Source: an uncultured Pelagibacteraceae bacterium (lineage in GTDB: Bacteria > Pseudomonadota > Alphaproteobacteria > Pelagibacterales > Pelagibacteraceae). Taken from it: a DNA stretch of 64,000 nt. This document shows positions 1 to 64,000 of the stretch, piece after piece; positions within the stretch are counted from its first letter, which is position 1, and each line of letters starts with the position of its first letter. The stretch lies in the NCBI GenBank assembly GCA_902596515.1, contig CACJUF010000002.1, forward strand, positions 20,100-84,099, read 5' to 3'. The notes beneath the pieces were generated by a model. That model was not told the origin of the DNA. It saw only the letters and a program-made list of their open reading frames with translations, and did no database searches. Position numbers and translations under genes: made by a program.

Positions 1-1
1 T

Positions 2-637
2 AAAAAAATTGATTTAGTTCCAACTCAAAATGAAAATAAAACTAGTAGTGTTGAAAAAATAGTTTCTCAATCTTTTGCAAAATCTGAAAATTCTGGAAAA
101 AGATTTAGCATGCCTGATAGGAGAAAAGGATATATTCAAAAAGCAACAATTGGCGACCATAAAGTTTATTTACACACTGGTGAGTATGAGGATGGTAAAA
201 TTGGAGAAATCTTTATTGATACAAGTAAAGAGGGAGAGCTAGTTAAAGCTTTAATGAATAATTTTGCTATCGCTGTTTCGCTTGGTCTTCAATATGGAGT
301 ACCATTAGACGAGTTTGTAAGTGCATTTATAGGAACTAAATTTGAGCCATCTGGTAAAGTAAATGGAAACGACAGAATTTTAAGTGCCTCCTCAATTCTA
401 GATTACATATTTAGGGAACTGGCGATTTCATATCTAAACAGAGAAGATTTAGCACATACTCCTTCAATAGGTAATTTAGATGTTTCATCTAAAGATGAAA
501 AAGGTTCTGATGAACAAAATCAATTACTTAAAATAGTAAAAGATATAACAAGTAAAGGATTTGTTAGAAATAATTACAAGAAAAACCTTGTAGATTTATC
601 AGATATTAAAATTAATCTTAAAGGTAAAAAGCTTTAG
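2..637 (+). CDS. nrdJ: 3' end of a class II ribonucleotide reductase-like gene (TSCPD-type C-terminal domain); runs off the left edge
   Basis: Frame is open from position 2 (KKIDLVPTQ...[12 protein letters not shown]). [29 protein letters not shown] and [20 protein letters not shown] match the alphaproteobacterial NrdJ C-terminus. The catalytic core is not visible. Confidence 0.75.
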
Positions 638-881
638 ATTCGAATCATTTATTTAGGAATTTTTATTTAGACTTAGTGAGTTTTTTAAATTTTCAAGAAA
701 ATAAGAGTCCAAGCTGTGGTGATATTGATTGCACCAGAAATTCAACCTGAATACTTATATAATTGATATAAAATATTTAAAATTTGATAAAATATAATCA
801 ACCAAATCTTAGTTAAAAATTAGTTAAGATAATTAGGTTCAAAGAGAATATAATATAGTATAAATTTTACTAATCACCTTA

Positions 882-2261
882 ATGAACAAAATTTTATCTA
901 AATACACTCCAATATTATTTATATTTTCTTCAATATTGTTTTTGCTATATGTTTTTTATAAAGCTGAATACGTTCATAACGGATCAAAAACACATTATTA
1001 TAAAATATATTATATAATAGGTATATCTTTTTTATTTCTTTCAATTTTTAATTTCTTTTTAAGTGAGGAATCAAAAATAAAAATTTCGATTATTGTTTTA
1101 TCTTCTATATTTTCTTTGTACCTTATTGAAGTTTTTTTTTTAGTTTCTGGGCTTGGAGATAAAAATAATAGAGCAGCAGATAGTTCTGTCATACAAATTA
1201 AGCTTAAAAAAGACCCTAATTTTGATACACGATCACTCGTTGAAGTATATGAAGATATGAAGATTAAGAATAAAAACGTTGTATTAGCAATTTATCCGGG
1301 AAGTTTTGTAAAAGATAGTGGTCAATTATTTCCCTTAGCGGGTATATCTAATAAAAAAACAATTTTATGTAATGAAAATGGTTATTACGCTACATATCAA
1401 AGCGATCGTTATGGATTTAATAATCCCGATAGTGAATGGGATAAAAAACAAATCGCTTTTTTTCTTGTTGGAGACTCTTTTGTTCACGGATCTTGTGTAA
1501 ATGAAAAAGATACAATTAGCGGTAATATAAGAAAAAAAATTAAATCAGGTTCTGTTCTTAATCTTGGATATGGAGATGATGGTCCTTTATCGGAATATGC
1601 AACTCTCAGAGAATATCTACCTTTAACAAATACAAAAAAAGTAATTTGGGTTTACTATGAAGGTAATGACCTAAGAAATTTAAATTCAGAAATAAATAAT
1701 CTCACTTTACAAAATTATTTAAGTGATAAAGAATTTACTCAAAATCTACCTTTAAGACAAAATGATGTTGATATGAGGCTTAGAGAATTCCTTGAAAAAG
1801 AAAAATTATCAGTGCAGCAATTTCATAAAACTAATCCATTATTAAGATTTATCAAATTATCATTTTTTAGAAGATATACTACTGAAAGAATATTTTCTGT
1901 TACACCGCCGGATATTGATGAGATTTTAGATGAATTTACTAAAATAATTTCATTATCAAAAAGTTTAACACAAAAACAGGGTGCAAAATTTTATTTTGTG
2001 TATCTTCCTGACTCTAAAAGATATTTCGAAACTAATAAAAATACCAATGATTATAGAAATTACGAAAAGATAATCGATATTGTAAAAAAATTAGATGTAC
2101 CCATAATAGATATTAACAAAGAATTACATTTGACTGTTGAAGATTCTTTGGAATTGTATCCATTAAGAATGACAGGTCATTATAATGAATTAGGTTACAG
2201 ATTGGTAGCTGAAACAATTTTGAAAAAAATAGGTGAATACGATCGGTTAGACCAAGAGTAA
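882..2261 (+). CDS. Membrane-anchored SGNH/GDSL-like hydrolase or O-acetyltransferase
   Basis: Three N-terminal hydrophobic segments; GDSFVHG (block I), NLGYGDDGP, YEGNDL and GHYNELGY motifs. Confidence 0.65.
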   Translation: MNKILSKYTPILFIFSSILFLLYVFYKAEYVHNGSKTHYYKIYYIIGISFLFLSIFNFFLSEESKIKISIIVLSSIFSLYLIEVFFLVSGLGDKNNRAADSSVIQIKLKKDPNFDTRSLVEVYEDMKIKNKNVVLAIYPGSFVKDSGQLFPLAGISNKKTILCNENGYYATYQSDRYGFNNPDSEWDKKQIAFFLVGDSFVHGSCVNEKDTISGNIRKKIKSGSVLNLGYGDDGPLSEYATLREYLPLTNTKKVIWVYYEGNDLRNLNSEINNLTLQNYLSDKEFTQNLPLRQNDVDMRLREFLEKEKLSVQQFHKTNPLLRFIKLSFFRRYTTERIFSVTPPDIDEILDEFTKIISLSKSLTQKQGAKFYFVYLPDSKRYFETNKNTNDYRNYEKIIDIVKKLDVPIIDINKELHLTVEDSLELYPLRMTGHYNELGYRLVAETILKKIGEYDRLDQE

Positions 2262-2306
2262 TTCGTGTTTATCACAACAATACACTGTGTGATGCCATTA
2301 AAAAAA

Positions 2307-4091
2307 TTATTTTTTACTTTTTATAGATAAATTTAACTCTTTAAGTTGATTTTCACTTACACTAGAGGGTGCATTCATCATCAAATCCTGTGCATTTTGA
2401 TTCATTGGAAACATTGTGACTTCTCGAATATTTTTTTCATTTGCTAGTAACATAATTATTCTATCAATGCCTGGAGCAATGCCTCCATGAGGTGGAGCAC
2501 CATAACTTAAAGCATTTATCATCCCGCTAAATTTGTGATCAACTTCGGATCTAGAGTAACCTGCAACATTAAATAATTTATACATTAGATCTGGTATATG
2601 ATTTCTTATCGCACCCGAGGATAATTCTATTCCATTACACACAATATCATATTGATATGCGAGTATATCTAATGGTTTTTCAAAATTAATTTTATTAACA
2701 TCTCCTTGTGGCATTGAAAAAGGATTATGACTGAATTTAATTTTGTTTGTTTGATTATCTATTTCATACATTGGATAATCTACAATCCAACAGAATGCGA
2801 AAACGTTTTCATCGATTAAACCCAAATCTTTTCCAATTTTATCTCTAGCTAACGCAGTTATCTTTTCTACCTCTTCTAATTTACCACAGGCAAGAAAAAT
2901 ACTGTCACCTACTTTTGCTTCAGTTTTAATCATTATTTCATTTAGTGAGTCTTTTGAAAAAAATTTGCCTACTGGACCTTTCGCTGAAATTTCTTTTTCT
3001 TTTTCAATGGTAAAATAAGCGAGTCCTGAAGCGCCTTGTTCCTTAGCCCATTTATCAATATTATCAAAAAAACTTCTTGGTTTATCTTTTGTATTTTTTG
3101 TAACAATGCATCTGACTTTAGATCCAGATTTAACTAGTTTTTTAAATATTTCAAAAGAAACATCTTCTCTTAAAAAAATTTCAGTGATGTCAGTAATAAT
3201 TAATGGATTTCTTAAGTCTGGTTTATCAGTTCCATATTTAATCATTGACTCTTTAAATGAAATTCTTGGGAACTGATTAAACAATAATTTTTTATTTGAA
3301 AACTTTTTGAATGTATTAAGAAATAACTTCTCTACTACATTAAATACATCTTCTTGCTCAACAAAAGACATTTCTAAATCTAATTGATAAAACTCCCCAG
3401 GACTTCTATCTGCTCTTGCATCTTCATCTCTAAAACAAGGTGCGATCTGAAAATATTTATCAAAGCCAGAGACCATCACTAATTGTTTAAATTGTTGAGG
3501 TGCTTGTGGAAGCGCATAAAATTTTCCAGGGTTTAATCTGCTTGGTACTAAAAAATCTCTTGCTCCCTCTGGACTTGATGAAGTCAAAATTGGTGTTTGA
3601 AATTCTAAAAACCCTAACTTATTCATTTCATTCCTAATGAATGAGATTACTTTTGATCTTAATATAATGTTTTCATGAATTTTTTTTCTTCTTAAATCTA
3701 AAAAACGATACTTTAGTCTTATTTCTTCAGCATACTCTATATCAGTGAAAACTGGTAAAGGAAGTTCCTTACATTCACCAATAACTTGAAAATTTTTAAT
3801 TTCTACTTCAATTTCTCCAGTTTCAATATCTTTATTAATTGTGTCCTTTGATCTTTCAACTACTTTTCCATCAATTTTAATTACCGTTTCTAATTGTATT
3901 TTTTCCAACTTTTTAAAATGAGAATTTTCTTTATCAATAATACACTGCGTTATTCCGTAATTATCTCTTAAATCTATGAATAAAAGATTTCCATGATCTC
4001 TTTTTTTATTTATCCATCCTGAAAGAATTACTTCGTCTCCAACTTTTTCTTTTCTTAATTCGTTACATTTATGAGTTCTAAATTTGCTCAA
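2307..4091 (-). CDS. aspS: Aspartyl-tRNA synthetase, probably non-discriminating (Asp/Asn)
   Basis: TTG start; RDHG..FIDLRD, LPQAPQQFKQL, FRDED.RADR, GAPPHGGIA.G.DR. His in RDHG is typical of ND-AspRS. Confidence 0.97.
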   Translation of the reverse strand: MSKFRTHKCNELRKEKVGDEVILSGWINKKRDHGNLLFIDLRDNYGITQCIIDKENSHFKKLEKIQLETVIKIDGKVVERSKDTINKDIETGEIEVEIKNFQVIGECKELPLPVFTDIEYAEEIRLKYRFLDLRRKKIHENIILRSKVISFIRNEMNKLGFLEFQTPILTSSSPEGARDFLVPSRLNPGKFYALPQAPQQFKQLVMVSGFDKYFQIAPCFRDEDARADRSPGEFYQLDLEMSFVEQEDVFNVVEKLFLNTFKKFSNKKLLFNQFPRISFKESMIKYGTDKPDLRNPLIITDITEIFLREDVSFEIFKKLVKSGSKVRCIVTKNTKDKPRSFFDNIDKWAKEQGASGLAYFTIEKEKEISAKGPVGKFFSKDSLNEIMIKTEAKVGDSIFLACGKLEEVEKITALARDKIGKDLGLIDENVFAFCWIVDYPMYEIDNQTNKIKFSHNPFSMPQGDVNKINFEKPLDILAYQYDIVCNGIELSSGAIRNHIPDLMYKLFNVAGYSRSEVDHKFSGMINALSYGAPPHGGIAPGIDRIIMLLANEKNIREVTMFPMNQNAQDLMMNAPSSVSENQLKELNLSIKSKK

Positions 4092-4754
4092 TTATTCTCC
4101 CAATACTTCTTTTATAATTTTAAAATCAATTGATTTTTTTTTTTTTAAACTTAATTGATCGATCTTATATATGAAATCAAAAATTTTACTATATGATCTC
4201 TCAATTCTTTTAATGATAAACTCAATGAATTTATCATCAAGAGAGATTTGTCGATCAGATAAATTTTTTAATATAATAGCAAATATCAACTCATCATCAG
4301 GTTTTTCGATATTTAATAAGATAAAATTTTTTGCTCTAGACTTTAAGTCTTTTAAATCAAAAAGGATATTAACTATTGGTTTTGTTGATGTTACAATAAT
4401 AAATTTATTATCTTGTTCAATTAAATTAAAAAGACTGTAAAGTAATTTTTCATTAACGTCTGAAGACAAATTTTCAATTACAATGTTTTCATAAATCTTT
4501 ATTTTTTTTAAATCATCATTTTGTAAAGATTTTCCCTCGAACTTGATACCTTTGTTTTTTTGTAAAAAAATATTCATAAGATGAGTTTTCCCAGAAAGCT
4601 TTTCCCCAGATACATTAACGAAATTTCTCTCCCATTTTGGCCATATATTTAAAAAATCAAAAACGTGTTTATTACTTTTAGAGAGATAGAAGTCCTCATT
4701 TTTGAGATTTTTGTCATGATCAAATTTGATTACTGTTTGATCTAAGTCTCTCAT
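4092..4754 (-). CDS. hda: Hda-like DnaA-family AAA+ protein
   Basis: Walker A-like SGEKLSGKTHL, DLKSR motif, IERSYS; 220 aa; typical location near purM. Confidence 0.75.
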   Translation of the reverse strand: MRDLDQTVIKFDHDKNLKNEDFYLSKSNKHVFDFLNIWPKWERNFVNVSGEKLSGKTHLMNIFLQKNKGIKFEGKSLQNDDLKKIKIYENIVIENLSSDVNEKLLYSLFNLIEQDNKFIIVTSTKPIVNILFDLKDLKSRAKNFILLNIEKPDDELIFAIILKNLSDRQISLDDKFIEFIIKRIERSYSKIFDFIYKIDQLSLKKKKSIDFKIIKEVLGE

Positions 4755-5812
4755 TCAATTATCCAAACTTTTTTTTGCGTGTTAAGATTATATTTTTTAT
4801 TTTTCATTATATTAATAAAATTTTGGACTGTTCCATTAAATAAAACTTCGTAAAATATAAATTCTTTGTCAAATTTTTGTATATAATAATCGCTTACCAT
4901 ATCTATTTCATTTAAAAATAACTCAAAATTATTTGATTTTTTCAAATCTTCATTTTTAATTTTTATTGTAATTGGAACTTTTATTGAAGTATTTATTTCA
5001 TTTAATTTTTTCCAAGTATCTTCATATAGATTTTTCAAATTCTCGATTAAGAAATTAAGATCTTTTTCGTTATCGATATTTATATTTTTGAAAGTATCAT
5101 TTTTTATTATCTCATTTTTGTCGTTGTAAATTTTTGTTAAAATTCTTAATTCATTATTCCCCTTAAAAATTAAAGAAATGATAGAATTCTTTAAAAAGTA
5201 TTTTTTTGTAATTTCATTAAAATTATAAGTTTCTATAACGTCTATTTTTTTTTTTATAAGATTAAAGTCCTCAAGATCCTCTGAGGGAAGTAAATAATTA
5301 ATTAATTGATATCTTTTGTTTATTTTATTCCAATTTGCATAAATCGGATTATTTGAAAAAATTGAGAGATTATTTCCGTTTTCACCTATTATGATTGGAA
5401 TAAATAGAAATTGCTCTTTAATTATTTGTGATGGAAAAATATTTTTTTTTTCTAAATATCTAAAAATTTTTTTTTTATTAAATGAAACACCAAGATTTAC
5501 ATAATATTTTTGATCTATAAATTTTTCTTCTTTAATCGAGAATGTTTCAATCATACCTTTGATTTCATTCAACCTAATATTATCGATTTTTTTGAAATCT
5601 TGAGATTTGATTAAAGAATAAACTAATTCGAAAAAAGCTTTCTCAAAACCTAAATCAATTACCTTATTTTTATCAAAATTGATTTCAAATGGCTGAGCAA
5701 TTTCAATACCATTGATTTCAAAAGATTTTGCTTTAACAGCCTCTGTGGAAAAAAAAAATATTATTAAAGCTAGAGTAGAAAAAAAAATATATAAACGTTT
5801 GATATAATACAT
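4751..5812 (-). CDS. Exported hypothetical protein, DUF2066-like
   Basis: Signal peptide ending AVKA; lies between hda-like and purM as in other alphaproteobacteria. Confidence 0.55.
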   Translation of the reverse strand: MYYIKRLYIFFSTLALIIFFFSTEAVKAKSFEINGIEIAQPFEINFDKNKVIDLGFEKAFFELVYSLIKSQDFKKIDNIRLNEIKGMIETFSIKEEKFIDQKYYVNLGVSFNKKKIFRYLEKKNIFPSQIIKEQFLFIPIIIGENGNNLSIFSNNPIYANWNKINKRYQLINYLLPSEDLEDFNLIKKKIDVIETYNFNEITKKYFLKNSIISLIFKGNNELRILTKIYNDKNEIIKNDTFKNINIDNEKDLNFLIENLKNLYEDTWKKLNEINTSIKVPITIKIKNEDLKKSNNFELFLNEIDMVSDYYIQKFDKEFIFYEVLFNGTVQNFINIMKNKKYNLNTQKKVWIIE

Positions 5813-5835
5813 ACTTAAATTTAAAACCTATATTA

Positions 5836-6864
5836 ATGAATAAAAATCTCTTTACCTATAAAAAAAGTGGGGTCAATATTGATGCTGCAGATAAATTTGT
5901 AAGCTACATATCTAATATTTCATCAAAAAAAAGAGGCAAAAAAAAGAATACTTACATTGGTGGCTTTGGTTCCGTCACAGATTTACCCAAGGATATAAAA
6001 AATCCAAAAATTGTGGCTTGCACTGACGGTGTTGGAACTAAAATTGAAGTAGCAAACTTACTAAATAAGTATGACACCATAGGAATAGATCTGGTCGCTA
6101 TGAGCGTAAATGATTTAATTGTGCAGGGAGCAAAACCATTATTTTTTTTGGACTATATTTCAATTAATAAGATTGATTTAAAAAAAATGAAGTCAATTCT
6201 TCGTGGAATAGTCAAGGGATGTGATATTTCACAATGTAGTTTAGTAGGTGGAGAAACTGCCGAGATGCCTGGTACTTACACAAAAGGTAAATTTGATATA
6301 GCTGGTTTTGCGGTTGGTGTTACTAATAATAAAAAAATACTTAATAAAAAAAAAATAAAAAAAGGAGATTTAATTTTAGCTGTTCCATCAAGTGGCTTAC
6401 ATTCAAATGGTTTTTCATTGGTAAGACATCTATTAAAAATAAAAAAAATAAATATTAATAAAAATACATTTCTTAAAAAAGAATTAATAAGGCCAACTAA
6501 AATCTATGTAAAAGAAATCTTAAATCTTGTTAACAAAAATTTATTAAATGGTTGTGCTAATATTACTGGTGGTGGATTGGCTGATAACATTAGCAGAGTT
6601 ATTCCTGAGAAATTATGTGCAGAAATAAATTTAAATAAAATTAAACCTCTAAAGATTTTTAATTGGCTTAAAAAAAATAAAATCAGTGATAAAGAAATGC
6701 TCAAAACTTTTAATTGTGGAGTTGGATTTTGTTTAATAATTAACCCTAAAAACATAAGCAAAGTTAAAAAATATTTTTTAAAAGAATATAAACCTTATGT
6801 TATCGGAAAAGTTTCTAAAAATATAAATAAAGTAAGACTTAATGGTAAAGTCAACTGGCTATAA
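5836..6864 (+). CDS. purM: Phosphoribosylformylglycinamidine cyclo-ligase
   Basis: YKKSGVNIDA, TDGVGTK, GGETAEMPG, SSGLHSNGFSL, NITGGG. Confidence 0.97.
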   Translation: MNKNLFTYKKSGVNIDAADKFVSYISNISSKKRGKKKNTYIGGFGSVTDLPKDIKNPKIVACTDGVGTKIEVANLLNKYDTIGIDLVAMSVNDLIVQGAKPLFFLDYISINKIDLKKMKSILRGIVKGCDISQCSLVGGETAEMPGTYTKGKFDIAGFAVGVTNNKKILNKKKIKKGDLILAVPSSGLHSNGFSLVRHLLKIKKININKNTFLKKELIRPTKIYVKEILNLVNKNLLNGCANITGGGLADNISRVIPEKLCAEINLNKIKPLKIFNWLKKNKISDKEMLKTFNCGVGFCLIINPKNISKVKKYFLKEYKPYVIGKVSKNINKVRLNGKVNWL

Positions 6865-7423
6865 AATAGTTAAAACTGCAGTTTTTATTTCAGGAACTGG
6901 AAGTAATTTAAAATCTTTAATAAAATTTTCTAAAACAAATCTATCACCAATATCAATTGATTTAATTGTTTCAAACAATCCAAAAGCTAAGGGTTTAAAA
7001 TATGGAAAAATATTCAAAATTAGAAAAAAAATATTTAATTTTGAGAAAAAAAATCAAAGTGAAAGCAAGATACTTGCCACTTTTAAGCGCTATGACATTA
7101 AGATGGTTTTGTTAGCCGGATTTATGAAAATTTTGTCAAAAAAATTTATTACTAAATTTAATGGTAAGATTTTAAATATTCATCCTTCATTGCTACCTAA
7201 ATATAAGGGGTTAAACACTCATCAAAGAGTCTTAGACAATAAAGAAAAATATTCAGGTTGTACTGTGCATTTTGTCAATTCAAAGTTGGATTCTGGAAAA
7301 ATAATTTTACAAAAAAAAATCAAAATTTCTAAGACTGAAACAAAGAATTCTCTTGCTAAAAAAATACTTGTTCAAGAGCATAAACTTTATCCTAAAGCTA
7401 TTTTAAAAGTTTTTAATCTTTAA
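6842..7423 (+). CDS. purN: Phosphoribosylglycinamide formyltransferase
   Basis: ISGTGSNL, LAGFMKIL, NIHPSLLP, GCTVHFV..LDSG. Confidence 0.97.
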   Translation: MVKSTGYKIVKTAVFISGTGSNLKSLIKFSKTNLSPISIDLIVSNNPKAKGLKYGKIFKIRKKIFNFEKKNQSESKILATFKRYDIKMVLLAGFMKILSKKFITKFNGKILNIHPSLLPKYKGLNTHQRVLDNKEKYSGCTVHFVNSKLDSGKIILQKKIKISKTETKNSLAKKILVQEHKLYPKAILKVFNL

Positions 7424-7823
7424 AAAAAAAATCTATTTCTATTTTAGCGTTATCAACACTATCAGATCCATGCACAGAATTTTTATCAATTGAAATTCCA
7501 TATTTGTTTCGAATAGTTCCTTCCTTAGCATCTTTTGGATTTGTAGCGCCCATAAGTTCTCTGTTTCCTTTTACTGCATTCTCTTTTTGAAGAACCATAA
7601 CCAATATTGGACCTGATGAAAGATATGCACATAAATCATTATAAAAGGGTTTGGTCTCATGGACTTTATAAAATTTTTCAGCCTCAGATTTGTCGATTTG
7701 AATTTTTTTTTCTTTAAGAATAATAAATCCATTATTCTTAAAAATTTCTTTAATTTCATTTTCAAGATTTCTTTCTAGAGCATCTGGTTTAATAATAGAC
7801 AAAGTTTTCTCAATATTACTCAT
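7413..7823 (-). CDS. ndk: Nucleoside diphosphate kinase
   Basis: [26 protein letters not shown]. Confidence 0.97.
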
Positions 7824-9285
7824 AATGATCCACTATAAGTTTATTTAATAATCTAACTCCATAACCTGTTGCACCACCTGAGTTTAAAGCTCCCCCATAT
7901 TTAGAAAATGCCATTCCAGCAATATCTAAATGAGCCCAAGGTGTTTTGTTTAAAATAAATCTTTGTAAGAATTGTGCAGCAGTAGTTGAACCAGCGCCAC
8001 CAACATAATTTATGTTTTGCATATCTGCATTTTTTGAGTCAATTAATTTGTCGTAATTTTTATTTAAAGGCATTCTCCAGACCTTTTCTTCAACATGTTC
8101 ACCAGACTTGATCAACTGTTGAGATAACTTGTCATCATTTGAAAATAAACCTGCATATTCAGAACCTAGAGAAACAATGATAGCCCCTGTTAAAGTTGCT
8201 AAATCAACAATAAACTTAGGTTTAAACTTTTCCTCGGTAAAAGTAAGTGCATCTGCAAGTACCAATCTACCTTCTGCATCAGTGTTTAAAATTTCAACTG
8301 TTTTACCGCTATAAGATTTGACGATATCCCCAGGTCTTTGAGCATTACCTCCCGGCATATTCTCAACTAATCCAACTACTCCAACTGCGTTTATTTTTGC
8401 TTTTCTTAAAGCTAAACTTTTCATTAATCCAACAACTACTGCAGATCCAGCCATATCATAAGTCATATCCTCCATGAACTTCGCAGGCTTTAAAGATATA
8501 CCACCAGTATCAAAACAAACACCTTTACCAACAAAAGCTAAAGGTTTAGATTTATTATTTAATCCATTCCATTCCATAGTAACAAGATAAGAACCTCTAA
8601 TACTCCCTTGACCAACACCGAGCAAGGTATTCATACCAAGTTTTTTTAATTCCTTTTCATCATAAATCTTAATTTTTAACCCAAACTTACTTAAAGATTT
8701 TATTCTTCTAGCATACTCGTCTGGATGTAAAACATTTCCAGGCTCTGATACCAAATCTCGGGTATAAAAAGTTCCTTCCTCTAAAGAATTAAATTTTAAT
8801 TGATCTTTAGGACTAGGTATATTTTTACCCACTAAATTTAAAGAGATGTTACCTTTAACTTTTTTAGTCTTATATTTTTCAAATTTGTAAGATTTTAGTT
8901 TAATTCCATGAAGAAAATATCCAACAATATTTTTAAATCCACTGGGTACACTGTCTGTGTTAACAATATATTCTATTTCCTTTAACTCATTTAAAATAAC
9001 ATAACATTCAGCACCTAAATTCTCTAAGTCAGAGTCGGTAAGATTTCTTTTAAGTGAAACTAAAATTATTTTCTTTTTTGAACTTACATCAAAAGTAAGT
9101 ATTTTTTTTTTATCATCTCTTTTATTAAGCAAATCTGAAATATAAGAATATTCAGAATTAGAAATATGTTTTTTAATACCTGTAATATTGAATTTTTGGT
9201 CTGCAAATAATATTAAATTTGCATTAGATTTATTAAAACCTTGTTTTTTAAAAATAACTTTAATATTCATAAAAATTAAATACAA
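7816..9285 (-). CDS. pepA: Leucyl aminopeptidase (M17); likelier start is ATG at 9270
   Basis: [43 protein letters not shown]. Confidence 0.96.
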
Positions 9286-9330
9286 TCTGTAAGAGATAGT
9301 GCTATATATGATTAAAACAATTATATTTCA

Positions 9331-10455
9331 ATGGAAAAAATACTTTTTAGAAAACTAATTTTAGACATATCTCTTAGGGCTTTGATTATCACATTTACCA
9401 TAGGTTTAATCGTTTGGATTATTCAGGCAGCAAACTATCTGGATTTTGTGATTGATGATGGTCATAATTTCACAATCTATTTTTATTACAATTTATTTAA
9501 TTTTCCAAAAATAATTCATAGAATTCTACCTTTTGTGTTTGGCATTTCAATTTTTTTTGAATTAATCAAATATGAAAAAAATAATGAATTACTTATATTT
9601 TGGACTAATGGTATTACCAAAAAAAAATTTATTTCTAATTTAGTTAATTTTTCTATAATTGTCATGCTTCTACAAATTTTACTAGGAAGCGTGATATCTC
9701 CATCAAGTCAATTAAAGGCTAGAGAATTTTTAAAAAATTCAAATATGGATTTTCTACCCAATTTGATTAAGCAAGGAAAATTCATAGACACTGTTTCTGG
9801 ATTAACAATATTTATAAATGAAAAAACAGATAAAAATTCTTTCAAAAACATCTATATTCAAGAAGGAAATATATTGGATTTAACATCTGATAATAATCAA
9901 ATAATCTATGCTAAAGAAGGTTTTTTAGATAATACAGATAATAAAATTTTTAAATTATTAAAAGGTAAAATAATTAGTACTAATAATAATAAGTTAATAA
10001 GTTTTGAATTTGATAAAATAGATTATGATCTATCAAAGTTTGAGTCTAGAACTATTAAGATTGCAAAAATGCAAGAATTGCCTACAAGAAAAATTATAGA
10101 ATGCTCAATTAGTCTGTTGAGAGATATAAGTTATAGGGAAAAAATGTTTCTTTGTGATCCTGGTAGTCTTAAAAATATTAATCAAGAAATTTATAAAAGA
10201 TTTATAAAACCAATGTACTTTCCACTTTTAACATTAGTATGTTGTTTTTTGTTAACCTTTTCAAAAATTGAAAATAATTTTTCTTTTAAATTAATAAAAG
10301 TTTTTTTATGTATTTTCTCAATTTTGGTCCTATCAGAAATTTTAATGAGATATATAGAAAGTTCACAATCATTATTTATACTAGTTATTATTCTTCCAGT
10401 AATAATTTTTTATTTAATTTATAATTTTTTAATTTCAAAAGTTAGTTATGGTTAA
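9331..10455 (+). CDS. lptF: LPS export permease LptF
   Basis: YjgP/YjgQ-type topology (NELLIFWTNG, six TM segments); first gene of the lptFG-lptD-surA-pdxA-rsmA cluster. Confidence 0.8.
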   Translation: MEKILFRKLILDISLRALIITFTIGLIVWIIQAANYLDFVIDDGHNFTIYFYYNLFNFPKIIHRILPFVFGISIFFELIKYEKNNELLIFWTNGITKKKFISNLVNFSIIVMLLQILLGSVISPSSQLKAREFLKNSNMDFLPNLIKQGKFIDTVSGLTIFINEKTDKNSFKNIYIQEGNILDLTSDNNQIIYAKEGFLDNTDNKIFKLLKGKIISTNNNKLISFEFDKIDYDLSKFESRTIKIAKMQELPTRKIIECSISLLRDISYREKMFLCDPGSLKNINQEIYKRFIKPMYFPLLTLVCCFLLTFSKIENNFSFKLIKVFLCIFSILVLSEILMRYIESSQSLFILVIILPVIIFYLIYNFLISKVSYG

Positions 10456-11527
10456 AACATTAGATAGATACTTTATTAGTTTATTTTTTAAAAAATTAAT
10501 GATGCTCAGTATTATTTTTTTTTCATTATCATTTACTTTAACAATTTTTGAGGAAATTACATTTTTAAGTGAAACAACATCATCTTTTTATTTACCATTC
10601 ATGTTGGCAATTTTTGATGCGCCTACCACTCTACTTGAAATCTTTCCTTTTATAATTTTAATTACTGCTCAACTTTTTTTTATTGATTTAATAAAAAAAA
10701 AAGAAAATGAACTTATCAAAATAAATAATTTAAATAATCTTTATTTGATAAAAATTTTAGCATCATGCTCCTTTTTTTTTGGTATCATTATAATTACAGT
10801 TTATTATCCAATTTCCTCTAAATTAAAATTTATCTATTCTGATATTAAAAATGTCTATTCAGATGATGGTAAATACCTTAAGCATTTAAATGATAATGGT
10901 ATTTGGATCAAAGATGAATTTAGTAATGAAATTTATATAATAAATGGTGCTACGAAAAAAGATCCCTTTCTTGAAGATGTTTTTATATCAAAATTTAATG
11001 CTGATTTTGACTTAATAGAAAATATTTTTGCCAAAAATATCGATATCACCAATAATAAATGGTTAATAAAAAATCCAATTATATTTAAGAGTAACCGTCA
11101 AATAAGCTTAGATAAAACCATTGTATTAAATACTCACTTTAATATTGATAAAATTAACAGTGCCTTTCAGAATCTTAATTCATTTAATCTATTTGAATTA
11201 ATTGATATAAAAAATGAAAATAAGTTATTGGGTTATTCTTCACAAGATATTGATTTACATTTTTTAAAAATAATTTCACTTCCAATTTATTTTACTATAT
11301 TGGTGATAATTTCGTCATTAATTATGTTAAATATTAAAAGAAATAAACCGTATATATTTCATGTTTTATTGGGTATCTCATTATCTGTGATTATTTATTA
11401 TATAAATAATATCTTTAATATATTTGGACTAACAAATAAAATACCAATCTACTTATCTATATTTTTTCCTATGATTTTTTTAGGTATAATCTCAACAATT
11501 GGTTTAATAAGAATTAATGAGAAATAG
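10448..11527 (+). CDS. lptG: LPS export permease LptG
   Basis: Second YjgP/Q paralog (GIWIKD, ENELI); overlaps lptF. Confidence 0.8.
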   Translation: MVKTLDRYFISLFFKKLMMLSIIFFSLSFTLTIFEEITFLSETTSSFYLPFMLAIFDAPTTLLEIFPFIILITAQLFFIDLIKKKENELIKINNLNNLYLIKILASCSFFFGIIIITVYYPISSKLKFIYSDIKNVYSDDGKYLKHLNDNGIWIKDEFSNEIYIINGATKKDPFLEDVFISKFNADFDLIENIFAKNIDITNNKWLIKNPIIFKSNRQISLDKTIVLNTHFNIDKINSAFQNLNSFNLFELIDIKNENKLLGYSSQDIDLHFLKIISLPIYFTILVIISSLIMLNIKRNKPYIFHVLLGISLSVIIYYINNIFNIFGLTNKIPIYLSIFFPMIFLGIISTIGLIRINEK

Positions 11528-13877
11528 TTTTTTAGTAATTTTAGTTATATTTTTTCAAGTATTAATCTTAAATAAAACATTTGGAAAAATTATTGAATTT
11601 GATGCCTCAGATATTGAAATTGTCAATAATCAAAACTTAACAATCGCAAATAATGGTACTGCAAAAATTAAAGATGATGGGATTATAATTGAAGGTGTAA
11701 AAATAGAGTACTTTAAAGATAAATCTTTAATTTTAGTAAGGCAGGGTAAAATTAAAAAAATAGATATAAATTTGGAAATAAAATCTGACACTATTAGATA
11801 TAAAATTAAAGATGGAGAAATAAATTTTATAAACAAAGTGAAGATTGACGATAAAAAAAATAATTTAATTATTCTTTCACAAAAAATTAATTATGATTTA
11901 AACGGTCAAAAAATTCTTGGAGAAGGTAATAACAAAATAACAGACAATTTTGAAAATACATATCAAGTAAGTGAATTTGAATATTCAATTAAGGATAGAA
12001 TTATTAAATTAGATAAAACAAAAGTATTTGATCGAGACAAAAATACTTTTGAATTAGAAGTTGCGTATTTAGATTTAGATAAAAAAGAAATTTTAGCAAA
12101 AGATATCAGTCTAAATTTTAAAATTTCAGAAAACTCAGAGAATGAACCAAGATTGAAAGGAAGAAGCTTAACTAGTGATGAAAAAAATACAATAGTTAAA
12201 AAAGGTTCTTTTACATTTTGTAAAAAAAGAGAAAAGTGCCCTCCATGGGAAATGCGTGCAGATGAAATTAAACATGATAAGATAAAAAAGATAATATATT
12301 ACAAAGATGCAAGTCTAAAAATTTATGATAAAAAAATTTTCTACTTCCCAAGATTTTTTCATCCTGATCCAACAGTTAAAAGACAAACAGGATTTTTAAT
12401 TCCAAGATTACAAGAAAATACTACTACGGGATTATCTCTTAAGTTACCTTATTTTATAGCATTAGCAGAAAATAAAGACATAACATTAAGTCCAAGATTT
12501 TTTAATGATGATAAATTCTTATTACAATCTGAATTTAGACAAAAAAATAAAGAGTCTAATCATATAGCAGATCTAAGCCAATTTATTTCAAATGATAAAG
12601 GCTCTAAGGGACATTTATTTTATAATTTTAAAAAGAATTACGAGAGTGAAAATTTTGATGATATAACGCTTGGTTTAAAAGTAGAACAAGTCTCTGATGA
12701 TACATATTTAAAAGCCTACAAAATTGAAAGTCCAATAATAAAAAATACATCAAACATAATAAATTCAATAAATTTGGATTTATATAGTGAAAACCAATCA
12801 ATAAATACTAATTTAAATATTTATGAAGATTTAAGTAAAACAAATAATGATAGGTATGAGTACGTCCCAAATTTTAGTTTTTCAAAAATTATAAATGATA
12901 ATTATTCTTTTAGGTCTAGTGGGTATTATAAAAATTATAATACAAATATAACAGAAAAAGTTTTAATAAATGATTTAGAATTTAAATCAGCCTCAAAATA
13001 TTTTGATAATGGAGTCATAAATAGTAAAAAATTTTTAATAAAAAATGTTAATTCAGAAGGAAAAAATTCAGATAAATTTAAAAATAAAGACACATTTAAC
13101 CTAGCTCCCACGTTTCAAAATAACTATGCATATCCACTCCAAAAACAAACTGACGAATTTAATTATACTCTTACACCGAAATTAACTCTAAATCTAAGTA
13201 CACCTCATACAAAAGATGTGCACAAAAATAATGCTCATATTAATTATAATAATATCTACGATATAAATAGATTGGGTTTGGATGAAATAAATGAGGGAGG
13301 AGTATCTGTAACATATGGTTATGAATATATTAAAAGTGATAGATCAAATTTAAATCAAAAAATAAAATTTGGTTTTGCAAATAATATTAGGTTTGAAAAA
13401 AACAATGATTTACCAGCTAATACTAATTTAGGTGATAAAGTTTCTGACTTTGTAGGATTATTTGAATATAATCCAAATGAAAATATTAAATTAGATTACA
13501 ATTTTTCTTTGAAAAATAATTTAATAGATCAGAATTATGAGCTTTTCGGTTTTGAGTATTATTTAAAAAATATATCCACAAAATTTGAGTACTTGAATGA
13601 AAATAATACTGTTTCAAAAACTTCTTATTTACAAAATGAAACACGGTACGCAATTGATGATAAAAATACTCTAATTTTTGAAACCAGAGAAAATAAAGAA
13701 AAAAACTTTACTGAGTATTACAATCTTATTTATCAATTTCAAAATGATTGTTTAACTGCAGCTATAGAATACAATAAAGAATATTATAGTGATCAAGACT
13801 TAAAACCATCTGAAAATCTCCTCTTTAAATTATCAATTTTACCGTTTGGTGGATTTAATACACCTAATTTAAAATGA
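11517..13877 (+). CDS. lptD: LPS assembly outer-membrane protein LptD (OstA)
   Basis: FTFCKKREKCPPW, FYFPRFFHPDP..KRQTGFL.P, C-terminal YQFQNDCL beta-strands. Confidence 0.9.
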   Translation: MRNSFLVILVIFFQVLILNKTFGKIIEFDASDIEIVNNQNLTIANNGTAKIKDDGIIIEGVKIEYFKDKSLILVRQGKIKKIDINLEIKSDTIRYKIKDGEINFINKVKIDDKKNNLIILSQKINYDLNGQKILGEGNNKITDNFENTYQVSEFEYSIKDRIIKLDKTKVFDRDKNTFELEVAYLDLDKKEILAKDISLNFKISENSENEPRLKGRSLTSDEKNTIVKKGSFTFCKKREKCPPWEMRADEIKHDKIKKIIYYKDASLKIYDKKIFYFPRFFHPDPTVKRQTGFLIPRLQENTTTGLSLKLPYFIALAENKDITLSPRFFNDDKFLLQSEFRQKNKESNHIADLSQFISNDKGSKGHLFYNFKKNYESENFDDITLGLKVEQVSDDTYLKAYKIESPIIKNTSNIINSINLDLYSENQSINTNLNIYEDLSKTNNDRYEYVPNFSFSKIINDNYSFRSSGYYKNYNTNITEKVLINDLEFKSASKYFDNGVINSKKFLIKNVNSEGKNSDKFKNKDTFNLAPTFQNNYAYPLQKQTDEFNYTLTPKLTLNLSTPHTKDVHKNNAHINYNNIYDINRLGLDEINEGGVSVTYGYEYIKSDRSNLNQKIKFGFANNIRFEKNNDLPANTNLGDKVSDFVGLFEYNPNENIKLDYNFSLKNNLIDQNYELFGFEYYLKNISTKFEYLNENNTVSKTSYLQNETRYAIDDKNTLIFETRENKEKNFTEYYNLIYQFQNDCLTAAIEYNKEYYSDQDLKPSENLLFKLSILPFGGFNTPNLK

Positions 13878-14809
13878 TATTAAATAAAAAAACTATTGTT
13901 TTAGTTTTGATCTTTTTTTTATTTAATAATTTTTCTTATTCTAAAATAAATCTTGAAATCATTATGAAAATAAATAATCAAATATTAACCTCTTATGATC
14001 TTGAAAAGGAAAGCAATTACCTCTTAGCTCTCAACCCCAAACTTAAAGAGATTAGTGAAAATGATCTTTTAGATCTTGCGAAAAGATCGATGATAAAAGA
14101 GACAATAAGAAAAAGTGAGGTACTCAAATATAAGGATTTGAATTTAGAGAATGCTCAAATAAATAATGTTTTAAACAAGATAGTGCAAAATTTAAATTTT
14201 TCAGATCAATCTCAATTTGAAAATTATTTAAATGATTTTGATATTTCTATAGATGACATTAAAGAAAAGATTGAAATTGAAAATGAATGGAAAAATTTGA
14301 TTTATGCTAGATATTCTAAAAGTGTCAAAATAAATAAAAATGATTTGATCAGTAAAATTGAAAAAATAAGTAAAGAAGAATTTTCTTTGGAATATAATTT
14401 ATCAGAAATCGTTTATGGTAAAACACAAAATATTTCTTTAGAGGAGCACTCAAAAAAAATTTTGGAAAGTATAAAGATTAATGGTTTTGAAAATACTGCG
14501 AATTTATTTAGTATAACTGACAGTTCTAAATCAGGTGGTAAAATAGGTTGGGTAAAAAAAAATAATTTATCATCCGAGATAAATCATGAGCTAGAAAATC
14601 TAAAAGTTGACTCATATAGTAGTCCAATCAAAATCGGTAATAATTATTTAATTTTGAAAATAAATGATATTAAAAAAGTGGCTATTGAATTTGATAAACA
14701 AAAAGAACTTGATAGAATGATATTAAGTGAGACGTCAAAACAATTGGATAAGTTTTCAAATATTTTTTATAATAAAATTAAATTAAATAGTACAATAAGT
14801 GAATTTTAA
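13874..14809 (+). CDS. surA: SurA-like periplasmic chaperone/PPIase
   Basis: Signal peptide; FENTANLFS...SKSGGKIGWV rotamase remnant; synteny. Confidence 0.8.
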   Translation: MILNKKTIVLVLIFFLFNNFSYSKINLEIIMKINNQILTSYDLEKESNYLLALNPKLKEISENDLLDLAKRSMIKETIRKSEVLKYKDLNLENAQINNVLNKIVQNLNFSDQSQFENYLNDFDISIDDIKEKIEIENEWKNLIYARYSKSVKINKNDLISKIEKISKEEFSLEYNLSEIVYGKTQNISLEEHSKKILESIKINGFENTANLFSITDSSKSGGKIGWVKKNNLSSEINHELENLKVDSYSSPIKIGNNYLILKINDIKKVAIEFDKQKELDRMILSETSKQLDKFSNIFYNKIKLNSTISEF

Positions 14810-15731
14810 ACCAATTCTAATAATTCCTGGAGAAAAAAAAAGTATTTTTTTCGAAATTTTTTTTAAATCTCTAAAATCCAAATCTATTTCAAGTCCTTTG
14901 ATTTTAATTTGTAACAAAAAAGATTTAAATAAAGAGGTTAAGAAGCATAAGTTTAAGTATGTTGTTGAACAAATAGAATTAAACAAAATTAATGCTAAAA
15001 AATTTCATAAAAATAAGATTTATGTAATTCACGTAAAATATCAAAATTCTTATATCTATGTGCATAATTGCTTTAAAGTTGCCTTCAGATTAATAAAAGA
15101 AGGGTTAACTCATAAAATGATTAACGGACCAATTAATAAAACTAAAACTTTAAATAAAAAATATCTTGGTGTAACTGAGTTTGTTGCTAAAAATTTTAAA
15201 GTAAATAAATTTGCAATGCTAATTTACAATAAGAAGTTATCAGTTTGTCCTTTAACAACACATCTTCCAATTAAATTAGTAGCAAAAGAAATCTCAAAAA
15301 AGAAGATTAGAGAAAAGATAATTATCATTAATAACTTCTTTAAGGAATATTTGGGATTTAAGCCAAGAATAGCTGTAACGGGGTTAAATCCTCATTGTGA
15401 AAGTGTTTTAAAATTTAACGAGGATACTAAAATCATAGATCCAGTGATTAGATCTTTTAAAAATAAAATTAATGTTAAAGGTCCTTTTCCAGCAGATACA
15501 ATATTTCTAAAAAATAATAGAAAAAAGTTTGATATTATTATTGGAATGTATCATGACCAAGTTTTAACACCAATAAAAACTATATTTGAATACGACGCAA
15601 TCAATATTACTATGGGATTACCTTTTTTAAGAGTGACACCTGATCATGGTCCAAATGAAAAAATGATTGGAAAAAATATTTCTAATCCAATCAGTTTAAT
15701 AAGATCACTAGAATTTTTAGATAAAAAATGA
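14799..15731 (+). CDS. pdxA: 4-hydroxythreonine-4-phosphate dehydrogenase-like protein (divergent)
   Basis: TTHLP, GLNPH, GPFPAD, MYHDQ, GLPFLRVTPDHG. Confidence 0.85.
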   Translation: MNFKPILIIPGEKKSIFFEIFFKSLKSKSISSPLILICNKKDLNKEVKKHKFKYVVEQIELNKINAKKFHKNKIYVIHVKYQNSYIYVHNCFKVAFRLIKEGLTHKMINGPINKTKTLNKKYLGVTEFVAKNFKVNKFAMLIYNKKLSVCPLTTHLPIKLVAKEISKKKIREKIIIINNFFKEYLGFKPRIAVTGLNPHCESVLKFNEDTKIIDPVIRSFKNKINVKGPFPADTIFLKNNRKKFDIIIGMYHDQVLTPIKTIFEYDAINITMGLPFLRVTPDHGPNEKMIGKNISNPISLIRSLEFLDKK

Positions 15732-16513
15732 TTAAGGCCAAAAAAAGCCTTGGACAAAACTTTCTAGTTGATAAAAGAATAATCAATAAGATAGTCAATA
15801 CTATAGAATTAAAAAATAAAAATATCTTAGAAATAGGTCCAGGTACAGGTAATTTGACTGAGGGAATTTTAAAAAAAAATCCAAAAAAAATTTTAGTAGT
15901 TGAAAAAGATGACAATTTAACAAACTTACTGAGAGAAAAGTTTAAAGATAAGGTTGAGGTCATCAATCAAGATATCTTAATGATAGATGAAAACTTATTA
16001 AGTGATCAAACTTTAACAGTCTTTGGTAACTTACCTTATAACATTTCTACTGAAATCTTATGTAAGTGGATATTAAACATTAAAGAAAAAATTTGGTTTG
16101 ATTGCCTAATACTTATGTTTCAGAAAGAAGTGGCAGACAGAATTATATCTGATTTTAATACCAAAAATTATGGAAGATTAACAATTTTAGCTAATTGGAG
16201 ATTACATGTAAAAAAAATTTGTGATTTAAGTCCTTTAAGTTTTCAACCCAAACCAAAAATAGATAGCACTGTGTTGTTTTTTAAACCCAAAAAAGAATTT
16301 TTTACATTTAAAAATGCAAAAAATTTGGAGAAAATTACAAGAATATTTTTTATGCATAGACGTAAAATGATTAAAAAACCTTATAAACAACTGTTCAATA
16401 ATAATACTTATATTGCCTCAAAAATTGGAATTGATCTAAATTCCAGACCTCAAAATTTAGATTTTGAGAAGTATTTTCAATTAACTAAAGAGTACGAGGA
16501 TTTAAGAAGTTAG
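15728..16513 (+). CDS. rsmA: 16S rRNA adenine dimethyltransferase
   Basis: [34 protein letters not shown]. Confidence 0.97.
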
Positions 16514-17134
16514 TTTTTCAACATGATCTCTTATATATTTTGGATCATAATCTTTTGATCCATTATTAATCTCAGCATCTATTAACTTTTTTATTTTAAT
16601 GAGGCAACTATTCAATTCATCATTAATAACTACATAATCATAGTTTATCCAATGAAGTACATCTCTCTCAAACTGCTGCATCCTCTCATCAACTATGAGC
16701 TTATCTTTCATGTCTCTGTTTGAAAGTCTTTCAAATAAAATCTCTTTGCTAGGGGGCAAAATAAAAAAAGTAATTAGTTTATAATCTAGTTTCTTGTTCT
16801 TGATTTGATCGGCACCTTGCCAGTCAATATCAAACAGAACGTTTTTTCCTTTATTCAGATTATCAATAATTGGGGTTCTGGTTGTACCATAATAATTATT
16901 AAAAACTTTCGCGTATTCTAAAAATTCTTGATTATTTATTAATCTCTTAAATTCAAAATCGTTTACAAAAAAGTAATCTTTGTTTGGAACTTCTCCTGGT
17001 CTTGGTTTTCGTGTTGTGTGAGAGATGGAAATTTCAAAATCGTCTTGCTTTGAAAGTAAATTTACCAGTGTAGTTTTTCCTGCTCCTGATGGAGAGGATA
17101 AAATAACCATTATCCCATCTTTTGATGAGGGCAT
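16502..17134 (-). CDS. gmk: Guanylate kinase
   Basis: [36 protein letters not shown]. Confidence 0.97.
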
Positions 17135-17144
17135 TTAAAAAATA

Positions 17145-17384
17145 TTAGTTAGCTTTGCCTTCAATAAATTTGACTGCATCACCTACTGTTAAAATTTTTT
17201 CTGCTTCACTATCAGAAATTTCAGATCCAAATTCTTCTTCAAAAGCCATGACTAACTCAACGGTATCAAGACTATCAGCACCTAAATCATCAATAAAACT
17301 AGACTCTTCAGTTACTTTTGATTCATCAATCCCTAAATGATCAGCTACAATTTTTTTAACTTTGCTTGAAACATCTTCTGACAT
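17145..17384 (-). CDS. acpP: Acyl carrier protein
   Basis: [14 protein letters not shown]; AAGGA Shine-Dalgarno upstream. Confidence 0.98.
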
Positions 17385-17435
17385 ATTAATCCTTTTTTTT
17401 AGTATAAATCGTTATTAGTTTAATTACCTAGATTG

Positions 17436-18173
17436 TCAAGCCATATACAGGCCCCCATTTACATGCAATGTTTCTCCATTTATGTAATTAGAATGTGAGG
17501 ATGCCAGAAAAATAACTGCATTGGCAATATCTTCAGGTTCTCCTAACCTTGCAGAGGGTATTTTAGAAATAATTACCTCTTTAAATTTTTCATCAATTTT
17601 ATCTGTCATCGCTGTTTTTATAAAACCTGGTGATATGCAATTAACATTGATATTTTTTTTTGCGTATTCTATAGCTAAACTTTTTGACATTGCAACAATA
17701 CCAGCTTTTGAGGCTGTATAATTTGTTTGCCCTAAATTACCAGTGTGTCCAACTACAGATGTAATATTTATAATTTTACCTTTTTTATTTTTAAGCATTT
17801 TTTTTATCGCAAACTTATTAATCAAAAATGTAGAAGTAAGATTAATATCTATCACTTTTCTCCATTCCTCTATACTCATTCGTATAGCCAAATTATCTTG
17901 GGTAATACCTGCGTTGTTAACTATACAATCAAGTTTACCTCCAAGTTTTTTTGTAGCATCCTCAATGAAATTTTCTAAATTACTAGTTTGAGAAATATCA
18001 AATTTTAATATTTGAATATTTTGAAATTTTTTTTTTAGCTCCTGCAATTTTTCATTTTTAGTACCCGTGGCTAAAATATTAGCTCCCGCAGTATATAATT
18101 TTTTAACGATAGAATTTCCTATTCCACCTGTTGCACCAGTTACAATTATATTATTTTCTTTTAAATCATTCAT
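17436..18173 (-). CDS. fabG: 3-oxoacyl-ACP reductase
   Basis: TGATGGIG, NNAGITQD, YTASKAG, ETLHVNGG. Confidence 0.97.
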   Translation of the reverse strand: MNDLKENNIIVTGATGGIGNSIVKKLYTAGANILATGTKNEKLQELKKKFQNIQILKFDISQTSNLENFIEDATKKLGGKLDCIVNNAGITQDNLAIRMSIEEWRKVIDINLTSTFLINKFAIKKMLKNKKGKIINITSVVGHTGNLGQTNYTASKAGIVAMSKSLAIEYAKKNINVNCISPGFIKTAMTDKIDEKFKEVIISKIPSARLGEPEDIANAVIFLASSHSNYINGETLHVNGGLYMA

Positions 18174-19096
18174 ATATTCAAACTTTCTATATCTGATTGA
18201 CTATTAATTGAAGAAATTTTTACATCTTTATTAATTCTTTTAACAAGACCAGAAAGTACTTTTCCTGGGCCAATTTCAATGAATTGATTCACACCATTGT
18301 TTATCATATAAAGTATGCTTTCTCTCCATCTAACCCTTTTTTCAATTTGACTTATAAGCAAACTCTTTAAATCATCAATGTTAGAAATTTCTTCTGCAGT
18401 CACATTTGAAATAATAATATTTTTTGATTGTTTAAAATCAAGCATATGTAATTCCTTTGACATCACCTTGGTAGCTTTATTCATCAAATTACAATGAAAG
18501 GGTGCACTAACTGGTAATTTGATATTCTTTATTTTTTTTTCTTTTAAAAATTCACTAAGGATTTGTAAATCTTTTGTTTTACCACTAATAACTATTTGAC
18601 CATCAGAGTTATCATTAGCAACTTGAGCCTCAAAATTTTTTTGGTTATCTTTTAAAATTTTTTCCACTTCTTCAATTTTTAAGCCCAAAACCGCCAACAT
18701 GCTGCCCTCACCTTTTGGCATTGAATTTTGCATAGCATGTCCCCTTAATCTTAAAATCTTTATAGTTTCACTAAAATTCAGATATCCTGCACACGACAGT
18801 GCTGAATATTCACCTAACGAGTGTCCAGCAAAATATTTTGCTTTATTTAAATTTATGCTGAAAACTTCTTTGACTACTTGAAAAATTGAATAACTCACTA
18901 AAAAAATTGCTGGTTGAGTATTTACTGTAAGATCTAATTCTTCTTTAGGACCCTCTAAAATAAGTTTCGACAAATTAAATTCTAATGTTTCATCAGCTTC
19001 TTTAAATAATTTTTTGACAATCTCATGTTTCTCAAAAAACTCTTTTCCCATACCTACTATTTGTGAACCTTGACCTGGAAAAATTACAGAAAACAT
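18170..19096 (-). CDS. fabD: Malonyl-CoA:ACP transacylase
   Basis: FPGQGSQ, AGHSLGEY, VSAPFHC, EIGPGKVL. Confidence 0.97.
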   Translation of the reverse strand: MFSVIFPGQGSQIVGMGKEFFEKHEIVKKLFKEADETLEFNLSKLILEGPKEELDLTVNTQPAIFLVSYSIFQVVKEVFSINLNKAKYFAGHSLGEYSALSCAGYLNFSETIKILRLRGHAMQNSMPKGEGSMLAVLGLKIEEVEKILKDNQKNFEAQVANDNSDGQIVISGKTKDLQILSEFLKEKKIKNIKLPVSAPFHCNLMNKATKVMSKELHMLDFKQSKNIIISNVTAEEISNIDDLKSLLISQIEKRVRWRESILYMINNGVNQFIEIGPGKVLSGLVKRINKDVKISSINSQSDIESLNI

Positions 19097-19183
19097 TTAA
19101 AAAATTATTTAATTATTGTTTATTTAACTATTGTAATTGAAAGGTTATAATAGTATATCCTCACAATTTATTAAAGAATTAAT

Positions 19184-19546
19184 ATGAATTTATACGAACA
19201 CACTATTATAGCGAGACAAGATACTTCTCCAGCTGAATTAAAACAACTGACCGAGAAATATTCTAAAATTGTTGAAAAGAATGAAGGGGAAGTGATTAAA
19301 ACTGAAAATTGGGGTCTTCTTAATTTATCTTACCATATAAAAAAAAACAAAAAAGGAAGCTATATACATTTTAAAATAAAGGGAAAAGGGAAAGTAATCG
19401 AGCAGTTGGAAAAAAATGAAGCAATAGATAAAAAATTATTAAGACATCTAACTGTTAGAGTAAAAAAATTTGATCTTGATACAAATTATTTTTCTAAAAA
19501 TCAAGACTTAGATAAATCAGATAAAAAAGAAAAGGTAAAAAATTAA
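19184..19546 (+). CDS. rpsF: 30S ribosomal protein S6
   Basis: [14 protein letters not shown]...L.Y.IKKN.KG.Y. Confidence 0.96.
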
Positions 19547-19548
19547 TT

Positions 19549-19821
19549 ATGGCAAAAAAACAAAGTGGAAACAAAAAAAATAAACAAAGTAATTTTGCAA
19601 AATTAAGTATTTTTCAACCAAATAAATATAGATTTAAAAAAAGCTGTCCCTTATCAGTCAAAGGTGCTCCTGAGGTAGACTATAAAAATATAAGATTGCT
19701 TAAGAAATACGTGTCAGAAAATGGTAAAATTCTTCCATCTAGAATTACAAACGTATCACAAAAAAAACAGAGGGAACTTGCTATATCTATCAAAAGAGCA
19801 AGAAACTTAGCTTTAATCTAA
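19549..19821 (+). CDS. rpsR: 30S ribosomal protein S18
   Basis: [31 protein letters not shown]. Confidence 0.97.
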
Positions 19822-20279
19822 TGAAAGTAATATTATTAGAAAACTTAAAGAGAATAGGTTCTATTGGCGAGATAATAGATGTAAAAAGAGGTTTTGCTAG
19901 AAATTTTTTAATAGCTAACAAAAAAGCTCTGTATGCCTCTAAAGAAAATATAAAACAAGTGGAAAAAATCAAATCTGATCTTTCTAAAAAAGATGATCAA
20001 AAAAAACAAAATGCTAAAAAAATTTATGAAAAAATTGATAAAAAAGAATATACTGTAAATAAACTTTCCACTGAAAATAATGAATTATACGGTTCAGTAA
20101 AACCAACAGAAATTTCAAAAATAATTTATGAAATAAGTAAAATTGAAATTAAGCCTTCAATGATACAGCCCATAAAAGAAATCAAATCGATTGGAAAATT
20201 TAAAGTAAAAATTTCTTTGCACTCAGAAGTTGAGGCTGAGATAATGATCATTGTAAATTCTGCTGAGACTATTCAATAA
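19821..20279 (+). CDS. rplI: 50S ribosomal protein L9
   Basis: MKVILLE, VKRGFARNFL, LYGSV. Confidence 0.97.
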   Translation: MKVILLENLKRIGSIGEIIDVKRGFARNFLIANKKALYASKENIKQVEKIKSDLSKKDDQKKQNAKKIYEKIDKKEYTVNKLSTENNELYGSVKPTEISKIIYEISKIEIKPSMIQPIKEIKSIGKFKVKISLHSEVEAEIMIIVNSAETIQ

Positions 20280-20347
20280 TTATACAAAATCATCCACAGG
20301 CTTTTTTAAAATTTAAAAATTCAACATTTGCTGTAATATAAATTCTA

Positions 20348-21766
20348 ATGGATAATAATCTGAGTTTAGTTAAAGAAACCTTTAAAGAATTACCAAATAA
20401 TATTGAAGCAGAACAGGCAGTTATAGGATCGATTTTAGTAACCAATGAAATATTTGATGAGGTTAATACTATTGTTTCAAATATAAATTTCTATGATCCA
20501 ATGCATCAAAAAATTTTCGATGCTATCGAAAATATGATCTATAAAGGTATGCTTGCTAATCCCATAACATTAAAAAATTATTTTGAAAGCGAAAAGGATG
20601 AATTAAATGTACCAGAATATTTAGTTAAAATTACAAAATTTTCTACCTCAGTGAGACAAGCGATTGAGTACTCAAAAATTATATATGATATGTACGTAAG
20701 AAGGGAATTAATTAAAATTTCAGAAAAAATTATTGATGATGCTAAAGAAAATGATCTTGAGTCTAATGGTCAAAATATTATTGAGAATTCAGAAAAACTA
20801 CTTTACGATTTGGCTGAAAAAGGGACATTTAGCTCCTCATTAATAAAATTTGATGATGCTATGAAGCAAACTATTGAAATGGCTTCAGCAGCATATAAGA
20901 ATGAAGGTGGAATAGTTGGTGTACCAACTGGTTTAAGAGATTTAGATGATAGATTAGGTGGACTTCACCAATCAGATTTAGTTATTATTGCTGGAAGACC
21001 TTCAATGGGTAAAACTTCTCTTGCAACCAACATAGCTTTTAATGCAGCGCAAAAAATTCAAGAGAACGGCACAAAGTCATCAGTTGCTTTTTTTTCGTTG
21101 GAAATGTCTTCAGAACAACTTTCAACTAGAATTATTTCAGAGCAAGCAAGAATAGGTTCAAATGATATAAGAAGAGGTAGAATTTCAGATGAACAATTTG
21201 ATCAATTTTTAGAAACCTCTAAAAATATATCTGAACTACCCTTGTTCATTGATGAGACACCAGCAATAAGTATTGCTGCTATGAGCAATAGGGCCAGAAG
21301 AATAAAAAGATTACATGGATTAGATTTAATTGTTGTTGACTACATACAATTAATGAGAGGTTCATTTAATAATAAGGATGGTAGAGTTCAAGAAATCTCT
21401 CAAATTACTCAAGGCTTAAAAGCCATTGCTAAGGAGCTGGGTGTGCCTGTTCTTGCATTATCGCAATTATCCCGACAGGTTGAACAGAGAGACGATCATA
21501 AACCTCAACTAGCAGATTTAAGAGAATCTGGCTCAATAGAACAAGATGCTGATGTAGTAATGTTCGTTTACAGAGAAGGCTATTATCTTCAAAGAAAAGA
21601 GCCAAGAGAAGCAACAGTAGAACATGCAGAATGGCAGGCAAAGATGAATGAGGTTGCACATTTGGCTGAAATTATCATTGGGAAACAACGACACGGTCCC
21701 ATTGGTAAAGTAACTCTTGAGTTTGAGGAAAGATTTACAAAATTTAAAGATACTCAAAATAATTAA
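20348..21766 (+). CDS. dnaB: Replicative DNA helicase
   Basis: LP.NIEAEQAV.G, AGRPSMGKT, FSLEMS, VDYIQLM, LSQLSR, DLRESGSIEQDAD; no intein. Confidence 0.98.
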   Translation: MDNNLSLVKETFKELPNNIEAEQAVIGSILVTNEIFDEVNTIVSNINFYDPMHQKIFDAIENMIYKGMLANPITLKNYFESEKDELNVPEYLVKITKFSTSVRQAIEYSKIIYDMYVRRELIKISEKIIDDAKENDLESNGQNIIENSEKLLYDLAEKGTFSSSLIKFDDAMKQTIEMASAAYKNEGGIVGVPTGLRDLDDRLGGLHQSDLVIIAGRPSMGKTSLATNIAFNAAQKIQENGTKSSVAFFSLEMSSEQLSTRIISEQARIGSNDIRRGRISDEQFDQFLETSKNISELPLFIDETPAISIAAMSNRARRIKRLHGLDLIVVDYIQLMRGSFNNKDGRVQEISQITQGLKAIAKELGVPVLALSQLSRQVEQRDDHKPQLADLRESGSIEQDADVVMFVYREGYYLQRKEPREATVEHAEWQAKMNEVAHLAEIIIGKQRHGPIGKVTLEFEERFTKFKDTQNN

Positions 21767-21785
21767 TTTACAATATATTGGATAA

Positions 21786-24170
21786 ATGATTGATCATTTA
21801 TACCAAAATACAATCTTAAAAAATCCTAAATCTATACTGATTATTTTATTAATCGCTTTAATCAGTTTCGGATATCATTCTAAAAATTTTAGGCTTGATG
21901 CATCTTCTGAAACACTGTTAATCGAAGGTGATCCTGATCTTGAATACTTAAGAGAAGTAACAAATAGATATGGTTCAAAGGAGTTTCTGGTCTTAACTCA
22001 CACACCTAATGACGGTATGGTTACCGACAGTGCAATTAATAATCTCCTTAGTTTAAAATATAAACTTCAAAGTTTAGATTGGGTACATAGCGTTATAACT
22101 CTTTTAGACATACCTCTATTGGATAATTCTGATGCACCCCTTCAAGAAAGACTTTTAAATTTTAAAACACTTAAAGACGAAGATGTTGATAAAGAAAGGG
22201 GCTTTAGAGAAATTTTAGCAAGTCCAGTTTTTAGAAATTTTGTTATTAGTGAAGATGGTAAAACAAGTGGAATAATTGTCAATATTAAAGAAAATCAAAA
22301 ATTGGAAGATATTGAAAATAAATCAGATAAGGAAATACAAATATTCAAAGATCAAATAAAAAAAAATAATCATAATAATATCTTAGAAATTCGAGAGGTG
22401 ATCAAAAGTTACGACGACATAGGAAAAATTTACTTGGGTGGAATACCAATGATTGCTGATGACATGATGACTTTTATTAAAAGTGATATCATTGTTTTTG
22501 GTTTGGGTGTGCTTGTATTTATTATTGCAACCTTATGGTTTGTTTTTAGAAATTTAATTTGGGTAGTAGTCCCAATAAGTAGTTGTTTCTTTTCTGTTAT
22601 AATCATGACGGGTCTTTTAGGCCTCATTGGCTGGAAAGTTACTGTAATTTCGTCAAACTTTATTGCACTGATGTTAATTTTAACTATGGCAATGAATATT
22701 CATATGAGCACAAGATTTATACAATTAAGAAAAAATTATCCTAACAAAAATAATCATGAAATAATCTCTTTAACGACAAAAAAAATGTTCTGGCCAATCC
22801 TTTATACTGCTTTAACAACTATTATTGCTTTTTTATCTTTGATTTTTAGTGAAATCAAACCAGTAATTGATTTTGGTCTGATGATGACTTTTGGATTAAT
22901 AACATCATTTGTTATTACTTTTACCCTGCTTCCAAGTTTATTAAGTTTTTTAAAAAATAATAGAACTCTTTTAAAAGAGGAAGTTGACTCCAAAATAACT
23001 TCTTTTTTAGGAAAAATTTCTATTAATTTTAAAAATCAAGTTTTTATAATAACTGGGATAGTAATTATTTTAAGTATTACTGGAATAAGTAAATTGGAAG
23101 TTGAAAATAGTTTTATAAATTATTTTAGTAAAAAGACAGAAATTTATAAAGGTATGAAATTAATTGATGAAAAACTAGGTGGAACAACACCCCTAGAAGT
23201 AATTTTAAAGTTTCCAGAAAAAAAAGAAGAGAAATTAGAAGGAGATGATGAATTCGAGGATTGGGGCGATGAAGAAAAAAATGATGACAAGTATTGGTTT
23301 ACAAAAGATAAAATAGAAACAATTTCTAACATACATAATTATCTTGATAGTCTTCCTGAGATAGGAAAAGTCTTATCATTTTCATCGATAGTTGATGTTG
23401 CAACTCAATTAAATAATAATAAACCTCTTGGGACTTTAGAGATGGGTGTTTTGTATACTAAAATTCCTGAAAATATCAAAACTGAGATAATTGACCCTTA
23501 TATTTCTATAGAAGATAATGAGGCTCGAATAAGTTTAAGAATAATTGACTCTCAAAAAGATCTTAAAAGAAATGAGCTGATCAAAAAAATAAACTATGAC
23601 CTGCAAAATGAATTCGGATTAAATGTAGATCGATACAAATTAGCTGGGGTGATGATATTATTTAATAATTTATTACAAAGTTTGTTTAAATCTCAAATTC
23701 TTACTTTGGGACTTGTCATGCTAGGTATTTTTGGAATGTTTGTTATTTTATTTAAGAACATTAAATTATCTTTAATTGGAGTTGTACCAAACTTTATTGC
23801 AGCATTTTTTATATTAGGAATAATAGGTATGCTAGAGATACCTTTAGATATGATGACTATCACAATTGCTGCTATTACAATAGGCATAGCCGTTGACAAC
23901 AGTATACACTATATCTACAGATTCAAAGAGGAGTTCAACAAAATAAATGACTATAAAAAAACGTTAAAAACTTGTCATTCAACAGTTGGTGTTGCGATTC
24001 TAAATACTTCTATAACAATAGTCTTTGGTTTTTCTATTTTAGTTTTATCTAAATTCATACCTACAATTTATTTTGGAATTTTCACAGGATTAGCAATGTT
24101 GTTTGCAATGATTTCTGTTTTAACTTTACTTCCATCTTTAATATTAGTTTTTAGGCCATTTGAAAAATAA
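21786..24170 (+). CDS. MMPL/RND-family transporter (COG1033-like)
   Basis: Two repeats of TM plus large loop plus five TM; GIAVDNSIHY acidic TM motif. Confidence 0.85.
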   Translation: MIDHLYQNTILKNPKSILIILLIALISFGYHSKNFRLDASSETLLIEGDPDLEYLREVTNRYGSKEFLVLTHTPNDGMVTDSAINNLLSLKYKLQSLDWVHSVITLLDIPLLDNSDAPLQERLLNFKTLKDEDVDKERGFREILASPVFRNFVISEDGKTSGIIVNIKENQKLEDIENKSDKEIQIFKDQIKKNNHNNILEIREVIKSYDDIGKIYLGGIPMIADDMMTFIKSDIIVFGLGVLVFIIATLWFVFRNLIWVVVPISSCFFSVIIMTGLLGLIGWKVTVISSNFIALMLILTMAMNIHMSTRFIQLRKNYPNKNNHEIISLTTKKMFWPILYTALTTIIAFLSLIFSEIKPVIDFGLMMTFGLITSFVITFTLLPSLLSFLKNNRTLLKEEVDSKITSFLGKISINFKNQVFIITGIVIILSITGISKLEVENSFINYFSKKTEIYKGMKLIDEKLGGTTPLEVILKFPEKKEEKLEGDDEFEDWGDEEKNDDKYWFTKDKIETISNIHNYLDSLPEIGKVLSFSSIVDVATQLNNNKPLGTLEMGVLYTKIPENIKTEIIDPYISIEDNEARISLRIIDSQKDLKRNELIKKINYDLQNEFGLNVDRYKLAGVMILFNNLLQSLFKSQILTLGLVMLGIFGMFVILFKNIKLSLIGVVPNFIAAFFILGIIGMLEIPLDMMTITIAAITIGIAVDNSIHYIYRFKEEFNKINDYKKTLKTCHSTVGVAILNTSITIVFGFSILVLSKFIPTIYFGIFTGLAMLFAMISVLTLLPSLILVFRPFEK

Positions 24171-24176
24171 AAATAT

Positions 24177-24734
24177 ATGTTTGAAATAACTCTAGAATTT
24201 TTTGGAGAAATTTTTAATTTAATTTCTGCAATTGATTTAATCTATATATTGATAACTATTCTTTCACTAATAAAGTGTTATAGCAAAGGGTTTGTCTTGA
24301 GCATACTTTCAATGTCAAAGTGGTTATTAGCATATATTGCAACTTTAATACTATTTCCAAGATTAAAACCTTATGTCAAAAATATTATAGATAATGAATA
24401 TGTGCTTGATGTAGGACTTGGAATAACGATCTTTATTATAGTTATCTTTTTAATATTGTTGATTAATAAAGGGATAAGTAGAGCAATCAAATATACTGGT
24501 ATAGGAAGTCTAGATACTGTTTTTGGATTCTTTTTTGGATTTATTCGAGCGTATATTATCTCCATATGTATTTTTTCAGCAGTGCATATCGTGTATAACC
24601 ATGACAAATGGCCAGTAAATTTAAACAAATCATACACCTTTCCATATCTTGAAAAAGGTAGTAATTACTTAATGAAAGTTTTTCCAAATGAAAAAACATA
24701 TAAAGATTCTAAAGAAAAAATTGAAGATTTATAA
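24177..24734 (+). CDS. cvpA: CvpA-family membrane protein
   Basis: KGFV.SILS, LDTVFGFFFG..RA; directly before purF. Confidence 0.88.
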   Translation: MFEITLEFFGEIFNLISAIDLIYILITILSLIKCYSKGFVLSILSMSKWLLAYIATLILFPRLKPYVKNIIDNEYVLDVGLGITIFIIVIFLILLINKGISRAIKYTGIGSLDTVFGFFFGFIRAYIISICIFSAVHIVYNHDKWPVNLNKSYTFPYLEKGSNYLMKVFPNEKTYKDSKEKIEDL

Positions 24735-26169
24735 TCCAAAATTGAATGAGGAATGTGGTGTATTTGGGATTGCTAATGTAAAAGATGCTTCGGCTTTAAC
24801 TGCTCTTGGATTACACTCTCTACAACATAGAGGACAAGAAGGCTGTGGAATAGTAACATTTGATGGAGAAAGATATTATTCAGAGAAAAGATTTGGTTTA
24901 GTTGGTGACAACTTTAATAAAGAAAAGATTCTAGATAATCTTAAGGGAAATTTTGCAATTGGTCATAATCGATATAGTACCACTGGAAATAATACATTAA
25001 GAAATATTCAGCCTTTCTTTGCAGACACAAATGCTGGTGGGATTGGGGTTGCTCATAATGGAAACTTAACAAATTCAATTTACTTAAGAAATAAACTCGT
25101 TGAAGAAGGAGCAATTTTCTACACAACATCTGACACTGAAACAATTGTTCAGCTTATTGCAAAATCAAAAAGATTAAAAACTATTGATAAAATAATAGAT
25201 GCGATATTTCAAATTCAAGGTGGATATGCCCTTGTGATGTTAACTCAAAATCTACTGGTAGGAGTAAGAGATCCTTATGGGATTAGACCCTTAGTCATAG
25301 GTAAATTAAAAAATAGTTACGTTCTTGCATCTGAGACCTGTGCATTGGATATTATAGGTGCAAAATTTATTCGAGAAGTAGATAATGGTGAAATTGTATT
25401 AATTGAAAATGATAAATTAAAAAGTATTAAACCTTTTCCAACAAAGAAAATCAGACCTTGTGTTTTTGAATATATTTATTTTGCAAGACCGGATAGTATT
25501 CTTAGTGAAAAAACTGCATATGAGCACCGTAAAAATTTAGGTAAGGAATTAGCAAAAGAAAACGATGTTGATGCTGATATTATTGTTCCAGTCCCAGATT
25601 CCGGAAACGCTGCAGCTTTGGGTTTTGCACAGCACTTGAATAAAAATTATGAACATGGATTAATCAGAAATCATTATGTTGGAAGGACCTTCATTGAACC
25701 AAGTCAAAAAATAAGAAGTTTGGGGGTTAAGCTTAAATTAAATGCAAATCAAACAACAATAGAAAATAAAAAGATTATTCTTGTTGATGACTCTTTAGTA
25801 AGAGGAACGACATCTCATAAAATTGTTAAAATGCTTTATGATGCGGGAGCAAAAGAGGTTCATGTTAGAATTGCTTGTCCTGAAATTAAACACCCAGATT
25901 TCTATGGAGTTGATACACCAACGAAAAAAGAATTGTTAGCTGCAAATAAAAATAATAATGAAATCTGTGAATACATTGGTGCTAAATCATTAAAATTTTT
26001 ATCAATTCAAGGCATGTATAAAGCTATTGGATTTGATAAAAGAAACGAAAATTATCCACAATTGACTGATCATTATTTCACTGGAGACTACCCTGTAAAA
26101 CCTATAGATGAATTGGGTGACAGCAAAATAACTCAACTTTCTTTACTAAGCACAGCATCAAATAATTAA
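24688..26169 (+). CDS. purF: Amidophosphoribosyltransferase
   Basis: EECGVFG (N-terminal nucleophile Cys after a propeptide), LQHRGQE, GHNRYST, VDDSLVRGTT. Confidence 0.98.
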   Translation: MKKHIKILKKKLKIYNPKLNEECGVFGIANVKDASALTALGLHSLQHRGQEGCGIVTFDGERYYSEKRFGLVGDNFNKEKILDNLKGNFAIGHNRYSTTGNNTLRNIQPFFADTNAGGIGVAHNGNLTNSIYLRNKLVEEGAIFYTTSDTETIVQLIAKSKRLKTIDKIIDAIFQIQGGYALVMLTQNLLVGVRDPYGIRPLVIGKLKNSYVLASETCALDIIGAKFIREVDNGEIVLIENDKLKSIKPFPTKKIRPCVFEYIYFARPDSILSEKTAYEHRKNLGKELAKENDVDADIIVPVPDSGNAAALGFAQHLNKNYEHGLIRNHYVGRTFIEPSQKIRSLGVKLKLNANQTTIENKKIILVDDSLVRGTTSHKIVKMLYDAGAKEVHVRIACPEIKHPDFYGVDTPTKKELLAANKNNNEICEYIGAKSLKFLSIQGMYKAIGFDKRNENYPQLTDHYFTGDYPVKPIDELGDSKITQLSLLSTASNN

Positions 26170-26172
26170 TTT

Positions 26173-26730
26173 ATGAAAAAAGTAAGTTTTACAGAAATGA
26201 AAAATGGAACTAAAGAAGATTATCTTTTTCTTGATAAACATGAAAAAGATTTTGCAAGTAAAACTGCTGAAAGGATATTAAAATTTATGGCTGGACTCAC
26301 TGAAACTTTAGAAGGTTACCAAGTTTCAAGATTAGAACATTCACTTCAAAGCGCAACTAGAGCTTATAGAAATGGAGAAAGTGATGAAATGGTTGTAGCT
26401 GCTTTATTACATGATATTGGTGACGAGCTAGCTCCAATGAACCATTCAGAATATGCTGCAGCGGTTCTTAAACCATATGTTTCAGAAAAAACTCATTGGA
26501 TTGTTGAAAAACATGGTGAGTTTCAGATGTATTATTATGCTCACCATTTAGGAGGAAACAAAAATAAAAGAGACGAATATAAAAATCACAAATATTATCA
26601 GGACACAGTAGATTTTTGTGAAAAATATGATCAAAACTCATTTGATCCAAATTATAAATCGTTACCATTAGATTTCTTTAAACCCTTTGTAAAAAAAGTT
26701 TTTTCAAGAAAACCTTACTCTTCACTGTAA
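26173..26730 (+). CDS. HD-domain protein of the PhnZ/TmpB-like diiron oxygenase group
   Basis: RLEHSLQSAT, ALLHDIGD, NHSE, EKHGEF, YDQNSFD. Confidence 0.75.
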   Translation: MKKVSFTEMKNGTKEDYLFLDKHEKDFASKTAERILKFMAGLTETLEGYQVSRLEHSLQSATRAYRNGESDEMVVAALLHDIGDELAPMNHSEYAAAVLKPYVSEKTHWIVEKHGEFQMYYYAHHLGGNKNKRDEYKNHKYYQDTVDFCEKYDQNSFDPNYKSLPLDFFKPFVKKVFSRKPYSSL

Positions 26731-26758
26731 AATTTTATAGGCTATATTCTTAAATATG
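26721..26758 (+). promoter_or_regulatory. Candidate sigma70 promoter giving a leaderless or near-leaderless gshA mRNA
   Basis: TTCACT (26721-26726), 16 nt, TATATT (26743-26748), 7 nt, ATG; no Shine-Dalgarno. Confidence 0.3.
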
Positions 26759-28051
26759 ACCATTTCTAAAGAACAAATAATTCAATACTTTAAATCTGGA
26801 ATAAAAGAAAAGAAAGATTTCAAGATTGGTATTGAACATGAGAAATTTTTATTTGATAGTAAAAACAACAAAAGAATTAATTACTTAAAAGTAAAAGAAA
26901 TGTTTTCAGCACTTAATGAATTTGGTTGGAATCCAATTAAAGAATCTGAAAATATTGTTGGTTTAAACAAAGGAGGTAAAAACATTACTCTTGAACCAGG
27001 TAACCAAATTGAATTATCTGGAGAAAAGCTTAATAATATTCACGAGGCATGTGCTGAGTCTTATGATTATTTGTTTGAACTAAAACAAGTCACAAAAAAA
27101 CTTAACATAAAGATTGTAAGCACAGGTTTTGATCCTATTTCAAAGCTTGAAGAAATCCCTAATAATCCAAAACAAAGATACGAACTAATGACGAGAGATA
27201 TGCCATTAGGAGGAGAATTAAGTTTAGATATGATGTATAGGACCTGTGGGACTCAATTAAACATTGATTATTCTTCAGAGGAAGATTTTTTTAAAAAATT
27301 TAAAATAGTAAATTCAATAGTTCCAATCTCAATTGCTTTATTTGCTAATTCTTCAATAGTAGAAAAAAAAAAGAGCAATTACTTATCTTATAGATCCAAA
27401 GTATGGCAAAATACTTCACGTGGAGGGCTCCCAAAATTATTTTTCGAAAATTTAAATTTTGAAAAATACGCTGATTTTATAATCGATTTCCCAATTTTAT
27501 TTATACAAGATAAACAAAATTATTTGTCAGGAAGTAAATACACTTTTAAGGATTTTATGAATGGTAAGATAGGTGAAATAAAAAATCGTCTTCCGACTGA
27601 GAGTGATTTATCATTACACTTAAGCACAATATTTACTGAAAATAGATTGAAAAAATATATTGAATTAAGATCAATAGATACATGTGGATGGGATTGTCTT
27701 TGTGCTGGGCCTGCATTTTTTATTGGTTTGTTATATGGGAATTTAGAAGAAATTTATAATTTAGTTTCCTCATGGGATAAAGATAAAATAATTAATGCTT
27801 ATCTAGATGCTCCTCAAAAGGGTTTTAATACTCAATTGATGGGTAAAGACCTTTTTTACTGGGCTTCAACTTTGTTAGAAATCTCAAGAAAAGGATTGGA
27901 TAATAGAGATATACTAAATAAAAGCGGAAAAAATGAAACTTTGTTTTTAAATCATTTGCAAAAAGTTATTGATAATAAAACTACGAATGCAGACCATATG
28001 ATTGATAAATTTTCTAAAAATGAAGATTTAAAAGATTTGTATGACAAATAA
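26756..28051 (+). CDS. gshA: Glutamate-cysteine ligase (alphaproteobacterial/plant type)
   Basis: IGIEHEKF, ITLEPG.QIELSG, MMYRTCGTQLNID, HLSTIFTE.RLK.YIELR. Confidence 0.93.
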   Translation: MTISKEQIIQYFKSGIKEKKDFKIGIEHEKFLFDSKNNKRINYLKVKEMFSALNEFGWNPIKESENIVGLNKGGKNITLEPGNQIELSGEKLNNIHEACAESYDYLFELKQVTKKLNIKIVSTGFDPISKLEEIPNNPKQRYELMTRDMPLGGELSLDMMYRTCGTQLNIDYSSEEDFFKKFKIVNSIVPISIALFANSSIVEKKKSNYLSYRSKVWQNTSRGGLPKLFFENLNFEKYADFIIDFPILFIQDKQNYLSGSKYTFKDFMNGKIGEIKNRLPTESDLSLHLSTIFTENRLKKYIELRSIDTCGWDCLCAGPAFFIGLLYGNLEEIYNLVSSWDKDKIINAYLDAPQKGFNTQLMGKDLFYWASTLLEISRKGLDNRDILNKSGKNETLFLNHLQKVIDNKTTNADHMIDKFSKNEDLKDLYDK

Positions 28052-28967
28052 AATTGTTGCTATACAAGGAAATCACCCTTCTAAACTAAATCCAAAAACA
28101 GATACAAGTATTTTTTTAGCCAATGAAATTCAAAAAAAGAAATATAGAATTTTTTATTATGACCCTAAAGATTTATCTATCGTAGATTCAAAAGTTATAG
28201 CAAAAGGTTTTTTTATTAAGTTTAATTATAATGATAAAAAATTTTACAAAATTTTAAAAAAACAAAACTTAAATCTTATCAAATGTAAATATATCTTAAT
28301 AAGACAGGATCCTCCTTTTAATCTAGAATATATATCTACAACTTTTATTCTTGAGAAAATTAAGGACAAAGTAAAAATTATAAACGATCCTACTTCAATC
28401 AGAAATATTTCTGAAAAACTTTATTCAGCCAAATATCTAAGATTTATGCCTAATACAATTTTTACTCAAAATATTCATGAAATTAAAAATTTTTTCAAAA
28501 AGAATAAAAGTGTAATTTTAAAACCTATCCACAGTTTTAGTGGAAACGATATTCATTTACTGAATAAATTTAAATTAAATTTTGTAAAAAAATTTGTTAA
28601 AAAACATGATCATATAATGTGTCAAAAATTTTTACCTAAAATTAGCAAAGGGGATAAGAGAGTATTTTTGATTAATGGAAAAATATGTGGTGCGATTTCT
28701 AGAGTACCTAAAAAAGGATCATTTCTAAGTAACATGAGTAAAGGAGCAGCACCAATAAATATTCAATTAACGAAATTAGAAAAAAGAATATCAAATATAA
28801 TTGCAAAAGATTTAAAGAAAGAAAAAATTTATTTTGCTGGGATCGATTTTATCGATCAAAAACTAAATGGTGATATCAATGTTACATCTCCGACTGGATT
28901 AAAAACTTTATTCGATATATCTAAGATTAATCTTGCCAAAATTTTTTGGAAAGATTTAAAAGCATGA
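28041..28967 (+). CDS. gshB: Glutathione synthetase
   Basis: RQDPPF, SEKL, GDKRVFL.NG, RVP..G.F.SN...G, INVTSPTG. Confidence 0.95.
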   Translation: MTNKIVAIQGNHPSKLNPKTDTSIFLANEIQKKKYRIFYYDPKDLSIVDSKVIAKGFFIKFNYNDKKFYKILKKQNLNLIKCKYILIRQDPPFNLEYISTTFILEKIKDKVKIINDPTSIRNISEKLYSAKYLRFMPNTIFTQNIHEIKNFFKKNKSVILKPIHSFSGNDIHLLNKFKLNFVKKFVKKHDHIMCQKFLPKISKGDKRVFLINGKICGAISRVPKKGSFLSNMSKGAAPINIQLTKLEKRISNIIAKDLKKEKIYFAGIDFIDQKLNGDINVTSPTGLKTLFDISKINLAKIFWKDLKA

Positions 28968-29824
28968 AAAATTTAACGGATCAGCAAAAAGGATCGCTGC
29001 TTGCATTCGTAGCTGTAATGTTTATTACACCTGACTCTTTATTTATCAGGCTTTCTAATATCGACACTTGGGGTCTTGTTTTTTATCGCGGAATAATTCC
29101 ATTCTTAACAGTTTTTTTTGGAATGCTATTAATTTATAAATTAAATTTTTTTAAAATACTTTTTACAAGTGGTTATCATGGTATTATTTATGTGGCTACT
29201 TTTAGTATTACAAACATTACATTTGTAGTCTCTATTCAAAATACAAATGTAGCAAATACTTTGGTAATGATAGCAACCGCACCGATGCTATCAGCAATAC
29301 TTGGTGCCATCGTTTTAAAGGAACCTCCAGACAAAAAAACTTGGCTTTCAGTAATTGTCACTTTTTTTGCAATTATCTATATTTTTTTCGATTCTCTTCA
29401 ATTAGGTAACTTTTATGGTGATATCTTAGGATTTATCACCGCAATTGGTCTTGCTGTGGGTGCTATTACTATCAGATCTGCAAAATCCAAAAATTTAGTT
29501 CCAGCAGCGGTAGTAGGCAAACTATTTGTTGCCACTTTCGCTTTATTCTTTATTGACAGTTTTGCTCTTTTAGAAAAAGACCTGATTATAGTGCCTTTAA
29601 TGTGCATTTTGTGTGTTGCTATACCTTTTGTTTTAGTGACTATTGCTCCAAGGTTTATTCCTGCTGCAGAGGTTAACTTGTTTTTTTTGCTAGAAACGAT
29701 AATAGGTCCTATTTGGGTTTGGTTGATTATTAAAGAACAACCAAGTATTGAAACTCTTTATGGTGGGATTGTTATTATAACGACCATTGCAATTCACTCT
29801 TTTTTAAAGCTTAAAAATTCTTAA
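28946..29824 (+). CDS. DMT/EamA-family transporter
   Basis: Ten TM; PAAEVNLFFLLETIIGPIWVW. Confidence 0.88.
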   Translation: MERFKSMKNLTDQQKGSLLAFVAVMFITPDSLFIRLSNIDTWGLVFYRGIIPFLTVFFGMLLIYKLNFFKILFTSGYHGIIYVATFSITNITFVVSIQNTNVANTLVMIATAPMLSAILGAIVLKEPPDKKTWLSVIVTFFAIIYIFFDSLQLGNFYGDILGFITAIGLAVGAITIRSAKSKNLVPAAVVGKLFVATFALFFIDSFALLEKDLIIVPLMCILCVAIPFVLVTIAPRFIPAAEVNLFFLLETIIGPIWVWLIIKEQPSIETLYGGIVIITTIAIHSFLKLKNS

Positions 29825-29882
29825 GCTTGTCACAATTAAGACTTGATTTAATAATACATCGCGAATACTTACGGCTGATTTT

Positions 29883-31223
29883 ATGGATAAAGTTTTAAAA
29901 AATTCGTGGGCTCTATTTTTGGGCATGGGATGCATAATGATGGCCTATGGCTTACAAGGATCTTTACTTGGAGTTAGAGCTGTCCAAGAAGAATTTAGTC
30001 TTACTTCCACCGGCTTTATGATGTCAGGATATTTTGTTGGTTATTTCATAGGAGCTGCAACTATACCTAAAATTATTTCCAGAGTTGGACATATAAGAGT
30101 TTTTGCTGCATTTGCTTCTTTAGCATCATTGATAATTTTAATTCATTCAATATTAGTAAATCCATTTATATGGTTTTTACTCAGAGTGCTTACTGGAATA
30201 AGTATGGTTTGTATTTACACTGTTGCAGAGAGTTGGCTAAACGATAGATCAAGCAACAAAAATAGAGGAAGTGTTTTATCTGTTTATATGGTCGTTCTTT
30301 ATGGAACAATGGGGATTGGAATGTTTTTGCTTAACTTTAGTAGTCCTAAAAATTTTCAACCATTTATTTTAGTTTCTGTAATTACTTCAGCTGCACTGAT
30401 TCCTATTTTGCTAACAAAAAAAAAACCACCTACTTTTAAAAGTATTAAAGCTATGAAACTTAAAGAACTTTATCATGCATCTCCATTTGGTATGGTAAGT
30501 TCTCTTTTTTATGGAACTATTCAATCTGCATTGTTTACTTTATTGGCTGTTTATGCAACCTCAATGAATTTTACTATATTAGAAATTTCAATTGTGACTT
30601 TCCTTTTAGCAGTCTCAGGAGCAATAGCTCAATTTCCAATAGGAAAAATATCCGATATGTATGATAGAAGAAAAGTTATTGTTTTTAGCACGTTTGGTGC
30701 TGCAATGTTTTCAATTTTTGCAATATTGGTATCAAGACAAATGTATTTACCTGGAAGCCTTGCAACTAGCAAAACATGGTTTTATATTTTTTTTATTTTA
30801 TTTTCTTTTTGTAGCTTGCCTATGTTTTCATTAATTTTAGCTCATACAAATGACTACATATCAAAAGATAAATTTGTTGCTGCTGGTGCAGGACTACAGT
30901 TTGCATTTGGATTAGGTGCTATGAGTGGGCCATTTTTGTGCTCAATATTTATGGACTTAGTTGGTTCAAATGGATTTTTTGTATTTTTATTTTTCTTTCA
31001 TTGCATCATAGGTTTTTTTGGTATTTATCGAATGAAAGTAAGACAGAGTGTTGATAACCCCGATTCCCAATTTGTTGCTATGCCGCAAACAATTACTCCA
31101 GCTGGAATAGAGTTAAATCCAACAACGGAACATATTGAAGAACCCTACTCAGACAAAGTGAAAGAAATATTAGAGAGAAAAGGTGTTAAATATAAAAAAG
31201 ATGAAGATGAAATTAAAGTTTAA
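29883..31223 (+). CDS. MFS transporter (YcaD-like)
   Basis: RVGHIRVFAAFAS, AESWLN, PIGKISD..DRR. Confidence 0.9.
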   Translation: MDKVLKNSWALFLGMGCIMMAYGLQGSLLGVRAVQEEFSLTSTGFMMSGYFVGYFIGAATIPKIISRVGHIRVFAAFASLASLIILIHSILVNPFIWFLLRVLTGISMVCIYTVAESWLNDRSSNKNRGSVLSVYMVVLYGTMGIGMFLLNFSSPKNFQPFILVSVITSAALIPILLTKKKPPTFKSIKAMKLKELYHASPFGMVSSLFYGTIQSALFTLLAVYATSMNFTILEISIVTFLLAVSGAIAQFPIGKISDMYDRRKVIVFSTFGAAMFSIFAILVSRQMYLPGSLATSKTWFYIFFILFSFCSLPMFSLILAHTNDYISKDKFVAAGAGLQFAFGLGAMSGPFLCSIFMDLVGSNGFFVFLFFFHCIIGFFGIYRMKVRQSVDNPDSQFVAMPQTITPAGIELNPTTEHIEEPYSDKVKEILERKGVKYKKDEDEIKV

Positions 31224-31855
31224 TTTAAGTTTTCAATATATTTAGACATTTTATTTAAAACACCTCTTTTCGAAAGTTTGTCAGTTCTAATTAAAATTGC
31301 ATCTTTGACTTTAACAAGTGGACTATTTTTTCTAGTTTTATCCATTTTTGTTCTATTTTTTAGAGATTTTTTAACTTCTTTTAAGGGCACTGTCTTTTTT
31401 AAATCTAACCATCTTCTATAACTAGAAACACTTAAATTACATTTGAAATAAAAAGCTAGGTCGTATTTTGGATTTTTAGCTAATATTTTACTTGCTATAT
31501 CTCTTCCCTCTATACAAATCTTTTTATTTTTTTTGATCAATGTCTTTTGAAAGATATTTATTATTTTCCGAATATTTTTATTTTTGGCTAAAATAGCAAC
31601 ATGGTTACTAATTTGTTGTGAGTGTAAATTTAATTTAACTATTTTTTTATAGGAAATACTTTTAAATCTTTTTTTTAAGAAATTAACAACATCTTTGGGA
31701 TTATTTTTGATTATTTCTTTACTTGCATATCTATACAATAATCCTGAATTGATAAGTAACAACTTATATTTTCTGGAGATGAGCTTTGCTGCAGTACTTT
31801 TTCCACTTGCTGACTCCCCGTCACAGGCAATTATTAATTTTTTAAATCTTTTCAT
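31220..31855 (-). CDS. cmk: Cytidylate kinase
   Basis: ACDGESASGKST, INSGLLYR, IEGRDI, RTKMDKTR..SPL. Confidence 0.88.
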   Translation of the reverse strand: MKRFKKLIIACDGESASGKSTAAKLISRKYKLLLINSGLLYRYASKEIIKNNPKDVVNFLKKRFKSISYKKIVKLNLHSQQISNHVAILAKNKNIRKIINIFQKTLIKKNKKICIEGRDIASKILAKNPKYDLAFYFKCNLSVSSYRRWLDLKKTVPLKEVKKSLKNRTKMDKTRKNSPLVKVKDAILIRTDKLSKRGVLNKMSKYIENLN

Positions 31856-32029
31856 GCAACTTTAATAATATTTACGTTCGATTTATGCAAAAAGATTATG
31901 AATTTTGTTATTTTTAACAAGTATTAATCACTTACAGGTTGAAACTCAAAATAAGCACTAAAGAGCTAAAGCGAAGATTGAAACATTGAAAAAATATAAA
32001 ATATTTGTTCTTATACACGAATAAAAAAA

Positions 32030-32767
32030 ATGTCTAAAAAAAAAATTAAACAAAAAAAAATAAAAAAAAAAATTGGGGTTGTAAAGATTGCTAATTTTTC
32101 TACTAAATCCTTTTTAAGTACTGCAATTTCTAATTACAAAAAAAACAAGGAACTTAATAAAATCAAAGCTATAAAATTAGAAAAACTACAAGAAAAAAAT
32201 CAAATCCTTAAAGAGAGAAAAGATCTTAAAATTTGGGAAGAAAGACTCATTAAAGAAAGCAATAAATTAAAATTTAATGAAGATGAATTAAGATTAAAAG
32301 AAAAAGAAATTAAGATTAAAGAGGACGCACAAAAGTTAGAGTCAACTCGATTAATGAAAAAAGATGAAGAGTTAGTACTTATAAGTAAAGAACTAAGAGC
32401 TAAAGAGAAAGAACTAAAATTAAGAGAAGAGTCTCAAAATAGAAAAGATATTGATTTAAAGGTTCGAGAAGAAGAGCAAAAAAACTTTGAACTTAAAGAA
32501 AAAAGAAGAAAAGAAAGAGCCTTAAAAATGATTAAAGAAGAAGAAGAAAAACAGAAAGAACTTGAATTTATTAAAATAAAAGAATGGGAAGAAAAATTTG
32601 ATAGAGAACAAAAAGCAAAAGAACATAGAGAAAATTTAAGAGAAGAGAGATTAAGACAAAGAGAATTAGAAAAAATTAAATCATTCGAAAAAACTGAAAA
32701 TCCTGTTGACAAAAATCTTTCCTCAGGATTAGAAAAATTTGAAGTAGATATTACGAAAGAAAATTAA
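32030..32767 (+). CDS. Lys/Glu/Arg-rich coiled-coil hypothetical protein
   Basis: 245-aa ORF dominated by K/E/R with heptad spacing of Leu/Ile. Confidence 0.7.
   Translation: MSKKKIKQKKIKKKIGVVKIANFSTKSFLSTAISNYKKNKELNKIKAIKLEKLQEKNQILKERKDLKIWEERLIKESNKLKFNEDELRLKEKEIKIKEDAQKLESTRLMKKDEELVLISKELRAKEKELKLREESQNRKDIDLKVREEEQKNFELKEKRRKERALKMIKEEEEKQKELEFIKIKEWEEKFDREQKAKEHRENLREERLRQRELEKIKSFEKTENPVDKNLSSGLEKFEVDITKEN
32285..32473 (+). repeat. Degenerate 21-nt (heptad) tandem repeat inside the coiled-coil ORF
   Basis: Units in a 21-nt register at 32285 (gaattaagattaaaagaaaaa), 32306, 32369, 32390 (gaactaagagctaaagagaaa), 32411 and 32453. Confidence 0.6.
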
Positions 32768-33885
32768 TTTTTCTGAATAGGGAAATAATCTTTTAAATCA
32801 CCTTCCCTATAAACATCAGCTGTACAACAATGAATACCGCCGCCAAAGGCATATGCATCTCTTAATTCGACAGGGACAACTTCCATTCCTAATTTATCTA
32901 ATTGTTCAGCTTGGTAAATTTCACTTTTTTCGACGCAAACTGTTTTTGGATCAAGAACTAAAACATTCATAGATAACCATACTGATGAGTAACAAAGTGG
33001 TGGTGGTTCATTATGTGCTGGCTGAGCGCTATCAATTATTTTCCATCCATTGTCCTCAAATAATTTTCTTTGTTCTTTTGGTAGTCTTCTTTGAGGATTA
33101 TTTATAATTAAACCTTCTTTAATGGGTGTAAAAGTTGCATCAATATGAATTGGATATGGATCACCTGGAAAATTAACAGCATGAACTCTATGATCTTTAA
33201 AATGTCTTCTTAACCAATCAATTCCTTTTAAATTTGTTGTAAAACCATGTTGTACAATTAAGTCCTTCCCGAACCTCAAAACATCTGCAGCATCAAATAA
33301 AGGTTCCTCTTCTGTTGTTACAAAGAATTTTTCTTCAGTCCATTTAAGTCTTTTTTGAATACCGATCTTGTCTGACAAATAATCTTCACGGTAATCTGCG
33401 TCTGTTAATCTTGGTTTTGGTGCAGTTTCATGACGCATATTCTTGTCTATTTCAAAATATTTTTTAATCAGCGGTCTATAATTTAGATATTCAAACCATC
33501 TACATCTATAGCTCATTGTTGCTTCGAGCATTTCATTTCCAACTGTAAGTATAATATCTCTAGCTGGCATACATCCGAACATACTATCAACCTTCCAATC
33601 GGGAGTAGAAATTTTTTGATTATGATTAAGTGGAACTGGTCGGTCAACTTTAATGCCTCTTTTTTTCAAGATTGAAGCAAAATTATTTAATAGCTCATTT
33701 GCTTTATCGACTGTATCTTTAGTACGAGGTCCATGGGAACCTTTCATATCTGAATCTTCGGGTACTTTAGCATCTAAAGCAGGTTCTGGTGCAGGTATAC
33801 AACAACCGTCTGCTTTCCCAACTATAACATGTTTAAGTGGATCCCATTCGTTCCAACTATTTACAATAACTTTGTCCTTACTCAT
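32764..33885 (-). CDS. Amidinotransferase, glycine amidinotransferase (AGAT)-like
   Basis: VNSWNEWDPL..VIVG, RD....VG.E..EA.M, FDAAD (Asp), IHIDATF (His), GGGIHCCT (Cys). Confidence 0.92.
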   Translation of the reverse strand: MSKDKVIVNSWNEWDPLKHVIVGKADGCCIPAPEPALDAKVPEDSDMKGSHGPRTKDTVDKANELLNNFASILKKRGIKVDRPVPLNHNQKISTPDWKVDSMFGCMPARDIILTVGNEMLEATMSYRCRWFEYLNYRPLIKKYFEIDKNMRHETAPKPRLTDADYREDYLSDKIGIQKRLKWTEEKFFVTTEEEPLFDAADVLRFGKDLIVQHGFTTNLKGIDWLRRHFKDHRVHAVNFPGDPYPIHIDATFTPIKEGLIINNPQRRLPKEQRKLFEDNGWKIIDSAQPAHNEPPPLCYSSVWLSMNVLVLDPKTVCVEKSEIYQAEQLDKLGMEVVPVELRDAYAFGGGIHCCTADVYREGDLKDYFPIQKN

Positions 33886-33894
33886 GTTTCAAGA

Positions 33895-34800
33895 TTAATT
33901 TAAAGCTATAAATCTTTTATTCCATCGCATTAACAAACTGTAATAAATTAATGAAATAAATAGAAAAAAACCTCCGACTATAGTGTAAGTATCAGGCACC
34001 TCATTTATGCCTAAGATAGGTAACCAAACCCAAAAAATTCCACCTATAACTTCAGTTAATGATAATAATGTTAATTCTGCAGCAGGAATAGCTTTCGAAC
34101 CAATAGAATATAAAATTAGCCCTAAACAAACTAATGATCCATGCAAGGAAAATAATGCTCCATTATAGCTTGTTGAAAAGAACACTTGTTTAGTGCTCAA
34201 AAGCATTATAGCTGCAAAAACAAAACAAAAAAAACCTGAAAAAGCAACAGTTGTAAACTTTGGAGTTTGTGTTCTCCACCTAAGAGTTACAGAAAAAATA
34301 GAAAATCCAATTGATGAAAGCATTCCAAAAATAAAACCAACAATAGAATTTGATCCAGTACTTCCAAACGCCATAATTATAATTCCGATCGTTGCAATAG
34401 AAATAGATATCCAAACATTTAATGAAATTTTCTCTTTAAGAAATAAAAAAGCAAGAAGTGCAGTAAAAAAAGGCATTGCTGCCAAACAAAGCAAAGTGAT
34501 TGCAGCTGATGTATTGGTAATTGAGTAGATAAAACTTATCATCGCAATTCCTAATCCGGTTCCACCAATAATGCCTGAGTATCCCATTTTTAAATAATTT
34601 TTATAAAATTTAATCCCCTCTTCAAAATAAAGATAAAGATTTAAAAGAATAAAAATTGTTAATCCTCTGCCAAAAATATACTGCCATGGCACCTGATTAG
34701 GATTATCCATATATCTCACAACAAGAGGGCCAAAAGACCATAAAATTCCTGCGAACAAAACTACTGGAACTGCGATTTTTGGATTTTTTAATTCAAGCAT
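33895..34800 (-). CDS. DMT/EamA-family transporter
   Basis: Ten TM; IPAAELTLLSLTEVIGGIFWVW; 9 nt upstream of the amidinotransferase. Confidence 0.88.
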   Translation of the reverse strand: MLELKNPKIAVPVVLFAGILWSFGPLVVRYMDNPNQVPWQYIFGRGLTIFILLNLYLYFEEGIKFYKNYLKMGYSGIIGGTGLGIAMISFIYSITNTSAAITLLCLAAMPFFTALLAFLFLKEKISLNVWISISIATIGIIIMAFGSTGSNSIVGFIFGMLSSIGFSIFSVTLRWRTQTPKFTTVAFSGFFCFVFAAIMLLSTKQVFFSTSYNGALFSLHGSLVCLGLILYSIGSKAIPAAELTLLSLTEVIGGIFWVWLPILGINEVPDTYTIVGGFFLFISLIYYSLLMRWNKRFIALN

Positions 34801-34835
34801 TCGGGAAGAATAAATCTAAAAATTTATAACTACAA
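34798..34835 (-). promoter_or_regulatory. Candidate sigma70 promoter, leaderless DMT-amidinotransferase mRNA
   Basis: Minus strand TTGTAG (34835-34830), 17 nt, TATTCT (34812-34807), 6 nt, ATG (34800). Confidence 0.45.
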
Positions 34836-34943
34836 CAAAAATGAGATAGCTTTAATCTTAAATTTAACTTTTCCATTTAAAGTTGTGTTCAGACTATTTC
34901 TATTCTTGATTGGTTTTTATTTGTCATGTAATTAAAAATTAAT

Positions 34944-35342
34944 ATGGATTTAGAAGTTCTTCGCATTGCTGCAAACACAGATAACAATCGAAATATTGAG
35001 AACCGGACACATGTCTCAAAGTTAAAAAATCCAGTTTGCGGGGATGAAATGCAAATAGAGCTTATTTTAAAAAATGAAAAAATTTTAGACTTTGGGTATC
35101 AAGGTAAATCTTGTGTATACTGCCAGGCATCAGCCAGTTTATTATCGAAAATTTCTATAAATAATCAAAAAGAAAAAATTAACGATTTATGTGATAAAGC
35201 CGAATTATATTTTAATGATGATGTAAAAATTATAGATAAAAAATGGAATTCTTTGAAAAAATTGATTAAGAAAAAAAATATCAATAAAAAAGATTGTATA
35301 TTGTTACCTTTCAAAACTTTAAAAAAAATAGTATCAAGTTAA
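34944..35342 (+). CDS. IscU/SufU (NifU N-terminal) family protein
   Basis: NPVCGD, SCVYCQASAS, KKDCILLPF. Confidence 0.85.
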   Translation: MDLEVLRIAANTDNNRNIENRTHVSKLKNPVCGDEMQIELILKNEKILDFGYQGKSCVYCQASASLLSKISINNQKEKINDLCDKAELYFNDDVKIIDKKWNSLKKLIKKKNINKKDCILLPFKTLKKIVSS

Positions 35343-35345
35343 ATT

Positions 35346-35810
35346 ATGGGTAATCTTAAACAATCTCTTTTAGCTGGTTTATTTTCAATAATTACAATTG
35401 GAATTTTAACTTTCCTAACTTATAGAACAGAATTTGGGATCTTTCTGTTAGCCTCATTTGGATCATCTATGGTTTTACTTTATGGATATCCTGAAAGTCC
35501 ATTTGCCCAACCAAAAAATGTTTTTTTCGGTCATTTAGTTACCGCCATCGTAGGTTTACTTTTTTTAAACTTTGTTCCATTACCAATATTTTTAACCATA
35601 CCATTAGCAGTAGGATTTGGGGTTGGATTAATGATTTTTTTAAATGTTACACACCCACCTGCGGGAGGTAATCCAATAATAGTTATTATTGGTAGTGTCT
35701 CTTTTGATTACTTGCTTAGTCCTGTAATATCAGGATCAGTTATAATTATTATTTTTGCAATAATTGTTAACAAATTTATTTTGAGAAAATCTTATCCAAG
35801 CCAAAAATAA
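35346..35810 (+). CDS. HPP-family membrane protein
   Basis: ASFGSS.VLL.G.PESPFAQP.N, THPPAGGNP. Confidence 0.92.
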   Translation: MGNLKQSLLAGLFSIITIGILTFLTYRTEFGIFLLASFGSSMVLLYGYPESPFAQPKNVFFGHLVTAIVGLLFLNFVPLPIFLTIPLAVGFGVGLMIFLNVTHPPAGGNPIIVIIGSVSFDYLLSPVISGSVIIIIFAIIVNKFILRKSYPSQK

Positions 35811-35814
35811 TTTT

Positions 35815-35898
35815 TTATGAAATTATAAAATTATTTTCAATAAGTAGACCTATTAATATTCCTATTGCTAATGCTATAATTAATTTCTTCTTATTCAC
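35815..35898 (-). CDS. Small membrane peptide ORF MNKKKLIIALAIGILIGLLIENNFIIS (27 aa), not in the ORF track
   Basis: GTG start overlaps the permease TGA stop (GTGA, 35898-35895); basic N-terminus plus hydrophobic helix with GxxxG; TAA at 35817-35815. Confidence 0.45.
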   Translation of the reverse strand: MNKKKLIIALAIGILIGLLIENNFIIS

Positions 35899-36962
35899 TT
35901 TTTTAGTACTGTAGATTTTACACCTTTGATGCCAGATGAAGACAATTTTAATTTCATACTTTGCTTAAGATTTTCCCAAAGTTTAGCCATTCCTAAAGGT
36001 TCATAAATCATAAATATTATCATTAAAAGACCAAATATTACCTGTTCGATTGATGAAATAATTGTAGCATCAATAGCTCCATGAAATACATTGTTTCCTA
36101 TAGCATTTAAAAGAACTGGAAAAAGTAAAATAAATGCTGCCCCAATAAAAGCACCATTAATAGTCCCAAGTCCGCCAAGAATGCACATGAATAAGATTTT
36201 AAAAGATAACTTAATATCAAAAGCAACTGGCTCTAAAGATTTTAGATAACAAAATGCAAAAAGAGCACCAGCTACACCACAATAAAATGCACTAATAGCA
36301 AATGCTTGAACTTTAGTTCTTAATAATGAAACTCCCATGGACTCAGCAGCAATATCCATATCTCTAACTGCCATCCAATTTCTGCCTGTACTTCCTCTTG
36401 CCATATTCATAGCCAATAAAGTTAAAATCGTGGTTACAGCTAAACATACAAAATACATAGCTAATGGTGTTGTAAATGGTTTTCCAAAGATTATTATGTC
36501 TTGTGCAGTTATAATTCCTGAAGAATCATAGTTTTTAAACCATCCAAATTTATCTATCATCCATATAATAAAAAACTGTGAGGCTAATGTTGCTACCATA
36601 AGATAAATTCCCCTTACTTTTAAACTTGGTAGACCAAATAAAATTCCAAAAGCTGCAGCAATTAAACCTGAAACTATGAGTGATCCAACAAAACCAAGAT
36701 CAGGCACTCGTAAAATAAGATTAAACATTGCAAAAGCACCTGCAGCCATAAACCCGGCAGCACCCAAAGCTAATTGTCCCGTATACCCCATTACAATTTG
36801 TTGTCCAATAGTAGCTAATGCCAGGCAAAGCCAAGGAATTAATATAGAGGTATACCAATATTCTGTTTTAATAAATGTCGGTATTATTAATACACTTAAA
36901 ACCATACAAACAGCTAAGTTGATCAGGTCTTTTTTTGTGTAAGTCATAAAAACTGGTTTCAT
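35895..36962 (-). CDS. livM: HAAT-family ABC permease (LivM-like)
   Basis: GYTGQLALG..GFM, GLPSLKVRG.YL..ATLA, GRNW.AVRD...AA..MG, GGLG.I.G...GA. Confidence 0.9.
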   Translation of the reverse strand: MKPVFMTYTKKDLINLAVCMVLSVLIIPTFIKTEYWYTSILIPWLCLALATIGQQIVMGYTGQLALGAAGFMAAGAFAMFNLILRVPDLGFVGSLIVSGLIAAAFGILFGLPSLKVRGIYLMVATLASQFFIIWMIDKFGWFKNYDSSGIITAQDIIIFGKPFTTPLAMYFVCLAVTTILTLLAMNMARGSTGRNWMAVRDMDIAAESMGVSLLRTKVQAFAISAFYCGVAGALFAFCYLKSLEPVAFDIKLSFKILFMCILGGLGTINGAFIGAAFILLFPVLLNAIGNNVFHGAIDATIISSIEQVIFGLLMIIFMIYEPLGMAKLWENLKQSMKLKLSSSGIKGVKSTVLKK

Positions 36963-36965
36963 AAA

Positions 36966-37874
36966 TTAAACTCTCCTAATTATTTTTTCTCCAAATAAAC
37001 CTTCCGGTCTATATAATAAAAAGAATATTGCTAATACATATGGAGCCCATCCTTCAATAGCTCCTCCAAAAAACGGTCCGATATAAACCTCTAATATTTT
37101 TTCTACTGCACCAATAATTAAACCTCCAATAATTGCGCCTGGAATTGATGAAAAACCACCTATAATTAAAACTGGCAAAGCTTTTAAAGCGAGATCAACA
37201 AGAGCAAATTGAACACCAGCTCTTGCTCCCCACATCATTCCCGCTACTAAAGCTACAACACCAGCGGCAGACCAAACTAATAACATTATATGTTTTAAAG
37301 GAATTCCTATAGAACTTGCTGCACCCGCATCATCTGCAACAGCTCTCAAACCTAATCCAATTTTTGTATATTTGAATAATAAAAATAGACCGATAATCAT
37401 TATAGCAGCAACTAATCCAGCTGTGATATCAAGTGCACTAATAAATAATTTTAAATTATCTGCGATCCATGGCACTGGAAAATCTCCTATACCTAAGTCT
37501 AATCTTCTTACTTCTACTCCCCATGCTGCTTGAGCAAGTCCCTCTAAAACATATCCTAAGCCAATTGTGGCCATCAACACTGTATCTTCACTAGCATTCA
37601 TCAAAGGTCTTAAAACCAATCTTTCAGTGCAAAGACCAACAACAACCATCAAGAAAGCAGCTAGAATAAACGCGAGTACAAAAGGTATATTAAAATCTTG
37701 CATGAAACCACAGAAAGCAAGTACTGAGAAAAAAACCATCGCTCCTTGTGAAAAGTTAAATGTTGCTGAAGCTTTAAAAATAAGAACAAATCCTAAAGCA
37801 ACTAAAGAGTACATTGTTCCGGCAAGTAAACCGCCAACGAGAACTTCCATAAAAAATAATAACTCATTCACCAT
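36966..37874 (-). CDS. livH: HAAT-family ABC permease (LivH-like)
   Basis: YSLVALGFVLIFKAS..FNFSQG, GLGLRAVADD..AA, RPEGLFG. Confidence 0.92.
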   Translation of the reverse strand: MVNELLFFMEVLVGGLLAGTMYSLVALGFVLIFKASATFNFSQGAMVFFSVLAFCGFMQDFNIPFVLAFILAAFLMVVVGLCTERLVLRPLMNASEDTVLMATIGLGYVLEGLAQAAWGVEVRRLDLGIGDFPVPWIADNLKLFISALDITAGLVAAIMIIGLFLLFKYTKIGLGLRAVADDAGAASSIGIPLKHIMLLVWSAAGVVALVAGMMWGARAGVQFALVDLALKALPVLIIGGFSSIPGAIIGGLIIGAVEKILEVYIGPFFGGAIEGWAPYVLAIFFLLYRPEGLFGEKIIRRV

Positions 37875-37883
37875 ATTATAATC

Positions 37884-38678
37884 CTAGTGTTCCACTCCTA
37901 AGTAAGCATCTATTACTTTTTGGTTTGCCATTATTTCATCTGGTGTTCCATCACCAATAACTTTACCGTAATCAAGTACAACAACTCTATCAGATATATC
38001 CATCACCACCCCCATATCATGTTCAATTAAAACCATTGTTGTCCCAAGTTCATCATTAACCTTTAAAATAAATCTACACATATCTCTTTTTTCCTCGACA
38101 TTCATTCCAGCCATTGGCTCATCTAATAGAATTATTGAGGAGTCAGTCGCAAGAGCTCGACCTAACTCAACTTTTTTTTGTAATCCATAAGGTAGTTTTC
38201 CTACAGGAGTGTCTTTAATGTCTTCTATCTCTAAAAAACTTATTATCTCTTCTGATCGCTCTCTATTTAATTTTTCCTCTTTTTTTACTTTTGGAAGTTG
38301 TAAAGCTACCTCAAGGAAATTTGTTTTTGTATGAAGTTTTCTACCTACTAGAATATTATCCAGTACTGACATTCTTTTAAAAAGAGCTAAGTTTTGAAAT
38401 GTTCTAGATAGACCCATTTGAGCCATGATATTCGGGGTTATATTAGGTACTACTTGTCCTCTAAAAGATACAGTTCCTTGTTGAGGTTTATAAATTCCAT
38501 TAATACAATTTAACATTGAGCTTTTTCCAGCTCCGTTAGGTCCAATTATTGCCCTAACCTCGTGCTCAAGAACATTAAATGATGTATCAGTGATAGCCTT
38601 AACACCTCCAAAGGCGAGTGAAATATTATTAACCTCTAAAATTGGCTTTCCTATTTTAAACTTTCTTTCGTATGCCAT
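37884..38678 (-). CDS. livG: HAAT-family ABC ATPase (LivG-like)
   Basis: GPNGAGKSS, RTFQN..LF, LLDEP.AGMN, LIEHDM..VM, AYLG. Confidence 0.93.
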   Translation of the reverse strand: MAYERKFKIGKPILEVNNISLAFGGVKAITDTSFNVLEHEVRAIIGPNGAGKSSMLNCINGIYKPQQGTVSFRGQVVPNITPNIMAQMGLSRTFQNLALFKRMSVLDNILVGRKLHTKTNFLEVALQLPKVKKEEKLNRERSEEIISFLEIEDIKDTPVGKLPYGLQKKVELGRALATDSSIILLDEPMAGMNVEEKRDMCRFILKVNDELGTTMVLIEHDMGVVMDISDRVVVLDYGKVIGDGTPDEIMANQKVIDAYLGVEH

Positions 38679-38680
38679 CT

Positions 38681-39496
38681 TTAATTAATTTTTTTGTTTA
38701 AACTTTCCTCTTTAAGAACATCTCTAAAGTTTTTTCTACCCTTTTTTGATATGCCTAAGTATAATTCTTTTACTTTATCATTGTTTAATAAACTTTCCGC
38801 AGTCCCCTCGAGCATCACTTTTCCAGTTTCAATGATGTAACCATAATCAGAATTTTTTAATGCAATATTAGTATTCTGTTCAGCAAGCAAAATACTAACT
38901 CCTTCTTTTTGATTTAACTCTTTTACAATATTAAAAATCTCAGCAACTAATTGAGGCGCTAGACCCATTGTTGGCTCGTCTAGTAATAACATCTTAGGTT
39001 TTGCCATCATTGCTCTTGCAACTGCAATCATTTGTTGTTCACCACCTGATGTGAATGCTGCTTGACTTTTCCTTCTCTCTTTTAGTCTTAAAAAATAAGT
39101 ATAAATTTTCTCTAATTCTTGATCAATATCTCCTTTAGATAATTTTCTAGAATAAGCTCCAGAAATAATATTTTCCTCAACAGTTAAATGACCAAAACAT
39201 CTTCTACCCTCTAATACTTGGACCATTCCAAGTCCAACCATTTGAGATGGGTTTTGTTTTTCTATTAAATTTCCATCATAGTCGATTGATCCTTTTGTAA
39301 CTTTACCTCTTTCAGAGGCTAACATAGTTGAAACAGCTTTTAATGTCGTACTTTTACCTGCTCCATTTGCTCCTAATAACGCAACTACTTTTCCTTTGGG
39401 AACTTTTAAAGAAACATCATGTAAAGCTAAAATAACGTTATCATACATTACCTCAATATTTTTTATATCAAGAATGTTTGCAGAATTACCACTCAT
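38681..39496 (-). CDS. livF: HAAT-family ABC ATPase (LivF-like)
   Basis: GANGAGKSTT, SGGEQQM, LLDEPTMGLAP, AEQN, LYLG. Confidence 0.93.
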   Translation of the reverse strand: MSGNSANILDIKNIEVMYDNVILALHDVSLKVPKGKVVALLGANGAGKSTTLKAVSTMLASERGKVTKGSIDYDGNLIEKQNPSQMVGLGMVQVLEGRRCFGHLTVEENIISGAYSRKLSKGDIDQELEKIYTYFLRLKERRKSQAAFTSGGEQQMIAVARAMMAKPKMLLLDEPTMGLAPQLVAEIFNIVKELNQKEGVSILLAEQNTNIALKNSDYGYIIETGKVMLEGTAESLLNNDKVKELYLGISKKGRKNFRDVLKEESLNKKIN

Positions 39497-39524
39497 TATT
39501 TTTTTTCTTTAAATTTTGTTTAAA

Positions 39525-39563
39525 TGGGAAGCTTGAAACAGTTGAAATTGTTTAAGCTTCCCA
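39525..39563 (-). terminator. Intercistronic stem-loop between the binding-protein gene and livF (terminator or mRNA stabiliser)
   Basis: TGGGAAGCTTgAAACA...TGTTTAAGCTTCCCA, a 15-bp stem with a one-base bulge. Confidence 0.7.
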
Positions 39564-39592
39564 CTCATGTGAATATTAATTTATTAAATTAA

Positions 39593-40933
39593 TTATCCAC
39601 ATTTTTTTGGTGTAATGTTGTTTTCTTTAGCAAATTTTGCTGCAGAGTCTTCAACTAAACCTCTAATAAATTTAGGGTCTAATGGAGCTTCCCAACCAGT
39701 TACCTGATTGAATTTTTTTCCATCCCACTGCATTACAGCAAATTTACCGGCACCTTCATGGTTTGCACATGAAATAGCAAATGGAGCTAACATTCCTCCA
39801 ACTCCAAGTTCAGTAAGTCTAGCTTCAGTCATGTTCAAAGCTTCATAACCATCTCTAAACTCAGCACCAGTCACTGCTTTACCAACTTTGTTGTGCATCT
39901 TTTGAGCATTTTTCAAAGCCTCAATCCACATAACTGCAGCACCTAGTCCTCTATTCCAGTAAACTGAACCAATTCTATTTGGATCAGCTAAGTTACCTTT
40001 TCCAGAACCATATACTTTGTCTTTGATGTCTTTAACTAATGGATATTCACCTGGTAAAGCATTAGCAACTGCGTAAGTTCCTATTGCAGCATCACCTGCT
40101 GGATACATATCCTCTTCGGCAGCACCAAATGTTACGTACATCATTCTATCTCTTGGAAAATTAATTCTAGCAGCATTAGTCATTGCTGTTGAATTCATTC
40201 CAGAACCTGCTCCCCAGAAAGTAACCCAATCAGGATTTTCTCTTCTGATTTGCAGCCATTGAGATTGTTGTTCTAGACCTGGAGGTGGAATTGAAATTTC
40301 AACTAATTTCATTCCCCAGTCAGAAGTTATTTTTCTCATTGCTGGTAATGGCTCTCTACCGTAAGCAGAGTCAATGTGTAAATGAACGATTTTTTTACCT
40401 TTCATCTTATCAATTCCGCCTTCGATCTCAGCCATAAATTTTAATTTAACAGCTATTTGTGACCAGTAGTGACTTGCAGCATTAAATACCCAAGGCCATA
40501 CTCTTCCATCAGCACCGTCAGTTCTTCCATAACCATATTGAGCTAAAACAACATTGTCTTTTGCCATACGGTTAATAACTGCATATGCTCCTGGTGTTCC
40601 CAAAGTATCAAACACAACTATTCTTTGACCATCTTTTTCAAGTAGTCTTTGGTAACACTCAACTGTTTTCACAGCGTTGTACTCAGTTTCACATTCTTGC
40701 CATGTAAGCATGACTCCGTTCACTCCGCCTGTCATATTGACATAATTCATGTAGTCAATCTGTGCCCCGTAGTAACCAGTCCCCATTGCTGAATAAGGTC
40801 CAACACGGCTACTAGCTACAGGAAAGTATTGAGTTTCAGCTCCAAATACTTTTTGAGGTAAAGCGAGTGAAGAAAATAAAGCTACTACTACTGTTAAAGT
40901 AGATGCTAGCTTTTTTAGCATTTTTGTTGACAT
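39593..40933 (-). CDS. ABC substrate-binding protein (HAAT/type 1 periplasmic fold)
   Basis: Signal peptide; ECETEY....VECY, GYGR..GADG..WPW.F, SAYGREP, QW.QIRR..PD; strong SD GAGGG. Confidence 0.9.
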   Translation of the reverse strand: MSTKMLKKLASTLTVVVALFSSLALPQKVFGAETQYFPVASSRVGPYSAMGTGYYGAQIDYMNYVNMTGGVNGVMLTWQECETEYNAVKTVECYQRLLEKDGQRIVVFDTLGTPGAYAVINRMAKDNVVLAQYGYGRTDGADGRVWPWVFNAASHYWSQIAVKLKFMAEIEGGIDKMKGKKIVHLHIDSAYGREPLPAMRKITSDWGMKLVEISIPPPGLEQQSQWLQIRRENPDWVTFWGAGSGMNSTAMTNAARINFPRDRMMYVTFGAAEEDMYPAGDAAIGTYAVANALPGEYPLVKDIKDKVYGSGKGNLADPNRIGSVYWNRGLGAAVMWIEALKNAQKMHNKVGKAVTGAEFRDGYEALNMTEARLTELGVGGMLAPFAISCANHEGAGKFAVMQWDGKKFNQVTGWEAPLDPKFIRGLVEDSAAKFAKENNITPKKCG

Positions 40934-41372
40934 TTCTATCCCTCTTAATTAAGTTAATGATCAAGTTAATCACATTGCTCTAGTTTTGTGCAAATTTTAA
41001 TCATTCCAATTCGCACCTTAATGTCGCACTACAACTGTAAGATGAAATAAATCATAAGTTGAAAAAAATTATAGTTGTTAGAATTATTCCATCTTTTTAT
41101 CAATAATTCTATTTACAGCGGAAACTTAACAGTCAACTTGATGATTTTACCTAATATTTTCCAAATTCAATCAGGAAGAAGTTCAATAATTTTTTATAAT
41201 GAAAGTGTCTCCTTTGATTGCTTGGTAAATCATTTAATAATTATTATTTTTACAATGAATATTCATAAATTTATTTTTAAAGAGACTAATCCATGTCAAA
41301 AATAATTCATTGCTTGAGATCCTAAAATAATGTTAGATGCCTTAAATAAATTTAAAATATACAGGAGTTTAA

Positions 41373-42572
41373 ATGAAGATATTATGCGTATTATATGATG
41401 ATCCAAAAGGTGGAATGCCTAAATCATATGCACTTTCAGAATTACCTAAAATAGAAAAATACCCAGATGGAATGACTTTGCCATCCCCTAAAGGAAGAGA
41501 TTATACACCAGGACAATTACTAGGATGTGTGTCTGGTGAGCTAGGACTAAGAAAATTTTTAGAGAGCAATGGTCATGAGTTAGTAGTGACTAATAGTAAA
41601 GATGGAGATGGGTGTGAAGCTGACAAACATATTGTTGATGCTGACATTGTAATTTCTCAACCGTTCTTTCCATATTATTTAACAAAAGAGAGAATTGCTA
41701 AAGCTAAAAACTTGAAAATGGCAATCACAGCAGGAATTGGTTCAGACCATGTTGATTTACAGGCTGCAATGGATAATAAAATTGATGTTGTAGAAGTTAC
41801 TTATTGTAATTCAAGATCTGTAGCTGAACATATCGTTATGATGATTGTTTCAATGGTGAGAGATTACCATAATCAACATAGAATTGTTAATGAAGGTGGC
41901 TGGAATATCGCTGATGCCGTTCAAAGATCATATGATGTTGAAGGTATGCACATTGGAACAGTTGCTGCAGGACGAATTGGTTTAGATGCATTAAGAAAAA
42001 TGAAACCATTTGATGTTCATTTGCACTATTTTGATAGACATAAACTACCTGATTCAGTTGAAAAAGAATTAAACCTTACATTTCATGAGTCTGTAGAGTC
42101 AATGGTAAAAGTTTGTGATGTAGTGACAATTAATTGTCCTCTTCACCCTGAAACTGAAAACTTATTTGATGAAGCAATGATAAGTAAAATGAAAAAAGGT
42201 GCTTATATTGTTAATACTGCAAGAGGTAAAATCTGTAATCGAGATGCTATTGCAAAAGCATTAAAAAGTGGTCAGTTAAGTGGTTACGCTGGAGACGTAT
42301 GGTTTCCTCAACCAGCACCCAATGATCACGTGTGGAGAAGCATGCCACATCACGGTATGACACCTCACACTTCTGGAACATCTTTGACTGCACAATCAAG
42401 ATATGCTGATGGTGTAAGAGAGATATTGGAATGTTTCTTTGAAGGTAAAGAAATTAGAAATCAATATTTGATTGTAAAAGATGGTCAGTTAGCTGGTATG
42501 GGTGCTCACTCATACAGTAAAGGTTCAGCTACTGGTGGATCAGAAGAAGCAGCAAAATATCAAAAAAAATAA
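41373..42572 (+). CDS. fdh: NAD-dependent (metal-independent) formate dehydrogenase
   Basis: LLGCVSGELGLR, AGIGSDHVDL, CNSRSVAEH, AAGRIG, YFDRH (NAD-preferring Asp), WFPQPAP.DH.WR, MTPHTSG; SD AGGAG. Confidence 0.96.
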   Translation: MKILCVLYDDPKGGMPKSYALSELPKIEKYPDGMTLPSPKGRDYTPGQLLGCVSGELGLRKFLESNGHELVVTNSKDGDGCEADKHIVDADIVISQPFFPYYLTKERIAKAKNLKMAITAGIGSDHVDLQAAMDNKIDVVEVTYCNSRSVAEHIVMMIVSMVRDYHNQHRIVNEGGWNIADAVQRSYDVEGMHIGTVAAGRIGLDALRKMKPFDVHLHYFDRHKLPDSVEKELNLTFHESVESMVKVCDVVTINCPLHPETENLFDEAMISKMKKGAYIVNTARGKICNRDAIAKALKSGQLSGYAGDVWFPQPAPNDHVWRSMPHHGMTPHTSGTSLTAQSRYADGVREILECFFEGKEIRNQYLIVKDGQLAGMGAHSYSKGSATGGSEEAAKYQKK

Positions 42573-42587
42573 TTCTGTATATAATTA

Positions 42588-42621
42588 TTAAAGGTGGCTA
42601 CTTATAAGTAGCTACCTTTAA
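42588..42621 (+). terminator. Stem-loop after fdh, probable intrinsic terminator
   Basis: TTAAAGGTGGCTACT-TATA-AGTAGCTACCTTTAA with one G-U pair. Confidence 0.75.
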
Positions 42622-42660
42622 AATCTGGACTTATCATAACGAATTTGTTTATGATAATTA

Positions 42661-43236
42661 ATGAAGTATTTTTTCATAATTTTCTTTTTTTTAATTAATA
42701 TAAATTTTTCATATTCTGCTCAAAAAGATAAAGCATATTTCGCTGGGGGATGTTTTTGGTGTGTTGAGGAGTCATTTGAAAAATTAAAAGGTGTGGAAGA
42801 GGTAATTTCTGGTTATTCTGGAGGTATTACTGAAAACCCTACTTACAAAGAAGTTACATATGGAAATACTGGTCACTTTGAAGTTGTAGAAATAATCTAT
42901 GATAAAAAAGTTATTTCATTTGAGCAATTACTAGAAAATTTTTGGGTTAATATTGATCCATTTGATGCTTACGGTCAATTTTGTGACAAAGGATATAGTT
43001 ATAGATCAGTTGCATTTTATCAAAATGAAGAAGAAAAAAAATTAATAGAAAGAGACATAAAAGATTTACAAAATAAATTTAACAAAAAAGTTGTTACATA
43101 CATTAGGAATTTTGAAAAATTTTATAAGGCAGAGGAATACCATCAAGATTTTTATAAGATTAAATTAGAAAGATATCTTAGATATAAAAAAGCGTGTGGA
43201 AGAGAGGAATTGTTAAAAAGAATCTGGAGTCAATAA
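42661..43236 (+). CDS. msrA: Peptide methionine sulfoxide reductase A, exported
   Basis: AYFAGGCFWC, SGYSGG, GH.EVVEI.YD, AEEYHQDFY; N-terminal signal peptide. Confidence 0.95.
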   Translation: MKYFFIIFFFLININFSYSAQKDKAYFAGGCFWCVEESFEKLKGVEEVISGYSGGITENPTYKEVTYGNTGHFEVVEIIYDKKVISFEQLLENFWVNIDPFDAYGQFCDKGYSYRSVAFYQNEEEKKLIERDIKDLQNKFNKKVVTYIRNFEKFYKAEEYHQDFYKIKLERYLRYKKACGREELLKRIWSQ

Positions 43237-44696
43237 ACTTTATGAAGAATAATATGAATTGGAATTTCGATAACTCTTATTCAAGACTGTCTGATGCATT
43301 TAAAGAACATATTGAACCTATTGCTGTAAAAAATCCTGAATTAGTTTTAATGAATGAGGATTTAGTTACAGAATTAAACTTAGACTTTTCCAAAATTAAT
43401 AAAAATGAATTAGCAGCTTTATTCACTGGAAATATTCTTCCGAAAGGAAGTAATTCTATTGCTCAAGCTTATGCTGGTCACCAATTTGGACATTTCACAA
43501 TGTTAGGAGATGGAAGAGCAGTTTTAATAGGTGAGCATTTAACGAAAAATAATAAGAGATACGATATTCAATTTAAAGGATCAGGTAAAACTGCATTTTC
43601 AAGAAATGGTGACGGCAGAGCTGCACTGGGTCCAATGTTGAGAGAATATATAATAAGTGAAGCAATGCATCACCTAAATATTCCATCAACAAGAAGTTTA
43701 GCGGTAGCTAAAACAGGTGAGGAAATAATGCGAGAGACTCCATTGCAAGGTGCTATCTTAACGAGAGTGGCATCAAGTCATATTAGAGTTGGAACTTTTC
43801 AATATGTTGCAGCACGTAATAAAAAAGATGAGTTAGAAATTTTACTAAATTATGTAATTAAAAGACATTATCCAGAACTAATAAATTCAAAAAATAAAGC
43901 TTTAGACCTTTTGAATGTACTTATAGATAAACAAATTGATCTTGTAGTTAATTGGATGCGCGTTGGTTTTATTCATGGTGTTATGAATACTGATAATATG
44001 ACAATTTCAGGTGAGACAATCGACTATGGTCCGTGTGCATTTATGGATACCTATGACCCAAAAACTGTTTTTAGCTCGATTGATAAGGTGGGAAGGTATG
44101 CTTATTGTAATCAACCAGCTATTACAAAATGGAATCTTTCAAGATTTGCTGAATGTTTAATACCTTTAATTGATGAAAATGAAGATAAGGCGATTAAAAG
44201 TGCAACAGAGTTGATTGAAACTTTCGGCAAAAAATATGAGGAAAAATGGTTGAAGATGATGAGAAAAAAACTTGGATTATTAGGTGAAGATAACAAAGAT
44301 AAATTTTTGATTGTTGATTTGCTCACTTGGATGCATCAAAACAAAGTAGATTATACAAATACTTTTTGTCATCTAATGAATATTAAAATTGAGAAAGATG
44401 GAAATTATAAAGATAGTAATTTTCAACAGTGGAAAAAGAGGTGGCAAGAAAGATTAGAAATTAACGAAAACTCTCCTGAAAAAAATATGAAATTAATGAG
44501 AAGTGTAAATCCTTTAGTTATCCCAAGAAATCACAAAATTGAAGAAGCTCTTGAAGCTGCAGAAAAAGATAACTTCAAATCAGTCAATCAACTGAATGAA
44601 ATTTTAAAGAAACCATATTCTCAACAAAAAAATATTCTTAAATATCAAATTTCATCAAATTTAAATGAAAATTATCAAACTTTTTGTGGGACTTAA
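43194..44696 (+). CDS. selO: SelO/YdiU protein adenylyltransferase; likelier start 43242 or 43254
   Basis: AYAGHQFG....LGDGRA, QFKGSG.T.FSR.GDGRA, HGVMNTDN, IDYGP, terminal TFCGT. Confidence 0.95.
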   Translation: MWKRGIVKKNLESINFMKNNMNWNFDNSYSRLSDAFKEHIEPIAVKNPELVLMNEDLVTELNLDFSKINKNELAALFTGNILPKGSNSIAQAYAGHQFGHFTMLGDGRAVLIGEHLTKNNKRYDIQFKGSGKTAFSRNGDGRAALGPMLREYIISEAMHHLNIPSTRSLAVAKTGEEIMRETPLQGAILTRVASSHIRVGTFQYVAARNKKDELEILLNYVIKRHYPELINSKNKALDLLNVLIDKQIDLVVNWMRVGFIHGVMNTDNMTISGETIDYGPCAFMDTYDPKTVFSSIDKVGRYAYCNQPAITKWNLSRFAECLIPLIDENEDKAIKSATELIETFGKKYEEKWLKMMRKKLGLLGEDNKDKFLIVDLLTWMHQNKVDYTNTFCHLMNIKIEKDGNYKDSNFQQWKKRWQERLEINENSPEKNMKLMRSVNPLVIPRNHKIEEALEAAEKDNFKSVNQLNEILKKPYSQQKNILKYQISSNLNENYQTFCGT

Positions 44697-45376
44697 ATCA
44701 TAAATAAAATCGTTTTAACAAAAGGATTAAGTATACCTTTCTTAAAGTTCAATTTTTTAATTTGTGAAAAATTTAACCATATAAAACCAGGATTTTTAAT
44801 CTTTAAACTTTTTTTATAATCTACATGAATAATTACATTTTTATTAGGCTTTTTCCAAAATCTAGCTCCTTCTTCATAATGAGTTGTCTCTCCAATAATA
44901 TTCTTTTTATTTTTCAAAACAAACTCGGATAAAGGTGTTTTTTTTCCTCCATGAGCTCTATTAATATTTGATTGAGTTGCTGAAAATGATGGACATAATT
45001 TAATGTTATTGTCTCCAGGTTCCTTTCTGGCAAACAACAAAAACTCAACTATACCTTTATTTGTTCTAGTCAAAATTGCTAAAATACCTCCATGTTTTTG
45101 GTTTAATATTGGTTGTGACCAACTTGAGGTTTCTCTCTCAACTGCATTATAAATATTTACTCCCTCTACTGAAAAAAATTGTCCAGATTTATGAAATAAA
45201 TTTCCATTTTTTTTTAAATACCAATCTTTCAATTTATTTACAGAAATTTTTCTTACTTTCATCTTATTAACTTTATTTCTTTTCTTTAACCACTTAAGCA
45301 CAGATTGAATATTTTCATTTTCTACTTTTTGACTTTTTAAAATTTCATTTCTTAACTTTAGTAACTTATTTTTCAT
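44693..45376 (-). CDS. NDP-hexose 2,3-dehydratase family, single-domain form
   Basis: GNLFHKSGQFFSVEG, WSQPI, FARKEPG, PSFSATQSN...HGG, EEGARFWKKPNKN. Confidence 0.85.
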   Translation of the reverse strand: MKNKLLKLRNEILKSQKVENENIQSVLKWLKKRNKVNKMKVRKISVNKLKDWYLKKNGNLFHKSGQFFSVEGVNIYNAVERETSSWSQPILNQKHGGILAILTRTNKGIVEFLLFARKEPGDNNIKLCPSFSATQSNINRAHGGKKTPLSEFVLKNKKNIIGETTHYEEGARFWKKPNKNVIIHVDYKKSLKIKNPGFIWLNFSQIKKLNFKKGILNPFVKTILFMI

Positions 45377-46313
45377 CTGACTCTTTAAAATTTGTATATT
45401 CTCTTACTACAAATTGAGGTTTTTTATTTAATTTAATGTACGATCTGCCAATATATTCTCCGACAAGCCCAATTAAAATAAGTTGAACTCCTGAAAAAAA
45501 AACAATTAGTGTTGATAAAGACGCCCATCCGGCAGTTATAGCAGGATTTTTAATTTTAAGTATTACAATTACAATTACAATTATAAAACTCACAAAAGTC
45601 ATAAAAAAACCAATTAATGTTGCTATTCTTAATGGAACAATAGAAAAGTTTGTTAAAACTCTTAACCAAAGTGAAATAAGTTTAAATAAATTATAATTTG
45701 ATTTTCCTGTTTTTCTTTCTAAATGTTCAATATCAATACTAGTTACATTTTTTGTAATATCAAATATTAAACCATCTATATAAACAAATGGTCCATCATA
45801 TTTAATTATTTCCTTCAAAACTTTTTTGGTAATGCATTTATATGAAGATAGATAAATTGACTTAGGTTTATCAATTAAAATATTTGATATCTTCTTATTA
45901 ATCCAACTTCCAAAAATTTTAAATTTACTATAAGCATTGTTCTTATAATTTGTGTAGCAAACATCATATCCTTCCCTTATTTTAGATAGAATTTTTGGGA
46001 TTTCTTTTGGTGGATGCTGATAATCATCATCTATAAGAATTGTATAATCCCCATCAGCCAACTTCAAACCAGCCATTATTGCATTATGTTGACCATAGTT
46101 TCTCATCAAATTTATACCAATTACTATCTCTTTATATTCAGACGACAATTTAGATATTTTTTTCCAGCTTTCGTCAGTGCTACAATCATTTACCAGAATT
46201 AGCTGTATTTTATTTACATCAGAAATTTCTTTGGTCGTTGATAAAATATCATTTGTCAAATTTTCAATTATTGAAGAACTATTATAAACCGGTACAACAA
46301 TACTTATATTCAT
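45366..46313 (-). CDS. GT2 polyprenyl-phosphate glycosyltransferase (GtrB/ArnC-like)
   Basis: SIVVPVYN, VNDCSTD, RNYGQHNAI.AG, IDDDYQHPP, two C-terminal TM helices, GEYIGR.Y. Confidence 0.9.
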   Translation of the reverse strand: MNISIVVPVYNSSSIIENLTNDILSTTKEISDVNKIQLILVNDCSTDESWKKISKLSSEYKEIVIGINLMRNYGQHNAIMAGLKLADGDYTILIDDDYQHPPKEIPKILSKIREGYDVCYTNYKNNAYSKFKIFGSWINKKISNILIDKPKSIYLSSYKCITKKVLKEIIKYDGPFVYIDGLIFDITKNVTSIDIEHLERKTGKSNYNLFKLISLWLRVLTNFSIVPLRIATLIGFFMTFVSFIIVIVIVILKIKNPAITAGWASLSTLIVFFSGVQLILIGLVGEYIGRSYIKLNKKPQFVVREYTNFKESDEK

Positions 46314-46315
46314 AT

Positions 46316-47236
46316 TTATTTTATTTTTTTGTATAAATTATCTCTAATTTTTGCATCTTCAATCAATAGATTATAAAATTTCAAAAAATTGTTATTAGTC
46401 ATAGATTTTATGACTTCGATAAAATAATTTAATATACAATCATCCTTTTTGATGAATAATTTTTTATATTCATTCTTTTCTTTAATAATAATTTCAATAT
46501 TTTTTTGTGGAGAAAGTGCAAATGCTTGATGAGGTAGGAATACTACTTTTCTTTTTGAATAAAATATTATCTGACTTAAATATTCACGATTATGAGAAAA
46601 ATTACCAAAATATCTTATTTTTTGATCTGAGGCAAAAATATAAAAACTATGAATATTTTTACTTCTTGGAAATTTTTTATAATCAATATCAATTTTAAGA
46701 TTTTTTGAATTAGTATAAAGTCTAATTATTGCAGCAGCGTATGGCGACATATCCATAAAACAATCTGATTTTGTCATTTTAATTTTTTTTAAAGATTTAG
46801 TTTGAGGAATATTAAAATTGGATTGTAGTAATTCTATATTTTTTTTTCCTCCTAAAATCTTTAATATTTTTTCAAAAATTGAATGATAATTAAATAAAGT
46901 TGACTCTGATAATAATAAATTTTTTGATTTGGCTATTTTTACTAATTCCGATGTTTTTTTTAAAGAATCTGTAATTGGTTTATCTACTATAACGTTATAA
47001 CCTTTTTTAAGAAATATTTTTGCATATTTATAGTGAAGATGATTTGTCAAAGATATATAAACTAAATCTGGTTTAAAATTTAAACCTTCTAAATAATCTT
47101 TATAATAAATCATTTTATTTTTTTTTGATTTTGAACAGACTCGATAATCAATTTTTTTTATTTTTTTTATTGATTTGATTAATCTTTTTTCTACAAATTT
47201 TGAATATCCAATAATTAGCAACTTAATTTTTTTCAT
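46316..47236 (-). CDS. Gfo/Idh/MocA oxidoreductase, NDP-hexose 3-ketoreductase-like
   Basis: DLVYISL.N.LH, VIVDKP, ESTLFNYH, FNIP, DMSPY; adjacent to the 2,3-dehydratase. Confidence 0.7.
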   Translation of the reverse strand: MKKIKLLIIGYSKFVEKRLIKSIKKIKKIDYRVCSKSKKNKMIYYKDYLEGLNFKPDLVYISLTNHLHYKYAKIFLKKGYNVIVDKPITDSLKKTSELVKIAKSKNLLLSESTLFNYHSIFEKILKILGGKKNIELLQSNFNIPQTKSLKKIKMTKSDCFMDMSPYAAAIIRLYTNSKNLKIDIDYKKFPRSKNIHSFYIFASDQKIRYFGNFSHNREYLSQIIFYSKRKVVFLPHQAFALSPQKNIEIIIKEKNEYKKLFIKKDDCILNYFIEVIKSMTNNNFLKFYNLLIEDAKIRDNLYKKIK

Positions 47237-47278
47237 TTAATTATTTTAATTTAGTTTACATTAATATATCTTGTAAAA

Positions 47279-47962
47279 ATGAGTTCTAAAAGAGATCAAA
47301 AAAAAATTAATTTTGACAATTATGCTGATAAATACAAAGAGTATATTGCAAAAAGCATTGGTAATATAGAGGATAATTTAAATTATTATCATATTAAAAA
47401 AAGCGAAATATTAAAAAAAGAATTAGGTTATCATCCCAAAAAAATTCTTGATTTAGGTTGTGGTGTTGGGACAATGTTAGGGCTACTGATAGAAAATTTT
47501 CAAGAAAGTTCTTTTTATGCTCATGATGAATCAAAAAAGAGCATGGATTACATCAAGAAAAATTTTCCAAAAGTAAATTGTTTAGATAATTTAGAAACAA
47601 ATGAAAAATTTGATTTAATTTTTCTGTCTGTGGTAGTGCACCATGTCAAATCTATCGATAGAGATGCTTTATTTAAAAATATTTATAATTTATTGAGCCC
47701 TAATGGAGTAATGTTCATTTTTGAACATAACCCATACAACCCTATTACTTTAAGAATGGTTGCAAATTGCGAATTTGATGCAGATGCCGAGTTAATAAAA
47801 AAAAATGACTTAATCAATTTATGTAAAAAAAATAACTTTAAAATAGTGAAATCAGGATATATTCATTTTTTTCCATCTAAACTTGGTTTTCTTTTCAAGC
47901 TCGAAAGTTATTTAAAGTGGTTTTTTTTAGGTGCTCAATATTTTTGTTTATTTAAAAAATAA
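47279..47962 (+). CDS. Class I SAM-dependent methyltransferase
   Basis: ILDLGCGVG, FDLIF..VVVHH, FEHNPYNP.T, CEFDADA, GAQY. Confidence 0.9.
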   Translation: MSSKRDQKKINFDNYADKYKEYIAKSIGNIEDNLNYYHIKKSEILKKELGYHPKKILDLGCGVGTMLGLLIENFQESSFYAHDESKKSMDYIKKNFPKVNCLDNLETNEKFDLIFLSVVVHHVKSIDRDALFKNIYNLLSPNGVMFIFEHNPYNPITLRMVANCEFDADAELIKKNDLINLCKKNNFKIVKSGYIHFFPSKLGFLFKLESYLKWFFLGAQYFCLFKK

Positions 47963-49132
47963 TCAAGCAATTAAATAATCAAAAATTCTATCCAATATTC
48001 TTAAATAAGGCAAAGACCCTAAGTCATCAGTTAAGATTACTTTTGGATGCCACACAAATAAATATAAGAAAAAATAAATATAAATTAAGTATAGTTTGCT
48101 TTTATCTTTTAACATTTGATTAATGAAAATGAATAATCTTGTTTGTTTAATTTGAATTTTTTTAATTTCTAATAAGAAAATTAAAGTCAGAACTGAGAAA
48201 ATATAGAGTATATTAAGATATCTTCCCCAATCAAAAGAAATGTATAAAAAAATAAATGTAGGAATTACACAAACAATATATCCCAAAAAAATCTCAATTT
48301 TATTTTTTTGATCATAAAAAATGAATAAAAATGGAAAAAAACAAATTATGAATATAAATAAATACCTAATAAGATAGACAATTTTCAATCTCGATAAACC
48401 GTAATTCATTTGATCTTTAAATGAATAATCAAGAAAATTCATTGCTCCAAAACAGGGTTCATTTATTGCTTTACACATTTCCTCTATCATTTGATCATTT
48501 GATTTAGTTGTAATTAATATGATTGATGAAATTAAATACGGAATTAATGAAATACAAAATATTATAACTTCTTTTTTATTGATCTTAATTTTACTAATAA
48601 AGAAAGTGTATATAAAAAAAAATATATAAAAAACATTCCCATCCCATACTAAATTTAGTATAGGTAGACCAAGTATTAGTATTGAGTAGGTTAATTTTTG
48701 GTTTCCTTTTAAAATTGAGCTCAAATAAAGTAAATATAAAAAAAATAATAAAACTTCTTTTCTTGCTATGGCTTCAGTTTCAGTTACTGAAAAAAGGAAT
48801 CCCAATGGTGAAAAAATTATTAGGATTATAATAGGCGAAAACTCTACTTTTTTAAAAAAATTAATAATGTAAAAATAATATGTAAAAAGTAAAATAATTT
48901 CAAAAATAAAAACTAAGTTTCTTATTTCAAAATTTAAAAAAGAATTAATTTGAACTAAAATCTCTCCTATTAATCCTCTTCTAGTAAAACCTCCTTGGTA
49001 ATTAATTAACCATTCGGAAGTTGTCCAATCAGTTGGGTATTGAAATTTATGATAAAGAAAAAATATTGAGACAACTAAACAAGTAAAAATATAATAATTA
49101 AAAAATTTATTATTTATTTTTGTTAATGCCAT
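47963..49132 (-). CDS. Polytopic membrane protein, possible GT-C-type glycosyltransferase
   Basis: About 10 TM; conserved-looking loop EWLINYQGGFTRRGLIG, RKE and FDWGRY; no soluble catalytic domain. Confidence 0.55.
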   Translation of the reverse strand: MALTKINNKFFNYYIFTCLVVSIFFLYHKFQYPTDWTTSEWLINYQGGFTRRGLIGEILVQINSFLNFEIRNLVFIFEIILLFTYYFYIINFFKKVEFSPIIILIIFSPLGFLFSVTETEAIARKEVLLFFLYLLYLSSILKGNQKLTYSILILGLPILNLVWDGNVFYIFFFIYTFFISKIKINKKEVIIFCISLIPYLISSIILITTKSNDQMIEEMCKAINEPCFGAMNFLDYSFKDQMNYGLSRLKIVYLIRYLFIFIICFFPFLFIFYDQKNKIEIFLGYIVCVIPTFIFLYISFDWGRYLNILYIFSVLTLIFLLEIKKIQIKQTRLFIFINQMLKDKSKLYLIYIYFFLYLFVWHPKVILTDDLGSLPYLRILDRIFDYLIA

Positions 49133-49203
49133 TAATGATCTAGATTATCCTATAACTGATAATTTTCAAAAGAGAATAAATCTTTATGCGATTAATCTTT
49201 TTT

Positions 49204-49905
49204 TTAATTAGAAAATTTTTTCCAATTTTCGACTGGAGGGACTAAATGTTCAAGTGTTGATGAATCTTTTGCTAAAAATACTATATCTGCTGAAATTGAT
49301 ATCCTTTCAGAATTAGACTTTCCTTGTTCTGTGCCATGAATTGTTTTTGAGGGAAATATCAACAGATCATCTTCTTTAGTATCAAATACAACTTTACTTG
49401 AATTTAAAATATCTCGCTTTTTAAAAATATTTTCTTTTGCTAATGATCTTGAGTCGAATAATTGAGGAATAAATTCATTATGCTTAGAAGTATCAAAAAA
49501 CATGATCTTAGCATCGTCTTTTTGTTTCTTTAAATAAAATGCAATAGAAAGATGCGACTGATCATGTGAATGATTATCAATATGTTCAGTTTTTTTTGAA
49601 ATTGTTGCCCACGATCTCTGAAAATAAAGATCAAGCTTTGTATGGTTCACTGATAAACTTTCTAAATATTCTAAAATACAATTGTTAATTTGAATAAACA
49701 AATTTTTAAATTTTGGATTATTGTGCAAATATTCAAATCCTTGCGTATCTCCTGTCCAAGCTTTCGTCGCAGATTTATAATCTAAATTTTTACTTTTTTT
49801 TTCCATTAATCGGACTTCCTCAATCATTTCATTTTTTTCATTTTCTGAAAGTGAAAGTGTCGACTTATAAACTGTTAGTGGAAAAAAATTAAAAATTTTT
49901 TGCAT
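49204..49905 (-). CDS. Putative 2OG-Fe(II) oxygenase (TIGR02466-like)
   Basis: FPLTVY N-terminus, RSWAT, HSHDQSHLS..FYL, IFPS...HG, RISIS. Confidence 0.75.
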   Translation of the reverse strand: MQKIFNFFPLTVYKSTLSLSENEKNEMIEEVRLMEKKSKNLDYKSATKAWTGDTQGFEYLHNNPKFKNLFIQINNCILEYLESLSVNHTKLDLYFQRSWATISKKTEHIDNHSHDQSHLSIAFYLKKQKDDAKIMFFDTSKHNEFIPQLFDSRSLAKENIFKKRDILNSSKVVFDTKEDDLLIFPSKTIHGTEQGKSNSERISISADIVFLAKDSSTLEHLVPPVENWKKFSN

Positions 49906-49916
49906 TTAAAAGTAAA

Positions 49917-51020
49917 TTATAAAACGTAAGGTTCCGGTCTTGCTTTTGCACCTAATACTCTCTCTACTGCCATATTTGAAATATCAATCGATTGATAAGA
50001 GCCTGTTGTAATTAGTTCTGTTAAAGCTCTTCCAATTCCTGGTGCTTGCATTAATCCTCTTCCAGTAAATCCAGTTGCTAAGTATACGTTTTCAAATTTA
50101 GGATGTTTTCCTACAACGGCATTATTATCTAATCTATTACAATCATAATAACCTGCCCAACCACCCGTTAACTTTAATTCTTCAAACGCAGGAATTCTTT
50201 TAGCTAAAGCAGGCCAAACCAATTCTTCAAAATCATTCCAGGCTGGTTCAAGATCTGTAGCATCAAAAACTGATTTTGGTGAACCAGCTAAATACTCTTT
50301 ACCCTCAGGTCTCCAATAAACTCCTGTTGTTAAATCTCCAGTTAATGGCATTTCAGGAATATGTTTTGGACACTTAATTCTAAAGACTGTGTGTTTTTGA
50401 GGCTCAACTGGAATATCTTCCAATAATTCTTTTGTCCAACATCCAGCGGCAGAAACTATCGTTTTAGCATTTATTTCCGATAAAGACTTAACTTCACCTT
50501 TAACAAATTCTGCACCTTGCTCTATCGCTTTACTTTTTAATGCTGTGTGAAAAAGGAAAGGATCAATCCATCCTTCACTTTTATTGTCAGTAAATGTAGC
50601 CGTTTCTATTCCTTCTTTGTTTATGTAAGGAAAAAACTTGTCTAACTCGGAACCTTTGATGTTCTTTGTTCCAGCGTCACATGCTTTATGATTTTCAAGA
50701 GCCCTATATTGTTCGTCTGCATGCTCTGGGCCAAACATTAATAGATATCCATTTGGTACCATGCTTGCAGTAGGATTAGGATTTTTTTTTGTTTTCAGCA
50801 ACTCTGGTATTTGAAAAATAAATTCTCTTGCAAATTTACCTAATAAAATATTTTCCGTTTGAAAAAATTGTCTTCTAAAACCGCCAAGAGATAACGGAAA
50901 GGAAGCTGATTTATAAGTTGGGTCTCTTTCAATTACTTTAACTTTTCTTCCCTCTTTAGATAGGAAATAAGCTGTTGCTGCACCAATTATTCCCCCACCA
51001 ACTATTACAACATCATCCAT
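49917..51020 (-). CDS. FAD-dependent oxidoreductase, DAO family, FOXRED1-like
   Basis: VVIVGGGIIG, IERDPTY..AS..LS.GGFR.QF...EN, WAGYYD.N..D.N..VG.HP, GF.G.GLMQAPGIG. Confidence 0.85.
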   Translation of the reverse strand: MDDVVIVGGGIIGAATAYFLSKEGRKVKVIERDPTYKSASFPLSLGGFRRQFFQTENILLGKFAREFIFQIPELLKTKKNPNPTASMVPNGYLLMFGPEHADEQYRALENHKACDAGTKNIKGSELDKFFPYINKEGIETATFTDNKSEGWIDPFLFHTALKSKAIEQGAEFVKGEVKSLSEINAKTIVSAAGCWTKELLEDIPVEPQKHTVFRIKCPKHIPEMPLTGDLTTGVYWRPEGKEYLAGSPKSVFDATDLEPAWNDFEELVWPALAKRIPAFEELKLTGGWAGYYDCNRLDNNAVVGKHPKFENVYLATGFTGRGLMQAPGIGRALTELITTGSYQSIDISNMAVERVLGAKARPEPYVL

Positions 51021-51503
51021 TTAATTTAGCACCATTAAGTTATAGTTTAGAAATAAAGCATAGAAACACCAAAGTAAATATGGAATCATTAAGTAATAAC
51101 TTACAAAATTGACACGTTTAAATCTAATAATCAAAATTATTATCAAAATTATCAAAATCACAAGAACAACTAATGCAAAAAATATTTTATGTAGTCCAAA
51201 AAAAACAATACTCCAAGTTGCATTAAAAACTATATGTATAAAATAAATATAAATTGTATTTGCATCTCTTTTTTTACTATGCCAAAAAAACCAAATAGCT
51301 AATGTCATCATTATGTAAAGTGTTGTCCAAACAGGTGCAAATATCCAATCTGGTGGATTATAATTCGATTTCACAAGACTAGAATACCAGGGCTCTTTGA
51401 AGCTAATTGAGACTAAACCTCCAGTAAATGATGCAGAAAAAGTGACAATTAAAAAAAGAATTAATGAATAAAATTTATTTTTTAGCATATTAGTATTATA
51501 CAT
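51021..51503 (-). CDS. tspO: TspO/MBR sensory protein; likelier start ATG at 51488
   Basis: WY..L.KS.YNPP.W.F.PVWT.LY, N..WS.VFF, PYL.W..YA..LN. Confidence 0.93.
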   Translation of the reverse strand: MYNTNMLKNKFYSLILFLIVTFSASFTGGLVSISFKEPWYSSLVKSNYNPPDWIFAPVWTTLYIMMTLAIWFFWHSKKRDANTIYIYFIHIVFNATWSIVFFGLHKIFFALVVLVILIILIIILIIRFKRVNFVSYYLMIPYLLWCFYALFLNYNLMVLN

Positions 51504-51512
51504 CTTTATAAT

Positions 51513-52274
51513 ATGAATAAAAAAACTATTTGGATCACAGGTGGTAGCACAGGAATTGGTAAAGCTTTAGCAATAAAATTTGCCAAAGAAGGTTGGAATG
51601 TTGCAATATCTGCTAGACGTGAAAATTTACTAAAAGAAACTTGTGGAGAACATGAAAATATTAGTTCTTTTCCATTAGACGTAACCGATAAGAATAAATG
51701 TAAAGAAGTTTTTCAAAATATATTAGATACTTTTCAGAATGTAGATATTTGTTTTTTCTCAACTGGTACATGGGATCCCAAGAAAGAAAAAGATATTGAT
51801 GTTGAGCAAATTGAAAATGTATTTAAAGTAAATTTTTTTGGAACATTAAATAGTATAAAAGCTGCAGAGAAATATTTTAAAGATAGAAAAAGTGGGACAA
51901 TAACTATAGTCTCCTCTATTGCTGGTTACCGAGGATTACCTAATTCAACTGGATATGGGCCATCAAAATCAGCTTTAAATAATTTAGCTGAAAGTTTATA
52001 TTTTGATTTTGGTAGATCGAACGTTCGGGTGTGTCTTGTTTCACCAGGTTTTATTAAAACACCAATGACTGATAAAAATGATTTTAAAATGCCTTTCTTA
52101 AAAACTTCTGAATATGCTGCAGAAAAAATTTATGATGGTTTAGTAAACAAAAATTCTTTTGAAATTCATTTTCCTAAGTCTTTGACAACTATATTGAAAA
52201 TATTGAGTTTCTTACCAAACAAAATTTATTTTGGCTTAATTGGGAAACTTACAAAATATCAAAAAAAAAATTAA
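51513..52274 (+). CDS. Short-chain dehydrogenase/reductase
   Basis: WITGGSTGIG, SSIAGYRGLP, YGPSK, PGFIKTPMT..N.F.MPF. Confidence 0.92.
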   Translation: MNKKTIWITGGSTGIGKALAIKFAKEGWNVAISARRENLLKETCGEHENISSFPLDVTDKNKCKEVFQNILDTFQNVDICFFSTGTWDPKKEKDIDVEQIENVFKVNFFGTLNSIKAAEKYFKDRKSGTITIVSSIAGYRGLPNSTGYGPSKSALNNLAESLYFDFGRSNVRVCLVSPGFIKTPMTDKNDFKMPFLKTSEYAAEKIYDGLVNKNSFEIHFPKSLTTILKILSFLPNKIYFGLIGKLTKYQKKN

Positions 52275-52819
52275 TCTTTTACAAAAACAACAGTTAATTC
52301 AGCGACTTTGAAACCAAACTTAGTCATAGTAGCCCTGTTAATTGCTACACGTTCATCTTGTTTAAAAATCCAATCATCAAAAGTAATTTTCATTTCTTTA
52401 CCTTTGACTGGGACTAACAAAACATATTCAAATTTAAAAGCTGGACCATACGAATATCCTTTAGCTTTACCAACAACATCTCCTGCCGTTCCCTCATAAT
52501 TATTTTCATCAATTTTAGTGATCTGCCATTGTCTGGTTTGAATTTCCCCATCATCCCAGTTAAATTTTTCGTCGAGTATTAGTTGTTTACCATCCCATTT
52601 TCCGTTTAAATCTGCAGAAAATTGTCTTGTGACTTTTCCAGATCTATTTTGAAGCACACCCCAAGCTTTTACATTGCCGGACAAATAATTTTCAATAATC
52701 AATCTAGGTTCTTTATTTTTAAAATCTTCGGGTTTCATAGCGCTATTTTTTGAACAGTTTGTAATTAAGAAAAGAAAAATTATCAATAAAATTGATTTGC
52801 TATTTTTAAGTTGAATCAT
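52271..52819 (-). CDS. DUF3833-family lipoprotein
   Basis: Lipobox-like ITNC; YLSG..KAWG, LDE.F...DG....R.W, FDDW.F. Confidence 0.85.
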   Translation of the reverse strand: MIQLKNSKSILLIIFLFLITNCSKNSAMKPEDFKNKEPRLIIENYLSGNVKAWGVLQNRSGKVTRQFSADLNGKWDGKQLILDEKFNWDDGEIQTRQWQITKIDENNYEGTAGDVVGKAKGYSYGPAFKFEYVLLVPVKGKEMKITFDDWIFKQDERVAINRATMTKFGFKVAELTVVFVKD

Positions 52820-52835
52820 TCGTTTCCTTTAAAGA

Positions 52836-54014
52836 TCATTTATTTTGAAGTGAAAATTGAATTAAATCTATATTTTTCGATTTAAAACCTGCCTCACAAT
52901 AAGAAAGGTAAAATTCCCACATTCTTTTAAAAGTTAAATCAAATCCTTGTTTCTTAATTAAATCCCACTTCTTATTAAATTCATTTCTCCATATTGCTAA
53001 TGTATCAGAATAATGATCTGCATAGGAGTCATATGACTTGATAGCTAGACCATTTTCCGAAACATATTTATTAATAATATTTTTACTTGGTAAAAAACCT
53101 CCAGGAAAAATATATTTTTGGATAAAGTCTGTCTTGTTTTTATATCGGTCAAACATATTATCATCTATTGTAATAGCCTGAATAGCAGCTCTTCCATCAT
53201 CTGATAGATGATCTTTAATAGTTTTAAAATAACTCTCTAGGTAATTTTGTCCAACAGCTTCTATCATTTCTATTGAAGCTATTGAATTATATTTATTTTT
53301 TAAATCTCTATAATCTTTAATTTCAATATTTACTTTTTCGTTTAAGCCACATTCGTGAATTCTTTTTTTTGCATATTCAAATTGTTTTTTAGATAAAGTA
53401 ATGCAATCTAATTTTACATCATATTTTTTTCCTAAATATTCAGCAAAACCACCCCAACCACATCCAATCTCTAAAATTTTGTCGCCATCATTTGGTTTTA
53501 TTAAATCGATTAATTTTTGATATTTATTATTTTGTGCATTAGACAAATCTTTATTTCTCTCATCAAATATTGCACTTGAATATGTTAAGGTTTTATCAAG
53601 CCATAGTGCAAAAAACTCATTGCCTAAGTCGTAATGTTTTGAAATATTATCTTTACTTCGACCTCTTGTGTTTTTAATAAATATATTTTTTACGTAATTG
53701 ATTATTGGAAAGTCTAATAGACCTGAAAATTTGTAAATTATTTTAATATTTCTTGCAGTGATTTCTATCAAATTTGAAAGATTATCAGTTTCAAATTCAT
53801 CCCTCATATAACATTCTGCAAAACCAACACTTCCTCCTCTTATTAAGTTGAAAGTAAAATTTGGTTTTTTTATCTTTAAAACTGATTTTAAAGGACTATT
53901 AGGGTTTCCAAATTTTAATAATTCACCATTATATTTTGTGATCTCTAAATACCCGTGCTCAATATCTCTTAAAATTTTAAAGACGATTTGATCTGAAAAG
54001 TTATATAAGCCCAT
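52836..54014 (-). CDS. cfa: Cyclopropane fatty acid synthase-family methyltransferase (UfaM-like)
   Basis: HYDLGNEFF..WLD..LTYSSA, LEIGCGWGG, YIFPGG, RMWEFYL.YCEAGF. Confidence 0.93.
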   Translation of the reverse strand: MGLYNFSDQIVFKILRDIEHGYLEITKYNGELLKFGNPNSPLKSVLKIKKPNFTFNLIRGGSVGFAECYMRDEFETDNLSNLIEITARNIKIIYKFSGLLDFPIINYVKNIFIKNTRGRSKDNISKHYDLGNEFFALWLDKTLTYSSAIFDERNKDLSNAQNNKYQKLIDLIKPNDGDKILEIGCGWGGFAEYLGKKYDVKLDCITLSKKQFEYAKKRIHECGLNEKVNIEIKDYRDLKNKYNSIASIEMIEAVGQNYLESYFKTIKDHLSDDGRAAIQAITIDDNMFDRYKNKTDFIQKYIFPGGFLPSKNIINKYVSENGLAIKSYDSYADHYSDTLAIWRNEFNKKWDLIKKQGFDLTFKRMWEFYLSYCEAGFKSKNIDLIQFSLQNK

Positions 54015-54775
54015 TAATTCTCAAAAGTAATATTATTTTTAATTTTAAGTTTTTTTTTTACAAATTTTATTCCTTTCAGCCATAATTTAAAGGCTTCAAA
54101 ATGTATCGCCGATATAATTTTAAATGTCATTAAAGGATGTTTTATGTATGATTTAAGTAGTTCTATGGTTGTAAAATCTACCCTTTTTCCTTCTTGTGAT
54201 GCAAATAAGATTTTTTCATTTTGCTGATATTGATCAATTATGACTGAAATCTTTTCAGAGGGTTTTAAGATTCTAAAAAAATAATTACAATTCATTTCAA
54301 TAAACGGAGACACATGAAATTTTTTGAAACAGTTGTGTTGTAACATGTTATTTTTCTCTACTCTAAAAATATAAGTATGTTGTTCTCCAAAAGTATTTTT
54401 TACCTCATATAATATTGAAATTAAATTTTCATTATGATCATAAACAAAGAAAACACTAAGAGGATTAAACACATAACCAAAAATTCTTGGATAGCACAAA
54501 AGCTTTATTCTTATATCTTTTGAAAAGATATTATTTTCCTCTAAATTTTTTTTCACCCATTCAGTCAAAGATGAGCCATCTCTTTGACCATGATCTTTGT
54601 CAAAAAAACTAATTAGATTAAACCGATTATATGAGAAAAAACTTATATTTTTATTCAGATTATTTAGATCAGATAAATCAATTAATAATGAAAATACACT
54701 GTACTTAAAATAATGTTTTTTTGGTTTAAATCTTTTGTGTATTACCGTTCCATTGTAAATTGAGCTAGTCATCAA
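54014..54775 (-). CDS. DUF1365-family protein (UfaO-like)
   Basis: V.HKR..PK.H.F.Y, PRIFGYVFNPLS, EVKNTFGE.H.Y, KKFHVSPF. Confidence 0.92.
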   Translation of the reverse strand: MMTSSIYNGTVIHKRFKPKKHYFKYSVFSLLIDLSDLNNLNKNISFFSYNRFNLISFFDKDHGQRDGSSLTEWVKKNLEENNIFSKDIRIKLLCYPRIFGYVFNPLSVFFVYDHNENLISILYEVKNTFGEQHTYIFRVEKNNMLQHNCFKKFHVSPFIEMNCNYFFRILKPSEKISVIIDQYQQNEKILFASQEGKRVDFTTIELLKSYIKHPLMTFKIISAIHFEAFKLWLKGIKFVKKKLKIKNNITFEN

Positions 54776-56006
54776 GGTTTTTTAGCATTTCAATTGATGA
54801 TTTTATTCCATCTTCATGAAAACCGTAACCAAAATAACTACCACAAAAAAGAATATTTCTTTTATTTTGCAAATTTTTAAGCTTACTTTGATAATCTAAA
54901 GCAGATTGATCAAAATATGGGTGAGTGAATTTAACTCTTTTCAAAATTTTTGTTTCATCAATATTGAGGTATGGATTTAGTGTAAGAAATATATTTTTCT
55001 CACATTCTAAATTTTGAAGTAAATTTAACCAATAAGTGATTGAATTTTTTTCAATTTCATTTTTCTTCATAGAAGAGTTCCAAGCACACCAGGCATTCTT
55101 GTTTTTTGGCATAACTGTCTCATCTGTGTGTATGTAAGCCAAATTTTCTTTATAACTGAAATTTGACAAAACTTCTTTCTCTTGATCAGTTGGATTTTCA
55201 ATCATTGATAATGCTTCGTCCGCATGTGTTGCAATAATTACTTTGTCGTAATCAAAAAATTCATTTTTTCCACCATAATACAAATCAATACCATTTGATT
55301 TACTAATGATTTTATTGACTTTATAATTCTTAAAATATTCTCCACTGATTTTTGATAGAATAGTTTTTACATATGCCCTACTTCTATTTGATACTGTGTA
55401 CCATTGTGGTCTATTTCTAAGTTTAAATAATCCATGATTTTGAAAAAATTTTAAAAAGAATTTTAAAGGCATCTTATTTGCAGCATATGGTGGCATCGAC
55501 CAGATTGCTGACACCATGGGTATTAAATGATAATTGATAAATTCTTTTGAAAGATTGTTTTTAATCAAATAATCACCCAATGTGATTTTCTCATTTAAAT
55601 TATCAAGTTTATCAGATTTTTTATAAAATTTTATAATGTCAAAAAACATTTTTAGAAATTTAATATTAAATAAATTTACCTTATTGGAAAAAATTCCACT
55701 TAATCCTTTTCCACAGTATTCAAAGTTTGAGTCTTGTACTGATACAGAAAAAGACATGTTGCTTTTTTCAATTTCAATTTTATTTTCATTAAAAAAATTA
55801 ATTAAATTTGGGTAAGTTTCAAAGTTAAACACTATAAAGCCTATATCCACTGAAACTTTTTTAGTCCCAATCATAAGGTCAATTGTATGCGAATGACCAC
55901 CAAAGTGATCTTCTTTTTCAAATAGATCTACGTGATTCTTTTTTGAAAGATAATAAGCAGCACTTAATCCTGAAATGCCTGAACCAACTACAGCAATTTT
56001 CATCAA
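54765..56006 (-). CDS. FAD-dependent oxidoreductase COG2907 (UfaD-like fatty acyl desaturase)
   Basis: IAVVGSGISGL, FGGHSHT, VDIGFIVFN..TYPN, CGSYFGYGFHEDG. Confidence 0.9.
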   Translation of the reverse strand: MMKIAVVGSGISGLSAAYYLSKKNHVDLFEKEDHFGGHSHTIDLMIGTKKVSVDIGFIVFNFETYPNLINFFNENKIEIEKSNMSFSVSVQDSNFEYCGKGLSGIFSNKVNLFNIKFLKMFFDIIKFYKKSDKLDNLNEKITLGDYLIKNNLSKEFINYHLIPMVSAIWSMPPYAANKMPLKFFLKFFQNHGLFKLRNRPQWYTVSNRSRAYVKTILSKISGEYFKNYKVNKIISKSNGIDLYYGGKNEFFDYDKVIIATHADEALSMIENPTDQEKEVLSNFSYKENLAYIHTDETVMPKNKNAWCAWNSSMKKNEIEKNSITYWLNLLQNLECEKNIFLTLNPYLNIDETKILKRVKFTHPYFDQSALDYQSKLKNLQNKRNILFCGSYFGYGFHEDGIKSSIEMLKNLDD

Positions 56007-56009
56007 TAA

Positions 56010-58880
56010 TTATGCTGCATCTTCTTTAAATTCATCCATGCTAGGACATGTACAGAAAATATTTTTATCACCATAGACATTGTCTACTCTTGCAACTGGT
56101 GGCCAAAATTTATTTACTTTTAAAAATTTTGCTGGATAAGCGGCCTCTTCTCTAGAATACTTGTGTGTCCAATTATCTGAAGCTAACTCAGTATCAGTAT
56201 GAGGAGCGTTTTTAATTGGATTATCAACTTTATCAAATTTACCAGTTTTAATTAGATCAATTTCTTGTTTAATTTTAATTAAGGTGTCACAAAACCTATC
56301 TAGCTCTGACAAGGTCTCACTTTCTGTAGGTTCAATCATCATTGTTCCAGCCACAGGCCAAGACATTGTTGGTGCATGGAAACCAAAATCAATTAATCTT
56401 TTTGCGATATCTTCCTCAGTGATACCCGTTTCTGATTTGATTGACCTAATATCAATTATACATTCGTGAGCAACATTACCATTTGAACCTTTGTATAAGA
56501 TTGGATAGTAATCTTTCAGTCTTTCAGCAATATAATTTGCATTTAGTATCGCAACTTTAGAAGCTAGTTTTAATCCCTCTGATCCCATCATTTTTATATA
56601 CATCCAAGAAATTGACAAAATACTTGAGCTTCCCCATGGAGCAGCAGACACAGCTCCAATTCCCGTTGCTGGACCACAATCTTTCACAACTGGATGATTA
56701 GGCAAATAAACTTGTAGATGTTTTTTACATGCAATAGGTCCCATACCTGGTCCACCCCCACCATGAGGGATACAAAATGTTTTATGTAAATTTATATGAC
56801 AAACATCCGGACCAAAATTTCCAGGTTTAGCGATACCAACTAATGCATTCAAGTTTGCCCCGTCCATATAGACTTGCCCACCATGTTTATGAATTAGTTC
56901 ACATATATCCATAATTTTTTCTTCAAATACTCCATGAGTAGATGGATATGTGACCATCAAGGCTCCTAAATTTTCTGAATGAAGCTCTGCTTTTTTCTTT
57001 AAATCATAAAAATCAACATTACCTTCTTTATCACAATTAACTACAACCACTTTCATTCCAACCATTTGTGCACTAGCAGGATTGGTTCCGTGTGCAGAGC
57101 TTGGTATTAAACATATGTTTCTATTTTTTTCACCTCTATCTAAATGATATTTTCTAATTACCATTAGTCCTGCATATTCGCCTTGGGCACCTGCATTTGG
57201 TTGAAGTGAAACTCCCGAAAAACCAGTAATTGATCTTAACCAGTTTTTTAAATCTGTGAATAATGTTCTATATCCCTCCATCTGCTCAATAGGTACAAAT
57301 GGATGGGGCTCAGCTAATTCTCTCCAGGAGATAGGTATCATTTCTGCAGTGGCATTTAATTTCATAGTGCAAGAGCCTAATGCTATCATGGTTCTGTTAA
57401 GAGCTATATCCTTATCCTCTAACTTTTTAAGGTATCTGAGCATTTCTGTCTCAGAACGATATGAGTTAAAAACAGGATGTTCTAAATATTTAGAGGTTCT
57501 CAGTAAACTTTTTGGTAAATTGGGTAAACTTACTGTTGGATCTTCTTTTTTTATGGATTCTGCTGCATTAAAAATTTTTAATAGTTGATTTACTCTATAT
57601 ACATTTTTCTTCTCATCAAAAGAAACAGCAAGCATCTCAGAGTTTACTTTTCGAATATTAACTTTTTGATTTAAAGCATTTTTATAAATTTGATCAGTCT
57701 TTTCTTTGGTAATAATTGTAACAGTATCAAAAAAGTAATCAGAATATATTTCATATCCAGATTGTTTTATTTTATCAGCGAAATTTTTTGCTAATTGAGA
57801 AACTCTTTCAGAAATTTTCTTAATTCCATCTGGACCATGATAAATAGCATAGGCTGCTGATACTATAGCTAACAATGCTTGAGCGGTACAAATATTACTT
57901 GTAGCTTTGTCTCTTCTGATATGCTGCTCTCTAGTCTGTAGTGACAATCTATAAGCCTTGTTTCCATGCCTATCTACTGAAACGCCAACTATTCTACCTG
58001 GCATAGATCTTTTGTATTCATCTTTTGTTGCAAAAAATGCAGCATGTGGTCCTCCATAACCCATTGGAATGCCAAATCTTTGTGAACTACCAACTGCAAT
58101 ATCAGCGCCAAGTTCTCTCGGTGTTTTAAGCTTTGCAAGCGCAAGAAGATCGCAAGCTAAAATAGCTTTACCATTTTTTTTATGAATTTTACTTATTGCC
58201 TCGCTTGGATCTTTAATATCTCCCAAGGTTCCAGGATACTGTAATATTCCACAAACTATATCCTCTTTTAATTGTTCTAAAACTTTATCTTCATTTCCAA
58301 CAAGAACTTTGAGACCCATAGGCTCTGCTCTAGTTCTTATAACCTCAACAGTTTGGGGGTGACAATTTTCTGAGACAAAAACCAAATTACTATCAGTTTT
58401 ATCAAGTCTATAACTTAAACCCATAGCTTCTGCTGCCGCTGTACCTTCATCGAGTAAAGATGCATTTGCAATATCCATTCCTGTAAAATCAACAATCATT
58501 TGTTGAAAGTTTAAAAGCATCTCCAGTCTTCCTTGAGCCACTTCTGGTTGATAAGGCGTATAAGATGTGTACCAGCCTGGATTTTCCAATATATTTCTTA
58601 AAATTACGTAAGGTGTGTATGTACCGTAATAGCCCATGCCAATAAAATTTGAGTAAATTTCATTTTTTTTAGAAATTGCTTTTAATTTTCTTAATGCTTC
58701 GTACTCTGAATTAGACTCGCCAATATTAAGTTCACCCTTAAACTGTATTTTTTCTGGAACAGTATTATTAATTAAATCATCTAATGATTTATAATTTAAT
58801 TTTTTTAACATTTTAAATTGATCATCTTCAGATGGACCAATATGTCTTTTTATAAAATCTTTTTCAGAATTATGTAACAT
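56010..58880 (-). CDS. gcvP: Glycine dehydrogenase (decarboxylating), P protein
   Basis: FIKRHIGP, YTPYQPEVAQGRLE, REQHIRRDKATSNICT, LGSCTMKLN, HINLHKTF, GFHAPT. Confidence 0.99.
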   Translation of the reverse strand: MLHNSEKDFIKRHIGPSEDDQFKMLKKLNYKSLDDLINNTVPEKIQFKGELNIGESNSEYEALRKLKAISKKNEIYSNFIGMGYYGTYTPYVILRNILENPGWYTSYTPYQPEVAQGRLEMLLNFQQMIVDFTGMDIANASLLDEGTAAAEAMGLSYRLDKTDSNLVFVSENCHPQTVEVIRTRAEPMGLKVLVGNEDKVLEQLKEDIVCGILQYPGTLGDIKDPSEAISKIHKKNGKAILACDLLALAKLKTPRELGADIAVGSSQRFGIPMGYGGPHAAFFATKDEYKRSMPGRIVGVSVDRHGNKAYRLSLQTREQHIRRDKATSNICTAQALLAIVSAAYAIYHGPDGIKKISERVSQLAKNFADKIKQSGYEIYSDYFFDTVTIITKEKTDQIYKNALNQKVNIRKVNSEMLAVSFDEKKNVYRVNQLLKIFNAAESIKKEDPTVSLPNLPKSLLRTSKYLEHPVFNSYRSETEMLRYLKKLEDKDIALNRTMIALGSCTMKLNATAEMIPISWRELAEPHPFVPIEQMEGYRTLFTDLKNWLRSITGFSGVSLQPNAGAQGEYAGLMVIRKYHLDRGEKNRNICLIPSSAHGTNPASAQMVGMKVVVVNCDKEGNVDFYDLKKKAELHSENLGALMVTYPSTHGVFEEKIMDICELIHKHGGQVYMDGANLNALVGIAKPGNFGPDVCHINLHKTFCIPHGGGGPGMGPIACKKHLQVYLPNHPVVKDCGPATGIGAVSAAPWGSSSILSISWMYIKMMGSEGLKLASKVAILNANYIAERLKDYYPILYKGSNGNVAHECIIDIRSIKSETGITEEDIAKRLIDFGFHAPTMSWPVAGTMMIEPTESETLSELDRFCDTLIKIKQEIDLIKTGKFDKVDNPIKNAPHTDTELASDNWTHKYSREEAAYPAKFLKVNKFWPPVARVDNVYGDKNIFCTCPSMDEFKEDAA

Positions 58881-59260
58881 TAGGTATTATTCTCCTTTGC
58901 AAATTTATCATAGTCATCTTTGTTCATTAAAGAGTCCATTTCAGATTTATCTTTTATTTTTAATTTGAAGAACCAAGCAGAATTTTCAGGGTCTTGATTT
59001 ATTTTGGATGGATCATCTACAATTTCTTGATTTGTATCTACAACCTCACCACTCACTGGAGTATAAACATCACTAGCAGCTTTAGTGGACTCTACAACTC
59101 CTGCTGTACCATCTTTTTCAACATTAGAACCTTTTTCCGGTAGCTCTGCAAACACAATATCTCCTAGCATCTCTGTTGCATGCTTTGTAATGCCGATTGT
59201 TGCAACATCACCCTCTAATTTTATCCATTCATGCTCTTTAGAATATTTCACTTCACTCAT
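58880..59260 (-). CDS. gcvH: Glycine cleavage H protein
   Basis: [27 protein letters not shown] (lipoyl Lys). Confidence 0.98.
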
Positions 59261-60363
59261 TGATTTACTCCTTTTACGTAACTTTTTTTATAAAATGGTA
59301 AACTGCAAATGTTTGCTGCATATTTTTTACCTCTAACCTCTAAAAATACTTTAGTATTTTTTTTTGAAAATTCATTTTCTACATAGCCCATAGCTACAGG
59401 TCCATTTACACTTGGCCCAAATGTACCACTAGTAATTTCTCCAATATGGACATTTGACTGGTTGAATATTTTTGTTTTTTCTCTGGCAATTATTCTTCCC
59501 TCAGGTTTAATCCCAACTCTTATTTTGGTGACACCATCATTTAATTGTTTAATAATTATGTCCGAACCAATAAAGTCACCTTTGGAAATTCTTTCTTTTG
59601 AAATTGCCCATTTCAAATTCGCCTCAACTGGAGTTTTATCTTTATCAAGGTCATGACCATACAAGCATAAGCCAGCTTCTAATCTTAGAGTATCTCTTGC
59701 TCCTAAGCCTGCCAATTTAGATCCTTTATTAATTAATTCTCTGGTCAATTTTTCTGCAAAGTTATTTGGAATTGATATTTCAAAACCATCTTCACCTGTA
59801 TACCCAGATCGAGTAATGTATACTTTCTGATTATCAAATAAGAACCAGTTTCCAGACATAAAATTCAAATCTTTTACCCCATCAACAACTTCATTTAAGA
59901 TTTGTGATGATTTAGGTCCCTGAATTGCTATTAAAGATCTATTTTCATCCAAAAACATTTTGTACTTTTCTTTTAAAAGTTCCTTTAAAATTTTAAAATC
60001 ATTGTCTTTACAAGCTGCATTAAGAATTATTAAAAAACCTTCATCAATTTTTGTGATGATTAAATCATCTTGTATCCCAGCATCTTTATCCATTAAAAAG
60101 CTGTACTTAGAGTGATTTAATTTCAAATTTTTCAAATCTAATGGAAAAATTTTTTCTAAATCTTTAATTAATTCTTCACCACCATAAATAAATAATTGAC
60201 CCATATGTGAAACATCAAAAATACCAGAGTGATTTCTTGTGAATTTATGCTCCTCTACAATGCCTTCAGAATATTGGATTGGCATATGATAACCTGCAAA
60301 TTCAACAAACTTTGCGTTACAATCTTGATGTAATTGGTAAAGCGATGTTTTTTTTGTTTCCAT
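59257..60363 (-). CDS. gcvT: Glycine cleavage T protein
   Basis: [43 protein letters not shown]. Confidence 0.98.
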
Positions 60364-60376
60364 ATTAACTCATTAT

Positions 60377-60522
60377 ACCCATCTGTATATTTGCCTGAGA
60401 GTTTTGCTCCTTCGGCGAGAATTAAATCTCTTTCCAGAGTTAATATGTTACGGTCCTTTTTGCCTGAGAGATTCCTGGGCGGTTGCTCCTTCGGCGCTAC
60501 GATAATCTGTAGTCTCTCCCGT
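60377..60522 (-). promoter_or_regulatory. Tandem glycine riboswitch upstream of gcvT
   Basis: Aptamer 1 (60522-60450) ACGGGAGAG...GCCGAAGGAGCAA...CTCTCAGGCAAAAAGGACCGT; aptamer 2 (60440-60377) ACTCTGGAAAGAG...GCCGAAGGAGCAAAACTCTCAGGCAAATATACAGATGGGT. Confidence 0.97.
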
Positions 60523-60528
60523 GAAACA

Positions 60529-60557
60529 ATAGTCCTATAAGTGCCATAAAATGTCAA
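60529..60557 (-). promoter_or_regulatory. Candidate sigma70 promoter for the riboswitch-gcv transcript
   Basis: Perfect TTGACA (60557-60552), 17 nt, GACTAT (60534-60529), 6 nt, then the first base of aptamer 1. Confidence 0.55.
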
Positions 60558-61432
60558 TTGGAAACGATAGCCTTGGGCTTTTTTAAAAGCGTATAAAACT
60601 GTAGTAATACAGCAAAAAGTATTATTGCTCCTCCTATCAATCCATACAATGAGGGTATTTCGTTTACAAAAAGAAAAGCCCAGATAGGACCAAGAACGGA
60701 TTCGGATAGCATGATTATTCCAACCATCGCAGAAGGAGTTGTTCTTGCACCAATTGTTATAAATATAAAACCGAAACCTATTTGAAAAAATCCTGCTAAA
60801 AAACCTAAAAAAATATCATGAGGTGAAATCATTATTGTAGGTGAAAGTGATAAACCAATAAGACATGAACTTATACCTGCAACGAACTGTGCTGGAACCA
60901 TATCAACTGATGGAAATTTTCTAACGATCATTATTAAAACTGCGAAAGTTATTGGCATTGTGAAAGCTGCTAAATTTCCAGATAATTCTCCTGGAGATAA
61001 TGAATTTCCAACCATCAACAGCACTCCTGACATTGCTAAAATAATTGAAATTAACGTAATTAAATTAATTTTTTCTTTTAAGAAAAAAAAACCAAATATA
61101 GCTAAAAATAAGATTTGAAGTGATATGATGAAATTAGTATTAGCAACAGTGGTGTTATACATGGCAAAAACATAACCACAGAAACCAATAGATAATATTA
61201 GTCCACCAATAAAACCTGGTAATCCAGAGTCATAAAACGATTTTAAAACTTTGCTTTTGTAAGTGATAATCAAAAAAGTTAAAACCGTAAGAGAGAAAAA
61301 TAAGGATCTCCAAAATAATATCTGCCATAAAGTTGCACCTTCAAAAGATTTAACTATTAGTCCACCAAAACTTAAACTAAGAGCACCAAAAAATATCAGT
61401 AATGGACCGGGTAAACTTTTTAAAATATTCAT
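60554..61432 (-). CDS. DMT/EamA-family transporter
   Basis: Ten TM; SFGGLIVK, FWRSLF, PSAMVGIIML.E.VLGPIWA. Confidence 0.88.
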   Translation of the reverse strand: MNILKSLPGPLLIFFGALSLSFGGLIVKSFEGATLWQILFWRSLFFSLTVLTFLIITYKSKVLKSFYDSGLPGFIGGLILSIGFCGYVFAMYNTTVANTNFIISLQILFLAIFGFFFLKEKINLITLISIILAMSGVLLMVGNSLSPGELSGNLAAFTMPITFAVLIMIVRKFPSVDMVPAQFVAGISSCLIGLSLSPTIMISPHDIFLGFLAGFFQIGFGFIFITIGARTTPSAMVGIIMLSESVLGPIWAFLFVNEIPSLYGLIGGAIILFAVLLQFYTLLKKPKAIVSN

Positions 61433-62376
61433 TAAATTTGTGAAATTAAATTTTGAGTCTCTAAGTCATACAATTTAAAAAGAGTTTCTGCACTATTTAA
61501 ATCGACCTCCTGAAACTTCAGACTTGAACCTGGAGTTAATTGAACTAATTTGTCATAATCAGCACTTACAACGACGCCGATTTTAGGATATCCACCTATA
61601 GTTCCATGATCTGAAAGCATGATTATTGGATTACCATCAGCTGGCACTTGTATCGCCCCCTTAATTAAGCCCTCAGATCTAATATTAGTATCAATTATAT
61701 TTTCTATTTTTTTTCCCTCTAATCTCATTCCCATACGATCAGATAATTTAGAAACTTTAAATTCATTTTTAAAAAAAATTTTCTTACCCTCTTCAGAAAA
61801 ATAATTGAAATTTGTACCTTTAATTACTCTAATATTTTCTATCTTTGTGTTAACATAATTTAATTTTCTATTCACAAAGTTATTATTAATTTCTTTAACA
61901 TTAATTTTTTGGTTAACAGATAACTTTTCTCCATTATTAGATCCTATCTTTGCTTTAGTATTAGTTGAACAACTAGACCATTGAAATTTTAAATCAAAAG
62001 TACCACTGATTGCTAGATATCCATACACAGATTTATTAGTTGATATAATATCCAATTCATCATCATTTTCTAAAATAAATGATTGATAACATTCTCCATT
62101 AATTAGATTATCACCTTTTTTAATTTTGAAACTGACATTACCAGTAATAGCAATATTAATTTTATCTCCATGATATTTCAAATGAGGGCCTTGATAAGCA
62201 AATTCTATTACTGGATGGTTATGATTATTACCAGTAAGTTTATTAGCTAATAAATAATTTCTATTATCCATAGCTCCACTGAATGGAACTCCTATATGAT
62301 AGAGATTGTTCCTTCCAAGATCTTGGAAAGTTGAGTTAATACCTGCCCTTATAATTTCAAAATAATTTTTATTCAT
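61432..62376 (-). CDS. pxpC: 5-oxoprolinase subunit C (AHS2/carboxyltransferase family)
   Basis: TFQDLGR......GVP.SGAMD, SDRMG.RL.G, IQVPADG.PII...D..T.GGYPK. Confidence 0.88.
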   Translation of the reverse strand: MNKNYFEIIRAGINSTFQDLGRNNLYHIGVPFSGAMDNRNYLLANKLTGNNHNHPVIEFAYQGPHLKYHGDKINIAITGNVSFKIKKGDNLINGECYQSFILENDDELDIISTNKSVYGYLAISGTFDLKFQWSSCSTNTKAKIGSNNGEKLSVNQKINVKEINNNFVNRKLNYVNTKIENIRVIKGTNFNYFSEEGKKIFFKNEFKVSKLSDRMGMRLEGKKIENIIDTNIRSEGLIKGAIQVPADGNPIIMLSDHGTIGGYPKIGVVVSADYDKLVQLTPGSSLKFQEVDLNSAETLFKLYDLETQNLISQI

Positions 62377-63043
62377 GATAATTTTGATATTTTTCTTTAC
62401 TAATTCTTTTGAATGTAACTAAATCGCCTGGATTAATTAAATTGGGTTCTTTTTCTTTAGTACTATCAAAAATATTTAATGGAGTATTTCCAATGATATT
62501 CCATCCCCCAGGGCTTTCAAAAGTGTAGATATTGGCAAATTGCTCAGTCAAACCAATTGAACCTTTTGGAACCTTAATCCTAGGAGTATCAAGACGTTTT
62601 GCTCTAAGATTTTCATCTAAATCTCCAAGGAAAGGCATTCCTGCAATAAATCCTGTCATATAACAAAAAAATTCTTTTTCAAAAAAACTCTCATATATTT
62701 TTTCTTCTTTCATCTTAAGTTTTTCTTCTAATCTTTTTATATCCAAAGAAAATTCTTTTTCACAACAGACAGGAATTTCAAATTTTTTGTGTTGTATGCT
62801 TTCACCTTTAATAATTTCTAAATTATCAATTACTTTTTTAAGTTTATTAAAATTAATTTTTTTAAGGTCAAAAGAAATAATTAATTTATTGTAAGATGGG
62901 GTAATATTATTCACTCCTGCAATATCTTTTTTTTGAATAGTTTTAAAATATTTGATTACTTGTGTGTTAATGTCTTTATTTACCTCTTTACCAAAATCAC
63001 AATACAAAGCTGCGTCACCAAGATTTGATATATTTTTTATCAT
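62369..63043 (-). CDS. pxpB: 5-oxoprolinase subunit B (AHS1 family)
   Basis: LGDAAL, PSYN, GFIAG.PFLG, PR.KVP.GS.G, SPGGWNIIG.T. Confidence 0.9.
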   Translation of the reverse strand: MIKNISNLGDAALYCDFGKEVNKDINTQVIKYFKTIQKKDIAGVNNITPSYNKLIISFDLKKINFNKLKKVIDNLEIIKGESIQHKKFEIPVCCEKEFSLDIKRLEEKLKMKEEKIYESFFEKEFFCYMTGFIAGMPFLGDLDENLRAKRLDTPRIKVPKGSIGLTEQFANIYTFESPGGWNIIGNTPLNIFDSTKEKEPNLINPGDLVTFKRISKEKYQNYHE

Positions 63044-63064
63044 GCCATGTTATACTGAAGAATA

Positions 63065-63844
63065 ATGATTATTGAAATTAATATAAATTGTGATTTAGGC
63101 GAAAAATCTAAACATCATTCTAACAAGCATGATCCTGACTTACTTGAAATAGTTAATTCAGCAAATATAGCATGTGGTTATCATGCAGGTGATGAGGAAA
63201 CTATGAATCAAGTTGTAGAAATATCAAAAAAAAATGGTGTCAGTATTGGTGCACATCCATCTTTTAATGATCCTGAAAATTTTGGGAGAGAACGAATGAA
63301 TTTATCCTCTTCTGAATTAGAAAAATTAATAATTGATCAATATGAAATTCTTCAAACAATTTCGTCTAATCATGGTGAAAATGTAACTCATATAAAACCA
63401 CATGGAGCTTTAAATAATATGGCATGTGAAGATATTGATTTAGCAACGACTTTAGCAAAAGTAATTAAAAGAATAAATCCAGACTTAATTTATTTAGTAC
63501 CAACTGGATCTAAAATGGAACAAGCTGCTAAAAAATTAGATATGAAAATTGCTTGTGAAATATTTGCTGACAGAAATTATGAGGATGATGGAAATCTTGT
63601 ATCAAGAAAAAAACCTCATGCTTTAATAACTGACCCAGAACAAGCAAAAAAACATGTGTTAAAAATGGTGCAAACTCAGTCACTTAATTGTCACAGTGGG
63701 AAACAAATACCTTGTGAAATCGATTCTGTATGTATACATGGCGATAATATTAGTTCCTTGGAAACGGCTAAATCTATAAGAAAAAATTTACTGGATAACG
63801 GACTAAAATTAAAAACATTAAATAAAATGAAAAAATTTATATGA
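63065..63844 (+). CDS. pxpA: 5-oxoprolinase subunit A (LamB/YcsF)
   Basis: NCDLGE, SANIACG.HAGD, GAHPSF, KPHGAL.N, E.FADR.Y, CIHGD. Confidence 0.95.
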   Translation: MIIEININCDLGEKSKHHSNKHDPDLLEIVNSANIACGYHAGDEETMNQVVEISKKNGVSIGAHPSFNDPENFGRERMNLSSSELEKLIIDQYEILQTISSNHGENVTHIKPHGALNNMACEDIDLATTLAKVIKRINPDLIYLVPTGSKMEQAAKKLDMKIACEIFADRNYEDDGNLVSRKKPHALITDPEQAKKHVLKMVQTQSLNCHSGKQIPCEIDSVCIHGDNISSLETAKSIRKNLLDNGLKLKTLNKMKKFI

Positions 63845-64000
63845 TTAAAAATTTACTTATTTCTCTTATTATATCTACTTTAGTTATCTCAAACTCGTAT
63901 GCTGCAGGATCGAGTGATAGTGGTTCCTCTAAAACTAAAACAAAATATGATATGGCTGTTACACATATTAAAGCAGCAAAAAATTTCGAAAAAAAAGATG
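63841..64000 (+). CDS. Exported protein, 5' part only (runs off the right edge); possibly TPR-containing
   Basis: ATGA overlap with the pxpA stop; MIKNLLISLIISTLVISNSYAAGSSDSGSS... signal peptide; open to 64000. Confidence 0.6.
   Translation, partial: MIKNLLISLIISTLVISNSYAAGSSDSGSSKTKTKYDMAVTHIKAAKNFEKKD

Follow-up and report, generated by a model that had tools for sequence, protein, structure and literature searches.

The question raised by this locus is what an amidinotransferase of the AGAT family does in a SAR11 bacterium, and what its pairing with a DMT carrier says about that role. In the window, the whole 64,000-nucleotide stretch of Pelagibacteraceae DNA that was analyzed, the two genes lie on the reverse strand. 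The first encodes a 301-residue EamA/DMT transporter (P0002; positions 33895 to 34800, from the open reading frame [ORF] map and Pfam), and the second encodes a 373-residue amidinotransferase (P0001; 32764 to 33885, from the ORF map). Only 9 nt, read off the sequence at 33886 to 33894, separate the DMT stop codon from the amidinotransferase ATG; the ORF coordinates reproduce exactly the gap given in the first-pass annotation, and so short a spacer implies co-transcription. The promoter of the pair presumably lies in the adjoining 143-nt intergenic region (34801 to 34943), which the pair shares with a divergent SufU/NifU-like gene on the forward strand (34944 to 35342). Promoter-like sites at the locus were no more frequent than in shuffled sequence, and there were no terminator-like sites in 32000 to 35400. 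No Rfam family scored at or near its gathering score in 32000 to 36000, which indicates that no glycine or guanidine riboswitch lies upstream of the pair. The genes lying up to about 5 kb away comprise a second EamA gene, an MFS gene, a cytidylate kinase gene, a K/E-rich ORF, the SufU/NifU-like gene, an HPP gene, and a Liv-type ABC system. This inventory agrees with the earlier remark that toxin and NRPS genes are missing here, since it contains no NRPS, PKS, or toxin gene, and it likewise contains no methyltransferase or other tailoring gene.

The affiliation of the enzyme is clear from several comparisons. Its phmmer alignment with human AGAT (1jdw) covers 361 residues (E value of 2.7e-85, 290 bits). 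An AlphaFold2 model (pLDDT 95.1, pTM 0.93) has the five-fold alpha/beta propeller, or pentein, fold of amidinotransferases, and a Foldseek search with this model ranked 4jdw, 1jdw, and 2jdx at the top (TM 0.89 to 0.93), followed by SxtG, HsvA, and StrB1. Against 1jdw and 4jdw, the model gave TM scores of 0.90 and 0.93, respectively, with an rmsd of 1.9 Å and 40 to 42% identity. The catalytic triad of the human enzyme (D254, H303, and C407) aligns with D198, H247, and C353, as the first-pass annotation had held. The guanidinium-binding Asp pair (human D170 and D305) corresponds to D110 and D249, and the carboxylate binders for arginine and ornithine (human R322 and S355) correspond to R266 and S301. 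Across 56 aligned sequences, the most distant at 28% identity, H247 and C353 never vary and D198 is kept in at least 90%; D110, D249, R266, and S301 are aligned and conserved as well. By sequence and modeled fold, the protein is an AGAT-family amidinotransferase with its catalytic machinery intact. A literature search found no paper on the SAR11 amidinotransferase clade. RefSeq hides the family under the wrong name "serine/threonine protein kinase," and the JGI label "glycine amidinotransferase" is based on homology only.

The acceptor site is where the protein departs from AGAT. Its 300-flap reads D242-P-Y244-P-I246-H247 and that of human AGAT reads D298-P-N300-P-M302-H303 (PMC4887976), placing Y244 and I246 where the glycine-using vertebrate enzyme has Asn300 and Met302. 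The human motif and the part these positions play in the specificity of CyrA, both invoked when the locus was first annotated, are borne out by the literature (PMC4887976, PMC3684758). The altered acceptor site described at that time is present as the DPYPIH flap, but it characterizes the whole clade rather than this genome, with PGDPYPIHIDA found in 116 of its 121 members. Further changes fall in the pocket stretch (C298, Y299, and V302), and among 60-odd full-length representatives, no sequence from outside the clade has the complete flap and pocket signature. Like CyrA, which has Phe245 there, the protein carries an aromatic residue at position 244; CyrA is strict for glycine, and its specificity widens when Phe245 is substituted (PMC4887976, PMC3684758). 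This likeness may argue for a small, glycine-like partner. For glycine and guanidinoacetate, N300 and M302 already suffice in human AGAT; the invariant Y/I flap, taken with C298, Y299, and V302, therefore hints at a different partner.

Vertebrate AGAT (GATM, EC 2.1.4.1; 1jdw and 4jdw) has the fold, triad, Asp pair, and Arg/Ser carboxylate site in common with the Pelagibacter protein, and its flap is of the same length class. Apart from the flap itself (DPNPMH in AGAT), the Pelagibacter protein differs by one extra residue just ahead of the flap (PG for K), another in MPxRD, and a pocket stretch reading CYSSVW in place of WMSSKW. Unlike the vertebrate enzyme, it has no mitochondrial presequence, is encoded in an operon with a DMT carrier, to which sister strains add creatinase or threonine aldolase, and has no guanidinoacetate N-methyltransferase (GAMT) among its gene neighbors to complete creatine synthesis; in the cell, it probably works in the opposite direction. 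CyrA/AoaA (cylindrospermopsin) and SxtG (saxitoxin; 6u1r) are likewise bacterial AGAT-family enzymes, but their genes are embedded in PKS/NRPS toxin clusters, the CyrA flap reads DIFPS, and SxtG is a weaker match (E value of 2.4e-62, 36 to 37% identity). AmtA (arginine:lysine, phaseolotoxin), HsvA (polyamine; 5wpi), and StrB1 (inosamine phosphate; 1bwd) belong to the same superfamily and use the same covalent amidino-Cys mechanism. This group is less similar to the Pelagibacter protein (E values of 9e-59 and 5e-51, 32 to 33% identity) and serves secondary-metabolite or virulence pathways, and StrB1 lacks the flap altogether.

The carrier matches Pfam EamA at 61.5 bits (cutoff, 28.2) and is hydrophobic along its whole length, as a polytopic carrier of that family is. 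It falls in no named EamA subfamily, scoring 57.6 bits against the 230 needed for TIGR00950 and 31.7 against 130 for RarD. Among the matches listed, its homologs are near-identical SAR11 proteins. In each of the 77 Pelagibacter loci where the order could be determined, an ortholog (65 to 99% identity) precedes the enzyme gene. Among the 80 loci in total, the DMT gene is directly upstream in 56 and is separated from the enzyme by creatinase only in another 21; with the two genes adjacent, their tblastn matches are 4 to 18 nt apart in 55 of 56 loci and 49 nt apart in the other. Four genomes without the enzyme (two complete and two 91 to 92% complete) have no DMT ortholog, their best DMT match reaching at most 30% identity versus 78% in the positive control. 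The first-pass picture, in which an AGAT-like amidinotransferase whose acceptor flap is not that of AGAT shares a transcript with a DMT carrier, stands. The best DMT relative in the other SAR11 family (42 to 44% identity), which adjoins Fe-alcohol dehydrogenase and dienelactone hydrolase genes, was not counted, as its orthology is doubtful.

The enzyme is nearly a core protein of Pelagibacter, being present in 34 of 37 near-complete genomes, and a sample of 300 other Alphaproteobacteria yielded it in 5; in metagenomes, some of its protein clusters have thousands of members. Outside the genus, in the other SAR11 family, Rhodobacterales, and Rhizobiales, it stands alone among unrelated genes. 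No shared neighbor, DMT, or creatinase was seen around it in Aliiroseovarius, a Rhizobiales MAG, two large contigs, five class-level genomes, or ten genomes of the other SAR11 family, which suggests that its function does not depend on the operon. The representatives of 50%-identity clusters sit on contigs shorter than 2 kb and are uninformative for context. In a plasmid collection, the best matches, from Photobacterium (54%) and Streptomyces (52%), are unannotated and have different flaps. A paralog of the enzyme occurs in 10 to 12 of 201 genomes, followed by a different EamA carrier and tailoring-type oxygenases. In strain G004, the enzyme is part of a run of BHMT, DMGDH (dimethylglycine/sarcosine dehydrogenase), the enzyme, a methyltransferase, a Rieske oxygenase, SET, and a DddP-like gene. 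We rejected this arrangement as a general clue, as it occurs in one genome only and the other carriers of the paralog lack it; the present genome has nothing matching the G004 methyltransferase.

The most telling context comes from sister strains. A true creatinase (E value of 1.5e-162 to the Pseudomonas putida creatinase 1chm) is encoded in 76 of 200 genomes of the genus Pelagibacter, or about 38%. By comparing gene coordinates, we could determine its position in 66 cases: in 65 its gene immediately precedes that of the enzyme on the same strand, in the other it is 1.7 kb off, and none lies elsewhere. Its place is between the DMT and amidinotransferase genes, and the DMT proteins of strains with and without creatinase are orthologous. 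In 30 of 80 loci, the enzyme is followed by an L-threonine aldolase (E value of 3e-108 to 1v72), a type of enzyme that also produces glycine. Genes for taurine, GABA, or polyamines accompany the pair in none of the 80 loci. Creatinase is a hydrolytic enzyme that requires imported creatine, its only known good substrate, and with the DMT as the sole carrier in the operon, this supports import. In the present genome, which is 92% complete, the closest proteins to creatinase are distant, DoeA-like M24 relatives (22 to 26% identity), and threonine aldolase of the operon type is absent; the key context evidence thus comes from the sister strains.

We propose that guanidinoacetate, and perhaps creatine, is imported and that its amidino group is passed to ornithine, yielding arginine and glycine (or sarcosine), a reading to which we give about an equal chance of being right or wrong. 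The DMT carrier would import a small N-amidino amino acid from seawater, most likely guanidinoacetate and possibly creatine too, and the cytoplasmic amidinotransferase would use the reversible ping-pong chemistry of AGAT for salvage. Cys353 would accept the amidino group as a covalent thiouronium intermediate with release of glycine, or of sarcosine from creatine, and the group would then be moved onto the delta-amine of ornithine to give arginine. The cell would gain glycine and ready-made arginine with no ATP spent and no urea lost. In strains bearing creatinase, hydrolysis of creatine to sarcosine and urea would take the place of this transfer, with sarcosine oxidase then giving glycine. 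We infer the identity of the substrate, the direction of transport, and the direction of net flux from this context.

The metabolism of the present genome is compatible with such a scheme. Ornithine carbamoyltransferase is present, and ornithine should thus be available, and there are two soxB genes (sarcosine oxidase), each in an operon. No arginase was found in the genome, only the agmatinase type, and no urease alpha subunit, which means that amidino nitrogen would be useful here only if retained as arginine. SAR11 bacteria make up a large share of surface-ocean bacteria in a nitrogen-scarce habitat and are conditionally auxotrophic for glycine, needing it or a precursor from outside. Classical creatine degradation in P. 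putida, by creatinase (1chm) and sarcosine oxidase, has its counterparts in the sister-strain creatinase and the sarcosine oxidase found here, but it has no amidinotransferase and its amidino nitrogen leaves as urea; in the Pelagibacter unit, the carrier and transferase are the fixed core and creatinase is optional. Between the two roles originally suggested, salvage or synthesis with export, the creatinase in about 38% of genomes, the threonine aldolase in the 30 loci, and the joint absence of DMT and enzyme favor salvage, and export keeps a share of the probability. Many characterized EamA carriers are exporters, which counts against import, as does the fact that guanidinoacetate in seawater is hardly reported in the literature searched.

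Export is central to the alternative that the pair is biosynthetic, making guanidinoacetate or another guanidino metabolite from arginine and an amine, with the product exported by the DMT or kept as a solute or nitrogen store. The characterized relatives AGAT, CyrA, SxtG, AmtA, StrB1, and HsvA all work biosynthetically, and the paralog with its own EamA carrier and oxygenases resembles a small biosynthetic cassette. However, both operon inserts, creatinase and threonine aldolase, belong to catabolism, the pair lacks a methyltransferase or tailoring gene (that of G004 being unmatched here), and, going by SAR11 physiology, exporting a product made from arginine and glycine, neither of which these bacteria can make freely, would be costly for a streamlined oligotroph; we regard this alternative as unlikely. 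The same mechanism might instead serve another amine, such as taurine or hypotaurine (giving taurocyamine), beta-alanine, GABA, lysine, or a diamine. SAR11 is a heavy user of taurine and polyamines, and the specificity-tuning flap residues differ from those of AGAT, CyrA, and AmtA; one field study also bins the gene under taurine to taurocyamine, via KEGG K00613 (bioRxiv 10.1101/2024.12.10.627767). The linked genes indicate creatine and glycine rather than taurine, GABA, or polyamines, and an aromatic residue at the N300 position accompanies narrow, glycine-only specificity in CyrA (PMC4887976, PMC3684758), which together make such a partner quite improbable. Least of all do we expect a hydrolase or deiminase of the superfamily (arginine deiminase [ADI], DDAH, or guanidino-acid hydrolase), a highly improbable assignment. 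Although Pfam and NCBIfam matches are limited to weak ones to ADI and DDAH (27.2 and 22.7 bits), solved amidinotransferases are far closer (full-length E values of 1e-85 to 1e-51, TM 0.85 to 0.93) than ADI or DDAH (TM 0.55 to 0.64, 12 to 16% identity), and R266 and S301 are retained.

A further possibility lies closer to the salvage scheme: the enzyme could act specifically on creatine and sarcosine, as an arginine:sarcosine or, equally well, creatine:ornithine amidinotransferase and the first with an N-methylated partner. The Y244/I246 flap and C298/Y299/V302 pocket, unlike those of every glycine-using enzyme characterized so far, would accommodate the N-methyl group. In creatinase-free strains, the present one among them, the enzyme would be the sole route from imported creatine to sarcosine and arginine, and in the forward direction, it would make creatine from sarcosine. 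The insertion of creatinase exactly between the DMT and enzyme genes, with the DMT orthologous whether or not creatinase is present, suggests that the carrier probably moves creatine, and the two soxB operons could consume the sarcosine. In G004, the enzyme directly follows BHMT and dimethylglycine/sarcosine dehydrogenase in one gene run, but again in that single genome. We know of no amidinotransferase with a secondary amine as partner, and our literature search found no paper naming one; moreover, an operon whose two enzymes share one substrate would make less economic sense than one whose two enzymes handle related substrates. Isotope tracing in North Pacific communities showed creatine derived from sarcosine, as the 13C3,15N1 isotopologue, a conversion for which the authors invoke "an unidentified enzyme" (PMC9321204), although labeled creatine could also have come by the classical route, from 13C-methyl SAM via BHMT. 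Taken together, we hold a creatine- and sarcosine-specific enzyme to be unlikely.

The pair may explain the field data on sarcosine-derived creatine. If the sarcosine and creatine reading is true, this would be the first amidinotransferase acting on an N-methylated partner, the enzyme invoked in the North Pacific tracing would be a SAR11 enzyme, and the most abundant heterotroph of the ocean would possess a urea-free route from creatine to arginine and a glycine precursor. If the salvage of guanidinoacetate and perhaps creatine is true, a near-universal, highly conserved, and very abundant gene pair would turn guanidino compounds into glycine and arginine at no ATP cost, giving an example from physiology of the AGAT reaction going "backwards." It would also add a new substrate class to the SAR11 diet and a new sink for the creatine and guanidinoacetate released by animals and algae.

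The amidinotransferase gene occupies positions 32764 to 33885 of the window on the minus strand and encodes a 373-amino-acid protein of the AGAT (L-arginine:glycine amidinotransferase) family. Nine nucleotides upstream, on the same strand at 33895 to 34800, lies a gene for a DMT-type carrier, a 301-amino-acid hydrophobic protein with a Pfam EamA match. An ORF map placed both genes exactly where the first-pass annotation had put them, the 9-nt spacing was borne out by the sequence, and the remark that NRPS and toxin genes are missing nearby holds, as no NRPS, PKS, or toxin genes were found within about 5 kb of the pair. A plus-strand ORF at 32030 to 32767 encodes 245 amino acids, almost only Lys, Glu, and Leu, that are coiled-coil-like and gave no Pfam or NCBIfam match. 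It converges with the enzyme gene, the stop regions overlapping by 4 nt, and recurs at this position, with 36 to 98% identity, in 32 of the 80 Pelagibacter loci. Also on the plus strand (28946 to 31223), 1.5 to 4 kb past the enzyme's 3' end, are genes for another EamA carrier, which shares about 28% identity with the DMT protein, and for an MFS carrier; many Pelagibacter loci keep both close to the pair.

Human AGAT aligned with the enzyme over 361 residues (E value of 2.7e-85); SxtG, HsvA, and StrB1 gave weaker alignments. The human alignment and position look-ups identified D198, H247, and C353 as the catalytic triad, D110 and D249 as the aspartates that bind guanidinium, and R266 and S301 as the carboxylate binders. 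The 300-flap, the acceptor-specificity loop, reads D242-P-Y-P-I-H247, whereas the human loop is D298-P-N-P-M-H303. The intact Asp/His/Cys triad and the DPYPIH loop described earlier were thereby both recovered, and the accompanying background on human and CyrA flap residues is sound, since the human, CyrA (D-I-F-P-S), and AmtA (D-M-H-P-M) flaps and their role in specificity are published (PMC4887976, PMC3684758). The AGAT-specific flap residues N300 and M302 were not found in the enzyme, which we assign to the amidinotransferase family and not to EC 2.1.4.1. A confident AlphaFold2 model (pLDDT of 95.1), built on a 56-sequence alignment, superimposed on human AGAT with a TM score of 0.90 to 0.93 and an rmsd of 1.9 Å at 40 to 42% identity, whereas arginine deiminases and DDAHs reached only 0.55 to 0.64. 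The predicted fold therefore identifies the protein as a genuine amidinotransferase rather than a superfamily hydrolase.

The motif PGDPYPIHIDA was present in 116 of the 121 closest proteins (73 to 100% identity), and nearly all of those 116 also carried PLCYSS[VTI]W in place of the human PLWMSSKW. When 1.8 billion cluster representatives were searched exhaustively, the next full-length relatives outside the clade were at most 46% identical and had other residues at the flap and pocket positions. Judged from these alignments, the altered flap typifies the clade as a whole. Variants exist within SAR11: one lineage of a second SAR11 family has DPFPTH and the other keeps DPYPIH (loci L109, L110, L112, L113, and L118), DLIPTH is seen in a HIMB59-like genome, and in the pocket of a Pelagibacter paralogue TYYS replaces CYSS.

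The source genome measures 1.13 Mb at 92% completeness. The enzyme was found in 161 of 200 other sampled genomes of the genus and, counting the source, in 34 of 37 that are at least 90% complete, counts to be read with the caution that members of a single genus do not sample independently. All 80 related loci came from Pelagibacter or Pelagibacteraceae. The second SAR11 family carried the enzyme in 22 of 24 genomes; it was not found in two complete genomes of a sister genus, and only 5 of 300 other Alphaproteobacteria, evenly sampled, had an orthologue (61 to 79% identity). In the tree, Rhodobacterales and Rhizobiales copies clustered with the Pelagibacter clade (95/95 support), separate from those of the second SAR11 family, a topology consistent with a degree of horizontal transfer between marine lineages. 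NCBI names the clade proteins (P0015, P0017, P0019, P0042, P0075, and others) "serine/threonine protein kinase," and JGI names them glycine amidinotransferase. The kinase name is plainly wrong; it seems to be an annotation error that has spread from record to record and obscures the family in RefSeq.

The DMT gene lay upstream of the enzyme in all 77 determinable Pelagibacter loci. Among the 80, it directly adjoined the enzyme in 56 and was separated from it by a single inserted gene in 21; in 2 further loci the insert reached the contig end, and 1 locus was undetermined. The insert is a true creatinase (E value of 1.5e-162 to Pseudomonas putida 1chm), present in 76 genomes of the 200-genome sample. 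When creatinase and enzyme coordinates were compared across that sample, 65 of 66 cases with both positions listed had it directly upstream on the same strand; the remaining one was 1.7 kb away, and none lay elsewhere. In 30 of the 80 loci the enzyme was followed by a bona fide L-threonine aldolase (E value of 3e-108 to 1v72). Carrier and enzyme were absent together from four enzyme-free genomes, where no DMT orthologue was found (best match at most 30%); a positive-control genome gave the DMT gene at 78% identity, directly before creatinase and enzyme. In one complete Pelagibacter genome (G471, C1:245960-246745), the creatinase directly upstream of the enzyme is truncated to residues 143 to 404 with one internal TAA, which suggests that the insert can degrade where it stands. 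In many strains, the SufU-like gene and the DMT gene are separated by inserted MobA-like and MoeA molybdopterin genes (L072:1976-3821 and similar loci), and what lies downstream of the enzyme differs greatly from strain to strain.

Outside the genus, the linkage of the pair dissolves. In both lineages of the second SAR11 family, the enzyme gene is solitary, flanked on one side by a divergent FAD-binding monooxygenase gene and on the other by a convergent rodA-PBP2 pair, and the nearest DMT relative sits among unrelated genes.

Other contexts were also seen. A paralogue about 75% identical to the enzyme occurs in 10 to 12 of 201 Pelagibacter genomes (L119 to L125 and L128; e.g., L128:509-7112 and L121:2518-11664), often in addition to the copy linked to the DMT gene. 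Upstream of the paralogue are genes for a TauD-type dioxygenase, an HD protein, and a GMC oxidoreductase; downstream come those for a different EamA carrier, a 2OG-Fe(II) oxygenase, a luciferase-like monooxygenase, in some cases a ThDP enzyme, an AA_synth protein, and a hydrolase. The group resembles a distinct cassette for guanidino compounds. In one Pelagibacter genome (G004, L116:3479-11559), the only enzyme copy lies in a co-directional run of BHMT, dimethylglycine/sarcosine dehydrogenase, enzyme, METTL27-like methyltransferase, CntA-like Rieske oxygenase, SET-domain protein, and DddP-like M24 protein, an arrangement not found in ten other carriers of related copies. Its usual locus (L143:5001-7011) retains the DMT gene, directly followed by a shortened threonine aldolase. 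In a 1.6-Mb alphaproteobacterium (G237, L108:5503-14554), a 61%-identical amidinotransferase with a DLIPTH flap comes first in an ectoine-catabolism-like operon, before Amdase/EutA-like, PALP, OCD/EutC-like, second PALP, M20, and M24 (creatinase N-terminal domain) genes, with an aldehyde dehydrogenase gene divergent.

Among known enzymes, vertebrate AGAT comes closest, and among bacterial ones CyrA and SxtG. The SAR11 system differs from these in its clade-specific flap and pocket, in an operon that pairs it with a transporter and may also include creatinase and threonine aldolase, in that no partner for toxin or creatine synthesis was seen and, as gene context suggests, probably in its reversed reaction direction. 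Literature searches on amidinotransferases and SAR11 or Pelagibacter found incidental mentions only, one of which bins the gene under taurine to taurocyamine via KEGG (bioRxiv 10.1101/2024.12.10.627767).

The source genome has ornithine carbamoyltransferase, two soxB genes above the curated cut-off, and two DMGDH-like genes; ornithine should therefore be available as an acceptor, and sarcosine and glycine usable. Its sole ureohydrolase is of the agmatinase type. Creatinase (only DoeA-like M24 proteins were seen), the operon-type threonine aldolase, arginase, and the urease alpha subunit were not found, which at 92% completeness is not proof of absence.

The AGAT reaction is a reversible ping-pong via an amidino-cysteine intermediate, as established for the human enzyme. 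Gene context in sister strains, from which we infer substrate and direction, is most simply accounted for by a catabolic, glycine-supplying unit with an importing carrier: a hydrolytic enzyme that depends on external creatine sits between carrier and transferase, another enzyme that yields glycine has been added downstream, and carrier and transferase are lost together. We give this reading about an even chance. Its main internal rival, in which the partner is sarcosine/creatine and not glycine/guanidinoacetate, is less likely. In its favor, strains with creatinase must already have a carrier able to handle creatine, the flap and pocket are unlike those of all glycine-using enzymes, and Boysen et al. 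observed sarcosine-derived creatine in the North Pacific and called for an unknown enzyme (PMC9321204). However, no amidinotransferase using a secondary amine is known or was found named in the literature, and that labelling pattern could also arise from 13C-methyl SAM. Synthesis and export by the pair seems slightly less probable still, and some other amine partner is a weaker candidate again. That the protein is a hydrolase is very improbable given its fold.

In the favored catabolic unit, the carrier would bring creatine-type compounds into the cell, and the transferase would pass the amidino group of guanidinoacetate to ornithine, yielding glycine and arginine. Since neither urease alpha subunit nor arginase was found in the source genome, the amidino nitrogen would probably be most valuable to this organism if retained as arginine.

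What the first reader, a model, noticed from the sequence alone, without database searches (positions are those of the whole stretch)
44693..49132. Candidate new system: 2,6-dideoxysugar synthesis feeding a Gtr-like surface glycosylation module
Seen: a five-gene block between selO and a 2OG oxygenase, visibly AT-rich especially over 46.3-49.1 kb: ketoreductase-like, GtrB/ArnC-like GT2 and 2,3-dehydratase in one tight operon, plus a SAM methyltransferase and a ~10-TM protein. Established: 2,3-dehydratase plus 3-ketoreductase make NDP-4-keto-2,6-dideoxyhexoses in actinomycete antibiotic pathways; GtrB/ArnC load sugars on undecaprenyl-P for a GT-C enzyme. Inference: a possibly methylated 2,6-dideoxy sugar is added to LPS or protein, potentially masking phage receptors or affecting grazing. 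Not seen: a GtrA flippase, RmlA/RmlB, a 4-reductase, or mobility genes.
Basis: partly seen in the sequence, partly recalled or inferred. Interest (0 to 1): 0.78.

Follow-up and report, generated by a model that had tools for sequence, protein, structure and literature searches.

The report
SAR11 deoxysugar surface-glycosylation island
A small, strain-variable gene cassette in the ocean bacterium Pelagibacter appears to make an unusual 2,6-dideoxy sugar with a half-size dehydratase, load it on a lipid carrier and attach it to something outside the inner membrane; this is a new twist on a well-known type of surface-decoration system, with no biochemical evidence yet.

Summary
The five genes exist as described, in a Pelagibacteraceae (SAR11) genome. 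Corrections: the "2,3-dehydratase" is a half-size, single-domain protein, and the membrane protein has 11 predicted helices.

- **Dehydratase (A):** it matches EvaA's catalytic N-terminal domain and keeps both essential glutamates.
- **Oxidoreductase (C):** its family profile hits KijD10 sugar 3-ketoreductase best and keeps the catalytic Lys and Tyr.
- **GT2 (B):** a full-length ArnC/GtrB-type polyprenyl-phosphate glycosyltransferase.
- **Membrane protein (E):** it belongs to a large uncharacterised family. All its conserved polar residues face the periplasm, and its only, weak, fold matches are GT-C enzymes.

In 88 related loci the reductase accompanies the dehydratase in 51 of 52 assessable cases and the GT2 in 19 of 23. 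The methyltransferase is optional. The membrane partner is swapped among at least four families with no detected similarity. rmlB and rmlA abut the module in some relatives.

Metagenome recruitment shows a deep coverage trough and empty-site junctions, so this is a flexible island. All five genes are under purifying selection.

Verdict: a new variant of the known three-component periplasmic glycosylation scheme, fed by a minimal dTDP-dideoxyhexose branch. The conserved core is the three-gene operon, not the five genes. The sugar's final form, the flippase, the acceptor and the ecological role remain untested.

The parts
46316..47236 (-). Gene C: KijD10-like NDP-sugar 3-ketoreductase (GFO/IDH/MocA), first gene of the C-B-A operon
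   Evidence: PF01408 E 3e-12. A profile of 12 family members hits KijD10 'sugar 3-ketoreductase' 3rbv best (E 1.3e-19, nearly full length). Invariant K86 (DKP) and Y166 (DMSPY) align with KijD10 K102 and Y186, the residues changed in the mutant entries 3rcb/3rc9/3rc7. It lies next to the dehydratase in 51 of 52 assessable loci. dN/dS 0.11-0.16.
45366..46313 (-). Gene B: ArnC/GtrB-type GT2 polyprenyl-phosphate glycosyltransferase, with two C-terminal TM helices
   Evidence: PF00535 E 2e-26. Full-length alignments to ArnC (NF007986, residues 2-305; PDB 9bhc 3e-45), PgfS and GtrB sll0501 (5ekp 2e-36). At 188 bits it is far below the ArnC equivalog cut-off of 529, so it is not ArnC itself. Present in 19 of 23 loci with both flanks. 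Overlaps A by 11 nt.
44693..45376 (-). Gene A: half-size (single Nudix-like domain) NDP-hexose 2,3-dehydratase homologue
   Evidence: PF03559 E 1.6e-46. Matches the EvaA N-terminal domain at 102 bits and the C-terminal domain at 50 bits. EvaA E139 and E190 (essential, pocket A; PMC8987622) align with E119 and E168, which are invariant in 16 homologues. AF2 pLDDT 86.7; Foldseek top hit EvaA, E 6e-14, TM 0.75. All top 120 homologues are 189-234 aa.
47279..47962 (+). Gene D: soluble class I SAM-dependent methyltransferase, an accessory part, transcribed divergently from C-B-A
   Evidence: Methyltransf_12/23/25/11 E about 1e-12. PDB matches are generic. Homologues accompany the module in all three architectures (window type; L048/L051/L053; L065/L066/L068), but the gene is absent from L030, L033, L037 and L041. 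dN/dS 0.06-0.08.
47963..49132 (-). Gene E: 11-TM inner-membrane protein of a large uncharacterised family (faint PF27463 'Rv1490'); proposed GT-C-like periplasmic transferase
   Evidence: No Pfam, NCBIfam or PDB sequence hit. The family has 3382 representatives at E<=1e-3. AF2 pLDDT 82, pTM 0.88. Foldseek finds nothing significant, but the top hits are GT-C folds: STT3 prob 0.89, ALG9 0.80, PIGU, ALG3. Topology is N-in/C-out, with all invariant polar residues on the periplasmic face: E40, R51, R52, E120, R124, K125, E126, C220, E225, C227, D301, R304. Paralogues in three other contexts lie near polyprenyl-P-type GT2 genes, directly adjacent or within one intervening gene.
47237..47278 (.). 42-nt divergent intergenic spacer between C-B-A and D (presumed promoter region)
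   Evidence: Read directly from the coordinates. No promoter analysis was done.
44694..49915 (.). Limits of the flexible island as seen in metagenomes. One empty-site junction skips all five genes plus the 2OG gene; a second junction, 44372->49200, skips only the five genes
   Evidence: read laying. The 44694->49915 joint appears in three runs (depth 24, 145, 94; shorter side 20 nt). The 44372->49200 joint appears in one run (depth 95; side 48 nt). Depth over 44.6-49.0 kb is about 10-300 times lower than in the flanks.

Best explanation
The block is a flexible genomic island of a Pelagibacteraceae (SAR11) genome. It encodes a three-component-type periplasmic glycosylation module with its own deoxysugar branch.

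Proposed order of events:
1. dTDP-4-keto-6-deoxy-D-glucose, made by RmlA/RmlB encoded elsewhere in this genome, is dehydrated across C2-C3 by A. A is a minimal single-domain 2,3-dehydratase that presumably works as a homodimer.
2. C, a KijD10-like enzyme, reduces the unstable 3,4-diketo product at C3, giving an NDP-4-keto-2,6-dideoxyhexose.
3. The sugar is possibly processed further: 4-reduction by an enzyme outside the island, and methylation by D in the strains that carry D.
4. B, an ArnC/GtrB-type GT2, transfers the sugar to undecaprenyl phosphate at the cytoplasmic face.
5. The lipid-linked sugar is flipped by an unidentified flippase.
6. E, a GT-C-like 11-TM enzyme with a periplasmic active face, transfers it to a periplasmic acceptor, most plausibly LPS core or O-chain.

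Basis of each step:
- Shown by sequence and comparative genomics: the family assignments, the catalytic residues, the operon coupling, the co-occurrence, the island behaviour and purifying selection.
- Inferred: the substrate, the product, the oligomeric state of A, the donor used by B, the transferase activity of E and the acceptor.
- Speculative: that the biological role is strain-level variation of the cell surface, for example of phage receptors.
For: **Dehydratase A**
- PF03559, E 1.6e-46.
- It aligns best with EvaA's catalytic N-terminal domain.
- The equivalents of EvaA E139 and E190 are invariant.
- Its model superposes on EvaA (E 6e-14, TM 0.75). The next-best matches are the Nudix NDP-sugar enzymes NUDT5, NUDT14 and YffH, which I recall to be homodimers.

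**Ketoreductase C**
- KijD10 sugar 3-ketoreductase is the best PDB hit for the family profile (1.3e-19).
- The catalytic Lys and Tyr are invariant.

**Coupling of the genes**
- C lies beside A in 51 of 52 loci with at least 2 kb upstream of A.
- B is present in 19 of 23 loci with both flanks.
- Gene order varies (C-B-A or C-A-B) but the genes stay contiguous.
- B and A overlap by 11 nt.

**Substrate**
- rmlB (TIGR01181, 373 bits, above the 365 cut-off) and rmlA (E 3e-99) directly abut the module in L056 and L057. An rmlA-like gene does so in L062.
- Pair-only loci sit among FdtA, DegT and RmlD-type dTDP-sugar genes.

**GT2 B**
- Full-length ArnC/GtrB/PgfS-type alignment that includes the C-terminal TM region.

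**Membrane partner**
- Most sibling loci with enough flank carry a large polytopic membrane protein next to the trio: E family, DUF6798, DUF6044 or DUF6311. L001, with 8 kb on each side, shows none beside its trio; its only nearby membrane gene is an ABC-2 permease. This pattern mirrors the conserved GtrB plus variable GtrC logic.
- E's invariant polar residues are all periplasmic, and its only fold matches are GT-C enzymes.
- E paralogues elsewhere neighbour polyprenyl-P-type GT2 genes.

**Function and population behaviour**
- dN/dS is 0.06-0.16 for all five genes.
- There is a coverage trough and there are empty-site junctions in four marine metagenomes.
- The organism has LPS export genes, lptF and lptG, in the same window.
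Against: - No 4-ketoreductase, epimerase or flippase is encoded in the island or consistently in sibling loci. The final sugar is therefore undefined, and an Und-P-linked 4-keto sugar would be unusual.
- No RmlA/RmlB lies in the 64-kb window, and I could not inspect the rest of the genome.
- No known ArnC/GtrB-type enzyme uses a dTDP-sugar (my own knowledge, not tested).
- E has no statistically significant similarity to any GT-C. The best Foldseek E-value is 0.39 with TM 0.43, and the profile search of PDB sequences found nothing.
- A single-domain 2,3-dehydratase has, to my knowledge, never been assayed.
- The C-A pair also occurs without B in O-antigen-type clusters. The sugar therefore need not go through Und-P.
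- Expression evidence is thin: a few metatranscriptome contigs, and DNA carry-over is not excluded.
Confidence: 0.55

Rival explanations
1. Two independent functions share one island. C and A make a dTDP-deoxysugar for ordinary cytoplasmic (Leloir) glycosyltransferases of an O-antigen or capsule pathway encoded elsewhere. B and E form a separate Gtr-like module that uses a common sugar such as UDP-glucose.
For: The C-A pair occurs without B inside conventional polysaccharide clusters that carry Wzy_C, an ABC transporter, GT1/GT4 and FkbM-type methyltransferase genes. L032 has only C-A between DAO and SelO. All characterised ArnC/GtrB-type enzymes use UDP- or GDP-sugars (my own knowledge).
Against: B is contiguous with C and A in 19 of 23 fully assessable loci, across three gene orders and at least two chromosomal sites. 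It overlaps A translationally. In the small-island contexts no other glycosyltransferase is present to use the deoxysugar.
Confidence: 0.17
2. E, and the other polytopic partners, are not glycosyltransferases. They are the flippase, or another membrane function such as a polymerase or ligase, and the final transferase is encoded elsewhere.
For: No flippase is found in the island. E has no significant match to any GT-C. The E and DUF6798 families share no detectable homology.
Against: Conservation in E is concentrated in periplasmic loops rather than in the membrane core. These include an acidic residue in the first loop, several Arg/Lys residues and a Cys pair. The only fold matches are GT-C enzymes. 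A partner that varies beside a constant donor synthase fits acceptor specificity, as with GtrC, better than a flippase does.
Confidence: 0.12
3. A and C do not carry out canonical 2-deoxygenation. For example, C acts as an NDP-sugar 3-dehydrogenase, and the lone Nudix-like domain catalyses a different elimination or hydrolysis, giving another modified sugar.
For: A lacks the second domain present in every characterised 2,3-dehydratase. The window has no rmlAB. Weak NCBIfam hits of C include UDP-GlcNAc 3-dehydrogenase.
Against: Both EvaA catalytic glutamates and both KijD10 catalytic residues are invariant. KijD10 outranks all other GFO-family structures for the family profile. rmlBA are adjacent in relatives.
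Confidence: 0.1

Closest known systems
Actinomycete dTDP-2,6-dideoxyhexose pathways: 2,3-dehydratase (EvaA, TylX3, Gra-orf27, OleV, SpnO) plus 3-ketoreductase (KijD10-type GFO family)
   Same: Same two enzyme families, encoded side by side. The catalytic Glu pair (EvaA E139/E190) and the Lys/Tyr pair (KijD10 K102/Y186) are conserved. There is a genomic link to rmlA and rmlB in relatives.
   Different: The dehydratase is a single 227-aa domain instead of two fused domains of about 450-470 aa. It corresponds to EvaA's active N-terminal half and lacks the vestigial pocket-B domain. The host is a streamlined marine alphaproteobacterium, not an antibiotic producer. The product appears to go to a lipid carrier rather than to an aglycone glycosyltransferase. 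No 4-ketoreductase is in the cluster. Identity to the actinomycete enzymes is about 33-35%.
GtrABC O-antigen glucosylation (Shigella/Salmonella serotype conversion)
   Same: A GtrB-type GT2 is conserved, with a variable polytopic membrane partner beside it. The module is a small strain-variable cassette that alters the cell surface.
   Different: No GtrA is present. The cassette is not phage-borne: no hits in 50,697 phage genomes or in IMG/VR. The donor is predicted to be a dTDP-derived dideoxyhexose rather than UDP-glucose. The partner E belongs to an uncharacterised family, not to a known GtrC family.
ArnC/ArnT lipid A L-Ara4N modification (and the Francisella FlmF/FlmK and Bordetella LgmABC relatives)
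   Same: B's best structural and NCBIfam matches are ArnC, over the full length. As in Arn, dedicated cytoplasmic sugar-modifying enzymes feed the Und-P-sugar synthase.
   Different: B scores 188 bits against an ArnC equivalog cut-off of 529. There are no ArnA, ArnB, ArnD or ArnE/F homologues. E has no detectable sequence similarity to ArnT or to any other solved structure.
Und-P-pentofuranose three-component systems (Citrobacter youngae O1/O2; GT136; PMC11127046)
   Same: A recently recognised variant of the same scheme, in which an unusual sugar reaches periplasmic GT-C enzymes on a polyprenyl phosphate. It shows that flippase families and GT-C families vary widely between systems.
   Different: There the donor is built from PRPP and is epimerised while lipid-linked. 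Here the unusual sugar is predicted to be made at the NDP level by deoxygenation.

Membership tests
NDP-hexose 2,3-dehydratase (PF03559; EvaA type) | PF03559 Nudix-like dehydratase domain and fold | tested here: met
   E 1.6e-46, covering profile positions 3-200 of 203. The AF2 model matches EvaA with E 6e-14 and TM 0.75.
NDP-hexose 2,3-dehydratase (PF03559; EvaA type) | Two tandem Nudix-like domains in one chain of about 450-470 aa | tested here: not met
   A is 227 aa with one domain. All 120 best homologues are 189-234 aa. EvaA is 471 aa and both of its domains match A.
NDP-hexose 2,3-dehydratase (PF03559; EvaA type) | Catalytic glutamates of pocket A (EvaA E139, E190) | tested here: met
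   They align with E119 and E168, which are invariant in 16 homologues. Their essentiality is taken from PMC8987622.
NDP-hexose 2,3-dehydratase (PF03559; EvaA type) | Activity on dTDP-4-keto-6-deoxy-D-glucose | not testable with these tools
   Only indirect evidence: rmlB and rmlA are adjacent in L056/L057, and an rmlA-like gene in L062.
KijD10-type NDP-sugar 3-ketoreductase (GFO/IDH/MocA) | GFO-family fold with catalytic Lys (KijD10 K102) and Tyr (Y186), closest to KijD10 among solved structures | tested here: met
   The profile hits 3rbv at 1.3e-19 over model positions 7-281. K86 and Y166 are invariant.
KijD10-type NDP-sugar 3-ketoreductase (GFO/IDH/MocA) | Encoded next to a 2,3-dehydratase | tested here: met
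   51 of 52 loci with at least 2 kb upstream of A.
Polyprenyl-phosphate GT2 (GtrB/ArnC/DPMS type) | GT-A domain with a DxD motif, juxtamembrane helices and two C-terminal TM helices; full-length alignment to ArnC and GtrB | tested here: met
   Residues 2-306 align to ArnC 9bhc (3e-45) and to GtrB 5ekp (2e-36). The DDD motif is visible in the translation.
ArnC (Und-P-L-Ara4FN transferase) equivalog | Score above the NCBIfam equivalog cut-off | tested here: not met
   188 bits against a cut-off of 529.
Three-component periplasmic glycosylation system (Gtr type) | Polyprenyl-P-sugar synthase | tested here: met
   Gene B.
Three-component periplasmic glycosylation system (Gtr type) | Dedicated flippase (GtrA, SMR or MATE type) in the locus | tested here: not met
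   No additional ORF fits in the block. The gaps are 2, 42 and 71 nt, and the alternative-frame ORFs are spurious. No flippase is consistently present in sibling loci either.
Three-component periplasmic glycosylation system (Gtr type) | GT-C fold transferase that uses the lipid-linked donor | tested here: inconclusive
   E has 11 TM helices. Its first periplasmic loop carries two short helices and an invariant Glu and Arg-Arg, and all conserved polar residues are periplasmic. Foldseek's top hits are STT3, ALG9, PIGU and ALG3, but with E >= 0.39 and TM <= 0.43. There are no sequence hits.

The most novel reading that the evidence does not exclude
SAR11 populations carry a family of swappable cassettes with three unusual features:
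- A minimal homodimeric 2,3-dehydratase, a form that has not been characterised, and its ketoreductase make a dTDP-2,6-dideoxyhexose.
- An ArnC-like enzyme loads this sugar on undecaprenyl phosphate. This would be the first dTDP-derived deoxysugar shown to enter a three-component periplasmic glycosylation route.
- Membrane transferases of uncharacterised families install it. These are the PF27463 'Rv1490'-like family (over 3000 sequence clusters), DUF6798, DUF6044 and DUF6311, which would thereby gain a function.

The result would be strain-specific surface glycotypes in the ocean's most abundant bacterium.
Probability: 0.4. Interest if true: 0.7.

Novelty: new variant of a known kind. Interest (0 to 1): 0.55.

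Why it matters
- **Enzymology.** If correct, 2-deoxygenation of sugars does not need the fused two-domain enzyme known from antibiotic producers.
- **Pathway scope.** It would extend three-component periplasmic glycosylation to dTDP-derived dideoxyhexoses.
- **Function for unknown families.** It gives a first testable function to several large families of unknown membrane proteins.
- **Ecology.** The cassette is present in only a small minority of co-occurring SAR11 cells and sits at a defined site with empty alleles. That makes it a tractable marker and a candidate determinant of strain-level surface diversity, which is thought to govern phage susceptibility in this globally dominant group.

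None of this is demonstrated biochemically.

Tried and rejected
- **E against solved structures.** A profile of the E family found no PDB sequence hit even at E<=10.
- **E against Pfam.** Pfam scans of E and of homologues that carry a PF27463 label found nothing locally.
- **E against the DUF6798 partners.** hhalign gave probability 0.5%, so the two families share no detectable homology.
- **Meaningless alignment.** The DUF6311/DUF6044 alignment was not sensible and was not used.
- **Phage carriage, as for Gtr.** There were no tblastn hits for A or E in 50,697 phage genomes and none for A in IMG/VR. Rejected.
- **Mobility signals.** No flanking direct repeats or mobility genes were found, only AT-rich chance repeats; I ran no tRNA scan.
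- **Plasmid search with A.** It returned only actinomycete two-domain enzymes.
- **Methyltransferase substrate.** PDB matches for D are generic.
- **Literature.** Searches found nothing on PF03559 single-domain forms, DUF6311, DUF6044, DUF6798, PF27463 or Rv1490 function. The EvaA primary paper could not be retrieved, so I used the JBC review instead.
- **AT-richness as evidence of foreign origin.** Down-weighted, because the core lpt-surA region is more AT-rich still.
- **A decaying island.** Rejected for this window, since dN/dS is 0.06-0.16 for all five genes. Truncated copies do exist in L034, L061 and L069.

Full report
**1. What is in the sequence**

The window is from a Pelagibacteraceae (SAR11) genome. 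Near-identical loci occur in four Pelagibacteraceae single-cell or MAG assemblies, and window GC is 0.281.

- C, 46316-47236 (-): GFO_IDH_MocA.
- B, 45366-46313 (-): GT2.
- A, 44693-45376 (-): PF03559.
- D, 47279-47962 (+): class I SAM methyltransferase.
- E, 47963-49132 (-): membrane protein with no family hit.

C, B and A form a tight operon, with a 2-nt gap between C and B and an 11-nt overlap between B and A. D is divergent from C across 42 nt, and E is convergent with D.

The block has GC 0.228, with C at 0.193 and E at 0.213. The core lptF-lptG-(786-aa)-surA-pdxA-ksgA stretch at about 8.7-14.8 kb is lower still, at 0.217. AT-richness alone is therefore weak evidence for an island.

**2. 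The two sugar-nucleotide enzymes**

A is only 227 aa and holds one PF03559 domain. The one solved 2,3-dehydratase, EvaA, is 471 aa with two such domains. A matches the N-terminal domain at 102 bits and the C-terminal domain at 50 bits.

According to the JBC review PMC8987622, EvaA's pocket A is the active site. Its residues E139 and E190 are essential for activity. Pocket B is a dispensable relic of a gene duplication. In the alignment, E139 and E190 correspond to A's E119 (REPGD) and E168 (YEEG). Both are invariant in 16 homologues down to 63% identity.

An AF2 model of A (pLDDT 86.7) matches EvaA first, with E 6e-14 and TM 0.75. After that it matches the Nudix NDP-sugar enzymes NUDT5, NUDT14 and YffH, which I recall to be homodimers. 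All 120 best database homologues are 189-234 aa and come from marine metagenomes. A is thus a "half" dehydratase that retains the catalytic half. That it acts as a homodimer is my inference.

For C, a profile of 12 family members puts KijD10, the sugar 3-ketoreductase of the kijanimicin pathway (3rbv), first among PDB sequences. The E-value is 1.3e-19 over nearly the full length, ahead of all other GFO-family structures. The deposited KijD10 mutants (3rcb and 3rc9 at K102, 3rc7 at Y186) mark its catalytic residues. These align with K86 (DKP) and Y166 (DMSPY), which are invariant in the family.

**3. The lipid-carrier step and the membrane protein**

B aligns over its whole length, including the C-terminal membrane region, with ArnC (9bhc, 3e-45), GtrB (5ekp, 2e-36) and PgfS. 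It scores far below the ArnC equivalog cut-off (188 bits against 529). It is therefore a polyprenyl-phosphate glycosyltransferase of unknown donor specificity.

E has no Pfam, NCBIfam or PDB sequence match. It nevertheless belongs to a very large family, with 3382 50%-identity clusters at E<=1e-3. Some members carry a faint PF27463 "Rv1490" label, and I found no functional literature on that family.

The AF2 model is confident (pLDDT 82, pTM 0.88). From its helices and the positive-inside rule, E has 11 TM helices with the N-terminus in and the C-terminus out. Every invariant polar residue lies on the periplasmic side:
- E40, R51 and R52, in a first loop with two short helices.
- E120, R124, K125 and E126.
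- C220, E225 and C227.
- D301 and R304.

Foldseek finds nothing significant. The only plausible hits are GT-C enzymes: STT3 (prob 0.89, TM 0.43), ALG9 (0.80), PIGU and ALG3. E is therefore GT-C-like in architecture, but its membership of that superfamily is unproven.

Paralogues of E at 29-43% identity sit in three other genomic contexts, directly beside or within one gene of short GT2 genes. Those GT2 genes best match the polyprenyl- or dolichyl-phosphate transferases AglJ, PpgS, PgfS and ArnC. This is independent support for a lipid-linked donor.

**4. Co-occurrence**

I examined 88 loci that encode an A homologue of 58-97% identity.
- C lies beside A in 51 of 52 loci with at least 2 kb upstream of A.
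- B is present in 19 of 23 loci with both flanks.

Four arrangements recur:
1. The window type: DAO-[2OG]-E-[D]-C-B-A-SelO.
2. C-B-A with a divergent protein of about 500 aa and 8-9 TM helices that carries a DUF6798 segment (L044, L046, L051-L057).
3. C-A-B, followed by a methyltransferase plus a 715-aa DUF6311 protein (L065, L066, L068) or by a 579-aa DUF6044 protein alone (L072, L091). In L001 the trio stands with neither.
4. The C-A pair alone, inside conventional polysaccharide clusters with Wzy_C, an ABC transporter, GT1/GT4, FdtA, DegT and FkbM-type methyltransferase genes (L076, L082, L083, L089 and the P0106 contig).

The E and DUF6798 families share no detectable homology.

D is present in all three GT2-containing architectures but is dispensable. 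It is absent from L030, L033, L037 and L041. The 2OG gene occurs only in close relatives.

The conserved core is therefore C-A, usually with B. The membrane partner is swappable, which is the pattern of conserved GtrB and variable GtrC.

In L056 and L057, which are contigs of 128 and 135 kb, rmlB and rmlA directly precede the module. rmlB scores 373 bits against TIGR01181, above the 365 cut-off, and rmlA has E 3e-99. L062 has an rmlA-like gene next to the trio. This supports dTDP-4-keto-6-deoxyglucose as the substrate. The present window has no rmlAB, and I could not see the rest of the genome.

**5. Island behaviour and function**

I laid four marine metagenomes on 41-53 kb at 90% or greater identity. 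Depth falls about 10-300-fold over 44.6-49.0 kb, for example in X9 from about 1,200-3,900 in the flanks to 7-31. The 2OG gene is intermediate.

Contigs in three runs join 44694 directly to 49915, which puts selO against the DAO gene and skips all six genes. One run joins 44372 to 49200, which skips exactly the five genes.

Caveats:
- These are assembler contigs.
- The shorter side of the main junction is only 20 nt.
- Island genes diverge faster than the flanks, so the trough overstates absence.

There are no flanking repeats or mobility genes (I ran no tRNA scan). No copies occur in phage genomes or IMG/VR.

The same site can hold a reduced C-A version (L032). Elsewhere, truncated copies occur (L034, L061, L069).

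All five genes are under purifying selection, with dN/dS 0.06-0.16 against L019 and L023. One metatranscriptome has a few contigs inside A and E, which is weak evidence of expression.

**6. Interpretation**

The best-supported model is a three-component-type periplasmic glycosylation module fed by a minimal dTDP-2,6-dideoxyhexose branch:
1. A dehydrates across C2-C3.
2. C reduces at C3.
3. B loads the sugar on Und-P.
4. An unknown flippase moves it across the membrane.
5. E transfers it to a periplasmic acceptor.

LPS is plausible as the acceptor, because lptFG are in the window.

Steps shown by analysis: the family and catalytic-residue assignments, the genetic coupling, the rmlBA association in relatives, the periplasmic orientation of E's conserved face, the island polymorphism and purifying selection.

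Steps inferred: the substrate and product, the homodimeric state of A, B's donor, E's activity and the acceptor.

Open problems:
- There is no 4-ketoreductase and no flippase in any version of the module.
- There is no precedent known to me for an ArnC-type enzyme using a dTDP-sugar.
- The C-A pair can work without B.

The main rivals are two independent functions sharing one island (0.17), E as a flippase or other non-transferase (0.12), and non-canonical chemistry by A and C (0.10).

**7. Comparison with the known, and novelty**

Three-component systems are well established. Examples are Gtr, Arn, the Klebsiella Gal system, Gram-positive CsbB/YfhO, and the pentofuranose/GT136 systems of PMC11127046. 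New donor sugars, flippase families and GT-C families keep being added.

2,3-dehydratase/3-ketoreductase pairs are textbook in actinomycete antibiotic pathways.

What is new here:
- The combination of the two schemes.
- The single-domain dehydratase.
- The uncharacterised membrane partners.
- The setting, as a low-frequency cassette in SAR11.

I class it as a new variant of a known kind. It is interesting and testable, but it is not a categorically new system.

Noticed in passing
window 49204-49905 (-): The 2OG-Fe(II) oxygenase gene (PF13759; TIGR02466, just under its cut-off) is itself variably present. It is missing from L002, L023, L033, L037, L038 and L041, where E abuts the DAO gene. Its metagenome depth is intermediate. 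One empty-site junction keeps it and another removes it.
   Followed up: partly
window ~8700-16500: This is the most AT-rich stretch of the window (GC about 0.217). It is the core envelope operon lptF-lptG-(786-aa protein with no Pfam hit, possibly LptD)-surA-pdxA-ksgA. It shows that low GC is not an island signature in this genome, and that the organism exports LPS.
   Followed up: partly
L009-L011 (E paralogue at about 6155-7327 in L009) versus L046/L051/L055: A second variable spot lies next to the GGACT-MoCF-SfsA-PeptidaseM24-ADSL-SAICAR genes. In some genomes it holds an E-family paralogue with DegT, an SDR, a short GT2 and AzlCD. In others it holds the DUF6798 protein plus C-B-A. Alternative glycosylation cassettes thus seem to share insertion hot spots.
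   Followed up: partly
L001 6050-6984; L066 266-1945; L091 3783-6054: Different extra enzymes precede the C-A-B trio in different lineages. L001 has a Rieske protein plus a 198-aa unknown. L066 has a B12-binding radical SAM protein. L091 has a short SDR-like protein plus a 493-aa FAD/4Fe-4S-like protein. These may further tailor the sugar, and the SDR is a possible candidate for the missing 4-reductase.
   Followed up: no
L032, L034, L061, L069: Reduced or decaying versions exist. L032 has only C-A between DAO and SelO. L034 and L061 have N- or C-terminally shortened C genes. L069 has a shortened A with no C.
   Followed up: partly
L046 6891-8060, L051 7693-8865, L055 10068-11252 (-): A conserved protein of about 390 aa with no Pfam hit and an N-terminal TM segment lies downstream of the type (ii) module (directly after it in L046 and L051; about 2.4 kb away, past a carbamoyltransferase, in L055) and next to the GGACT gene. 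Its function is unknown.
   Followed up: no
window 43194-43236: The longest selO ORF starts at a GTG that overlaps the 3' end of msrA by 43 nt. The real start is probably the downstream ATG (MKNNMNWNF...), which fits the Pfam match beginning at residue 21.
   Followed up: no
window 44922-45179, 48391-48578, 48734-48910: Contigs from one marine metatranscriptome (X25) map inside genes A and E at 94% identity or more (2, 4 and 10 mismatches over 258, 188 and 177 nt). This hints at expression in situ, but DNA carry-over cannot be excluded.
   Followed up: partly

Follow-up and report, generated by a model that had tools for sequence, protein, structure and literature searches.

Furan fatty acids scavenge singlet oxygen and radicals. 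In the known case, UfaM converts cis-vaccenate to 11Me-12t-18:1; R. sphaeroides can form the product of the pathway without its homologues of the DUF3833 protein and of the short-chain dehydrogenase/reductase (SDR). The UfaM of R. palustris is RPA2569, and this organism also has FufM (RPA0924), which leads to a dimethyl furan acid (PMC7380195). In Halomonas, the in-cluster gene, which lies in a row with ufaD and ufaO, led to 11-methyloctadec-12-enoate in E. coli, and the true cfa raises cy17:0 and cy19:0 (PMC12089945). The pathway is already known and its operon type is very common, roughly one in two of the sampled Alphaproteobacteria having it; what is new here is a testable prediction for SAR11 and a regulatory oddity.

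The window, a 64,000-nucleotide stretch from an uncultured Pelagibacteraceae bacterium, was searched for these genes. Pfam matches confirmed the arrangement named in the initial annotation, a run of COG2907 flavoprotein, DUF1365, Cfa-family methylase and DUF3833 genes with a convergent SDR: the ufaD-like, ufaO (DUF1365), methylase and DUF3833 genes lie in one minus-strand run which, together with the SDR gene, occupies positions 51513-56006. The features of this region and its surroundings are as follows.

54765..56003, minus strand: ufaD homologue, predicted FAD-dependent fatty-acyl desaturase (NAD_binding_8 and Amino_oxidase; 413 aa if counted from 56006)
54014..54775, minus strand: ufaO homologue, DUF1365 (253 aa; PF07103, E 3e-77)
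52836..54014, minus strand: ufaM-type SAM-dependent fatty-acyl methylase, by sequence (392 aa; CMAS/Cfa family PF02353, E 7e-84)
52271..52819, minus strand: DUF3833 protein, RSP1088 homologue (182 aa; PF12915, E 6e-61)
51513..52274, plus strand, convergent: SDR, RSP1087 homologue (253 aa; adh_short, E 3e-44)
56010..60363, minus strand: gcvT-gcvH-gcvP, glycine cleavage (TIGR00461 gcvP, 1441 bits; GCV_T match)
60441..60531, minus strand: glycine riboswitch aptamer, ahead of gcvT (Rfam RF00504; 64.6 bits, gathering score 32)
51021..51503, minus strand: tspO, tryptophan-rich sensory protein, downstream neighbour (PF03073, E 1e-38)
42661-43236: msrA
43194-44696: selO

The four minus-strand genes lie close together: from ufaD through ufaO and the methylase to DUF3833 the gaps are -11, -1 and +16 nt. 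The ufaO gene starts within the last 11 nt of ufaD, and the SDR and DUF3833 genes overlap by 4 nt at their 3′ ends. For ufaD, the ATG at 56003 (MKIAVVGSG) is a more likely start than the TTG at 56006. The neighbouring tspO is syntenic in 20/20 closed genomes of the genus; it is given here as context and no membership of the pathway is claimed for it.

Reference proteins were taken from C. johrii and Rhodobacter sp. NSM, close relatives of R. sphaeroides 2.4.1 that were reached via the RsTspO sequence (PDB alignments) and a scan of named genomes; the UniProt entries of the R. sphaeroides enzymes themselves are Q3J4I7 (UfaM), Q3IYV7 (UfaD) and Q3IYV8 (UfaO). The UfaD homologue aligns over its full length with the Cereibacter-group UfaD (33-34% identity, E 3e-92) and is the single match in both search directions against the Cereibacter genome. 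It combines the dinucleotide-binding fold and amine-oxidase-like domain of UfaD with orthology to RSP1091, and its closest solved structure is the amine oxidase LkcE. The UfaO homologue is the sole DUF1365 gene in the genome (PF07103, 259.7 bits; cut-off 25), lies next to ufaD and is orthologous to RSP1090, being the reciprocal best hit of the Cereibacter-group UfaO (30% identity, E 1e-45). It keeps 21/21 columns invariant among 34 homologues, which is true by the definition of the alignment. Foldseek with its AF2 model (pLDDT 91.8) found no significant solved relative, with a weak resemblance to nitrobindin/FABP-like barrels. Among the nearest relatives, natural DUF1365-CMAS fusion proteins were found. 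The check proposed in the initial annotation, reciprocal best hits to UfaM, UfaD and UfaO, was passed by all three proteins against their Cereibacter-group counterparts. Its assignment of the block to this pathway is upheld by these hits and by the placement of the methylase in the UfaM clade.

The PF02353 domain that is expected of UfaM spans residues 119-387 of the in-cluster methylase. Against the Cereibacter-group UfaM this protein reached 295 bits, at 37% identity with 1 gap, whereas the other CMAS protein of the genome reached 204 bits. In the tree, the window methylase falls in a clade with the Cereibacter UfaM and all methylases encoded next to ufaO (SH-aLRT 99). This clade leaves out the CFAS of E. 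coli, Aquifex and Lactobacillus as well as a stand-alone alphaproteobacterial clade, and within it the SAR11 methylases form a separate long branch. At the positions of E. coli C139, E239, H266, I268 and Y317 the methylase has S, E, Q, I and Y, the Gln being residue 279 in its own numbering; it also has Glu236 and Ala240 (E. coli Cfa numbering). H266Q is found in 67/67 UfaM-clade sequences and C139S/A in 60/67, and the bicarbonate-site His and Cys are kept in 27/27 cyclopropane-type sequences. This H266Q/C139S signature is an observation of the present analysis and a putative determinant of the product. Moreover, the methylase scored under every NCBIfam Cfa equivalog cut-off (NF053839, 262 vs 600 bits; NF008686, 253 vs 400 bits), and has neither the full set of five bicarbonate-site residues nor the equivalog-level score of a canonical Cfa. 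CMAS score distributions were bimodal across 121 genomes. A homologue search with the methylase returned only ocean variants of 97-100% identity, which shows abundance but no diversity. Judged by its sequence, the in-cluster methylase is of the UfaM type and not a canonical cyclopropane synthase.

Strong matches to the CMAS family in the genome number only two. The second gene stands alone on contig 12, keeps C139, E239, H266, I268 and Y317, and groups with further Cfa-like genes of Alphaproteobacteria that stand alone (support 97). It scored 514 bits on NF053839 (Brucella-type) and 313 on NF008686, higher than the in-cluster methylase yet below both cut-offs. On these residues and this grouping it is of the canonical cyclopropane-synthase type. 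The earlier suggestion that this bacterium may make furan fatty acids in place of cyclopropane lipids is therefore not supported. Since the stand-alone Cfa would supply cyclopropane acids, the cell most likely makes both these and furan-pathway lipids.

The sole published SAR11 fatty acid profile, that of HTCC7211, lists 16:1 cis9 at 45.8%, cy17:0 at 11.9%, 11-methyl-18:1 (given as "18:1 cis11 11methyl") at 0.8%, 19:1 cis12 at 0.7% and "16:0 iso 10methyl" at 0.5% (PMC6528590). The known UfaM substrate 18:1 cis11 was undetected, no furan acid is listed and neither a C17 furan nor 9-methyl-16:1 is reported (PMC6528590). The listed rows add up to about 86%. A closed genome of 1,456,888 bp, putatively that of HTCC7211, carries both the in-cluster methylase and the stand-alone Cfa genes. 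The profile is consistent with both enzymes, 11-methyl-18:1 being the expected product of UfaM and cy17:0 that of Cfa, and its cy17:0 too speaks against an exclusive choice of furan lipids.

The two remaining proteins are putative accessories. In the DUF3833 protein, initially described as a lipoprotein, a signal peptide precedes Cys22; its lipobox (LITN|C) is non-canonical, relatives having the canonical LITS|C. Its AF2 model (pLDDT 90) matched BFA1, the OssO/OlmO spirocyclases, CpeS, nitrobindin and lipocalins in Foldseek. It is modelled as a calycin-like beta-barrel, anchored by a signal peptide or as a lipoprotein, and is the best-conserved cluster protein within the genus. In searches run from Cereibacter to this genome, the Cereibacter DUF3833 protein matched it best, and the SDR of the Cereibacter operon had its top match in the SDR of the window (120 vs 46 bits). 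An SDR gene lies beside the cluster in 12/20 alphaproteobacterial loci, mostly in convergent orientation.

Taken together, we consider it likely that this block is the version in Pelagibacter (SAR11 subclade Ia) of the known monomethyl furan fatty acid pathway, with a predicted furan product. We base this reading on orthology and synteny, on the active-site signature, on conservation and on the occurrence of the sequence in RNA libraries from the environment; from these we infer what products are made, how long the substrate chain is and what role the pathway has in the cell. The pathway would act on fatty acyl chains already in membrane phospholipids. The UfaM-type methylase, with SAM, would convert a cis-monounsaturated chain into a methyl-branched trans-olefin, and UfaD would add a second, conjugated double bond (11Me-12t-18:1 to 11Me-10t,12t-18:2). 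UfaO would then insert one O atom from O2 and close the ring to give the furan acid 9M5-FuFA. The DUF3833 barrel protein and the SDR would serve as conserved accessories, and the separate canonical Cfa would make the cyclopropane acids. The presumed role is to shield the membrane from singlet oxygen and radicals in sunlit water. Within the genus the cluster is near-core: it is intact in 158/172 good genomes and fully syntenic in 20/20 closed ones.

Against this reading stand the lack of any furan acid in the HTCC7211 profile, the undetected UfaM substrate 18:1 cis11, a methylated product below 1% and identities to the characterised enzymes of only 30-37%. Alternatively, the same enzymes may work on another chain, mainly taking 16:1 cis9 through 9-methyl-hexadecenoate to a 7M5-type C17 furan, or the pathway may largely stop at the methyl-branched or diene stage, with furan formed in traces or under particular conditions. 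The abundance of 16:1 cis9 and the undetected 18:1 cis11 would fit such an outcome, as would the scant 11-methyl-18:1, the minor unusual entries, the incomplete total of the profile and the long branch of the SAR11 methylases within the UfaM clade. However, neither of the C17 compounds is reported, and chain-length specificity is not something that sequence can show. UfaO and UfaD are as well conserved across the genus as the methylase, and it can therefore be argued that the later steps are used. We regard this outcome as unlikely, though still a realistic one. A far less probable explanation, to which we give hardly any credence, is that the in-cluster methylase is a second cyclopropane synthase, with cyclopropane or other lipids as the targets of the flavoprotein and the DUF1365 protein, leaving no furan pathway. 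Public annotation does name the protein cyclopropane-fatty-acyl-phospholipid synthase, cy17:0 is plentiful in HTCC7211 and the Halomonas ufaM strain still had cyclic acids in E. coli (PMC12089945). Yet the methylase fails all the NCBIfam Cfa equivalog cut-offs, lacks the bicarbonate-site His and Cys and is placed in the UfaM clade, and the canonical Cfa elsewhere in the genome accounts for the cy17:0.

The regulatory setting differs from that of Cereibacter. Neither RpoE nor ChrR of Cereibacter had a tblastn match in the genome, and PF12973 (ChrR) likewise had no match there, relatives having short stand-alone cupins only; the ChrR and ECF sigma factor of a sigmaE-ChrR regulon are thus not found in this genome. 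ChrR lies within 5 kb of the cluster in 11/20 other alphaproteobacterial loci. The photo-oxidative argument drawn initially from tspO, msrA and selO nearby is weak: tspO is indeed adjacent, but msrA and selO are 8-9 kb off behind an unrelated sugar/glycosyltransferase block, and ChrR and sigmaE are absent. Directly upstream of the cluster lie the co-directional gcvTHP genes, the gaps from gcvT through gcvH and gcvP to ufaD being -4, -1 and +6 nt. Contigs from ocean metatranscriptomes (Logan RNA libraries), in which DNA may be included and strand information is absent, cover all cluster genes and span the gcvP/ufaD junction in runs of at least 3 studies. The gcvTHP genes and the cluster probably form one transcription unit, and the glycine riboswitch is a possible control element of the whole run from gcvT to the cluster. 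Most likely, transcription would reach the cluster from gcvTHP or start at a promoter within gcvP.

The arrangement of gcvTHP and cluster is found in 20/20 closed genomes of the genus. However, in 4/11 other same-genus loci the cluster follows directly after pxpBC-EamA, without gcvTHP, as would be expected if its position behind gcvP were mere genome compaction, the cluster having its own constitutive or light-responsive promoter in the 3′ end of gcvP and the riboswitch exerting no control. Sigma-70-like hexamers do occur within gcvP (at 56086-56058, and as CATAAT 6 nt ahead of the ufaD ATG), but the promoter/terminator scan did no better than chance, giving 60 promoter-like matches against 68.8 expected in shuffled sequence. 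Contig depth also falls from gcvP to ufaD; this difference was set aside because the conserved gcvP recruits contigs of other strains, which confounds the comparison. With just 6 nt between the gcvP stop and the ufaD ATG, and with contigs from RNA libraries spanning the junction, we give compaction somewhat less than an even chance. A rather improbable combination would join the regulatory and chemical departures: the sigma switch is lost, the furan genes form the tail of a gcvTHP transcript controlled by the glycine riboswitch, and 16:1 cis9 is turned into C17 methyl-branched and furan acids. If this were so, SAM-dependent lipid methylation would track glycine and C1 supply, the C17 products would go unnamed by standard FAME libraries, and SAR11 would be a large, overlooked source of furan lipids in the surface ocean.

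Few marine organisms are as abundant as SAR11. If the furan pathway operates as predicted, methyl-branched and furan fatty acids would be present in a considerable part of the bacterial membranes of the surface ocean. This bears on the sunlight survival of a catalase-poor, rhodopsin-bearing, streamlined cell and on the origin of furan fatty acids in marine food webs. Species recorded as "19:1" or "17:1" in marine lipidomes need care, because methyl-olefin and cyclopropane chains have equal mass.

Lastly, the locus was compared with known systems. The in-cluster methylase shares its fold and SAM-binding family (PF02353) with E. coli Cfa (PDB 6BQC) and the Brucella-type Cfa (NF053839), but differs from both in Ser139, Gln266 and its clade. 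Four of the five families of R. sphaeroides RSP1091-RSP1087 are present here in matching order, with similar lengths for three of them (249/186/245 aa in a Cereibacter relative, 253/182/253 aa here). The fifth slot, the RSP1089 position, holds an MFS_2 transporter in the Cereibacter relatives and the methylase here. RSP1089 had been considered as a Cfa-like gene of the Cereibacter operon; this was rejected, the slot being the MFS_2 transporter in the fetched operon. In the Cereibacter relatives ufaM is unlinked (RSP2144 in R. sphaeroides) and lies behind a photolyase, the SDR gene is co-directional with the operon whereas here it is convergent, and rpoE-chrR lies divergently beside the operon whereas this genome has neither gene. 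Halomonas sp. YLGW01, a gammaproteobacterium likened here by gene content, has two CMAS paralogues that are split as we infer for this genome (PMC12089945). In R. palustris CGA009 the order RPA2571-RPA2570-RPA2569 (ufaD-ufaO-ufaM) is that found here, with the methylase in the cluster (Lemke et al. 2020, PMC7380195), and the window methylase occupies the RPA2569 slot. This likeness is judged from gene order and clade, and the same order of ufaD, ufaO and methylase is found in 18/20 sampled alphaproteobacterial loci.

The initial annotation had described a flavoprotein, a DUF1365 protein, a Cfa-family methylase and a DUF3833 protein in one run with a convergent SDR. This clustering was found as described, in a tight minus-strand run:

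60441-60531, minus strand: glycine riboswitch, preceding gcvT
Between the riboswitch and the flavoprotein gene, minus strand: gcvT, gcvH and gcvP
54765-56003, minus strand: flavoprotein of 412 aa (ufaD homologue)
54014-54775, minus strand: DUF1365 protein (ufaO homologue)
52836-54014, minus strand: CMAS/Cfa-family methylase
52271-52819, minus strand: DUF3833 protein
51513-52274, convergent: SDR, with a 4-nt overlap with the DUF3833 gene

The gcvT-to-DUF3833 run covers ~8 kb with no gap above 16 nt (-4, -1, +6, -11, -1 and +16 nt), and the most likely start of the flavoprotein is an ATG at 56003, 6 nt past the gcvP stop. A photo-oxidative theme had also been read from tspO, msrA and selO nearby; tspO does adjoin the cluster, but msrA and selO lie 8-9 kb away, beyond an unrelated sugar block. 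After tspO, on the same strand, come a DAO-family FAD-dependent oxidoreductase and a TIGR02466-family 2OG-Fe(II) oxygenase (49204-51020), the former strongly conserved across the genus (87-98% identity).

In the known pathway, methylation of cis-vaccenate chains by UfaM (RSP2144) gives 11Me-12t-18:1, desaturation by UfaD (RSP1091) then yields 11Me-10t,12t-18:2 and UfaO (RSP1090, DUF1365) forms 9M5-FuFA using O2, whilst RSP1089, RSP1088 and RSP1087 are not needed for product formation (Lemke et al. 2020, PMC7380195). Reference genomes (Cereibacter johrii, C. azotoformans and Rhodobacter sp. NSM) were found via the R. sphaeroides TspO sequence, taken from PDB alignments, to which C. johrii TspO is 99% identical. 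Their operon, divergent from rpoE-chrR, encodes UfaD (430 aa), UfaO (249 aa), an MFS_2 transporter (401 aa), DUF3833 (186 aa) and an SDR (245 aa), and the gene lengths match those in PMC7380195. Their sole CMAS gene is UfaM, which sits behind a photolyase. A Cfa-like gene at the RSP1089 position was rejected, as the MFS_2 transporter is found there (Rhodobacter sp. NSM, L044:6370-7575); the Cereibacter transporter sequence found no homologue in the window's own genome.

For UfaD, UfaO and the in-cluster methylase, best hits against the Cereibacter-group proteins held in both directions; the DUF3833 protein and the SDR were matched from the Cereibacter side. Window UfaD and UfaO share 33% (E 3e-92) and 30% (E 1e-45) identity with their counterparts, and the in-cluster methylase shares 37% with UfaM (295 bits, one gap in 380 columns), compared with 204 bits for the stand-alone CMAS on contig 12 of the same assembly. 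Forward searches gave single matches for DUF1365, CMAS and UfaD, and the Cereibacter queries picked the window genes every time. Judged by homology, this stretch of a SAR11 subclade Ia genome holds all of the ufaD-ufaO-ufaM module, together with the accessories that usually accompany it.

The two CMAS genes of this genome, the only strong ones, are of different types. Against a Brucella-type Cfa model the stand-alone copy scored 514 bits and the in-cluster methylase 262 bits. Homologues of the stand-alone copy in 121 alphaproteobacterial genomes likewise formed two groups, one full-length at 300-437 bits and one at 110-215 bits, the latter mostly immediately beside ufaO. A tree of 94 sequences (IQ-TREE, quick search, SH-aLRT support) placed all next-to-ufaO methylases, the three Cereibacter-group UfaM and the window protein in one clade (support 99), and the stand-alone alphaproteobacterial genes, including the contig-12 copy, in another (97), with the E. 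coli, Aquifex and Lactobacillus CFAS outside both. The initial pathway assignment was borne out by reciprocal matches, methylase clade and gene order.

A closer inspection of the bicarbonate site (C139, E239, H266, I268 and Y317 in E. coli Cfa) found all five residues kept in the stand-alone clade and in solved CFAS. Of the 67 UfaM-clade sequences, 67 carry Gln at 266 and 60 carry Ser/Ala at 139, together with G236 to E, H240 to A and D173 to E; window protein and Cereibacter UfaM share S/E/Q/I/Y at the five positions. This signature (window 52836-54014; also compared loci L045:5868-7079 and L006:8396-9583), two positions of which (266 and 139) are bicarbonate-site residues, cleanly splits UfaM-type from cyclopropane-type CMAS and may determine whether a methyl olefin is formed or the ring closes. 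We suggest that it fits an altered deprotonation step, with a methyl olefin as the outcome in place of the ring. Single-chain DUF1365-CMAS fusions of ~650-775 aa occur frequently among the 150 nearest cluster representatives (DUF1365 with a UfaM-type methylase in P0131, P0147, P0150, P0231, P0217 and P0270), which ties the UfaM-type clade functionally to UfaO. Protein P0124 (703 aa), unlike these fusions, has two CMAS domains.

The proposal that furan acids are made rather than cyclopropane lipids proved wrong. The one published SAR11 FAME profile found, for HTCC7211 kept under constant dim light and supplied with 50 uM glycine, lists 16:1 cis9 (45.8%), 16:0 (17.7%), cy17:0 (11.9%), "18:1 cis11 11methyl" (0.8%) and 19:1 cis12 (0.7%); 18:1 cis11 and cy19:0 were not detected, and no furan acids are listed in rows totalling ~86% (PMC6528590). 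The cy17:0 fits the stand-alone Cfa, a type also carried by each of three closed genus genomes checked, and therefore cyclopropane lipids are made in SAR11 too, rather than being replaced. UfaM activity is consistent with the 11-methyl-18:1, if, as we infer, the library name denotes 11Me-12t-18:1. A furan end product is predicted.

Ocean metatranscriptome contigs span every cluster gene. The gcvP stop/ufaD start is crossed in runs X1 (55808-56042), X3 (55930-56099), X4 (55989-56042) and X5 (55948-56099), and by sister-strain variant contigs in X1 and X7. Co-transcription of gcvP and ufaD is supported, but not proven, because RNA-library contigs may include DNA and carry no strand information. 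At 4/11 other same-genus loci gcvTHP is missing here and the cluster directly follows pxpBC-EamA, the same genes that in the window precede the riboswitch; therefore the gcvP adjacency may reflect genome compaction and not designed control. In the same-genus variant L021 (3780-6269, against window 60554-63043) no riboswitch-gcvTHP block separates EamA from ufaD, and in such variants the end of EamA overlaps the start of ufaD, so that gcvTHP at this site looks like a presence/absence polymorphism. L021 also encodes a photolyase-related protein (DPRP family, 498 aa; 11535-13031, minus strand) just downstream of the SDR, at the window's tspO position. The window's own genome has no ChrR or ECF sigmaE: Cereibacter RpoE and ChrR as queries found no match in it, and it gave no match to the profile PF12973.

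The AlphaFold model of UfaO (54014-54775; pLDDT 91.8, pTM 0.91) matched no PDB structure at E <= 0.001. Its invariant polar residues (H13, R15, D61, N127, T128, Y135, K151, S156, Y165 and H225) could form an active site. DUF3833 was modelled (pLDDT 90) as a calycin-like barrel of ten strands that follows a lipoprotein-type signal, resembling BFA1, the OssO/OlmO spirocyclases, CpeS, nitrobindin and lipocalins, likenesses which point to a bound hydrophobic ligand. Polyketide spirocyclases are C-O ring-forming enzymes. DUF3833 is the best-conserved cluster protein in most genus lineages (83-97% identity, against 63-87% for UfaO; ~64% in one sublineage), although its R. sphaeroides homologue is dispensable.

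The cluster occurs in 158 of the 172 genomes of the genus that are at least 90% complete, and the order gcvT-gcvH-gcvP-ufaD-ufaO-ufaM-DUF3833-SDR-tspO-DAO in all 20 closed genus genomes examined. It is patchy in a sister family of the order. At loci of two sister-family genera (L019:4700-6000 and L020, ~10712-11857) ufaD-ufaO-ufaM is preceded by a divergent GcvT-family aminomethyltransferase with 24-25% identity to gcvT, an independent second case of a GcvT-family gene near the trio; DUF3833 and SDR were not detected at either locus.

Elsewhere in the Alphaproteobacteria, the ufaD-ufaO-methylase order was seen at 28/30 best and 18/20 extended loci. Among the latter, ChrR lies within 5 kb in 11, a photolyase directly upstream in 8, an SDR, mostly convergent, in 12 and DUF3833 in 5. 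In R. palustris RPA2571-2570-2569 are contiguous and the three genes suffice (PMC7380195), whilst the Halomonas methylase whose gene directly adjoins ufaD and ufaO produced 11-methyloctadec-12-enoate in E. coli and the separate cfa raised cyclopropane acids (PMC12089945). The module type is well known and very common, with DUF1365 in 148/301 sampled Alphaproteobacteria, about half; this example is of value because its host is abundant, the canonical regulator has been lost and the chemistry can be tested cheaply.
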